Notes under the pieces: model-generated
Told to the model about the DNA's origin: nothing
The model's database searches: none
Seen by the model: only the letters and a program-made list of their open reading frames with translations
Made by a program: the position numbers and the translations under genes
Assembly (NCBI GenBank): GCA_022813865.1
Contig: JALDZX010000027.1
Coordinates: forward strand, 248,001-302,759
Source: Xylographa opegraphella
Lineage: Eukaryota
Reading direction: 5' to 3'
Length of the DNA: 54,759 nucleotides
In this document: positions 1 through 54,759 of the stretch, piece after piece
Numbering within the stretch: the first letter of the stretch is position 1
How the letters are laid out: each line of letters starts with the position of its first letter

Positions 1-1154
1 CTGTATCCTCCGGGAGACATACTCGCCTGCTCTTCTTGTGCGTCGTGCAGCAGCACGCCGTGCCGAGACCGCTAATCCCCGCTGGTGGTCACGATACGAC
101 CAGAAGCTGCCATTGATCGCTCTGCTCCGCGTCAACCTTTCGCGTCCCTTTGTCATGGCCGTCACAGAACCAATCTGCATCTTCTGGAACATTTATATCG
201 CCATCATTTACGGAATCTTGTACCTTTGCTTCGTTGCGTACCCAATCGTCTTCACGGAAATTCGTGGTTGGTCCGATGGATTCTCTGGTCTTGCATTTAC
301 TGGAGTAGGCATAGGCAGTCTATGCATCATTCTTCTGGAACCTCTTATTCGTCGGATGATCCAGTCTCATAAGAAAGACCCAGAGACGGGCGCAGTCACT
401 CCGGAAGCCATGGTGTCTATAGTTTGTATTGCTGCAGTGCTTGCTCCTGTCGGCGAACTTATCTTTGCCTGGACTTGCGCTCCACCTGTTCATGTGAGAA
501 AATTTCTTTGGCTATGCTTCTCCCCTTGCTATTCTGAAGAGAATTTCCAAGTTTGACGTTGCCAAAGTTGCCTACCCAGCTCCTTTTCAAACTTTTCAGC
601 CAAATTATGGGCTTTTTTTGTTCTACTCCAAGATATGAAGCTAATTTTCCATCACGCAGTGGGTCTGGCCGATACTCGCAGGCATTCCGTTTGGCGCTGG
701 CAACACTGGCGTCTTCATCTACGCCAGCAACTACCTCGCAGGCAGCTATGGTATCTACGCGGCCTCTGCCATGGCCGGCAACTCTGTCGTCCGCTCTTTC
801 CTTGGCGGAACACTGCCACTGGCCGGGCCAGCCATGTATCAGACCCTCGGACCCCACTGGGCAGGCACTCTGCTCGGCCTAGTGCAGGTGATCATCATCC
901 CGATCCCAGTAATATTTTACCGATACGGAGGACGCATTAGAGAGAAGAGCGCGTTGATCAGCAAGATGCAGCAGGACAAGGCACGGCTGGAAGGGAAGCG
1001 CGCAAAGGGAGGCAACGCCCACGCTGGAGACGTAGAGAAGGCAATGCAGGTAGAGGCCGAAGCGGGCATAGCAGGAGTGGAGGATAGGGAGCTGGAGATG
1101 GAGGTGGAGAGAGATGATATGGGGACCGAGGGTATGAGGAAGGAGATGAGCTGA
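1..1154 (+). CDS. MFS multidrug transporter, DHA1 family (5'-truncated by the window edge); exons <2-493, 660-1154
   Basis: ETYSPALL motif, RPFVMAVTEPI, several TM helices, YAASAMAGNSVVRS motif; intron 494-659 (GTGAGA...GCTAAT...CAG) joins PPVH to WVWPILAGIPFG in frame. Confidence 0.9.
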
Positions 1155-2037
1155 AAATTGGATAGAAAAAAAGCCGATGTGAGAAGGAAATGGAAAACAG
1201 TCTAGGATAAAATAACCTGATGAACCAAACCAAATTTTGTGGAAAAAAAGTCTGAAAAGAAAGGGGGCAATGCGTAGTATTTCGTAGGACTCCTCGGGGA
1301 GCAAAAAAGACGGCCAAACAGGGGCGTCCCGGAGCGGACCAAAAACTAACTCCGGCAGGTGACGTGCGCTATTTTCGCTAAGGGTTTCGAGCCCCGTAAG
1401 CGAGCGGGTAGAGCCGGGTACGGTATCTCCGACATCGAAACCACATGCACCGGCGAAATTGGCTCATATGTATGTGCAGAACTGGCTTTGAGGTTCCTGG
1501 CTTGGCTTCACCGACAGATTCATGAATCGAGGAGCTGGAGAGCTTTTTACAAAGTAATTGATGATGCGTGTGAGAGTAAGCTAAGCTGAGTCTGCCTCCC
1601 AGGCCCCCCACGGCCCGGGTTCAGGATCCTTCATCCATCTGCGTCAGGAAATCCCGTTGAGTAGCATAATATATTATTAGTAATTGATATGAAATCGCTT
1701 TTGGTCTATGGCCCCCCGGCCCCCCGCCCCATGTTTTCCTTTGCTGCTGTGTTCTTGCCTGCTGTAGCCGTCAATCCTTCACAGTGTTCGGCGGAATTCT
1801 CCGTTCCAGCAGACCCAGCGTGAGTGCATAATGATGGCACGTTACAACGCCTTGAACGCCCAGTGTTGCCCTTGAGTGAGATACGAGGAAGTGTCGATGC
1901 GACTTTATGAACCAATCGTATTATTCTCCGCTTGCGCCTTTGATTTTTCCCGCTTGCCTTGCCTTTCTTCGCCGGTAGAGCCTCTTGTTTTTCGAATCCT
2001 CCTACTCCTCATTTCTGACTGCAGGCCGTGCTATGAG

Positions 2038-2647
2038 TCAACGCCGCCGTTGCTGCACAGGTACCGGCTGGTTGATGTGCATGTCTTCCTTGGATACGTT
2101 GTGCGATGATTGCATGCGCTCCGCTGCCTGCTGTTCATATTGCCGGCTGAGGGATTTGAGATCTTCGATCTGGGACTGCGAAGGATAGTGTGAGTTTCAC
2201 GTAGACACGGATTGTAGATGAGGAAGAGAATAGAGAAGGAACATATAGCCACCTAAACAAAGAACGCAAGGGGAAGGCTTGCTCCGAGAAAATTCAAGGT
2301 GAGGGGGGCGCAACAGACACAATGTTACAGTATATCCCGCATAGCGGAATTTCAACATGAGAAGATAGATGCGAGGACTTTCGAGAAAGTATAAGATTCT
2401 AATAAAGAGAACATTTAAATGAGAGTATAACAAGCAATGTCGAAATAGAAACCGCAAATCGTACTCTTGTCAATGTTTGCCCGGGTGCAGTCACTAAATA
2501 GCCCTCACGGCCTTGATAGCTGTACGGCCGCACCGAAGCGTACGGCCCCAAATAAAATTGTATGTGTGAGAAGATGATATGCCGAGATATCGACCAGCCA
2601 GGCACGAAGTATTGTTTGTACTCAGACGAGGTTGATGATGAAGGCAT
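2038..2647 (-). CDS. Small conserved fungal protein, RfeG-like domain (~106 aa); exons 2647-2465, 2175-2038
   Basis: YFVPGWSISRHIIFSHIQFYLGPYASVRPYSYQGREGYLVTA...TLTR spliced (GTACGA...CAG, 289 nt) to SQIEDLKSLSRQYEQQAAERM; pattern resembles the RfeG domain (YFVP..GI.R.VI...I..YLG..A.VRP...GY.I.A...LT...I.DL). Confidence 0.7.
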
Positions 2648-4516
2648 TGTTAAATATGGGGAAAACTGACAGTAAAGGCGCAAGACCAGGAGGAGTAGAA
2701 GAAGGAGGAGGAGATGCTATGCTGAGGATAAATGCGCGGACGTAAAGACATTTATAGAAAGGCGTGAAGTTCACTTCGGGGGTTACATTTGCCTCAGTTG
2801 GTACACGGTGAGCCTCCTATCGTAAATAAGTTAATTGTGCTAGTGAATTGAGTTAGTATGGTTGTCCGTCGCAACGTGTTCATTTTCTTTATCACGGCCA
2901 TTCACAGTATATAGCCGAAGCAAGGCAGCCACAGACCTGAATGAGCGCCCATCACTTAGCAAGTCGTCCGTTCAGAACAGTGATGTTTACCGAAGAGCTT
3001 CAAAGGGCTTTCTTGACCCGGCTTGGCGGAATCACTTAATCTTACCCTAGCGCCTTGGGGTTCATTAGTCGATCGCCCCTCAGCCTCACTGTTGCCCTGT
3101 TTAATAGTACAATCACTTGACGCCAACGATTTTCCCAAAAAGAGATATGACGATACATTGTCGTATCGCAGAGACCAATCGGAGCAGCTGACTTCACGCT
3201 TACTACAGTGTACCAGAAGTTGACCTGCATTAGAGGTACACAGGCACGGAGTGCCTCGCGCCAGGGAGGTTGCCTTTTTCAATAATCGGAACGACTAACT
3301 CCAAATTAGGTATCGTTGTCTATAGACTCAGGCTTGCCTTACATGCAAAGCTGCGGCTCAATCTTCTAGTGGGTCCTTAAATACGGGTGCGCTCACAAAT
3401 TATCTACCTTACCCTTTCCCTTTCTTCCCAATCTAATGCACGATCTTCACATTTGAGTCAAGGTTCATCGAAACGATAGGCACCGAAGACCGTGGAAAGA
3501 CGAGGCTTTCCAGCTGTAATTACTTTCCACTATGAGAGGTGGTTCATTAATGGCATGTCAACGATATGTTCAGAACGTTCGTCAGAATGGGGATTGCTCT
3601 GTGCAGATTCGACCTCAGTCATGCTTAGCTACGATCGAAGGGGCTGGGTAGCGTTTGGAGCTACGATAGGACTCATCCTACCTACCTTACTGGCCTACTA
3701 TCAGCAATCGGTCTTTATCATGAACTCTTGCTAGGTTGAAACTCTGTATTCCAAATCATTGGCAGTGAATCTCGATTCTGACCGCTTCGTTTCTTCCCCA
3801 CACAAGTAGCTAGCCATTAACGTTGTTCAAAAGACTGTCGAATCACTTTTCGAAGAAACCGCCGACCCCACTTATTCATGATTTGATTGAACGAGTACTG
3901 GCTGTATTACAGGCTAATCGCAACACTAAGGTAGGCAGGCATAACCGGAGACCACTACAGCGGCGATCGCAAGTGAACTTGCTTTGAGAATTGGGAATTC
4001 ATTGCATCGCAAACGCTCATCCGCTCAACTCAATTGCACGCCTCGAGCACGCCTCACCGTACTCGCCAGTCCAGCGAGAACAACGGGCCATCACATACAC
4101 AATCCGCAACGCTCACATGGCCAGCGTTATCGGGAGCTTCGAAATACGGTTACGATCGCAAGTTTTGTGAAGCAATGGGTCCAAGATAAAGAGAGAAACG
4201 AGGCAAGCCGTGCAGAATGCCCTTAGGTATGACACAATTGGGACACCTGAGACCTGCGAATACGGTGTTACATGCCGGTCTCGTCTCGCTCACCCGACAT
4301 GACGCAGAGAGGGCTCCTGACGGTAGGTTGAAGTGATCGAACAAGTAGTGGCACATGAATGAGCTTGTCTAGACGGAGCATTGCATGTCATGGTCATATT
4401 TGGCCAGGCTCATTCCTATTCATGCCTCTAGAAGGACTGAAGGAACGGATCTTTAGTATCTTCTGAACATCATATTCTCGTATCATTTCATATCCTCAAT
4501 TCCCCCATATCCTCGA

Positions 4517-5653
4517 TTATTCTGGCGGTACATATGGATGAATTAGCATATCGCTGAAACTGTGGTAATTATAGAATGTCAGCAGGCATCAACATTTGGA
4601 AAACTCTTCGTAATGCTGACCTTTCGAGTTTTGCCTTTCCTCTTACTTCCTCGACCAGCAAAGGCATTTTCACCACATTGAACTCGTCGTAAAGCTCATC
4701 GATCTGATCCAGATACTTCTTCTGCATCTTCCGCCGCGCATTACATTGCTCGCAATGGTTGCTGGTTCTCGGAAAGAGCAGCTGATTCACAACGATACTG
4801 TGCGTGTCAATCTCGTATTTATTTAATTCCTGAATTAAGCGCTCCGTCTCATACAATGATAAGAACTCTGGGATGCAAACACAGACAAAGGTTGTCATGT
4901 CGGGGTTTTTGAACTGTACGTTCACCTCACCAATGGTTTCGCGGAGTGATTCCATTTTCTGCAACAGGTCATCAAGATTCTGACCTCCAGGAAGGCCTCC
5001 GCGAGCACCAATCACCGAATTCAGCATAGGTCCGAACTGGGTTGATAGCTGTGACAGCTTCGCAAGCGCCTTTTCCAACACTGTCGGAAATTGCAGGAAT
5101 CGTAGTGTATGGCCTGTAGGTGCGGTGTCGAAGATGATAGTCTCATACGACAGAGACTTTACCTGCTTCAAGACTTCCGCGAATGACATGGCTTCATCCA
5201 CACCAGGTATCTATAACCCATCGTTAGCATATGAAATTCACTCGGTTCCTGCATTTATCCCCTTACACTAAATGCAAGGTCCTGCATCATCCCGCCCATA
5301 CCACCCATCCCTGCCATTGCCTCCTCAGCGCCTTCTCCGCCTTCTTTTAGTAAATCCTGGATGCTACCATTCGGATCAATCTCCATGGCGCTTAGATTTG
5401 TGAAACCGTCTATTAACCGCGCCTCCTTCCCAAACTTCTGACTGAAGGCATCGCTGAGATTATGCGCCGGGTCCGTCGATATGAGAAGCACGGATTTGCG
5501 AACCTTGGCGAGTTGAATGGCCAAAGAGCACGAGGTTGTTGTTTTGCCGACTCCACCTTTTCCACCGACAAAGATCCAGCGTAGTGTCTTTTGATCGAGT
5601 ATGGATTGGAGGGTGGGTTCGAGAGTGTCTGCGTCGACGACAGCGGTAGACAT
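4517..5653 (-). CDS. GET3: ArsA/GET3 ATPase (tail-anchored protein targeting); exons 5653-5267, 5210-4621, 4559-4517
   Basis: Deviant P-loop [38 protein letters not shown] zinc motif; both introns have canonical splice signals. Confidence 0.97.
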
Positions 5654-6168
5654 CGTCCGGTGAAAGGAATATTCGATACTGTAATTGAGCTGCTCAGTTT
5701 GTGGTGCTATCCAACTAGCAGACAATGTAACCTAATGATCAATGCTCCAAGATCCGCTTAGGGCCTTCCTCGTTATGCCTCCAAAGCTTACGATTTTACC
5801 GTAGAGCGATCCCTTGTGCAAGGTTGACTGGAGTCGGTTAGCCATATTCCGCAAAACAATATTGCAGGTAAGGTGCCTTACTTACAACAGGTAACGCTAG
5901 TTAATCAAATTCTTGGCATCTGGTTTGTCTTCTTAAAGAATCCTAATTACCTGTGGAGCTCCTACTATAGTAGTTGGGCGTAGATATTGTTTCACGAAGA
6001 TGACGTAGCGGCTGCCAGCGACCCCTGTCGGAATTCTGGACCCGATAAGGTAAGGTATCCTATCGATACACAAGCTTCTGGCGTATAGTTATTCCATTTC
6101 CGAGAACCTGAAAACTTCCAGATGGGCACACAACGAATAGACATCCTTGCCAATCACCACAGCACATC

Positions 6169-8152
6169 ATGGACAACGTTGACTTAAAATCTAAGAAGCG
6201 CAAGAGAAAGCATCACGGGTTGCTTGATGAGCAAACAGTGCTTCTTCCGGCTGCCGGCAATACAGTAGTCGCCGACATTTCACACAAAACTTCTCAGGAA
6301 AGTTCGTTTGTGCAGAACAAGCGAAAGAAGATACAAGATGAGAATGGAGTAGATGAGGGCGAGAGCTCCTCTTCTCCACAAGCGAAGCCTTCCTCTATCA
6401 ATGGTACCCCACTAATAGAAGATCGCGAAGTCTTGTCCGAAGTAGGGGAGGATGGACAAGCAATTGGTGACACGAATAAAGTTATGGACGAATTGGATGG
6501 AGTTGATTTGCCCTCAAAATCGACGTTGGCTCTACCATCTATTGGTCCGGCTCCTCAAAAATTCTCGGACCTTGATTTATCTAGCAAGACCATGCAAGCT
6601 ATTGAAGACATGAAGTTTGAGACCATGACAGAGATACAGCAAAGGGGCATACCACCACTAATGGCAGGAAGAGACGTGCTTGGAGCTGCAAAGACTGGAT
6701 CTGGCAAGACGCTGGCTTTCTTGATTCCAGCCGTAGAAATGTTGAGCGCGCTGCGCTTCAAACCTCGAAACGGCACGTTTCTCAGCACGTCTCTGGATCG
6801 CGATGCTAATTGAGATCCAGGCACTGGTGTTATCGTCGTCTCTCCAACTCGAGAGCTAGCACTGCAGATCTTCGGAGTCGCTCGCGAGCTCATGGCCCAC
6901 CACTCCCAGACCTACGGCATAGTGATTGGCGGTGCAAATAGACGAGCTGAAGCTGAGAAGCTCGCGAAGGGGGTGAATTTGCTAATAGCTACACCAGGAA
7001 GGCTTCTGGATCATTTGCAGAATACTCAAGGCTTCATCTACAAAAACATCAAGGCCCTGATCATTGATGAGGCAGACAGAATACTGGAAGTTGGATTTGA
7101 GGATGAGATGAAGCAGATCGTCAAAGTGCTTCCTAAAGATGAACGCCAGACAATGCTTTTTTCTGCAACTCAGACAACAAAGGTCGAAGACTTAGCACGT
7201 ATATCTTTGAGACCTGGACCATTATACATAAATGTGGATCATCATAAAGAACATAGTACTGTGGAAGGTTTGGAGCAGGGATATGTTGTCTGCGATTCGG
7301 ACAAGCGGTTTCTTCTTTTATTTTCGTTTTTGAAGCGAAACATGAAGAAAAAGATTATCGTGTTTTTCTCGAGCTGCAACTGCGTCAAATATCATTCGGA
7401 ACTGCTAAACTATATCGACCTTCCGGTTCTTGATCTGCACGGGAAACAAAAACAGCAGAAACGTACCAACACCTTTTTCGAGTTCTGCAATGCCAAACAA
7501 GGAACACTCATATGCACGGACGTGGCTGCACGGGGGCTTGATGTGAGTGACATTGAGGCTGCCAACACGTGAAATGTGCTAATTAGCCAGATTCCTGCCG
7601 TTGATTGGATTGTGCAATTTGACCCCCCAGATGATCCTCGTGACTACATACATCGTGTAGGACGTACAGCACGAGGCTCGGGCGGGAAGGGCAGGAGTTT
7701 AATGTTTCTTCAACCATCGGAGGTAGGCTTTCTTAAACATCTGAAGGAAGCTCGAGTTCCAGTAGTGGAGTTCGACTTTCCAGCAAAACGAATAGTGAAT
7801 GTCCAATCACAGCTCGAGAAGCTGATAGGGCAGAACTATTATCTCAACAAGGTAAACTTCTCTCTTTCCAATCTACGAGGACCTGTACTGATGAAATTTA
7901 CCAAAGTCTGCAAAGGATGGCTATCGCTCTTATCTTCAGGCTTATGCCTCACATAGTCTGCGTTCTATTTTTGATGTTAACAAGCTCGACCTCGTAAAAG
8001 TGGCCAAGAGCTTTGGTTTCCAGACACCGCCTCGGATCGATATCCAATTGGGAGCAAGTATGAGCCGTGACAAGAAGAAAGATGGAAGACGAGCATACGG
8101 AAGCCAGCCGAAGCAAGGTCAGAGCTTCCACAAGAGGCAGCGAGGCTCATGA
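6169..8152 (+). CDS. HAS1: ATP-dependent DEAD-box RNA helicase Has1; exons 6169-6772, 6821-7542, 7591-7851, 7907-8152
   Basis: [49 protein letters not shown] and the Has1 C-terminal [11 protein letters not shown]; intron 1 is GC-AG. Confidence 0.96.
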
Positions 8153-11044
8153 GATCACTATCTTGTGCAACAAAGAATTGCCGCCGTTGTGCACTGTTGG
8201 GTATGTCATTGAAGTGCTACGAAATGGCCGAGGCTCATTACATTGGACGTAAGCTTTCCCGCTTTATACCTCTCTTGGAGATCGAGTTTGCTGATCAATC
8301 TCGACTACATAGGATTCTTGTTTGTCGGTTAACACGAAGTACGTTGCGTTTGCCGGGTACCTCGTGGACTAAATGCTTGTTAAAATCACTTTCCGAGAAT
8401 CTTAAGGCTGGTACCAGGCAGCAACGGTCGAGCTTGGTTCTGCTCCTGGCCAGATGCAAAGTGTTTCTACAAATACTTGGGGCATTTATACCATAATCTG
8501 AGTTCTATTAAAAGGCGTGATGTCACCGCCGCGTAGGTATATTGTGGGGATGGGAAATCGGAGGCGATTTCGGGGCGAGGAGGTTGGGCACTGGTCAATA
8601 GAGGCCATTGGGGAGAATGTGCGCTATGCATGGACGAGCGTTTCGCTTGGCGTGGCCATTCCCAGCTCATGTTATGTGCATACCAAACCTCTCCCTGCCC
8701 TATCTTGAGTGATTGTATGTGATGACGACTCGAGCTCCCATACTTGTCGCTAGTAGTGATATGATCCTAAGTCGCCTTTTGAGGGAGTGTTCCAAAGGCG
8801 TTTCTCCAGATCGGGCCTCTTTGACCCTGTTCAGCCGACGGTTTTGGGAAGATTGTGAGACGAGTTTGATTCCCTTAGTCGTCTCGCATATGATTCAGAG
8901 GTTGATATGGAGGAAACCAAGAATATTTGGACTCATAGACTTTGTATTGATTCATTGATTCATTCGTACGTCGCTAGACCTAAGTAGGCTATGTGTGTTA
9001 TGTTCCGGATCTTTCGCCACTACGATGGCGACATAGTATATGGAATATCCATCTTCTCATTTTGACGCGGTCTTTACACCCCGTTTTTGGGCCCTTTGTC
9101 TCCACCGTCTTCTCGGAAACCGTTAGCAATCTAGTAGCCAGTTCAAGTAGCTTCTGTAGTTTCGTCCAAGTTTACTACCTTAACAAAGTCTCCGTGACTA
9201 TTATATTTCCCTTCCGACCATAACAGCTCACTGCGGTCGGTAACCAAAACGTGGCAGTTCAGTACAACACATTACAGTCTGCTCCGCCGTTCCGTATACG
9301 CACAAACGTAAGTTGGATCCTGGGACCTGTCCAATCCTGCCGGATTATTATCTTCATTAGTAAGGACCTATCGGCCTTCTTAGGAATTTTGTGAATCTTG
9401 AGATGTTGTCTTTTTTTGTTTCGGCGAGTGCCGGATACCCCAGCTCTCGCCTCTCCTCCCTATCACCCTCCCACATTGCCACCCATTTATCTTGAGTCCA
9501 CCCCTGGGTCCAGGCATATAGACCTCGTATTCAGCTTCAGTAACCAACGCTGTATGAGAGGTGCTATCGTATGTTCTAGCTGCTTCCTAACCAATTACGC
9601 GTGCACTGATGAGAAATTTGCATGAAATGCTATGCGTTCCCAGGACTTGTAAAATTCTATTTCTCTTGCTTCGCATTTTTATCCAAGGCCATTAGTGTCA
9701 TTGAAAGATTATGATGCGCTTCAACCGTTTGAGGGCATCATTCTAGTGCCCAACCAGGACACCTGTGATTCGAGGTACTATTCACGTTTGACTGACCGTG
9801 AGTACAAGATCTTCAGGGATATCAGATAGTATGCATCCACAGGCCTAGCCGGGCAGCCGTAACGATCGTCGTGACTGGCTCTGCGTAGCAAGAGCTTTTG
9901 GGCGTATCCAAGGTTGCCTAAACATTATTATATTTCAGATTTTCCGAAGGACAACGTTTTTGGTGCTTGTGAAGCTCCATGAAGAGCATTCCGACTGTTG
10001 TGTACTTAGGTATAAGGACTTCCCATGATGCCAGCCAAGTGTGCAGGGTGTGAGCAAAATATGCATACTTCCGCTGAGACGTAGGAAATTCTAGGATCTG
10101 CGAGAATGTCAGCAAGTAGAAGAGTAGGGCTGGACCTAATATAACGCTAAAACTGCTCGTTGAGTGCATTCACCCAAGATCATTAGTGGTCAGATTTCTG
10201 GATAGCAAGTCACATATCGTGATTTGGGTGGCTACCTCGTCCATCCCTTTATCTCCCACAGTTCACAAAGCATAGCCTTGTGCAGATCAAGAACAATGTG
10301 TGCGAGGAGAGCAGACGTTGTTGGAAAGAAGATATCAAGTAGTTGCTTCCGTACTTCTAAGGTGAATTCCAGTTTCAGTTTAGCGTCAGCCGTGGTAAAC
10401 AACATTTGCGCAACATTCAACCACAGGCAGAACTACGTTTTCATAGTTGGTGGCATATTGATCTCAAAGGATTTTATTCTTCAAACGAGTTTGAAGATTT
10501 TGCTGCAGCAGATTCAAATGTGGCTCTTGTTTTGCCGCTGTTTCATCTACTTTCACTTTTCATTCGTTCGAATACGGAGTACCACCACATCCGAAGACAA
10601 CGACAATACCCATTTTGATTCTAGGCATGAAGGGCGTCTCATGAAAGACCATGAGAAGCTTCTGCAGCGTCCCAAGCGTGTCACATTCTCCTTTTCAGCA
10701 CCTTGCGGCCGTGTGATAAGCCAATGCCCTTATCAGTATATGAGCGGCCAGCCGCTAAGATGTGTTTTCTTTGCATTGACTTGCACTTTCATGCGCTCAT
10801 GAATGTCGTAAACCACGCGAGACTCCTAGTTCCGGCTTTTGTTGGCGTTGCTGAGGCTCCATGGCACGGCCATGTTGATAGCCTTACAACATTCTGCAAC
10901 TCAAACTCAAAGCTAAGGATACAAAAACATGCTTCAGAAGCATGAGAGCTGTGACAGCCATGGGTCTGTGTAGCTCTTATCCTCGTATAATACTTGGCAT
11001 TGCCCTTGGCATTTTTACTTGGAAGCCGTTTATCCCCATTCAGC

Positions 11045-14000
11045 ATGATTGTTCCAATCAACCTAAAGGATACCTACATATTAATAAACGAGTCATCGTT
11101 AAACTCGGTTGAAAAAGCCGCATTTCTCTCATTTTGTCAGAATGTTATTGATCTACCCTCAAGTAATGCCGCTTCTCATATATTAGCTAATATACCTTTA
11201 TCTCGAGAAGCTTCGTATATACCTCTCGCATGTTTTAGTTTTGCTCTTTCCAGGTACCCGGGGCAATGGCCTGTGTTCGATATCATTTGCTGTCATGCGA
11301 GGCTATGGCATGCTCTACCAGAGGACGGCAAGTCTGGGCATGATTCAGAGAACGCCTATATTGCCGAAACCGCTTTGGAGCTGGTCAAAGCTTCATACCG
11401 TGGCCTAACAGATCTGTTGCCTTACGAGAACGAAAAACCTGCGATCAAGGAACCACAGAGCCAAGGCTGTATAACGCATCGGACGCTTGCCAATTTTGTA
11501 CACAACTTCAATCTTCCTATCCATACATACGGTAAGAGGAAGCCAATAATAGTCGTTGCTCTTCCAAACGGTTCTCTGCTAGGATTGGCATGTCTAGCCG
11601 TTGCGACGTACTATACTGCGGTACCCCTCAACCCTTCCAGTGGAGCAGATCAGTTCCGGAGTGATGTTCAGCAAAGCGAGGCAAAAACTGTACTTGTTTC
11701 CAGGATAGACATAAAAAGACTCGGGCTAGAAGAAAAGTGGGTGACCGAGTGTGGAATTCAGATTCTTGCTGTGGAAGCCAATTCAGATCTGACTTTCAGT
11801 GTCACGCCATTAGTGACACCGGCTGCTTCTTTCCAAAGCTCTAGAACAATTAATGGCCCAGACGATCTCTGTCTTATCCTATTCACCAGTGGGACGAGTG
11901 GGACTAAGAAGCTCGTCCCTCTCTCATTGCATAATATTGCTTCCGGAGTCGCTTTCGTGATCGAGTCGTGGGGACTAACTGATGCAGATGTTTGTCTGAA
12001 TATGATGCCCCTAAACCATGTGTAAGCTCGCTTTGTTCGTCACTCTTCTCTCCAACTGATTTTAAGACAGGGGAGGACTTATTCGAAACCTCTTTGCTCC
12101 TATACTGGCAGGAGGCTCTACAGTATGCTGTCCGGCCTTTGATCCTAATCTTTTTTGGGATGTAGTCGAAGAGCAAAATCCCACATGGTACTATGCTTCG
12201 CCTTCAATGCACTCAATGATCCTAGCGGAGGTGACAGATCGTGGCGAAGCTCTTTCTAGAAGTCAGATACGACTCGTGTGCAATGCAGCAGGTGGCCTCC
12301 TCCCCTCGTTGGCTTCGCAGCTTCGTACAACATTCGGGTGTGTTGTTCTCCCTAGCTACGGGATGACTGAATGTATGCCTATATCAACCCCTCCATTGAG
12401 CTATCAGCTAGATCGGCCAGGGACATCGGGCTTGAGCGTTGGGCCCGAGATTGTGATCCTTGATGTTGGCGGTCATCGTCTTCGAAACTCAGAAGTTGGC
12501 CGTATTGGGGTCCGTGGTCCAGCGGTCTTTCCTGGCTATCTCAAATCCGGCCACCTTGATACAAGCATATTTACAGAGGACTTTTGGTTTGACACAGGAG
12601 ATATGGGCTATCTCGACGCAGATGGTTACCTCTACCTGACTGGAAGAAATAAAGAGGTCGTGAATCGTGGAGGAGAGCTTATATCGCCATATGAGGTGGA
12701 AGAGGCGATCATGGTGGCATCTCAAACTCCAGACTCGCCAATCTACAATCGTGTCTCCGAAGTCTTGGTGTTCTCCGCTCCGCACAATATTTTACAGGAA
12801 GTTGTTGGCGTTGTTATCGTTACTCCGCCTAATACGCCTCGACCGGATTTGAGACAGCTCCACGAAGCGCTGAAATGCTCTCTACACCAACCTAAGTGGC
12901 CCTACATCATTGTCTATATGGACAATGTGCCTAAGAAAAACAATAAGCTGCTTCGGCTGGGGCTTGGTGAGCGTTTGGGCTTTCACCCTTTAACAGATGA
13001 CATGACTTTAACAGACCGTCATTTACAAGCCCTGTGCCCACCTCCAGACACTTCTCTGAGCGAGTCGATTGAGATGTCGGTGGTACCCTTAAACCTGGAT
13101 ATACTTGCTACTCTGATTATGCAGCGGTTGACATCAGCTTTTCGTGTTTATGTTTGCAGAAGTGAGCAACATGGGCTACCAGAGGTCACAATATCGACCC
13201 AGAAGCACAAGCCTGGTTTTGTCGCTGTTCACGGAGAGCTTTCTATGGTTTCGGAAGGACTGTATGACTCTTTGGATGGATATTTAATACCAAGCAGCAT
13301 CAATTATATCGACTGTCCGCTTCCACTGAACGAACAAGGCCTAGTCGACAAAAGTAAGCTGGATATCATTCTGAAGGATCAAAGTTCTTCAAACCTGAGC
13401 TCCGACATATCTTCAATCGAGAACAAGATCAGATGCATATACGGCACAATTCTATCCTGTTCGCCTAATGATCTTTCTGCACAGTCCGATTTCTTCGAAA
13501 TGGGAGGCGACAGTCTTAAGGCTGGTAGACTTTTATCCCAACTTCGTAAGGAATTTCAAATTCGAATTCCGATCGGGACCCTCTTTCAGAAAAGCCGTGT
13601 GGAAGAGCTTGCTCAGATCGTCAATAATAACCTGTCACAACAACCACAAGCACCCACATATTCTCCAAATTCGATTGCTCTGCCAGGATGTCAGGACACC
13701 TACAGCTCAACCAACACACTCCTACTTATAATTCAATTATTACCTCTGGTAATACTCTATCCTATGAAGCGTTCCTTGAAGTGGACATTTTTCCTGTACA
13801 TGTTAAGCTATACCACAACTGTTTGGCCATGGCAGACTACGATGCTTGAGCGATTCATCAATCTCTTGGTTACCATGATTGTTTCGAAAGTGGCAACCCA
13901 GATCTGTGCTCCAATACTAGCAATTGCCACAAAATGGCTTGTGATTGGTCGATACAAAGAAGGTATGTATCCGATGTGGGGTCCATATCACACTCGATGG

Positions 14001-16310
14001 TGGGTTGTGCAGAAAGTTCTTGCTGTGGGCGGCAAGGGCATCTTCGGCTATACAGATATGACAAGAATACTATACCTTCGACTTCTAGGTGCGCGGATTG
14101 GAAACGGGGTCAGTATTGCGAAAGGTGCAGTCTTGGGCGAGTACGACTTGCTAGACATCGGAGATAACGTCGAGTTAGACAGCTGTACCTGTCGCCCGTT
14201 TGCTGTGGAACGCAACACCTCGATGTGCCTTCGCCGCATTGTCCTGGGCGCGAATTCAACTGTTGGTCTGAAGTCGTTTGTGGCCCCTGGAACTATCTTA
14301 CCGGTAAATACATGCATTGGATCGAGCAGTTCGACATGGGAGACCAAAGATGCAACAGAGGCCAACAGGGATTTATCGACGAAACGGGTTCCCAAGCCCA
14401 ATGCGATACTTTCCATAGTACTAGGTCTGCCTATCCAGGCGTTGGTAGGTATTATCTCGTTGCTGCCATGGATGGGAGGTCTTATCGGCATCATTTTGGA
14501 AGAGCCCGGTAAGGGTTCTGACGTCGTTGAATCAGTTACAATTTGGTTCGCAGATGCCAAAAGAGTAGGTTTCCATTTCTTAGCCCGTACGCTTAGCGTC
14601 TCAGTCGGTCCTTTTGTCTGGTTTGCCATGATTGTACTTGTCAAGATCGTTCTCGATAGATTTGTTGGAAAGCTAAAGCCGGGACCGGTGGAGAACAGAA
14701 GTGAGCTGCAGAAATTCCGGATGTTTCTGATGGCCAGCTTGGTACCAAAAGGCGATCTCGGCAAACTTACCGAACTCTTTGGGACACATTACGAATTCAC
14801 ATCCATGGCTATACGAGCACTGGGCGGCAAGGTCGGCTCACGTGTGTATTGGCCGGGTAATGGTCCCACAATCCAAGACTTTGAGCTTCTCGATATAGGT
14901 GACAACGTTGTCTTCGGGTCTCGATCACATATCGTCACGTCTGATGGTATGGGAAGTCAAGAAGTTCGTATTGGCGACAACACGATGGTTGCTGACCGTG
15001 TAATTATTCGTCCCGGGACTACTCTAGAGAAGAATACCGTTCTTGGGAGTGGAGCCCTGACAAGACGAGACACTGTCTACCCTGCTGATACTGTGTGGAT
15101 TGGATCAAAAGAGGGTGGTGCCGTGTGTCTGTCGATAACTGGTCGTTCTAATAGCGATTTGAAACGCTCGAACGAATCAGGAAAATTGAAAATCTCTGCA
15201 GCATCCGGTAAGACACTCGTTTCTGATCACTCCATACGCTCTTCTCAGTCAACGATATACGAGCATTCACTCAGGACTACATCGTCTTCGCCATCGCTGT
15301 CGCTGCAAGATCTTGAGAAATCGATTCCTTCCACCACACCTTCGAAAGCCGACACATCGCCGCAATGGTCAGATACGAAAGCAGGGGTTTCCAATCACAA
15401 GGCCAAGAAACCGATCGACTCAAATGCGAGTCCCTTTGGCAAAGCATTTTATGAAGGTGAAGCAGATTATTACGTTATCGGTATGCCCGTTATCTTCCTG
15501 TATTCAATCTTTACCAACATTTTTGTGACCATCTACTGGAACATTGCGCCCCTCTCGGCCATTCAAGTCCTCACCATAGCTATGAAAGCTTATCCCGCGG
15601 TTCTCGGTCCGGTTGCCGTGCGACCACTGGCCATTTACGCCTTGGTTCTTTCTGTTATGATACTTGTCATGACCGCACAAGCTGCTATTGCACTTTCGAT
15701 CGTCATAGCAGCTAAATGGACGCTGATGGGTCGTCGGGCTCCCGGTAAATACGACTGGGACAAAAGCAGCTATTGTCAACGGTGGCAAATACTCCTTACG
15801 ATTGAGCGCATACGCCGGCATTGCTACGGCGGCAACGGCATCATAGGCCTGTTGACGGGAACGCACTTTGCCGTGCTCTACTGTCGTGCTCTCGGCGCGA
15901 ACATTGGCACCGATTGCGCATTGTGGGCTGGTGGCCATACAAGTTTGCTCTTCACGGAGCCAGACCTCTTGACCCTTGGAGAAAGGGTCGCGGTGGACGA
16001 TGCAAGTCTGGTGGCACACATCAACTCGCGAGGGAACTTCTCTTTGAATGCATTGAGTGCGGGAGATAGAAGTGTTCTACGGTCGGGTTCGAGACTGCTT
16101 TCTGGAGCTACGATGGGCGCCGATGCCTGCTTGCTGGAGCACACGCTCATTATGGCGGGAGACGTAGCGGAAGAGGGAACAACATACCAGGGATGGCCGG
16201 CCGACGAGTTCGTGGGAGATCGGGAACGACCTTGCTCTCCAACTGTCAAGCCAAGAGGAGAAACCGGAACGGAGAGTTTCGAGACGCTGATAGCGGCTTG
16301 TCCGCCTTGA
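11045..16310 (+). CDS. Membrane-bound NRPS-like synthetase: acyl-CoA-ligase (Pcs60-like) A domain, T domain, three C-like/left-handed beta-helix modules with TM helices (Pls / polymalate synthetase architecture), ~1738 aa; exons 11045-12021, 12071-16310
   Basis: FTSGTSGTKK, MPLNHVGG (across intron 12022-12070, GTAAGC...CAG), SYGMTE, WFDTGDMG, GRNKEVVNRGGE; phosphopantetheine site DFFEMGGDSL (Ser ~13512); repeats KWLVIGRYKEG...LRLLGARIG, IRALGGKVG, KWTLMGRRAPG...RALGANIG flanked by hydrophobic helices. Start codon is the first in-frame ATG and is uncertain. Confidence 0.9.
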
Positions 16311-16583
16311 GAGGAGGTCCGTCAGGCACGGTACTCTTCCGAGGACGCGTTATATCTGTATGATGATGATGATAATGATAATGAAAATGAAATAAGGAAA
16401 AAGTATGGTGTTGCTTAATATTTAGTAATATAGCTTGTCTTGCCATTGATCGATAGAAGCTTCGTCTCTGTATGGTATTGATTTCAGCGCACTGGTACTG
16501 TGATTATTGTGAAGTCCGTCGTAGTACCATTCGTAGATTAAAATCGCTGATGATGGGGTAATGGCTACATGTTTCGGTAGGCT

Positions 16584-16612
16584 TGTTGGTTGGCTTGGTT
16601 GGCTTGGTTGGC
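16584..16612. repeat. Short tandem repeat, 9-bp unit TTGGTTGGC, about 3 copies
   Basis: ttgttggttggcttggttggcttggttggcc read directly. Confidence 0.8.
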
Positions 16613-17357
16613 CTATTGTAAATGTATTGGTGTGGTAGCGACAGGCCCGTGCTGACCTCGTGCGACACCTACCTACGCAATTGTGCTGGTATTGCGCGTT
16701 CGGTTTGCCGTGCCACAGAGCTTGACTTTGTAGTTTCATTGGTTCAGCGAGCGGATCGTGAAACATGCTGTTTCTCCACAAAAGGCAGTAGTGTACTCGG
16801 CTCAGGGCTCAGCCGTCGAACGGATTGCCCACTCGGATTGGCCTTCAACCGAATCGGATTGTTGACAACGGATACCAGACTGCTTTCGCTCCGAAGCCGT
16901 TGTGTGGCGTGGTGATGATCGCCCAAATATAGTTTAGCGGGCACCAGGCCCGTTCCCGATTAGGTCCGCCACCAGCCGCGAAAGTCTGCTTCCGAGCACC
17001 GAACCTGGTGGCGGCAGCCACACTTCGTTTCTATTCCGGTCATAGTGCAGTGAATCATGCCCGTTTCTGTGACATGATTGTGACAATTGGTTGGCTATGA
17101 TTGGGCGCGGATGCGGTGCACAACTGCGCCCTCTTCGAATTGGGTAAGCGACGTAGCTATTGATAGGATTGGTTCAACATGGGCATATCGCATCCTTCCA
17201 TCAGCTGATTGATATCGCGACTCGTCCTCTTCTTCTTCATCAGCTTTTGCGGTCTTCCAAATTCTGAAAACTTCATCTACCCGCACCATCTCGACTCACT
17301 CGGCTTGCTGCTCGATCAAGAATCTCTCAACACCTCTCCTCCAACTTTCCGGCAATC

Positions 17358-18512
17358 ATGTCGAAAAGAAGTCTCTTCACGCTGGTGACACCGTTACCTC
17401 CGGGTATCTCACGCGAATGTATCATGAGCTTCCTTTACACGCATACTGAGATGATAGACCTCAATCCTCTGGTCATCGAGCGTCACCCCATCCGAGCACC
17501 ACCTCATGCCAGCGCCGAAGAGGCGCATTGCCAATGGTACTCGATCACCGACAAAGTCCAATACATCCCTGGCGGGGTGGCTTCGGGCAAGGTCACCTAC
17601 ACCGCCTGCTTCCACAATCTGCCCACCGGCATTCAAACCCACTGCTTCGCACCTATGGGCCTCAACATCAGGAGCAAGTGGTCCCTCGGCGGTTCCTTAC
17701 CTGGCGAACCCAAAGTTGTCCAGGAGCTTGGAGTGGGCATTCCTAAGGATGGCTTGTGGTTGCGCGAGGATGTGGATATGAAGTGCAACGTATTCATGAT
17801 CGGTTTCGTGAAGAAGGTGTTCCGGAAGGCGCACTTAACACTGGTGGATCGACTCGTGGAAAAGGCGCACATTCTCGAGGCAAACGCACACAACGAAGCA
17901 CTTGAGCGCGCTTCGGTCTATTCCGCCTGCCCATCAAGTCCGGACAACCAATACGTCAGTTCTCCAAGCGTTGCGCCGAGCGTGAGAAGCATGACCCAAC
18001 CAGACACCTCACGCCATCCATCCTACCAGAGTGTAGATCCCTATCCACAGGTCTTTCCGCCGCCGCCAAGCTACATCCAAACTCCTCACTCTCCGCTTCC
18101 CTATCCCGACACAGCTAGCCAGATGGGTGGCACCCCATATCTTAATGCGCACACTTCACCCCAATACGATCCTCGGAAGGTGGGTTTTCGACCACAGGAA
18201 ACGGACAGGACGCATCGTGACCCGATTCGATCATCCTACGATCCAAGACCCTATTCGTGGGACCAGAAAGATGGGTCTTACGGGCATGACGCACAGGGGC
18301 AAGACGGCAACCCATACGGCGTCACTGGCAATTCATACCACCACCCATATGGCAATTCATACCCAATATCGCCACGACACCCGTCATTCCAGATGGTCGA
18401 GCTTCCTGGACAGATGGGCGCGATCCCGGTGGCATATCAGGAGTTGGTTCCAAAGCCGCTGGGCTACCAATCGTCAAGACAGGCCAATGCGAAGCCGACG
18501 GAACTGGAGTAG
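17358..18512 (+). CDS. Conserved fungal hypothetical protein (DUF7053-like N-terminal domain, Pro/Ser/Tyr-rich disordered tail), 384 aa, single exon
   Basis: MSKRSLFTLVTPLPPGISR...HTEMIDLNPLV...GIQTHCFAPMGL...LWLREDVDMKCN...FVKK matches a recurrent Pezizomycotina family. Confidence 0.8.
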   Translation: MSKRSLFTLVTPLPPGISRECIMSFLYTHTEMIDLNPLVIERHPIRAPPHASAEEAHCQWYSITDKVQYIPGGVASGKVTYTACFHNLPTGIQTHCFAPMGLNIRSKWSLGGSLPGEPKVVQELGVGIPKDGLWLREDVDMKCNVFMIGFVKKVFRKAHLTLVDRLVEKAHILEANAHNEALERASVYSACPSSPDNQYVSSPSVAPSVRSMTQPDTSRHPSYQSVDPYPQVFPPPPSYIQTPHSPLPYPDTASQMGGTPYLNAHTSPQYDPRKVGFRPQETDRTHRDPIRSSYDPRPYSWDQKDGSYGHDAQGQDGNPYGVTGNSYHHPYGNSYPISPRHPSFQMVELPGQMGAIPVAYQELVPKPLGYQSSRQANAKPTELE

Positions 18513-19443
18513 CGATTCGATGCGGAAATATGAGTGACAAAATGCGTCGGATAATATTACGGGTTGTAGATATGGGCTATGACTTCATGAGGATATGGCA
18601 TGACCGGCTGTTACGCCAGCGCTTCGCAGGCTGGGATAGGAACTGTGAGGCATCTTCGATGGATGGTCTTGTGTGCTTGTTGCACCTTTTCGGGTGTTTT
18701 AATGATACCAATGGAAACGCTCACATGTAGAGCGTGGTGGGATTTGTTTGCGACAGCTTGGCTTTAGATTTGATAGCGAGTTAGCGATGGAAATGATACC
18801 ATTCTACTGGCTTTTTTGCACAAGCCCCATACACTGCGTCAATACACATGTGCTGTCATCGCCTACCTGCTTCGGTGAGACTTGTAGCGGGGGCGTTGCA
18901 TTTCACATATCTGATTGCTTGCGCCCATTGCAATAAATTCCTTTTCCCCCCTTGGCTCTTGATGAGAGGAATTCGTCTGGCCATCTGAGTCTCACGCCTG
19001 CGGCGGCTCTTAGCCAGCTCTTCCCAATTCCCACGAACTGTCACAGTTCACGTCGCCTTCGTTCTGCTCGGCCGCCGCGGAAGCGGTATAGCGGCATTGT
19101 CACTATCAAAGGTAGAGCGAGAAAGTGGCAGGCCAGTAGTGGAGTCTGTCAGATAAAGAACGTGCGACATTCGTCCTGCTCGGTTTGCGACGGGGTACGG
19201 GCTGGGTTCTGGTAGCGGTGCAACGTCTGCAATTGCTATTTTCACGGGTACGGCATCTCTGTTTGTAATGTACTTGGTTGAAAAGCGGATCTTTGCTTTG
19301 TAGTTGGCGACAGGGATGTTGAAGCCGGTGGCCGGCGCTGGTCGCGCCAAGCTTTCTGGTTCTCGAACGTAAAGTTCTGTCGGGCTTGGTAATATCAACA
19401 TCTACAATGTCCAGTGGCTTGAACGGAAATAAGACTTTGTGTT

Positions 19444-19484
19444 TTCGGAACAAAATCATGAGACTTCGGAACAAAACCATGAGA
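19444..19484. repeat. 21-bp tandem duplication upstream of the secreted modular gene
   Basis: ttcggaacaaaatcatgagac / ttcggaacaaaaccatgagat. Confidence 0.75.
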
Positions 19485-19853
19485 TATGGGGCGTTCCAAA
19501 GCAGATGTGGCCACCTTTCTGTGTCCCATGCCATATGAAACCCTCAACGCGACATGCGGCTAAGACAAAATATCAATAGGAAGCACCTTCCAATCGTCTT
19601 GCGTCCGTTTGGTAATGTATGATCATGTTATACACGTCGATATTTCACAGCCCTCTCCGCTTGAAATTGTTGGAGCGCTTTCTAGCCGTGGTTGAGGTGT
19701 CCATTTCCTCCTACCTTTTGCGATTGTTATGTTGTTTCTCATCTTATTTCATCTCTCGCAGACTATGCTTTGAGTACATTTCTTTGTGGCTCTCAACTGA
19801 ATTTTACTATCTGGGTCGTCTAATACTTGTGGCTACACTCTCTAAAGGCCATC

Positions 19854-22800
19854 ATGAAGCTATGGACCCAAGGTCATCTTACATTCCTTTATGTCTGTCT
19901 GTTCTTCTGTTTCCTCAGGAGTCACGCGTTAGTTCCTCCGCCAGCACATATCTCTGGTCACCCTGGATCCGAACAGCAGACTTTGAAGAACTCCGCTGTC
20001 ATTAGCAAACCCACATCGAGTGCGAATTCACATAATCTTTCCCCCAATACTCCTCGGCCGGTATGGGTAATCGCCGACAACATGCCTGCACCCTGGGCAT
20101 TCCTTGGTGGTCCGTATGGGAACAACCCTCAGATGAATAGTCACTACTCTGTCCACGTAGGGGGCAACGCAAAGAATGGACCTATGCGGATCACTTTGAA
20201 AAATAGCACTGGCAACATTGCCGTTGACGTTACTGACTGGGGTGTGAAGAATTCGATGCAGCCTATTGGACTTGCACCATCTGTCCACCGAATTCGTGAG
20301 ATTGCCCTGATCGGGTCATGGAGCGGGACTAACGCTGAATTGATGGACTCCCAGACCGGTTCCGGTTTAGTCGCAAGAGCCTGGGCCATGAATAGTGTTT
20401 ACGAAGCGGGCTTCAATGGCTGTGGCCATTTCGCCATGGCAGTCCTGGGACTGATGAAACTCAAGGCGAAGCCGTCGGTCGTCAAGCGCATTCAAGGTGG
20501 GAATCAGTTCCTGAAACAGGTCGGCGCCAAAACGACGCCCATAAGCCAAGTTCGTCTGCAATATAATACCATCATTACATGGGGCCAGGCGGCAGTGTCC
20601 AGGAAATCATGGGCTCTGACCCCTCAAAGTAGCAAAAGTGGTGCTACTGGCACAGCCAAGTTACAGCCTAGATATGTTGCAGCTGCGGCCCAATACGATC
20701 CGGGAAGCCAATATGATCAAGGCAACGAATACGGCCAGGGAAACTCTAGGGTGCCGTATGATCAAGGCAACGAATACGACCAGGGAAACTCTAGGGTGCC
20801 GTATGATCATACCGGAGATGTTATATCGAAACCAGGAGCACCAGCCAATCCAGAAGAAGTTGGAGATTTCACCCTCGCTAGTATACCGGACGGTATTGTG
20901 GCTATGCTGAATACAAGCAAGGAATTCGAAGACGAGGCTTGGATTATTCCCCTTATCAATCAAGACCCTCCACCAATCGCTCAACCTTTCGAAGAGAGTC
21001 CACCCAAGGATCCAAAGTTCACGCCAATCACCCTCAAAGATCTCGCTCTTGCGAGTAGCGGGGATAATGTTTTCATGCTTGCTAGAGCTAATAGTGTCAA
21101 AAATCTTATCTCAATGACAACCACCACAGTGGTTAAAGGGCTTGCGGTAACTGCTGCCATTGCAGAGCCGATTTTTGTAATACTTGATTTTATCCATGGA
21201 AATGTAAGTCCTATTCTTGAAATTATAGCCTCTCTGCTCGTGCGGTACAGGGACATTTGGTGAATGGCTTAATAATATCATCTGTTACGAATCCATCGCT
21301 GGTTTTCATCATCTTGTATTGCGAGGTTAAATGCGTTCAAATGAACGGTGCTAACTTCTGGCTCAATAGTGGGTAGGTGGCGCCCTGGCCGCCGTTGGCA
21401 CTGTCCTTGAGGCTGTGGAAATTGCGGCCGTGGAGATGAGTACAGCTGAACTTGGTCCGGTAGGGGTATGTCGGTTTTTCTTTGCCACATCCTTCCATCC
21501 AGTACATCGGAGTCTAGGCTGTGAGATCTCTTGCCCGACTCATGTACCACTTTCCATAAAATTCCATCGTAGGGTAAGAAGAGCAATACTAACTCGAATT
21601 CTTGCAGTGGCTGGTAGACATTGCCATCACTGCCCTCTTTCTCATTCTCCCAGGACTCTTCAAGAAACCACCGAATCATCCACCGAACAACAGCGCTCAA
21701 AAAATCATCCAGTTCGCCATGTTTGGCGACCCCAACCACACGGGAAACGAGAAATGTCAACAAGGCAACCCGCAGTGTCAAGTCGTCTATGGTCCGAGCG
21801 TGATCGCAAATACTTTTGGATGGGAGCTGTTCGACGCGATTGTGTTCATGATTCAGTTCAACCAAGGCCTCACCATGACGATCCCTGATATGGCCGCTGC
21901 CTTTACTGCAATCGTAGATAATTCTCAAGGATCTCACCCTACTGGTGCACCACAAATAGCCACCATCACTTGTGCCGACCCTTTGAAGCATTCGAATTAC
22001 GACCCTTACGAAGGGGAAGCTATCTGTGTCAAGGCCGGATTCCAATTGAATCGGTCGTTGATTACATTACCCAACATCCTCCAAACTGCGGATCAGGTGT
22101 ACCCTCGTATCATAGACAGTCAAGGCAATGGGGACTGCAAGATGGTCGCCGCATCCTTGAGCGGGATGAACTTTCCCGACTACAATTATACATTGCTCAA
22201 TACCCCAGTCTCAATTGCTTGCGGAATTGGCCAAGTCAACGTCGGTGCGAATGCTCTCCCATGGGGATCCTTTACTGGTGGCAATGTCAACTCCTTGTTC
22301 AATCCTCCGGGCCAGTCAACCGATGGCAACGGAGGAGAAGCTCAGACAACCTTCACCGGCACAGTAGCACCGTTCCAATCCCTGCTATCCAGCACCAACG
22401 GACTTTGCTTGAGCGGCACTAAAGGTAGCATCTGCCTTCCAAATGGGACTTATACCCCCCAGACAGGCTCACTGGGCTACAATTCCCAATATACGACTGC
22501 AATGACCCTTCCGTCGTCCGGCGGCCAGCTCATCGTTCACTCCATGGTCACCAACATGGAGCGCCGCGCCGCGACCCCCGACTCGGACAACGTCGGCATA
22601 TACGAGTTCTCGCCCAGCGACCCCTTCTCCTCGCTCCTCGAACGCTCCCCGGAGGCCGCCGTGGTCCCGAGCTTCACCTGGACGCCGACGGGGAAGAAGA
22701 GGTTCGAGTTCGACCAGAACCAAAGCTCGACCAACGTCTCCTTCATCCAAGCCTTCTCGCACCTCACCTCGCAGAAGGCGGGCGACATCAACGTCCTGAC

Positions 22801-23095
22801 GCCCAACCAGGTCGTCCCCCCCGGGGCGTGCCTCTTCACGCAGACCAACTTCCAGGGCGACGTGCAGTGCCTCGGCGTCGGCGCCGGGCCGCTGCCGCAG
22901 GACCTGGTCAAGACGAGCAAGAGCATCTCCGTCGTCGGCAACGCCACCGTCTGGGTCTACTCCGGCCAGTTCAACGACAAGACGCAGCAGAACCTACAGG
23001 GCAGCGTGGCGGACCTGAATAATATCCCCGACGGGCCGAATTCCGGCTATCAGGAGAGGGTGGTGGCCATGTGGATTGCGCCGCCGGTGACGTAG
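19854..23095 (+). CDS. Secreted multidomain protein (~977 aa): signal peptide, permuted papain-like His/Cys domain, repeat linker, hydrophobic helical segment, Cys-containing domain, C-terminal beta/gamma-crystallin-like domain; exons 19854-21203, 21370-21465, 21608-23095
   Basis: Hydrophobic N-terminus MKLWTQGHLTFLYVCLFFCFLRSHA; two phase-0 introns (GTAAGT...GCTAAC...TAG; GTATGT...ACTAAC...CAG) join two long ORFs through a 96-nt exon; domain calls are by motif resemblance only. Confidence 0.75.
20712..20809 (+). repeat. In-frame 45-bp tandem repeat (~2.2 copies) encoding YDQGNEY(G/D)QGNSRVP
   Basis: tatgatcaaggcaacgaatacg(g/a)ccagggaaactctagggtgccg twice with one mismatch, plus a partial third copy. 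Confidence 0.95.
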
Positions 23096-24468
23096 CTCCC
23101 CGTGAGCCATTTGGGTTTTTGAGGTCGGTGGAGCTGGGAGGGGGGGCGGGGGGGCGAACTGTGGGGTTGTTTGGGGTTCGTGTCCTCGATGAGGGTGTTC
23201 TTTTCACTGTTGTATGTGATTATCGTGGTGGTCGGAGCTTAGAATAGCCGGTTAAGGGAATGCCCTGCGCTGGTCCAGCATTGGTCATATCTCCTCTCGC
23301 ATCGATTCGGTGTTTTTCTCTTCCGACGCACGTGTTTCTCTCACCTTTCCAGCTCCCTCCCAGTATGCGGTTTTTTCCCCATGTGCGCATGCCAGCCGGC
23401 GTTCATCGATCCACTCGACCTTTTTGCAAGCCCGCTACCGTTTGGCACGGTCTCCTCTGCTCGGAGCCACAGCGTGACATCTCTCCGTGGAGTGATTTAT
23501 GGGCTTGGTCGCGGTTCTGAGGACGTTCGTTCAAGGACCGGTTGTTCGTTCGTGCCTTGTGCTGCTTGCTGCGCGGGATGCGTGGTGGGGGTGGATCCGC
23601 GGGGTGTTAGATGGTGAGCAAGGGGGACGGGATTGTCTAGAAATATGAGTTGCATGTTCGATGATTTTAAAGGAGCTATTTTTTTCATTTTTTTTTTACC
23701 TAGCCATTGCTGGAGTGCGTTTGCTTTACTGGGGTGGAGCCACCAATTCCAGTGTTCCCGATTGACCTCTCTATCTCTCTGTACCTGCCCAGTCCCGACC
23801 ACAGCGTCCCCTTGTCTTTCAGCGTCCCTGCTCCGACACTGTCCGTCCTGTGGAGCGGAAACACGAGGCTAACAGCGCACGCAACAAAGACCTCTCTCAT
23901 CGACGCGGGGGACGGCCACTCCCGTCCGGCTTGGCTATATAGCAATCCGACTACGCCACGAAGCTATATGAGAAAGATCTTTCCTGTGCCTCTGACTTCC
24001 ATTTGCTCCCCCGACTCATCACCAATCCTGTTCCCCCGGTCCCTCTACTGCAATGCGCACGGTCCAGCCCGGAACAGTGGTTTGCTCTTCAGATTTGACA
24101 GCGCGAAAGGGTCGTCGACTCTCCCTTTGAGAACCTGTGACTACTGGCTTGTGGTGCGGAGCTGCAACGCAAAGAGGACCCGAACTACCTTGCTGATTTT
24201 ATGGGCTGTGATCGCGCTCTGGGTGGTTGCTGTCTGTTTGGGCGATTGAGGTTGCTTGTGGAGCGGAGCGCTGGAGTGGATAGTGTCGCGGGGAAGAAGC
24301 ACCCTTGATCTGCGCGGTCGTTCATGTAGTGCCGTTTGTGGGGAGGTGATCCGAGGGTACTGTTCAGCTGATGAGGACGACATAAAACCTCAGACAATCT
24401 TCACCGGTGAAGCGAGACCAGCACCACCGAATACACAAACCATCGAGCACCATCCTCCAGAGCGGCCT

Positions 24469-25314
24469 CTATTTCCCACCCAGCGAGCCGTCAGTCCGCA
24501 CCGCCATGCCCGCCATCTTCTTACGCCGGCACCGATCCGCCACCCGCCACTCAAACCCCGCCTCCACGCTCGTGACCAGCGTGTCCACCCAGATGAACCA
24601 GAACAGGACGCAAAAGGACTCCCAGCCGACAATGTCACAGAACAGCACCGCCAGCGCGCTTATGCGGTCGATCACCCACCCGTTCCGGTTCGCCAGGTAC
24701 AGGTCCAGCAGCGCCGTCAGGACGACGATGCTGGCGAGATCCATGCACGCCACCGTGCGGCGGGCGTAGGCGTTTTCGAAGAGGAAGTCGCACGACGCGC
24801 ACCGCGCCTGCAACTCCCGTGCCGGCGGCCGGTCTTCGAGATCCCGCTGCGCCGAGAGCCGTGCTTCCCGACGGCGGGCCCAGCGCGACACGAGCCAGTA
24901 CTCGATGGGCCTGAAGAGTTTCGACGGGCGGAACTCGGTTGCGCGGACGCGGCCGTTCATGACAAGGCCGGACTTGAGCCACTTGGCAGCGTAGAGGAAA
25001 GCGGTGGCGCAGAGTGGGACCACGAGGATGGGATAGTCGACGGGCGTGGGCATTCCGTGCGGGGCGCCGGTGATGAAGAGGTAGGTGTAGATGCCTGTCA
25101 GCATGGAATGGTGGAGGACGAGGACGAGGGCGCAGCGGAGGCAGGTGTAGAGGAGGCATACGCCCAGGAGGAGGAATTTGAACTGCACGGGAGATTGTAG
25201 ACGGAGGAATCTGAAGGAGGGCCAGGATCGGTGGGCGGTGATATAGTGCGCGGAGATGGTACCTGCGACGAGCAGATCAATCGCCATTCTGTAGACAGCT
25301 GGGGGGTAAGACAT
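24469..25314 (-). CDS. Hypothetical multi-pass membrane protein (~281 aa)
   Basis: Uninterrupted GC-rich ORF with 5-6 hydrophobic stretches; no recognisable family; start taken at MSYPP (upstream ATG at 25326 also possible). Confidence 0.55.
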   Translation of the reverse strand: MSYPPAVYRMAIDLLVAGTISAHYITAHRSWPSFRFLRLQSPVQFKFLLLGVCLLYTCLRCALVLVLHHSMLTGIYTYLFITGAPHGMPTPVDYPILVVPLCATAFLYAAKWLKSGLVMNGRVRATEFRPSKLFRPIEYWLVSRWARRREARLSAQRDLEDRPPARELQARCASCDFLFENAYARRTVACMDLASIVVLTALLDLYLANRNGWVIDRISALAVLFCDIVGWESFCVLFWFIWVDTLVTSVEAGFEWRVADRCRRKKMAGMAVRTDGSLGGK

Positions 25315-26541
25315 GGTGATGGTCATGGCGGTGCGCGAGACAAGGCACTGGGGAAACGAAGCCCAAGTCCAAGGTATCGTAGCTTCAAGTGGAGGGAGAC
25401 AGGACGCTAATAATCCTTTCGTAGCTCTGATATATTTTCCTCTCTCTTCAGATCGTTCGCTAGGCGCCTACGTGCAGAAGAATCGGCCGAGCTCTATGGC
25501 AGGGAGTGACAGAAGAGCAGAGATCAACAGAAGCCGACATGTTGCAAGTTCCGGGTGTTACAGACTATATAGAAACATTGGCCGACGAGAAGATGCGCAG
25601 TTCTGTAAGCTTCGCATCCTGCAGCGAGAGACAACAAGACTCGCTGCTGCTGTGCCGTTTCGCGGGTTTCAGACCAAGGCCGCATGACAGACGTGGTGGC
25701 GCAATCTTTTGATTTGCCGTGTAATTCAAAGTGCTTTCTTCAGCTGTCCAGCCGCTGATGTTGGTGGGCGTTAGCTGCCCAGTCCCCTAATCATGTAGGC
25801 GGGTAACCCCTAGAAGAGCACCTAAAGCCCGAAGTTGGGGGCGCCATGACTTTCTGTCATCTAGTCCCGAAGCTACCACGCTCAGCCCCGGGGCTGTTTC
25901 GACTAAAGCCTACGAGGTGGGCTGAAGTCTTGCCTCAGTACTGCAGTGTAACCGTCGTTGAGTAATAAGGTGGTGGTATACGCCATCGGTCGTGTTCATC
26001 GTGAGTCCGGTGCCTTCTGAAGACATGCGAGACATAACTTAGTAGGGCTGGCAATGAAAATTCGGGAATGAGGCGTATGCTACAACGGATCCGATGTAAC
26101 TATGACCGGCCTCGCAAGGATTTCCACTCTCGTCCATTGCTTCGAGTTACTCCCTCAAGCGGTGAGACTCTCAACGTCGTAGCTCACTCGGATTCATGAC
26201 ACTGCCGCGTTGAAACAGAGAGAGAAACAAATGCCACTGTACAAGTGAGCAACGCGACCTTAGGCTTCCGATGAAAGTATACCATTTGGTATCCATGACA
26301 TTTTCGTGATATCTATTGTTGATGGTGTCGTTCCTGGAGTTGGGGAGAGCTCATGCTGTTATGGCTCGAGATGATAAAACGAAACTTCATGTACCTGCGC
26401 AGTCTGGTCGCGCCTTCCAGTATATTGCCACAAGCCTGGATGGTAGGATAGTCCTGCTATTGGCAAGAATTTTCAAGTCTCTTCTTCAAAGTTCCAGATC
26501 ACGTCTTCGTCTTGACACACATTCGTTACTCAAGTGTAATT

Positions 26542-27187
26542 ATGCTCAGCATGTTTACGCTCCACTTCAGTATTCTCCTATGTATCAATGTCCTTTCCGC
26601 CAATGCCCAATCAGCTGAGATTCTTGTTGCGGCTCAGTCCAAACTCCGGATTGACCCTGTCCGATCCGGGCTGGGTCCGAACTGGCAGGGCGGAACAGAC
26701 ATCGTGTCTTATGCAAACAGTACTTACTCATCCATCGTTCTCTCCCGCGCCAGCAATATGCTTACAATGAACAGGCTCGCTCTGGATTGGCGGCATGAAG
26801 TACGAGATTTACTCGGAACCGTTCACCTTCGCGGCTGACTCCCAACCGGCGACCTCGCTGCTCTTCACGTCCTACCATTCCACCCCGACTCACGCTCAGT
26901 ATGTTTACGTGGGTGCTAATTTCACCCTGCCTCTCTTCTCCTTTGCGGGACCAGTCCTCCTACCCGCCTCGGGCGCGTTCGGCATTACAGGGTTCGACTT
27001 CGACTCTACCAACAGACTGAGCTACCAAGGAAGGTACGACTTCGTGGGTTGCAGAAACACTGCCCTTGAAAGCCTCCTCGAGACATATGAAATATGGTGG
27101 GCCGGCGGTGGACAAGCACCGAATGGGACGACGTGTACACCGCCACTGTTTCTCTATCGTGACACAAACTGCACGACCTCTGGATGA
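26542..27187 (+). CDS. Small secreted protein (~196 aa), cell-wall PhiA / IgE-binding-protein-like; exons 26542-26719, 26775-27187
   Basis: Signal peptide MFTLHFSILLCINVLSANA; intron GTACTT...GCTTAC...CAG restores YANSSLWIGG; QYVYV, GFDF, FVGC and a C-terminal Cys resemble the fungal secreted beta-rich cell-wall family. Confidence 0.6.
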
Positions 27188-27530
27188 GCTCCAAGTCAGA
27201 CGAGGGATTGGTCCAACTTCAGGTATAAAAGCTTGGTGTTTTGGCTGATGGAGTGCATCAACAGACCGACCGGCGCTGTGGGAACTTGCAATGAAACAGA
27301 AGTCTACAGTGGTTGCTTGAGTGCTTAGCACCCTGTAGAACATAAAGAAATCCAACCCACATAAACTACGCTTACAACCACGGGATAGAATTCGTTCATC
27401 ATGCAGTTCTTGACTTACTCAAAAAAGATCAGCACCGAGTTGCGGTAATACACCAAGTCCATGTAATCAAACAACATGCGCCTCTTGCTCCGAGACCCCT
27501 TCCACATCCTCGTCCTCTATTACTCCGCCA

Positions 27531-27959
27531 TCAACTCCCCTTATAGGTCGTATAGCTCCAAGGACCCAGCAGAACAGGCACATGCCAATGCCCCTTCCCC
27601 TCCAACGCCTCTTCCACATCCACGAAGAACCTGACCTCCACTTCCGGGTAGAAGGTCTTGCCCGTCCCCCAGTATGCTTCCGTTTCGAACTTCAGGGACC
27701 ACACCATTTTCTTGGAATGTGTTTGGCCGCGGTGGGTGAGTTGCGCGATTTCCGGTAGGATGTGGGGCAGCGGGTTGACGGACTGCGGCGTCCATTGGGA
27801 GATGCGGCCGTCGGTGGATGTGAGGGCGGTGTATCTGGTGTTGGGAAAGGTTACTCGGTGCGAGAGGAGAGTCAAGGTCACGCGGATGGATTTTGCGGGG
27901 AGGCCGGTGGTGGAGTCGAGTACGTGAGTGGTGATGGGGTCGCGCACGCCGGTAGACAT
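27531..27959 (-). CDS. 5-hydroxyisourate hydrolase (transthyretin-like), 142 aa
   Basis: PITTHVLDSTTGLPA, TSTDGRI, FYPEVEVRF, HWHVPVLLGPWSYTTYKGS. Confidence 0.93.
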   Translation of the reverse strand: MSTGVRDPITTHVLDSTTGLPAKSIRVTLTLLSHRVTFPNTRYTALTSTDGRISQWTPQSVNPLPHILPEIAQLTHRGQTHSKKMVWSLKFETEAYWGTGKTFYPEVEVRFFVDVEEALEGKGHWHVPVLLGPWSYTTYKGS

Positions 27960-28221
27960 CGTTGGAGAGCGGCGGCAAGGTCGATGGTGCCGAAGCGAAT
28001 TGTTTCTTGATGGCAATGGCTGTACTTGCCGTTGACCGTTTTTGGATTACTCCGTACTACTGAGTCCGACTCACAAACATCGAGATTGGCGCTAGTCACC
28101 AAACTAGTTAGCGTATCTCTATTCAGCTTTCATCTCGAGACTAGAGTCAGAAGTGCTGAATATCAACAATATACCAAGAATTTCTTATACTAATATCCTG
28201 AATCAATGGCCGCAGATGTCC

Positions 28222-29419
28222 TCACGAGATCCCTTCCTCCAAGTATTCGAACCCCCGCGGCACGTCCGACTCCTCCGACCCCTCATCGACAACATCAGCT
28301 CCCCTTTCCGCCCAAATCCTTCCCACCTCCTGCACACCCCCCTTCCCCATCCCCAACACACCTCCCATCCAGCCTACCCACTCCCATGGCCTCTCCCCAC
28401 CCCCGGGTAGCCCATTGAAGTACTCCCACCCCATCACGCCTCCAAACCCTTTCAACCTGCTCCTCAGACTCCCCAGCACCTGTCCCAGCACCTCGGGCGG
28501 AACCCACCCGGCCCCGTTCCCTGGGTTCGTCACCACACCGACCACGATCTTCTCGACCGGGAAACCCCGCGCGATGATCATCTCGTAGTGTGCCGTGCTG
28601 CTCATGTCGCCCCACCCACAGTAGAACTGCGTGTTATACCACGCGATCTCGCGCCCGCGCATCACCTCCAATGCTTCTGTTGATAGATCCCACCATCAGC
28701 ACAATCCCCTGTGTATGAACGAAAGTCCAAGTAGCCAGTGTTTCAGCGCTCGCTCAACATTGATAACTCACGACAAGGATTGATCGCCCCGCAAAACAGT
28801 TCTCAACCTGAACCTATGTTCAAACAAGCCTGCTCAGACGTCCCACCCACTCACCATAGCTAAACTCCGCATAGTTCTCGATCCGCCGATCCACCACCAG
28901 CGCCATCGCCACCGGCGCCAGCGTGATCAAGAAGCCCGCCCCGAAATCCGCCCGCAAGCGATCGATCAGCCGTACCACAGACCCCAGGGAGACCGGCTCC
29001 TCGATATCGAGGTCGATGCCGTCCAGCCGATGCGTCCGCAGAAAGTCTCGTAACGGAAGATAGTGCGTCTCAAAAGCGGCGTCGGAGCCGTCAAGGAGGG
29101 AAAATGTCCCGCGTGCGGCGCCGCCTAGCATGCTGAGAACAAAGATACCGGCGGCGCGGAGGAGGGCGACTTCGGACCAGAGGGGGTTGAAGCGTGGGTG
29201 GGAAGGGGGGTGGTTGTTTAGGTGAAGGGGTGGGAGTGGCTCGAAAGCGGAGGAGAGAGTGGGGGAATTGAGGTGAATGGCGGCGAGGATGATGTGGGTG
29301 GGACGGGTTTGAGATTGGGTGAGGAGTGGGAGGAGGGAGATGGGTTTGTCGGTGGCAGTGTGGTGCGTTTGGTGGTAGATGATCAGCCGGGGCGTGGGCC
29401 GGATGGGGATTGGTGTCAT
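28222..29419 (-). CDS. GH18 endo-beta-N-acetylglucosaminidase-like (cytosolic Eng18B type); exons 29419-28855, 28676-28222
   Basis: RLIIYHQTHH, THIILAAIHLN, MLGGAARG, catalytic LDGIDLDIEE, ITLAPVA, WYNTQFYCGWG, FGGVMGWEYFN; no signal peptide. Confidence 0.85.
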
Positions 29420-29752
29420 CACGAATCGATAGATATTACAAAGGAAAGGAGAGCTTGGATGAGGTAGGTGTGATGAGGACGAATGGCCGGCTAGGTAGGT
29501 AGATATCAATACTCGCCTAGTAGTAGGACACTTAGGGTTTGATGACATAAGAAATCTATCCTTGCAACGGCGGCGGCTTGTTGTCCCGCCAATATATTTG
29601 CCATGGATACAGCGGATTCGAACGACTAATGACTATATTACGCTACAAGGAACTACAGCAACGTCAAACTCTATACCCCACATTTTTGAGCTTTCACTCG
29701 TCCGCTAACAAATCTCCTTGATATTCGCCTAGGAATCTAAGCGGAAGCAACG

Positions 29753-30670
29753 ATGTCTCGTCCCGTCCTTCCGGGTGGAGGAGACAACATACAAAATCAT
29801 GACCACGATGAAAGGAGTACCCCCAAGTAAGTCACGCTCTGTCCGCGCTCAGCCATTCAGATATACTGATACTCACACCTTCCACAGTTCGGTATCAAGC
29901 TCGGAGTATCGTCACCATCCCGAACCATGCGCTGTCGAAATATACTAACATAAGGTACTCAGCAACAAATCAAAGCGCAAGCCAAAGGGAGCAACCAATG
30001 TCGAAGCGTCCTCCCAGCCCACCCACGAGCTTACCACCCCAACGTGCAGCGCCTGCTCCAAACCGGAGGCATCTGCCGCCTCGCCGCTCCAGCGCTGCGG
30101 ACGATGCCACACAGCCAAGTACTGCTCGCGCGAGTGCCAGAAAGCCAACTGGCCTAGCCACAAGAGGCTCTGCAACCGCCCAGGCTCAACGCCCCAAGCC
30201 CAGCCAAAGCCAAAGCCAAACGCCGGACTGGAGTACATGATGCACATGCTCTCTCAGACGGGCGGGCCCGGTGCAAACGCCTTCACCCAGATCGACGACG
30301 GGACCTATTTCGAGCGCCTCCCGGAGAAGGACGCCTTCGTGCAGATCATCGACTCGTACCGCCTTCGCATTGAAGACGAGTACACTTTCCATGGCGATGC
30401 TGGCGGCTTCTATGCTGGAGAAGTCCCGCTGCCGGATTTCCGGCGCTACTTGAACCGGGCGGAGAAGAGGGGTGGGGTGTTGCCAAAGTGGTGGAGCCGT
30501 GAAAGAGGACAGTGTGTGATAAAATGGTCGTGGACCGGGCGCAGTGGAGCGACTGGTACTCGGCGGTGGAGAATGTCGATATCATGCAGCACTATGGGGA
30601 TAACATGATGCCGATGAAATTGAGGATGGTGGCGGAGAAGGTGGAAGGCTCGAATGTGATGGCCAGGTGA
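29753..30670 (+). CDS. MYND zinc-finger protein with an apparent 1-nt frameshift near 30502 (pseudogene or sequence error); 5' exon structure tentative
   Basis: CSAC...CGRCHTAKYCSRECQKANWPSHKRLC; IDSYRLRIEDEY and LPKWW family motifs; the conserved tail AVENVDIMQHYGDNMMPMKLRMVAE lies in a shifted frame. Confidence 0.8.
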
Positions 30671-31207
30671 CAGGGCTGCAGTGCTCGCGCCATGCTGCGG
30701 GTGAAGCACCGGGGATTGTAATTCGTTGAGCCCTTAAGTTTGATTGTGGCTATTTATTGAATGTACGAATGGCGCTGACGGACTCGCTTCGGGTTGCTTA
30801 GACGGTAAAATCACAAAACACGGGCCTCATACTGAGCTCTCAAACAGCTACACAAGGTTACCAAGTGGCGGGACTTGAAAGGTCAGGCAAGAGCTTCACA
30901 TTATGAGATAAAAGTGATAGATTGAAGGTGCTTGTGTCTGCGCTCTGAAATTCACGGACAACTTAAACGACTTAGACACTCACGTAGCTCTGATCTAGAA
31001 TGTCTTCCAAACAATACTATCTAAGGTAATAACCAGTAATCCAATTCCAAGCCCTCCTCGGAAGTCAACCGCCGAATTTCGACTAATTCTCCTTTCTATG
31101 ATCAAAAACGAACTGCGTGTCGCCGGTATAATCCTGTGATATGAAACTGGTGGCTGATGCTATTTCCTGCGGCAGCTTCCGGTAGTGTTGGCAACCAACA
31201 GCGGGGA

Positions 31208-32908
31208 TCAAAAACCGTCAACAAGAGATAGAAATCCAAGCGGTACCGCAGTGAGGGTGACCACGAACAGTAGAAACGAGAGGAGAGAATGGAAACCTTT
31301 GTTGATCGAAGCCGGCCAGTACACGAGAGGGGCACTGATCCACATGACGGCGACGTACCACTTGTACCACCAGTACCGGCGGTCAAGCTGAGTAATCCCG
31401 TTCTTGATTTCCTTCGGAATACTGTTGTTCCTGCTGAGCATTGCAGGGGACGGTGCCAGGTTTTCGGAATGGATATATCCAACAAAGGAGTATGCCGGGT
31501 TGTCCGGTAGGAAATCCCACAAAGGAAGGGGGACCGATACAAGCAGCAACATGGAATTACTCTCAAACGCACTTTCCGTTCGGACGAGCTCTTCTTCCAC
31601 ACGGCGAACACGTTCTGGGTCTGGAAGCGTTGGAATACTTCTTATATAAGTTGTAGTGTCTTCCTGTGATTTCGTGGGCAGTTGTAGGCTCCAATCCTTA
31701 TGGCCAGGGGAATAGCTGACACGTATGGAACTGATGTTCTCCGGCACTCGTTCGCTGAGGTATGTAAGCCACTGCTTTTTTGAAGGTGGCTGAGTGGGGT
31801 CTTTGAGGTTGATGGATATGACGATTCTATCCTCAAACAAGGAGTCGTCTTCATCTGTTACGGTGCTTGCGATTTCTGTGAGAGGAGGACTGTTCGGAAG
31901 GTTAGGGTGGCCGTGGGGTCTGACGTAGTGCATAGGAGGTGTCAGCGGTGGATTTTCATTCAATGGGCGTAGAGGAATGCAAGAAGCATCTCCGTCAGAT
32001 AATGGAAAGTGCCGAGGAGTATAGTATAAACGGTTAGCGTCTCTTCGTGCCATCAGTCGTTTGCTGACTTTCCAGGCCGTCAGTTTTTTCGTGTGGTCGT
32101 CTTTCAATATTTCGATCAAATTTGACGTGAATGAGTTGTCATGCACACCGGTTGTCTTATCCTCCATTGAGCACGCTGCTAGAACCTCTTTGGATCCACT
32201 AATGGCTCCTCTTGTACCAGCCGTGGACGCGTAGCAACAATCAAGGATGAAAAGCACATCAGAGACTGCATCTTCAACAAGCAACGGTTGGATTTTCGTC
32301 CAATTAACGGTCACCGAATCGCTTCGCCGAGTGCTGCATTTAGATCAGTATCGATAGATTAAGAATATATAGAGTTGGGCGAAATATGACAGTGGTATTT
32401 GACACAACAGATAAATAACGAATCAAGGTATTGGTCAGAAACTTGATGATTGAAATAATCATTCGCAAAACCTCGTATAACGTATGTGTACTTACGCTGC
32501 CCAAACACTCTGGTTTTTGGGTTTGATACCGCCGGGTTTGACGCCGTGCCCCCCATAGTATACGATCAGTAAATTATTCTCATCTTCTTTGTCATATTCC
32601 CTTCTGAAGTCCATGACCTTTTCCTGTAGGAACTTTTTCGGGTCCTTACTTGGGATGCACTCGCATTGAGTCTTGTAGTGGTAAAGCCGTTGGAATACTT
32701 CATCAAGTTTGGCAACCTCCGTATGGGTTTGCAGGTCATCATCTTCCCAGCGAAGCAGAAGAACGTAGACTCCGTCATAGTACTTGGATTGGGTCGGAAA
32801 TACACGTTTCAAGGAATGTGTGAGATCTTCAACGAAGTCGTCTAGCGATACATGAGGCTTTGAGAAATGTGCAACATGCGTATCCGTTCGAGGCTCAAGT
32901 ATATCCAT
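31208..32908 (-). CDS. Caspase-fold (C14-like) protein with C-terminal transmembrane helices; exons 32908-32496, 32333-31208
   Basis: VLLLRWEDDDL, LLIVYYGGHG (His), DVLFILDCCYA (Cys), EVLAAC, SFTSNLIE; intron GTAAGT...ACTGAT...CAG; two hydrophobic helices at the C-terminus. Confidence 0.8.
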
Positions 32909-33980
32909 TCCGGATTGGCCAAGGATCTTGCAACGTTAGCACCAGTGATCAAAAACTTCCTCTATGGGAACGGCATACCTCGAGCTGGTCATTATCAATG
33001 TTTTCCATAGTCGGCGGTTACTTTGCAATCTCCGGTTGATAGTACTTGGTCAAGGCAACCTTTACACCATCGTTTGCCAAAGCTTGAGGAAGGGCTCCCC
33101 ACTATATAGATAGTGTAGACAACAAGGCTCCATCGAGGCTCTGACAAGGGCAGCTGAACAAGTGGTTGTGTAGTGGCGCAAGGTTCTATTGGACAACTCG
33201 AAAAGTGAATATGGGTAGCAAAGCGAATCCATTGGGCAGAATTTGCCTTCTTTAGATCGCGACCACGGTTGAAGGATCGGGCATAATTGCCTGAAACACG
33301 AAACCTGCTGGTGCAAGTTCTTCAGCCTCGCCTCGTCGTACATCCGCTAAGCAAGCGGCTACCACCCAAGTCATTTGCAATTTGACCTGTAGCGATGATA
33401 CCTGCGAGACACGACACGATTAAATTCCATAGTGGCAACGCGGTTATGACTGCTCATACGCAAGAGCCTGCTGAGCTCGAAAGATCAAAACAACTCTCAA
33501 GGAAGGCGCTCATATAGAACAAGGCAAATTTTACGGAGTATTGCAAGCCTCAGTTGTGGGCGCGTGATACGTCGCCCCCAAGTTCTCACTTGTTAGTCTA
33601 AAAACTTCAGCAAATGACTCGACTGCATCTCAGCCACTTTGACACACTTCCATCAGCGTAGAGCCTGCGACATCAGTCATCAGCGGCGATCACCGCTCGG
33701 TAGAATAATTCAGTCATAAGAAGGAGCTGAACGGTGGATCAGAATCATATATTCGCTTGAGTCATGGTTGTGCGCATTGCTTGATGGAAGGTCACTCAAC
33801 GCGCCGTTACGAGATGTGAAGGATCAAAGGTCGCCGTCGGCGAAAAATCCTTTTACACCCGAGAAGCTAAGTTAGGGAGGGCAAGTGGGCCAGTAGATAG
33901 CTAGCTAGTGCCCCTAATCCCCCTAAACATTTCTACCCAGTTGGACCTTGGACGGGTCAAGAAGGGCGCCTCACCTCCCA

Positions 33981-35319
33981 TCACAAGTCCTCCTTCTGCC
34001 TCTCACCCCCTATGCTTCTTTTGCCTCTCCTCAGCCCCTCCACCCCTGCCGTCACAGCTTTCAAATGGGCAAACGTATCCGCATCCTCTCCCAACGCCCA
34101 TGCAAACACGCCTCCCAGGCCCTTGTCCTCCACAATAGCCGGGAACTTCCTCGCAATAGCCTTGGGCGTGTCCCAGCTCCACCAGAGATTTTCCGTCGAG
34201 TCCCAGTAGTAGTGACCTCCCGCCTTCTCATCATACCGTCCGTTCTTCATGGCTTTTCGATATGATAGCGAAAGCTCTTCCGGGACAGCGTCATGCCATG
34301 AAAAGGCTCCTGATTTGCCCAGATCAGCACCCGTCTCGGGGTCTTCCATCAAGCTGGTCTTGCAGCCTATAGGGTACCGACTGCACGAACTGTGAGGTGC
34401 TGTTCTAAACCATTTGATATAGAAAGCGAAGCCAAGATTGAGCTTCTGCGCCGGGACGCCGTTCTTCATAAACGCATTGATACCATCTAGCGAGAGTGAA
34501 ACACCGGTGTGGTGCTTCGTGACATTGTCACGTCTGGTCATCAGGTCGTAGGTCATGACGTTAAAGAAGTCCAGCGAGGCACTGATCCTAGGGACTGTGC
34601 GCTTGGTGAATGCCATCATATCCCGCGGAAGGCCCGGGACCGCTGCAGAAATAAGCTTGTCGGTCCCAAGGGCGGAGCGGATATCTGCAAGGAGCTTTGG
34701 GTAAGCGTCGATTTCCCAGATTCTCGCGGAATTGGGGATTGTCTTGTAGTCTTCGCCGTTACCACTGGCGTGCAGTCAGTCACTACGTACAATGACAACT
34801 CGTAGGTTGCTACGAGGTGATGGTACTAACCCCGGATATTCCCAATCGATATCAACGCCTGGGAGTCATCAGCAAGCATTGACAATGAACTTGCCGTCCC
34901 GTGGCCTACCATCTGCTCCAGTTGCGTCCACCATTGCTTTCACGTTCTGAGCAAACAATCTACGGCTACCGTCCGTCGCTGCGGCTTGGGAGAAACCAGT
35001 AGTGTCGCCCCATCCGCCAATGGCGACCATAACAGCGGTTCCAGGTAGAAATTGTGACCGAACATGTTCAACTGTTGTGAAAAGCGGCCAGGTCGGGGGC
35101 TGCGCCGCATTGAATGTGTCGGGGCGCATGAAGGCAAGAGCAACATGGGTAACCTCTGACAGAAGGGATTTATCAGGGACAACATTATGTTGCCTGGACA
35201 ATCATTACAAAATGGAGAAGAGAGAGACTTCCATGAACCAACCCTGTGAGGTACATGATACACCTGGCGCGAGAGGGACCAGCCATTACCATGAGTGACA
35301 GCAATATAGAGTAAAGCAT
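33981..35319 (-). CDS. GH18 chitinase with signal peptide; exons 35319-35243, 35193-34910, 34858-34831, 34764-33981
   Basis: MYLTGQH, THVALAF, VAIGGW, DGVDIDWEYPG (DxxDxDxE, split over a 28-nt exon), NVMTYD, LGGVFAWALGED; ends in KEDL. Confidence 0.93.
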
Positions 35320-36478
35320 GATGCGGAAGACAGTCGGGTCACAACCAGACCAGACAACGTCTGGGAAGTGCTACACGGTACTTGGAAATTTGACTTTACT
35401 GAAGTACTAACCAATAGGACGAAGCAGTTGTATGGATATCTCCTTCGAAGCCGAAGTTACCTGAAAAACCGGGGCGGGTCGGGCCGATGTTGATCATTCA
35501 TACTCACCATATCCGACTCGATCGCCCCTACCTGATATGGATTACGTTCTCATTCCAATATGGGGCAATATCGAACTGTTCAAGCATAGGAGACATGAAT
35601 TTTGATAGATTTAAAAATTAGATCACGCGAGTTAATGGATAGGATATCAGATGTGACCAGCATTCACAGCCCAGGCAGCCTGCAGGCTATACCCAAATGA
35701 ATTCACCACCACCTATACTCAATTCTATTCAAATCAGAAGAGGTATTTACTAATCTTCCTGATCCTGTCCGGTGTGTTGTCCCGAAAAAGGTACTACCGA
35801 TCTTGAAGCAGGATCAAGCGCGTCCGCATAATCAGGTCATGACCATCGTCCACTCCTTTTCAGTAGACTACTGTTCGGAATTCGAACCCACGGCTATGCG
35901 ATTCGGTATACGCTAATTGCACCATCGCATAATCCCCTTGTAAAGATCTGTGCTCTACAGTAACCTTCAGCGATAGCCTAGTATAGAAATCTGGGGAAGT
36001 CAGTACTAAATCGCAAAAATTGGACAGACTTGGATATGCAGACAGCAGCGCTTAATCTCTTGTTTTGTCCTGTAGCGATGAGGAGGATACTTGCAGTTTT
36101 GTTCGTGCCATGGTGGTAGTGGAATGCTGGAATAAGACTTGCAAGCCACGTGTCTGGCAGCTTTCACATCCACTACGGAGCAGGTTATAAATGTTCTTTA
36201 CATAGATGATGCAGGCAATAGTTGAGTCACCCTGTAGAACAACCGGTCCTGAGCGTCTAAAGCCTTATGGCACCGACTATCATTGTAGCGAATGTACTCT
36301 CAGCCTCAGGCAAGACACCATTGTAAAAAGAGCACTCAGCGAGGCGAATCGCATCCAGGCGATCATATGAAGAAGGCACTGTGCATCGTGGCTGCCGTTG
36401 TTGTGGTTGAGTAGTACTATGATAATTATGTTAATAGATATATATTTTATAATATAAGTGATTTTGTCCAACTCAAGC

Positions 36479-36675
36479 CTGGGCGGTTACATCGGGTAGC
36501 TCAGGACGAAAGGCTTGCCGGAAGACCCTCCCAACCGGGGCGGCGCGACAATCGGTAGGAAGCAAACAATGACCCTCCGGAGGCGAGTTTCGTATGAGCC
36601 CCCGGGCTCAAAGCTTTTGCCTCCTGAAGGGTCCGGGTTCGATCCCCGGTGTGCGCCAGTAAAGTTATCTTTTTG
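36479..36675 (+). ncRNA. tRNA-like structured element / putative Pol III transcript (not a canonical cloverleaf)
   Basis: T-arm CCGGG-TTCGATC-CCCGG then TGTGCGCCA; A-box-like TAGCTCAGG; nested stems GACCCT/AGGGTC, GGAGGC/GCCTCC, TGAGCC/GGCTCA; TTTTT runs downstream and an AT-rich TATA-like tract upstream. Confidence 0.45.
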
Positions 36676-38775
36676 ACTAGGTTTTTGAGATTGTTGCGTG
36701 GTCGTCCGCATCTTCAACACCTTCCATATCAAGGAACCATTTCATTCAAACCCCTATCCAGTTTTGATCCTAAAGTACGACTCATATGCGTTCAAGGACT
36801 CAGGCCTTCCCTTCCATGAATATCTATTTCAAACCCGAGACTGCAAGATTGTTTCAGTGAGTGGGTCTTCCTAGTAGTGGTGTTTCGGCTCCAGTATCAA
36901 AATCGTGCTGCAAGTATTCTTATGCCTTGTCAACATTTTCGACCTCATGTTGTACTATTTCTTCTGCTGTCACAAGAGATCAGAACATTGTGATGATTGA
37001 AGACAGTCGCTGTCGCTGGGCCAATCAACTCCATACCGTTGTCAATTCGGAAATCCGAAAAGCTACACCGTTGAATGACAGAAAGCATTGTCTGGAGAAG
37101 GACCTGCATGAGCATCACCCTCGATGGGTCGGTTCCTTTCGAGATCTGCTCCATGTTTGTTCGGAACTGTAGGTCTCTACTTGACCATTTTTCAAGGACG
37201 ATACCTGCAAATCATCGCCAGCTCTTGGACTTCTTCCGTCTCATGAATCTCATCGTGCCGATAAGCATGCCATGGGGTTAGCTGCTCCGACCAAGAACCT
37301 TTCTGGGCTCAGAATCCATTCAGCAATTATGATTTGGGCCCATCAGACAGCTTTACCTCCTGGCGTTTGAAGACAGATCCTAAACGCTTGAGGTTATTGA
37401 CATGTGTCTTCATGTGCCTTCGAAGCTCGGCTGTCGCTTGGATCTTACCTTCAATCTCCAGGCAACCATTCGTCTACCCTAGCGTTCCAATACGGCATCG
37501 AGGCCAGAGATAGAGATTCAACAGGCACTCAAGCTTCGTGCAATGGGTGACTGGGCCAAAGTAGCATTTCGGCCGAACGTCCTTGTTCCCACAGCTTCGA
37601 GCGAACCTTTTCACCTGCTGCATTGTCAGGCCCATGTCCTCCGTTCATAGGAATAATCGACTCCTGTCTCGTCCACATATTCTAAGTCTTGGATGGAGTC
37701 TTGGTCTCGGTGGCTATCAGCCCAATCGCTCCCAGAGAGGCCGTTCCGAATGCTACAATACCTTCAACGCTGCAACCCTGTACGTAATACTTGCCCCGAA
37801 GGCAGTAGTATATGGTGAGCTACGGCACCAGGGAATCCTGCAGCGTTGAAAATGGGGGTCGAGTACATGGTTCCGGCATCCTGCTCTTCATGATAATGCT
37901 GCTGGATCAGTTCTATTCTTATATCTTCGCCCGTCAACCTAGAAGGTTGCATGGCACGACGGCCCGGGCAGCATTAGCCCAGTACATTGGTCCAGCGATA
38001 TTGGCCCAGCCATAGAGCAATACATCACGCATATCCCACTTTCTAGTGCAGGCGGTCCCCGTCGATAACGAAAGCATCTGCCACGACCCAAAAAATGCCC
38101 GATCTTCCGAACCACTGGCTCTCGTGGAACTTCTTCAAGGCCGACGTTTCTGTTCTATCTGCGGACCGCGGCTACCAAGGTCAGAAGCCCGTGGAAGCAA
38201 TTGAAGTCATTCGAAGCTCTGCAGAATAATATAGTGGTATTGTCCGGATCACAATCGGCCGAGACAACCCTAAACCTAATGTATTTCTGTCTACGCTAAA
38301 ATTCCTTAGTGCCGCCTACCATAAGGTAGTTGGTGCGATGCGTCGAAGTGTCTTGCATATTATTTTACTCTATGGGTGCATTGCTTCCACCACATACATC
38401 CCTCCCCTCCTTGAATTTGCGTATCTGGAAACAGTTTTCTAGTATCACCAACATTTGCTCAATCCTGTCAATACTATATAGCGCGTGCACTGAAGTATAC
38501 AAGGCGTCATACATCGCCAGGTTTGTATTGGAGGCTATGAATCCAGCTCGACGAAATACCACAAATGTCAGCGCCGATGTACTCCAGTTTTCGAACGTGC
38601 GCCATCCATGTCTTACCATACCATACCATCCCATAGACCGGATCCTTCTACCCGATTGCACTTGGTCAGGCTTTATTTCCAAGCAACGCCTGAACGTTGT
38701 CATCCATAATCCATTAGTCATTATACCTCCTAGTCCATATTCCCCATTGCTCCTTGAAAGTTCACAAGAATCGTG

Positions 38776-40948
38776 TCACTCTGCCTCCCTATCAACCGGC
38801 GAGATCGGACTAAAAACAGCCCCATTGCCAGGGTTGCCTCCACTAGACAAGCCCGGCATGAGATCCGCTGACTCCTGCCTCCGATATCCTAACCTGCCAA
38901 AAAGTCTCGGTGACGGAGCCACTCTGTTGAGCGGCGACGGGCCGTACGAGCGACTGACCGGCGAAACGCCTGAAGTACGCGCGACGGGAGAGACAGCGAG
39001 TTCATCGCTGTCCATCAAAGGCGTTGACGATAAGGAGGACGGTCCAGATAAATGTGCAGGCTCTGGAGAAGAGCCAAGTAGCTCCTGACGATCCACTGCC
39101 GGAAGCTCGACGGGAGCAAAGGACGAACCGTACATCTCGTGACGGACGTAAGTAGAGCCGGATGGAGATTGTTGATCGTCACCTTTGAGCTCTGAAATAG
39201 TCACAGTAGCTGGGTTGGCGGCGAAGGCGGGATGGACTCCTTTGTCAGTGAGAGAGGGAGGTCGAGTGAGTAGCTGAATGGATTCTGCATCCGATTTCAA
39301 TGGTTGTGATCCCGGGACCTCGTACCGTGGGCGTTCGCTGTCGTTGTCAAGCTCAACTTTGCGAGCAGTAGAACCCGCAAGTTTTCGTGATTTTTTTCGG
39401 CGAATAACGAAGAAAATTGCAACCACGCTGACAGCAGAAAGAACGCCGAGAGCGACTCCCACAGCTATGCCTATTGTGTTGCTACCGCTTCCGGCTGTTG
39501 TCGAGGCCGTGCCAGGTTGCGATGAGGGTGAAGTGGAGTTAGTGGGAGGTAAGATGGTGACAAGATTTGAGCCAAGATTCTCCGGCCATACGCATTGGGA
39601 AAGGGAGAAGTTGCGTCGTTCCCAGTCAACAATAAGATATCTGGAAGCGCGTCAGCCTTGAACGAACATTATGCACTCGAGGATCAGTCGTACGCTTCTT
39701 GCAGCAGAGTCCTTCCCAAAGTGATTTGTGTTTCGTTTGCTGCTCTTTGCAACGGGAAGTAAAGTGTATTATTGGGATACTTGGGCCAGCTCGCCTGAAG
39801 ATCGAAGGCCGCGTACGGAAGGATAATATCCACGGTCGCTCCACCACTAGCTCCATCACCAATCGTAAAAATTACGTTTGGGTTTCGAGATTGCAAAGTC
39901 GACTGCCAAGTACTATTTATTGGGTATAGTTTGTTCACAGGATCATAGACAAGCCCAAAGGCGGCTTCAAATGCTGCGCAAGCCGATTTTGGTAACCAGA
40001 TTTCTGCAATCGTAGAATCAACATAGGCCAGGATTCCTGAGCTGCTGTTCAGGAGATCACGAGTTTTTTGGCTGTCATCAACATATGTGATAGCCTGGAT
40101 CCCCACCACGAGATCACGGGAATCGTCCGGCGCAAACGTAAAGGATACATCGTTAGGCGAGAACCTGGCAGAATCGTAGCCACCCAGAGTAAGGCTACCG
40201 AGCACTGTTTTCAACCCTACAAGTCTGCGTTAGCACACAAGAATCTTCAAGAAGCCGCAAGCACTCACGATATTGGTTTCCAGCAGTATAGCCAAACGAG
40301 ATACTTGGAATGATCTTCTGTTCCTTGAGATTTGTCATGTAGCTCGTTTGCTCCGTAGTGAAGTTCGTGAAGTTTGTCGGTTTAGGGTTGACCCCAAACA
40401 TACCCAACCAAAATTGTTGCGCCGCTATACCGCCAATAATTTGGTTCTGGAGTGTAGGTCCTCCAGCTCCTGGAGCTGCCAGACTGAGAGTGTCGTTCCC
40501 GAACATTCCGGCCCCAATGATGTCAAGATTCTCCTCGACATAGAGTTCATAATCCCCTTGATCCTCCCAGCTGGAGGAACTGTTTGCGGCATAAATGCCG
40601 CCCCGTCCACTCGGGCATGTGGGGACGCTTGCAGGGCAACCTGCTGATATTATAACCCATGTTGCCGAGATCGCTGTGGAGACAAGGACTCGAAGAACTT
40701 GCGCAGGTGTGCCGACCTGGATGAAGAAGGACGACCACGGGCCATCATTGCCATCACTGTGACAGTCATCAGCGTCCGCGGACCATTCGCTATTGCATTA
40801 TAGCGCAAACTTACAACGCTTCTGTAGGAGGAACCGAAACCGCCGATGGAGGAGAGCCTCTCTCCTTCAATCCAACACCGCCAGACACACAGGAAGACCA
40901 CAAAAGATGTGCCTGCCACGCGGCTGTCAGAAACGCGGACGTCCGCAT
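38776..40948 (-). CDS. Pepsin-like (A1) aspartic protease homolog with TM helix and cytosolic tail; first catalytic Asp replaced; exons 40948-40815, 40756-40269, 40216-39694, 39640-38776
   Basis: Signal peptide; DGNDGPWSSF..QVGTPAQVLRVLVSTA, GSLTLGGYD, YVDST, LGRTLLQEAYLIVDWERRNFSLSQ; TM IAVGVALGVLSAVSVVAIFFVI followed by RRKK. Confidence 0.9.
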
Positions 40949-41638
40949 GCCGGGCAGTCCGGAAAAGAGGATTACAGTTAAAACAACGAGGAAGAAAAGA
41001 AGAAAAGAAGAAAATGAGTCTCAAGAATTGCTTCTCAGCCAAACATGGACTCTTATCGACTCATTAGAAACACAATGCGACGGACGGAAGCACAAGAAAT
41101 ATCATGGCTAGCCGGTGTCAGTCAGCCAGTAGTTCCACCACCATGGATAAATAAACGCATCCAATCCTCGGGTCCCCCTCCTCTGGCCCCGCGCCGCATG
41201 ATAGCTCGCGTCCTGGCCTCAGTGGGTATAGCCCGCACGTGGCAGAACCAGTAAGCATGTCATCCTCATCGTCCGATCAGCGCTATGTCGAGTTCCATAC
41301 TGGCTTCTACGTAAAGGAAGGAGTGGTTATTTTTGTCAATTGATAATGCATAACTTGTTCCGAGTTGTGCAAGTAGGATATTGATGAGGACTAGATACCC
41401 TGTCCAAACCCACTCTAAATATAGATTCTATTCTATTGAGATACAACTGCATGTTCCCTATCTTCTTGCCGCTGTTCGTAGGTCGTCATTCTATGCCGGT
41501 GTCAAAAGTACACTCGAGAGTCTCGAGACAGACACCCAAGCCAAAGCCCCTGCCTCCGCGAACCCTCCTGGAATGTAGTTGTCAGTTCATATAGTTGGCG
41601 CTCATCCATCTGTAGCCTCCAATGGCTGACCCGAAAAT

Positions 41639-42883
41639 CTAGTTGAATATCTTCCACACCCAGTAGTACGTCCTCACCAAGACTCCGACGAAGTAGGCAG
41701 CTATGACATTCATATCGTCGGTTATTGCGCGGGTTACAAAATTTTCGATGGATGTTCTCGGCGCTCCCGGAACGAAGAACTGGTCCTCCATGTTTCCTTT
41801 CGTCTGCAATTGCGTCTTCGTGGCCCTGACAAACATATCCTCTTCGAACATCTTGACCTGCTTGGTCAAGGCTTCCATGCCACCAACCTTGTTTGCGGCG
41901 ATGATAGCATCGGCCAATTTCATCGCGTCCTTCATCGCGAGATTGACTCCTTCGCCGGCAAACGGTGTCATGAGATGCGCTGCGTCACCAAGCAATGTGA
42001 CGCCCGGCCTGTTCTTCCACCGGTGACCTACTGGCAACATGTAGAGATTGCGTGCGATCATATCGTCCTCGTTCGCCACTTCGACAAGCTTCATGAGTTC
42101 GGGCGCCCAGTCAGAATACTCCTTGGCAATGGCTTGTTTCACAGCTTTGGGATCTTGTAAATCATATCCACAGGTCTTCTTCCAATCATGATCCCGCACA
42201 CTCCAGGCATAGACGATCAAACTTCGATCCCCCTTCTGCTGGCCCATGATGCTTTTCCCATCGGAGAACCCAAAGACTGAGCCCCGATTGATCATCTTGT
42301 GAAGTTCCGGGTATCGATCCTCAGCATTAGCAATAAACAGATCCATGCCGCCGATTCCTGAATAATATGGCTGTTCACTTGAAACCAGTGGCCGCACCTT
42401 GCTCCAGGCACCATCCGCCCCAATGATAAGGGCAAATCCCTTCTCCACTCCATGCTCGAAGTGAAGACACAAATCATCATCCACACTCTGTAACCGGGAA
42501 CGCCAGCGGATCATTCCTTTCGGCAAAGATTTCAGAAGCAACAATCGCAGCTGCATACGGTCAATCTCTGGTCGGCCTCGACTATCCTTCGCTGATGTAG
42601 TACCCTTGAGACTGATGTACTTCTTCATTTTCTTATCGCATACCACGAATGCCTCCCCATCAAACCGAGCATACTTGAGGAACTCATCGTATAGACCAGC
42701 CCTTCTTAATGCAGCGAGCCCTGTATCTGTATGCAGATCCAGAGTTCCGCCTTGGGCGCGTGTATTGACAGATGATTCGCCCTCGAAAACAGTGACTTCG
42801 ACATTGCTCTCTCGACGGAGAATGCCTGCAAGAGTACAGCCCGCAGGACCCGCACCTATGATCGCAACCTTGAGCGGAGACAT
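41639..42883 (-). CDS. FAD-dependent monooxygenase, TetX-like family, 414 aa, single exon
   Basis: VAIIGAGPAG, QGGTLDLH, RPEIDR, IIGADGAWSKVR, TLLGDAAHLMTPFAGEGVNLAMKDA. Confidence 0.92.
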   Translation of the reverse strand: MSPLKVAIIGAGPAGCTLAGILRRESNVEVTVFEGESSVNTRAQGGTLDLHTDTGLAALRRAGLYDEFLKYARFDGEAFVVCDKKMKKYISLKGTTSAKDSRGRPEIDRMQLRLLLLKSLPKGMIRWRSRLQSVDDDLCLHFEHGVEKGFALIIGADGAWSKVRPLVSSEQPYYSGIGGMDLFIANAEDRYPELHKMINRGSVFGFSDGKSIMGQQKGDRSLIVYAWSVRDHDWKKTCGYDLQDPKAVKQAIAKEYSDWAPELMKLVEVANEDDMIARNLYMLPVGHRWKNRPGVTLLGDAAHLMTPFAGEGVNLAMKDAMKLADAIIAANKVGGMEALTKQVKMFEEDMFVRATKTQLQTKGNMEDQFFVPGAPRTSIENFVTRAITDDMNVIAAYFVGVLVRTYYWVWKIFN

Positions 42884-43676
42884 TTGTAAACACAATTCAG
42901 ATGGACTAGATGAATATGAGTTTATATGACTTAAAAAACTGCACGCGGACAAATTCAAGATCTGTAGCTGCGAGAGAGGTCTACGCAGCTTCGATTATCG
43001 CGAAAACTCTCGAGATGTTCACGAACTATATAGCTCAACCGCTTGCAGAGGCGTAGGTGCTCGGGGGGAACTGAAGCTTTCCCACGCCGCACCTAAAAGG
43101 CGGTTCGACGCCGCACCTTCGACGCTGTAGGCTTCGCGAACTCTCTGCCAGTTTGAGACAACATTGTGACTTCCACCGGGGAATTCAACCCCCGATCGGA
43201 ACGCAACCTTGTTCCAGTAGTATGATCAGGTGTATTTCGTGGCGTTCGCAACCGCTCGGACGTCGGCCCTTAAGTAACAGCGGCTGGAGGGGACAGCGAA
43301 CCCGAGCGTCGACGATTCTGAGGCCAACACATACCGTTCGTCTGTGGCGCATAATCGCGTTACTTACCCAGACTATCATACTAGTACATCACTAACGTGC
43401 CAACATCGATGACTTTCGTAGAGGTGTACCTAAGGTAGGTATCTAGTGCTACAGGGGCTAGCTTCAGGTGACCTGAAATTGAAGCCGCAATAAAGACTCG
43501 TAGGTCTTGCGGACGCCCGTGTTCTAATAATAAGTGCTATATAATAGGTCGTTCCAACCCTCATCGATTTAGGTGCTAATAAGTCTATACGCAAGTATTA
43601 GCGCGGGTACAAAAGGTGCTTGTTAATGTCCACACAATTACCAACCGCAGTTTTCTTCCAACTCCACCCCCTACTC

Positions 43677-44835
43677 CTAATCACCATAATCCCCAACCCT
43701 CAAGCCCTCCTCATCAACCCGGAATTCAAAAGTCCCGCCCCCGTCCAAGGCTTCCAGCGCACCTTTCACACCCGTTTCCCATGTCTCACTTCCAGTTGCA
43801 TCAACCCACCCCCTGAACTTCTTCCTCTGCACCATCTTCCTCCTAACCGCCGCTTCCCGCGCCGCCTCCTCTGCACTGATAGCTGGCCCAAATTTGGGAG
43901 TTGTTTCCCGCATCACTAGCACCTTCAATGGACAGAAGGCGCGCCAGGCCGCCGGCAAATGCGGCCGTACCGATAGACCAAGCGCGCCGGGCAGCATCGG
44001 TGCGAAGGCTACGTTGCCCACTATAACGGTGCAGGAGAAGGTCGTCTGTATGCTACGGAGAGCAGATACGAGATCGCGGTAGCGCTGCACGAAGGTGTTA
44101 GTCCCGGGTGATTGGGGGGACTCGTCGGCGTCAAGCCGGTCTTGGTAGACGAACGCGCTGATGTTGCTGATTATTAATGTGGTAACTGCACGCGTAGCGG
44201 ATGAGTGCTTATGCGGTGAGAAGAGATAGGAAGGCAGTGCGACGAGGGTCGCGAGGAGTGCGGCGGATGACGACGGGCTAAAGACGTGTAGATGATGCAG
44301 GGAGGCGGTGACAAGGGCGTCCAATTCGGGGAGCGACAAGTCAGTGGAGGAAGGATGTGTGGTGATGTGGGTGAGGAGAGCGGAGCGGAGGCGTAAGATG
44401 CAGAAGCGCAAGTTGGTCTCGAGCCAGACTACAGTGCCGCCATTGCCACCATGGATACGGGAAAGCAGGGACGTCGCGGTAATGTGGTACAGCAGCTGCG
44501 TCTTTCCTGCGCAGGGGCTCGCCGAGCAGAGCTCGATAACTGGCGGTTTGGGCTTGCGGGCTGGGAGGTCGACGGAATGGGACGGGGGAGAGCCCCTTTG
44601 GTGGTGGATGTCTTGCTGGAGTGGAGGAGGGTTGGTGAAAATATCAAGAAGGCGGTCGAGCGCAGGGACGCCGAGTCTGTCTGTCGGAGCGGGATCATTG
44701 AGGCTTCTCAGTGAATGAAGGAGCTGGCTGGCTTTAGTTCTTCATTGGCAATGGGAGCTCCGGGCTTATACACACCTTGTCTAGTGTCTCTTCTTGCACC
44801 TCTGCCAGCAGTCTAGCGCCTAGAACATCTGCCAT
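43677..44835 (-). CDS. Rad51 paralog, XRCC2-like; exons 44835-44776, 44723-43677
   Basis: LGARLLAEV N-terminus, LGVPALDRLL, VIELCSASPCAGKTQLLY (Walker A), VVWLETNLRF, HVFSPSS, LIISNISAFVY (degenerate Walker B). Confidence 0.8.
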
Positions 44836-44901
44836 CTTGCACGAGTCATTGTTCCCCTAGGTATCGTTCATGTTCGACGCTGCTCAACAAGGAGAGACAT
44901 C

Positions 44902-45240
44902 ATGACCCCGCCCATAGAATCATTCCCAGCGTCAGAGTTGTATTACAGAGTCCAATCGACTGTGCAGGGCAGGCGGAGGAAAACCGAGGTGGATCTAGTG
45001 AACTGCCAGCTGCGGGAGTTAATTCAATATGCTTGTCGTCCAGAGGAGTCTGAGAATTCCGAGCAGCCCGTCATCTACTGTAGGCAGATCGTGAGGTTAT
45101 TTCGGCAGTAAGTTCTTGAAGTCGGACAAGCATTGCCACTTTCATTTGCTGACGGAACCAGCTGTGAGAATGGACCGGTCGTGGAAACCACTGCTTTAGA
45201 AGGGACGAAGAAAGAGAGAGGCATTCTCCGATTAGGTTGA
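44902..45240 (+). CDS. SOM1: Mitochondrial inner membrane peptidase subunit Som1; exons 44902-45107, 45162-45240
   Basis: MTPP, CQLRELIQYAC, CRQIVRLFRHC, VETTA family motifs; intron GTAAGT...GCTGAC...CAG. Confidence 0.8.
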
Positions 45241-45487
45241 AAGCAATTCGGCGCTTACTATTCTGAAGGCATTGTGTCGGTTCCTCTGGCCTACAGGAAA
45301 TATCTGCATGTCGGTCAAGGCAACTATGTAATAAGCGGACTCTACGATTATGGAGGAGTTGTGTAACGCGAAATGTTGATATATTTCAATTACTTCCAGG
45401 GGTATCTGCAAACAGACAAGACTCCAAGCAATGCATATACCCATGCCCTATCTGTTTCCGACTCCGCTCCGCTCGCGCCAAACCGAA

Positions 45488-46546
45488 TTACTGCATCAAC
45501 TCGTCGATATTGGCAGAGGAATCCGGAGGTCGTTTTGGCCGCCCTTTCCGCCAGTACAGTCGATCTGAATTCACAGCAGAAATCAGGAAGCCAGCTCTGG
45601 GTCTGGACTCCCACTTGGGGATGTTTGTGTCCATCTCGAAGTGCTCTCCGTGGGTTTTCTCTGCTGCCATATCTTCGCCTTCCATTTTCCTTACTGCATC
45701 CATGGTCTCCCGCCATAAGGCCTGCCTTTGATCTCGAATTGTTCGCTTCTGATCCTGCCTCCTCGTCTCCTCTAGCGAATTATGTTTCTCCTGGAGGCTG
45801 ACTAGCTTCCGGAGCGCCTCTTCCCCCAAACGCCCTTCTTCTGTTGCCCGCTCGCGAACCCTTCTCGGGTCCGTTTCTCTCACTGCGAAGACCTCTTCGA
45901 ATTTGTATGTGTGCTTACTCGGAAGGATGGGAAAATGGGGTGGTATATAAGAAGTTGTAACTTTGTTTAAAGAACCGAGAAACAATTTCCCTACCAATCG
46001 ATCATTCTTCTCATTGTCGGCTTCTTGATTTAACTCAGAAGCTAGCTGTATTTCAGGCTTCCATGGCGGAACCGGAGGGCTGAGATGAGGTACTAATGAG
46101 AGTAGGGTGAGCTGATGTGCATGTAGGGCGTAAAGAAAGTCCTGTGGGATTGCCTGTAGACGTCGGGAAGATAGCATAGACTGCCTAACACTGACAAGGA
46201 AATGAACCATGTCTGAGCCATGTCAGTGTATGAACTGCGTCTAGATCAGATTTCGAGGAAGCTCACATTCTTCCACCTCAGCTCTGAAACTTTCTACAGC
46301 AACAGAATTTGCTTCGTGGAAACCTACAGCCTCCAGAACCCGAATTATTGAGCTTGAAAGCAAAGACTGGATCACTTCATTGTCCTGACAAATACCCAGT
46401 TGCCAACCTGTAGTGTCCGGCCGATAAGAGAGAGAGTGATGGCGAATGGACGTCAGACAGCTTTTACTGGGAGCCGGCGCATCGAATCCAGCGTCGATAG
46501 ATGTGCGCTTGAGAAATTGCGATTCATTGAGAGTAATTGACGCCAT
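45488..46546 (-). CDS. TAF8: TFIID subunit 8 (histone-fold and TAF8_C domains); exons 46546-46267, 46212-45488
   Basis: LEAVGF...AVESFRAEVEEYMVHFL...MLSSRR...PQDF; YIPPHFPILPSKHTY; RERATEEGRLGEEALRKL. Confidence 0.88.
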
Positions 46547-46915
46547 ATGTAGGTATCGAGCTGAGATAGTGACAGTAGTGTACCAGCACAGTTCCCATCA
46601 TCTTCGCATGGCAGTGGGACAGTGAAGATTGGCAACCGGGGATGAACGCGACTTCGTAGGCTGCTCGGGTGCTCAAAACGAAATGTGATCTGATTGGCTG
46701 AGCGGGCTGGGTTGAACAGGATGACTCAGGAACATCCGACAAATGGAATATCCGATCACCAACATTTGATTTGTTTCCTATGCTTGAAAATTTCTGGAAT
46801 CGATTCCCATATAGTTTCTGTGTCCGTATTTGGTGACTAGAAAGAGGTTTCCCTTAAGTTCTACACCCATAAAACTATAACATTCACTGGCAATCTATAA
46901 GATTCTGCTGTCACT

Positions 46916-48138
46916 ATGACGGAAATCGTGAGCTGAACACCCCCTCATCCATCACAATGAATATGAATCTTTGTCTTAGCCCAATAATTCACACTAAAAG
47001 TTTAATAACTTCGTTCTAATCCAAGCTCACCTAGGAGTCCAGCTTGCCTGAGCGCAAATCTCGAAAATCGGTTGCGTTCAGTGACGGAATGACAATTGTC
47101 GACTCGAACGGAGATATCACAGAGATGAACGGAACCTCAGACAGGACGACGGCAGAGAGTCACTCGACATGTAGGCCATAAGAACGAGCCCATATATATG
47201 CCACTGTCGCAACACAGCACTGACTGGATACTTATAGCCCCTTCAGCAGAGGCAACTACAGCGGACGCAACCACAGTGGATAAAGATGTAGACGAGGTAA
47301 CGGATCTGTTTAAGGGCCTAGCCAAAAAGAAAAAGTCAAAGAAACCGAAAGAGGGAGAGGCAGCAGATGGTGGTGATGATACTACACCTGCAGCCGATGG
47401 TGAATTCGACCCTTCAGCACTCAAGAAAAAGAAGAAGAAGAAGACCACCAAAACAGCCGATGTGGATGACTTCGACGCAAAGCTGGCTGAAGCTGGTGTT
47501 GGAGAAACTGATGCAGGAGGTACCAACGGCGTTGTAGCTGCCCCCGACTCTCAGGAAGGCGACCTGGAGAAGGGCACTGGTATTTGGCAGCACGACGCTA
47601 CTCAACCGATCAGTTATCCACTACTTCTTTCACGGTTTTTTACACTCCTTCACAGTCATCATCCTGATTTGGTATCAGGAGGTTCGAAGAGTTACAAGAT
47701 TCCTCCTCCACAGTGTCTACGGGAAGGCAACAAGAAGACCATATTCGCCAATATCGCTGAAATATGTAAGAGAATGAAACGTACAGACGAGCATGTGATG
47801 CAGTTCCTGTTTGCGGAACTGGGAACGAACGGAAGTGTCGACGGCTCGCGACGATTAGTTATCAAGGGTCGATTCCAGCAGAAACAGATTGAGAACGTCC
47901 TCCGGAGATATATCGGTAAGTCGAAAATAATATGATTTGAGACGTTGAAGACTAACGAATGATCTCAGTGGAATATGTCACTTGCAAGACTTGCCGTTCT
48001 CCAGATACAGAACTCAACAAGGGTGAAAACCGACTGTATTTCGTGACCTGTAATTCTTGCGGCAGTCGACGAAGTGTCACGGCTATCAAGACAGGTTTCA
48101 CAGCTCAAGTTGGGAAGCGGAAGAGGCAGCAGGGCTAA
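46916..48138 (+). CDS. SUI3: Translation initiation factor eIF2 beta subunit; exons 46916-46927, 47035-47170, 47238-47915, 47969-48138
   Basis: Poly-Lys boxes, [24 protein letters not shown]2-C2 zinc finger CKTC...CNSC. Confidence 0.96.
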
Positions 48139-48865
48139 AACTTTTATCATTACTAGACTTCTCCATTCTGGCAAGCTGCAGGGCAACCTGTTTGGATTCA
48201 TTCTGCACTCTTGCTACTGCTAACCAGCTATCACGCAAGTGAAAGTGGCTGTTGGAGGGCTGATATTGCTGGAGAACTTCTTATGTGAGTTGAAGTCCCG
48301 GATTGTACCATCTGAAATTCGATCATATCATCGGTCTAGATGGTGGTAGTTTGTACGTTAGGCCTTGAGTGTTTCGGGAAAGGCATGAATAAATGTAGCT
48401 ATCGCTGAAACAGAACCATGGCTTACTCGACTTTGATACAAGATTGACAAGAGGTGGCAGATTCGCAGCATAACCTACTATGATCGCAACCAAGCTACTG
48501 AATATATCCTTGGATAGTTCCAGCATGTGCTCCGCAATAGTTTCTGCATTCGTAGTATTACTGTAGAGAGCAAGTCGGCCAACGAGGCTCTTGGTCAGGA
48601 AAGCCCCCCCTTTTGACCTAGAACTGTAGCCGCCCACTTTGCAGCCAGTCAAAGCTCTTCCTTTGCGGCGCGAACTTGGCTGGCCGTGTGAGCGGCTCGC
48701 TATATATAGGTAGGTGCTTCTTGCATTGTCAATATGCTCTCTACCACTTCTGGGCCACTTTCATGCTGCCCTGAGGTCTATATGATCTGTGGTGTGTCCT
48801 GCGATCTCCTTCCCAACGACTTTTCCTTGAGTCGGTCGTAGAGACCTCAACGCGAGCTGTCTATC

Positions 48866-50304
48866 ATGTCTGCTCCTCCGCCCAGCTACGGTCAAAGTGC
48901 CTCTGCCCAAGCGGGCGGCTACTTCCCTCGTGAGGCTTGCTGCTCCGCGGTTTCTGAGAGACAATGGCTGATCTAATCTCCAGCTCCCTCAGAAGGTCGA
49001 ACGTACCAACCCCGTAGGATACCAATCCCGAGGAATAATAATCCTCCACAGCACAGTCGTTGATTTTCTATAGCCCAGCAAGTTTACCCTCCCCCGCCGT
49101 CCTCCTCTCCCGGTCAGCAATCACAGTCATATTACCCTCCTCCGCCAGCTCAATCCCCTCCCGCTTCACAGGCCAACTATCCTCCTCCCCCTCCTGCGCA
49201 GCCCTCTGGCAATGGCTACCGCATGTCATTCCAGCCGCTCCAGTCCTCGCCCTCTCTCCAGACTGTCCCGGCCTCAGCTCCACCCACTCAAACCCACTTT
49301 CGATTTCCCCCAGAAACAGCGCCGACCCCTCCTCCTTCTGGCGGCGAGGTCGGCTCCCATGCCCTTTACGCCCAACCCACACTATCGGTGACAGAAGCGC
49401 TCGATGATAACAATCCCGTCAACATGCCCGGCGGCGCACCCGTTGCTGCGCATTTCACGGGCACAACCACCGCCCAGGACGACGTGGGGACGTTCAATGG
49501 CGGTAGCTTCCGCATCAGCCATCGCGACTGTAACACCATCTTAACGATGCAGCTGGCCATGGGTTGCCCACTCGTCTCCAAGCCCGGTAAGTAAAACGCT
49601 CTGCTGTGAACACTCGCCTCCACCTATCTTGCGACCTCGCCGCTGACGCAGCCCTCTCGATAGGCATAATGATTGCCATGTCCCCTACGATCACTCTCAA
49701 AGGTAGCGTCAGATTCTCCATGAAGAAGCTCGTCGCTGGGGGCGAGATGACGCACTCCACCTTCACCGGCCCCGGCGAATTGCTCTTCGCGCCGCCCACA
49801 CTCGGCGACATCACAACGCTGCGCCTGAGCGGCAAGGAGACATGGAACGTGGGCAGAGACGCGTTCATGGCCGCCACGCAGGGCGTCGTCAAGGACTACA
49901 AGCGCCAGGGGCTGGGCAAGGCCATGTTCTCCGGGGAAGGGCTGTTCGTCTACAAAATGAGTGGCGTGGGCCTCCTATGGATATCCAGTTTCGGCGCCAT
50001 CATACGCAAGGATGTAAGTGGTCCCACGTGCTCTCAGAGTCCCATTCGCTGCAAATTCAGGGTGCTTTACTCACCGGAGACATAGCTGCAAGACGGCGAG
50101 CGGTATATCATCGACAACGGCCACCTGGTGGCGTGGAATTGTCCTTATGTGCTGGAGCGTGTGGCGAGCGGAGGCATCATCTCGGGCATTGCGTCGGGCG
50201 AAGGCTTGGTGTGTAAGTTCACCGGGCCGGGCACGGTTTTCCTGCAGACGAGGAATCCCACGGCCTTTTCGGCCTATCTTTCTACGCACGTGAACGCTAT
50301 GTAG
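48866..50304 (+). CDS. AIM24/DUF124-family protein with Pro-rich N-terminus; exons 48866-48929, 48984-49013, 49074-49586, 49664-50013, 50086-50304
   Basis: [69 protein letters not shown]; first two small exons are tentative but in frame. Confidence 0.87.
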
Positions 50305-50607
50305 TTGGGGGGAAATTTTGGGGAATTGGGCTGTGGTTTCTAGAACATGATCTGTCGCATCTCTTACTCGGGATGGTTCGTACGGTGTGGCTGAGAACGG
50401 AACAGGATGGACCTGGAAGGCGAGTGTGACAATCACGCTCAACGTTTATCAGGTATATCATAATGAGCATCAGTAGGATATTTTCCAACGTCTTCTAGCA
50501 TGGAGAGGTCTGAAAGTGACAGCGCCGTGAAAACCTGCTCTCAATGGTATCTCAGAAATATTATTAAAATCCCCTTCCCGTCGCGTCCAACTTCGAGCCC
50601 AAATCAC

Positions 50608-51002
50608 TCAGTCGGACCGATTATCATTGTCACTATCACTGCTGCTGCCGCCACTGTTCTTCTTCAGCCCTAGTCCCAAGCCCAAGCCCAGCGCCAGCGC
50701 GATCACGACCAAGGCTACCAGCGCCGCGATCAGGGCTTTGATCTTCGTCGCGCGGTCGTAGGCCTTGTGGCCCTTGCGGCCGGCGTCGACGCCCTTCTTG
50801 GCCTTCTTCGTGCGATCGATCGCCGTGGCGTGGTCATCTGCCTGCCAATTAGGGGAATTAGCAGGTGAAGAAGAGGGAGAAGGATATCATCGGGTGGAGG
50901 ATGAGGGCGTGGTGAACGGAACGGAAAGGGGAGGGAAGGGCGTGGGGTCACACCTACGGCTGCTTCTAAATCGTGCATCTTCGTTCCTGCGTGGTCGGCC
51001 AT
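50608..51002 (-). CDS. Small single-pass membrane protein (~93 aa), hypothetical; one intron (~50825-50957)
   Basis: MADHAGTKMHDLEAA spliced (GTAGGT...CTAAT...CAG) to ADDHATAIDRTKKAKKG...KIKALIAALVALVVIALALGLGLGLGLKKN; GC3-rich codons in exon 2. Confidence 0.55.
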
Positions 51003-53392
51003 CTTTTGTGAGGTAATTTACCTTCCGCCGCTGCTGGAGGGTGGAGTCGAGGAGTGAGGGTTGATGGGCGTGGACGGATAGAACGGAGGGATTCCGGTTT
51101 GGAGACTTCAATTATCGAGGAGGAGGAGGCAGATTACTGGTCTGGCAAAAGGAGTGAAGGTCGTTGGCCGGGGACAATCGACAGGTACAAGTAGTTGTGA
51201 AGAACGATCAGATTTTTACTTGCTTTGGGGGCATGCGTGTAACCGACTGCGCGCCGTGGGTTGTCCTGCGCTTTTCGCAGTCGATCCGGTACGGTCGCTG
51301 AACGAGCCTTTGCCATGACGAGTTCTGCTTGGCTTTTTTGCTTGGAAGAGGAAAGCGTATCTTGGACATGATGTGGCCTCCTGAGTGTGGAGATGCCGAC
51401 CCTTCCAGCAAGCGGTGCTGTCCAGTTGGGAGCGTCGATCGTTGCTCTATACGATATTTTCTAGTCTCAAGCGATCACGTGCGCAGATTGTGGTTAACTC
51501 CGAGTGGTCTGCTTTCGAGCATTCGACCCACTCTCGAGCTTCTCTGGGGTAGGGCATACAGATTTATGATAAAGGCATTGTTGGTCTATAAAGATCGTAT
51601 GGTTTGATGTCTTCGTCTTCCTCAGCTCTGTTCCTCGTTTCTGCTTTCTGTTTAAATAGGCACCTCATTTCGATACATGTGAGAGTCACCTAGCTACATT
51701 ACTGCATCGATACAGGCGCTGATTTTTTTCTTCGGGAGAAGTTTACGTTATTTATGCCTCGAACGGCAGCTGTTTGATCTCATCCTGTGATTCATTGGCA
51801 TGTCCTTTCCACTCGGGTTTTGCCCACCTTCACCCACGGCTATAGGGTCTCCCCTAAGCTTTGCTCCCCGTGGTAGATTTCACTTGCACACTGCAACGGA
51901 TATAACCCAAGATGGCGAGGAGTAATCGGCAGCCTGAGAGCATTACATGCGAGGTGCGCGATATAGCGCCAGACCCGTGGCGCGGCTCCGGAGTCGACTT
52001 GAAAGATCGACTTTCAGTGGAACTGGTGGACCCGAAGACTTGAAAGGCTGTCTCCGGGCCTGGCTGGATGAACCTCATAACGGTGACCAGAGGTCAACGG
52101 TTGCATCTTCCACCCGACGCATCTTTTGCAACCAGTCCTTCTCTGAGAGAGACGCAATCCTCAACGAAACGACTTTTAGCATGACAGCGCTCTCGGCAGA
52201 ACGACTCTCGGCCAACTTTGGCATCTGCGTGACTATGCTCATATGGCCCGAAGAAGGCCTGCGCTGTAACAGCGTTGGACTGGAGGTCTGTGAAGAATCA
52301 ATATGTGAACAAAGATCAAAAGCTCCATGGTAAGGAAAGAGTCAAGACTGGACAAAAAGCTTAGATACTCCCAGAGCAGCCTGTATGAGGTTCGATACTG
52401 TATTCCCTTGGCAGAGCTCCACAGACTGAGTGTGCCCACGATACTCACAGTGCCCTTCATAACCCGGGTTCGTAGCTATCATCTCACCGTGTCTCCAACA
52501 TCCTCGGGGTGCGCTGGCGACTTCTTAGCCTGCGGTTCTCAAGGTTGTTTTATGTCGCTCGAGCCCGAGTAGCTTCCAGAACCGAAAGTCCTTTCTTCTG
52601 ACGTTTTAATACATGGTTTCCAAGGCCATTGTCACCATTGGTGCTGACGGCGATTGGGTTAAAAGTAAACAACTTTTACTCTACCCAGTTTGATATGTTG
52701 ATATACAATATAATTTTGCTGTAATCTTCGACTATCACTGGGTTGAATAGATTGCTTGTGGAACTGTAAGGTAGTGTGATCCCACCCCTTGTCTGACACC
52801 CGTTATTGACGCGTCACAGGTCACACTACCTCACTGATCGGCCCGGTGGGCTGAACCCTTTCGCCAAGACTTAATAATATGCCAAGACAGTTCTGCCGAT
52901 CGACAGCAAAACCGCAAGCGAGCAAAACAGCCCGACCAGCTAAGTCCGAATGAGGCTGTGTGTCCTCGAAGCGAAGCAACCATCAGCGCTAAGAGTTCTT
53001 CTCATTCGTACGTATCGCAACGATGAGCTGGCGCGTTGAACCATAGGTGAATTGGATAAGGTACAATAATGGTATTAAAAATGCGGTGAGAGAGGTGAGA
53101 GAGCACTTCGAGAAGATCGAATCCCTGGCTCAACCCTAGTTAGCTCCCACCGAGATAAAATGCCTCAGTACGCCCTGAGCGTTACTGTCACGAGACTTTC
53201 ATGCAATGGCCATCGGGCGAGACCTCGCTTCTAAATTGACTCACTCTTCTAACGGCCTTTATCAAGAATGAACTGTCCCGATCTCTGCGAAAGTGCAGCA
53301 CATGGTGCTCAGGCTGTTCATGAGTGTGATAATCCTCACTTGAAAAACCCAGTCACAGCTTAATTGGTCACCCAGACTGCCATCTAGTCGTG

Positions 53393-54591
53393 ATGGCCAC
53401 AGATCCCAATGGTCAGCTTCCAAGTTACAACCGCAATTGGCATCGCCTTCGAGCTGATGAAGTGAACAGTCTACAGTTTTTACCCGTACATGCCCAGTCA
53501 TGTTCTTCCTGTCCTTTTCGCCGTCCTCATCGGTCTCTCCTTATCCTTCCACGTGTACCAGAACTTGTAAGACTTGCTAATCTGGCGTGTACATAAATGC
53601 TATGGTTCGGGCCCGCTGATAAGTCCCCCGCAGCCGCTACAGCTACTGGCACATCACCTTCTTCATGTTCTATGGTGGAGTTATCTTCATGACTGGCTGG
53701 GTCTTCCGAGCCGTCAGCGCCAATCACCAGCAAAATCTAGGATTCTATATCGCCCAGATCGTCCTCATTCTCTGCGGCCCGCCCGTTTACGCTGCGGCCG
53801 AGTATAATATCCTTGGTCGACTGATGCACTACCTTCCCATGCACGCGCCCCTCAATCCCAGTCGCGTCTTCTTCTTTTTCATCTATCTTGGTGCTCTGGT
53901 AGAGACGATGACAGGGGTTGGCGCTGGGCAGCTTGCCGGTGGTGATCTGAAATCGCCTCGGCATCGAATCGGTGGCACACTTATTGCCGTCGCTCTGGTC
54001 CTCCAAGCCGCAGTTGAGGTCACGTTCATGGCTTTTGTGACCCTCATCTATTACCGTGCCCATAAGGCCCGTATGCTCTCGAAGAATGTGCGCACCATCT
54101 GCATCATGCTTTACTGCACTTCCTCCCTCATCCTTCTTCGTTGCATTTTTCGGGCCGTGGAGGCCTTTGAGAGCTACGGCGCTTCTTGTGATTCGTATAA
54201 TTGCGGTACCATTGCCAATAATGAGTGGTACCTCTACGCTTTCGAATCCGCGCCCATGGTCGTCTACACTTTCTACCTTAACGTCATCCACCCGGGTCGG
54301 TTCCTACCCATAGAGCATCGGCGCTATTTGGACTTGGACGGCACGACCGAGCGTATGGGTCCCGGGTGGATTGACGAGCGGTCCAAATGGAAGACATTCC
54401 TAGACCCCTTCGACGTCAAGAATGCGATCCGTGGTCGCAGTGAACACGTTCAGTTCTGGAAGAGGCCCGGGGAATGGCCGGTGTGCGAGGACGGTAGTTT
54501 CGCACTCGGTACCGCCACCAATATTGGCAAGTCGAGTAAACTAGGGAGGCAGAGGAATGCCAGGAGGGGAGAAGCCGAACTTGCGGCATGA
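53393..54591 (+). CDS. RTA1-like / lipid-translocating exporter family membrane protein; exons 53393-53411, 53470-53566, 53634-54591
   Basis: FYPYMPS, PPVYAAAEYNILGRL, ALVLQ, LILLRCIFRAVE, EWYLYAFESAPM, HPGRFLP; about 7 TM helices. Confidence 0.9.
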
Positions 54592-54759
54592 GGGCGAGGA
54601 GGTAGCGCAACACACCGGTTCGGTGTAGCGTTAGTAGTCGGCGCGAGGCGATGATGGTCTCGTTTGTACAATATTTGTAGGGGTAAAGAAACCATATAAC
54701 GTCCATCCCTGGGTCGCGGAAAACCCACCGTGCCGCAAAATTTAACGGGTACTTGCACT

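Follow-up and report, generated by a model that had tools for sequence, protein, structure and literature searches.

Which product a membrane-bound, NRPS-like enzyme with an A domain of the CoA-ligase type makes in a lichen-forming fungus is the question raised by a gene of Xylographa opegraphella, situated within a stretch of 54,759 nucleotides that is referred to as a whole as the window. The initial annotation had proposed a polyester synthetase of the polymalate type as a candidate, with an A-T-(TM/beta-helix)x3 architecture, an intact carrier serine in GGDSL, and no TE, R or canonical C domain.

The coding region consists of two open reading frames (11045-12025 and 12066-16310), which are spliced via one intron into a protein of 1738 aa without internal stop. 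The gene is organized as follows:

11045..12021, forward strand: exon 1, residues 1-325 and two bases of codon 326; start and length as in the Xylographa models P0152 and P0004
12022..12070, forward strand: intron of 49 nt, GT-AG, inside the PLNHVGG motif between V and G, inferred from splice signals and homologues
12071..16310, forward strand: exon 2, running to the stop codon

Among the candidates tested, a single GT-donor join (12022-12070) restores the frame. The gene models of X. vitiligo and X. bjoerkii comprise 1738 aa each, with PLNHVGG continuous at the intron point, and the Xylographa proteins are the closest named relatives (80-87%). A pseudogene or two separate genes are rejected, the break in the reading frame being a canonical intron. 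As judged from its sequence, the X. opegraphella gene is intact, has two exons and encodes a membrane enzyme that belongs to the polymalate-synthetase family. A search of the organism's own genome with the C-terminal part yielded one locus.

Neighbours of the gene are a Get3/ArsA ATPase, a DEAD-box helicase and a DUF7053 gene; tailoring genes are lacking among the neighbours in the window, as had been annotated. The Crz1 motif GNGGCKCA, which is reported beside a second motif, CAGCCAC, for the promoter of the Aureobasidium polymalate synthetase gene (PMAs) and is regulatory rather than enzyme-defining, does not occur upstream of the gene between 8238 and 11045 (2.8 kb), the nearest match being at 8230; the whole window contains 22 matches against 15.6 expected. 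In both the missing upstream motif and the neighbouring genes, the locus differs from the Aureobasidium loci compared.

Concerning the encoded protein, Pfam detects AMP-binding, PP-binding and Hexapep domains and nothing else. The following parts can be distinguished:

11045..11404, forward strand: N-terminal extension, around 120 aa, around 30% identity to its Aureobasidium counterpart
11405..12668, forward strand: A-domain core of the oxalate-CoA-ligase (Pcs60/AAE3) type, by profile, PDB and alignment evidence
11888-11911, forward strand: P-loop SGTSGTKK within the A-domain core
12084-12086, forward strand: Arg331 within the A-domain core
12669..12998, forward strand: Asub1, putative catalytic A-subdomain, with the A10 lysine Lys618 at 12945-12947
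13071..13388, forward strand: Asub2, second, degenerate NRPS-type A-subdomain, residues ~660-765, before the carrier domain
13341-13343, forward strand: Leu750, at the A10 lysine position of Asub2, a position variable across the family
13425..13619, forward strand: carrier (T) domain with GGDSL, PF00550 at 52.5 bits (cut-off 20.8)
13512-13514, forward strand: Ser807 of GGDSL (motif from 804), Ser in 125 of 125 sequences
13701..14378, forward strand: Pls-type repeat 1, helix pair and left-handed beta-helix (TIGR02353, alignment, AlphaFold)
14391..15128, forward strand: Pls-type repeat 2, helix pair and left-handed beta-helix (Hexapep Pfam, AlphaFold)
15144..15398, forward strand: Ser-rich insert between repeats 2 and 3, predicted disordered (pLDDT <50, model residues 492-576)
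15426..16229, forward strand: Pls-type repeat 3 (AlphaFold, alignment)
16017-16019, forward strand: His1642 in repeat 3, candidate catalytic base

The annotated architecture and carrier serine are thereby borne out. The features of a canonical NRPS are absent: the protein contains no condensation motif HHxxxDG and no GxSxG after residue 845, and a TE or R release domain was found neither by Pfam nor by motif search. The N-terminal extension has no Pfam match and no usable match in the Atlas.

The A domain carries PLNHVGG at residue 322 (spanning the intron), WYYASPS at 365 and NRGGE within 517-528, and its best PDB matches are the oxalate-CoA ligases 5ie0, 6qjz and 8aff (209, 203 and 158 bits), in agreement with the type originally assigned to it; the FDxS aspartate, already noted as missing, does not occur in residues 1-640. 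Asub1 is detected weakly by Pfam (E 0.055) and is matched by Foldseek to Pcs60 8aff over 107 columns (rmsd 1.9). In an alignment of 125 sequences, Lys618 is K in all 124 ungapped rows, Arg331 is present in all 117 ungapped rows (8 gaps), and Pro429 in 125/125. Pairwise alignment to AtAAE3, from which the pocket is assigned and not from a liganded model, places Gly327, Ala399 and Pro429 at the positions of His216, Ser289 and His319; conservation of Ser289 and His319 is described for oxalyl-CoA synthetases only (PMC8905533). According to these alignments, the oxalate determinants are lost from the A domain and an invariant Arg331 is gained. Among solved structures, Pcs60, AtAAE3 and LsOCS are nearest to the A core and Asub1, whereas the X. 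opegraphella protein differs from them in these residues and in the fusion to T and membrane domains; the solved oxalate-CoA ligases are stand-alone enzymes of around 510-540 aa, against 1738 aa in several domains here.

Asub2 escapes detection by Pfam, but the Asub2-T region matches the Asub-T of Pls (48 and 24 bits). By its residues this subdomain is catalytically dead. Since hhalign of Asub1 against Asub2 gives a probability of 16%, a recent internal duplication is not favoured as its origin. The presence of Asub2 suggests that a CoA ligase was joined long ago to a gene of the Pls type.

The AlphaFold model of residues 860-1715 (pLDDT 87.9, pTM 0.86) exhibits three repeats, each with a long helix pair and a beta-helix. 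For the C-terminal model, none of the Foldseek matches reached E<=0.001, and no solved Pls-type C-terminal domain is among the matches listed; the best VIA-align match of repeat 2 is maltose O-acetyltransferase (Z 12.1, rmsd 3.5, 147 aligned). Hexapeptide acyltransferases (maltose O-acetyltransferase, serine acetyltransferase, LpxD) share the fold of each repeat, whereas the X. opegraphella protein possesses three non-identical repeats per chain, is membrane-anchored and would be fed by a tethered carrier domain. His1642 aligns by eye with Q-T/S-H of two bacterial Pls proteins.

The organization of the protein can be compared with that of PMAs of Aureobasidium melanogenum/pullulans (QHD40385.1, MN551082; Wang et al. 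2020, via PMC11286673, PMC11905612, PMC9909216 and PMC9210645). PMAs is described as an A-T-C-like NRPS with six TM regions and without TE that is needed for polymalate (PMC11286673, PMC9210645, PMC9909216), its deletion abolishes free polymalate in Aureobasidium (PMC9909216), and the evidence is genetic, the enzyme being yet to be isolated according to one review (PMC9210645). As QHD40385.1 does not occur among the listed members of the clusters (15 of 40 examined out of 126, and of 52) and g3625/QHD40385 has no match in the supplement of PMC11905612, the link was made through published primers, such that the comparison refers to the Aureobasidium cluster members to which these map and not to the record itself. 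The four knock-out primers for PMAs (MN551082) match locus L015 with 2, 0, 0 and 1 mismatches, with order and orientation kept and inside the coding region; between L015 and P0029 of A. pullulans the identity is 99.8%, and the primer-encoded peptides are present in the Aureobasidium protein clusters.

To P0123 and P0029, the full-length identity of the X. opegraphella protein is 50.7 and 50.2%, respectively (50.7% over 1711 columns), rising to 62-63% in the A core. This supports and sharpens the annotated polymalate-type reading, the protein being a full-length homologue of the primer-mapped cluster. All four Aureobasidium rows are identical to it at 325-328, 331, 332, 365-371, 396-401, 421-431, 618 and 807; within the scored pocket (325-332, 365-371, 396-401, 421-431) they differ by the conservative changes I/L and V/I at 329-330 only. 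Gly327, Arg331, Asn332, YYAS, CNAAGG, GMTECMP, Lys618 and Ser807 are common to these rows and near-invariant in the 125 sequences, while residue 324, Asn against Phe in Aureobasidium, is variable in the family. Both proteins thus share the full-length architecture with A-like, T and C-like domains, six TM helices and no thioesterase, as well as the predicted pocket, the carrier serine and the conserved C-terminal residues. There are some differences: the six TM regions are situated N-terminally in PMAs according to PMC11286673, whereas they follow the T domain in the X. opegraphella protein, and the gene of X. opegraphella, which has one intron, belongs to a lichen-forming lineage.

Labelled as stand-alone in the initial annotation, the protein is no rare oddity but belongs to a very widespread family. 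The same pocket is found again in Pezizomycotina, chytrids and diatoms as well as at four bacterial MAG loci. Hundreds of fungi, and also diatoms, have kept the gene, and several species have two copies. Identity to Trichoderma, Fusarium and chytrid homologues (48-49%) is hardly below that to Aureobasidium (50-51%). In a quick tree with SH-aLRT support only, the X. opegraphella protein falls within a 100-supported clade of 24 fungal proteins including Aureobasidium, the base of which is unresolved, and outside a 97-supported subclade holding Aureobasidium. When GTDB was scanned with the A-T alignment, 6 of 230 stretches were confirmed, four being full family members and two (L089, L090) A-domain-only; with the C-terminal alignment, none of 232 was confirmed. 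The Get3 neighbour flanks the homologue at 6 of 84 other loci and the helicase at one of 84 (51 of 85 spans had a flank of at least 3 kb); five of the six Get3-flanked loci look like near-copies, such that the matches come from few lineages, and this microsynteny was not seen at the Aureobasidium-type loci L015 and L019. No conserved pathway neighbour was found across the 84 loci. In the reviews covered, PMC9210645 among them, the producers of polymalate that are named are limited to Aureobasidium, Penicillium cyclopium and Physarum; the family extends far beyond the organisms from which the polymer is known.

Taken together, the protein is likely to be a membrane-bound, single-module polyester synthetase, homologous and probably, though not necessarily one-to-one, orthologous to PMAs, that makes poly(beta-L-malate). 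An Sfp-type PPTase, for which a PF01648 gene with an open frame of 315 aa is a candidate in the same genome, would prime Ser807. The A domain would then adenylate one carboxyl of L-malate using Lys618, while the second carboxylate may be held by Arg331 in a pocket that the changes of His to Gly327, Ser to Ala399 and His to Pro429 would have enlarged. The malyl group would pass to the pantetheine arm, with the dead Asub2 perhaps keeping an NRPS-like A-T geometry. The three predicted beta-helices of one chain may form a pseudo-trimer like that of a hexapeptide O-acyltransferase, in which an ester would arise between the malyl hydroxyl and the thioester-bound acyl, His1642 being the likely base. 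By analogy with Pls, the six helices would hold the enzyme in the membrane and let the chain go there, or pass it across, without a thioesterase.

Activation of oxalate, by an oxalyl-CoA ligase or for oxalyl transfer, would be attractive for a lichen fungus, and besides the best solved relatives of the A domain, some database homologues are labelled accordingly; however, the replaced determinants (cf. PMC8905533), the multidomain structure and the lack of a hydroxyl in oxalate for chain growth speak against it, and a separate Pcs60-like gene of the same genome (G000:C57) keeps all determinants (PLFHVHG, RSCSS, AYAMTEAAHQ), so that this reading is rejected as very improbable. Even less credible is a poly-amino-acid synthetase of the Pls/Epls type. 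Pls-type synthetases share a T domain followed by three helix-pair and beta-helix repeats (cf. PMC10522769), a layout also found here, and tblastn matches bacterial Pls/PosA genes at 22-31% identity (C-terminally around 22-27% over longer matches). The TIGR02353 check proposed in the initial annotation did produce a match, in three stretches (E 3.6e-49), but its 167.7 bits lie below the curated cut-off of 423.1, as do the 198 bits of the Aureobasidium protein, against 772.6 for a true Pls. FDxS, whose aspartate PosA requires (PMC10522769), is present in both bacterial Pls proteins fetched and lacking in the CoA-ligase-type active A domain of X. opegraphella, which moreover has an extra subdomain and an N-terminal extension (around 1740 aa against 1335 and 1407 aa) and from which an ester is expected rather than an amide. 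Epls possesses a lysine pocket and shows 51% identity to Streptomyces Pls, whereas the X. opegraphella protein reaches 24-25% to two Pls homologues.

Less easily set aside, but still unlikely, is the same chemistry on another acceptor, in which malate or a comparable dicarboxylate would be activated and malyl or short oligomalyl placed on a glycan or lipid of the cell surface, with the free high-mass polymer as a peculiarity of Aureobasidium. The beta-helix repeats are nearest in fold to sugar and amino-acid O/N-acyltransferases, fungal polymalate is reported in PMC9210645 to lie within cell membranes and perhaps to be attached covalently to polysaccharides, and no free polymer is reported, in the literature covered, for the hundreds of fungi and the diatoms with the gene. 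On the other hand, the products of the related Pls/PosA, whose C-terminal layout is the same, are free homopolymers (PMC10522769), the product lost upon PMAs deletion is free polymalate, and a glycan-related neighbour is not conserved at the 84 loci. A polyester of some other small hydroxy acid, e.g., tartrate, glycerate, 2-hydroxyglutarate or glycolate, seems improbable: the overall divergence from PMAs of around 50%, the alignment-based pocket and the limited predictability of CoA-ligase-type specificity from first-shell residues leave room for it, but the scored pocket matches that of Aureobasidium apart from the changes at 329-330.

Within its large family the gene is nothing out of the ordinary, and its value lies in testability: polymerisation of malate is known from genetics in one genus only, and the comparison yields Arg331, Gly327, Pro429, Lys618, Ser807, His1642 and the dead second subdomain as targets for mutation. 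It is conceivable, although rather doubtful, that polymalate or a malylated surface polymer, rather than being a curiosity of black yeasts and slime moulds, is widespread and has been overlooked, being produced by filamentous ascomycetes (lichen fungi among them), by diatoms and by certain Myxococcota and Planctomycetota through a single old enzyme family in which an oxalate-CoA-ligase-like gene was fused before a Pls-type A-T-membrane remnant, turning a poly-amino-acid into a polyester synthetase. If so, the lichen polymer would be a candidate for a Ca2+/metal-binding, water-holding extracellular polyanion, that of diatoms would be an unrecognised carbon export product, and the four bacterial genes would provide tractable, intron-free enzymes for a first in vitro reconstitution. 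Should conservation of the pocket imply conservation of the product, lichens, many other fungi and diatoms would be making, unnoticed, a biodegradable polyester of industrial interest, and the family would represent a natural swap of the loading domain on a Pls-type polymerase that alters the chemistry of the polymer.

Two long plus-strand frames span the synthetase locus, and a 49-nt GT-AG intron splices them to a product of 1738 aa with zero internal stops. The PLNHVGG motif reported in the initial annotation is restored across this intron, and it is continuous over the same site in two Xylographa homologues, likewise of 1738 aa; the nearest named proteins, at 80-87% across the searched region, belong to Xylographa species. 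Judging from its sequence, the gene is intact, splicing at 12022-12070 and expression being predicted, and the C-terminal part of the synthetase matched one locus only in its own genome. The synthetase and other genes of the window are arranged as follows:

4569-8496, divergent pair: Get3/ArsA ATPase and DEAD-box helicase genes, upstream of the synthetase
11045-12021 and 12071-16310, plus strand: synthetase gene
12022-12070, plus strand: intron of the synthetase gene
Downstream of the synthetase: DUF7053 gene
41639-42883, minus strand: FAD-dependent monooxygenase gene
45488-46210, minus strand: TAF8 gene
47198-47935, plus strand: eIF5/eIF2B-domain gene
53665-54591, plus strand: RTA1-like gene

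Adjacent tailoring genes had been noted as lacking, and the neighbours are indeed the ATPase, the helicase (Has1-like) and the DUF7053 gene. Get3 adjoins a homologue in six of the 84 other loci compared, from few lineages, and the helicase in one (91% in the best segment); neither was seen at the Aureobasidium-type loci, nor did the 84 show any conserved neighbour of tailoring, transport or hydrolase type. The four more distant genes are too remote and unrelated to suggest a cluster. An ACPS-domain gene (315-aa frame) lies elsewhere in the genome. At 19854-23095 on the plus strand, long frames with a signal-peptide-like hydrophobic start, a short internal tandem repeat (YDQGNE..) and zero Pfam matches probably form a single intron-bearing secreted-protein gene. 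Two separate minus-strand frames within 28820-34619 match Glyco_hydro_18 (24 and 122 bits), and a plus-strand frame at about 29949-30608, ending in ...PWSYTTYKGS, resembles a transthyretin-like 5-hydroxyisourate hydrolase.

Concerning domain anatomy, Pfam recognizes AMP-binding, PP-binding and hexapeptide-repeat domains, and motif searches found no FDxS (residues 1-640), HHxxxDG or GxSxG (after residue 845), in agreement with the annotated absence of the FDxS aspartate, a canonical C domain and a thioesterase. The profile TIGR02353, proposed as a check, matches in three stretches, but with 167.7 bits it stays below the cut-off of 423.1 (controls: Aureobasidium homologue 198, true bacterial Pls 773). 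The annotated three-fold layout of membrane segments and beta-helices reappears in a structure model of residues 860-1715 (98-sequence alignment, pLDDT 87.9, pTM 0.86), in which each of three repeats comprises a long helix pair and then a beta-helix, the hydropathy maxima coinciding with the helix pairs. One further feature of the model is:

Residues 1351-1435: disordered insert

Fold searches with this model led to hexapeptide acyltransferases; Foldseek gave zero matches at E<=0.001, and the best VIA-align match (Z 12.1, rmsd 3.5, 147 aligned) covers chiefly repeat 2. The C-terminal half shares its layout with the model of PosA (PMC10522769), in which the three beta-helices pack together as the trimer of a sugar acyltransferase does. 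In repeat 3, His1642 is conserved in 24/24 fungal, 108/120 diatom-search (9 gaps), 4/4 bacterial and 3/3 other proteins, and aligns by eye with Q-T-H and Q-S-H in two bacterial Pls proteins; by analogy with hexapeptide acyltransferases, it is a candidate catalytic base.

Lys618 and Ser807 are separated by 185-191 residues in 24 fungal proteins, against about 60 (positions 532 and 594) in the single Pls in which both motifs were located. A model of residues 520-850 (pLDDT 92.5) contains two units of A-subdomain topology ahead of the T domain; in Foldseek the alignment to Pcs60 extends over about 107 columns (rmsd 1.9), those to NRPS A-PCP structures over about 180-200. In a phmmer alignment GYLIPS...LPLNEQGLVD corresponds to the A10 region of PvdL, and Leu750 replaces the lysine there, at a position that is variable among 125 sequences (Ser 34, Asn 14, Leu 12, Ala 12). 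On two CoA-ligase controls a family profile of the first subdomain reached 23.8 and 11.8 bits, against -1.2 and -3.9 on a pair of Pls proteins; the profile of the second gave 15.7 and 9.1 for these Pls proteins but 0.3 and -2.2 for the ligases. The two profiles dissociate, though with modest values from few controls, and the simplest reading is that a CoA-ligase gene was fused to the portion of a Pls-type gene that encodes A-subdomain, T domain and membrane part, which would leave the second subdomain as a relic. No earlier description of this anatomy was found in literature searches directed at other subjects.

The best solved relatives of the A domain, with X. vitiligo P0152 as query, are the oxalate-CoA ligases 5ie0, 6qjz and 8aff. 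The oxalate pocket of AtAAE3 comprises Val215-His216, Cys288-Ser289, Ala313-Met314, His319 and Lys500, and conservation of Ser289 and His319 is stated for oxalyl-CoA synthetases only (PMC8905533; bioRxiv 2022.08.30.505785). In the window protein His216, Ser289 and His319 align with Gly327, Ala399 and Pro429, and Ala220 with Arg331. Among 125 aligned sequences (the window protein, 119 homologue-search matches and five members of clusters, excluding the database entry of the window itself), ungapped rows have Gly327 in 116/116, Arg331 in 117/117 and Lys618 in 124/124, and Ala398/Ala399, Pro429 and Ser807 occur in 125/125; all four Aureobasidium rows agree at these pocket and catalytic residues. 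The genome possesses a separate Pcs60-like gene (contig C57, 243800-247200) for an oxalate-CoA ligase in which every oxalate determinant is kept, and oxalate or amino-acid substrates, taken jointly, are very improbable for the synthetase. The widened pocket with its fixed Arg331 would suit a C4 dicarboxylate.

According to reviews, polymalate requires PMAs (QHD40385.1), an NRPS of A-T-C-like type that carries six TM regions but lacks a thioesterase (PMC11286673, PMC11905612, PMC10751350, PMC9647333, PMC9210645); the gene (MN551082) has been deleted with primers printed in PMC9909216. All translations of these four primers equal peptides in Aureobasidium clusters of our homologue search, and on the metagenome locus L015, 99.8% identical to A. 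pullulans P0029, the primers sit in order inside the coding region and together show 3 mismatches. Compared via these primer-matched members instead of record QHD40385.1, the window protein is 50.7% identical to Aureobasidium P0123 and 50.2% to P0029 (about 1710 columns). No GNGGCKCA motif occurs upstream of the gene (8238-11045). With Pls, PosA and Epls the protein shares the polymerase half but departs from their defining features (PMC7179176, PMC10522769); it agrees with PMAs in every sequence test for that family and would work alike. The annotated polymalate-type synthetase gains support, and the protein is probably a polymalate synthetase. That malyl units are instead transferred to a surface acceptor is rather unlikely, and a polyester synthetase for another hydroxy acid is less likely still.

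The homologue search yielded 1166 homologues among 7999 scored candidates, from Sordariomycetes, Dothideomycetes, Leotiomycetes, Eurotiomycetes, Lecanoromycetes and two chytrid genera. Of 440 stretches in a metagenome scan, 223 were confirmed (80 retained), and following up one divergent group gave 671 proteins out of 6191 candidates; in the best 120 of the 671, every organism-named protein is from a diatom (Seminavis, Nitzschia, Cylindrotheca, Mayamaea, Epithemia, Stephanodiscus), the majority carrying no name. This large diatom clade (L045-L084; P0209-P0328) is marked by Asn332 to Gln, and L075-L082, L083 (GC 0.34) and L079 are divergent, eukaryote-looking loci. The GTDB scan, which needs exact short patterns so that its count is a lower bound, gave at least four full-length, single-frame members, two of them carrying the label Myxococcota/Myxococcales and two Planctomycetota:

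L085, 6675-11030: bacterial MAG member, same pocket
L086, 6672-11156: bacterial MAG member, same pocket
L087, 5258-9901: bacterial MAG member, same pocket
L088, 6486-11249: bacterial MAG member, same pocket

Their flanks carry bacterial genes (ECF sigma factors, ArsC, LysR, sulfatase), and no adjoining PPTase gene was recognised at the four. Titles and abstract starts among the literature matches listed did not mention polymalate in lichens or diatoms, a weak result with subscription literature mostly uncovered.

In a quick maximum-likelihood tree built from 44 C-terminal domains (SH-aLRT support only), bacteria, diatoms and 24 fungal proteins form separate groups, each 100-supported, and Aureobasidium lies in a 97-supported subclade with the window protein outside; here and in a FastTree of 125 sequences, the latter stands with Xylographa and Trapelia at the unresolved base. 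In both trees chytrid proteins of Geranomyces and Thoreauomyces (P0048, P0057, P0058, P0059) fall within ascomycete proteins, their best non-chytrid matches being Bathelium/Bogoriella/Trypethelium (53-54%), and an ascomycete-to-chytrid transfer is possible. Dactylellina and two Xylariales-type sequences (P0179, P0064, P0116) stand, against taxonomy, among Capnodiales-type sequences, which may reflect further transfers or hidden paralogy.

Fungal, diatom-search and bacterial members all retain Arg331, Tyr366-367, Asn397, GMTECMP, Lys618, Arg621 and Ser807, gaps and a single change at Met424 excepted; group-specific changes are Asn332 to Gln (diatoms), Val326 to Ala/Ser (bacteria) and Cys396 to Ala (both). 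The Lys618-Ser807 spacer is likewise present in diatom-search members (174-233 aa, n=120) and in three of the four bacterial ones (median 170; minimum 93), and, being common to all three groups, it argues for a fusion older than their split. The interest of the synthetase rests on the breadth of its family and on this fusion anatomy, and less on the X. opegraphella copy.
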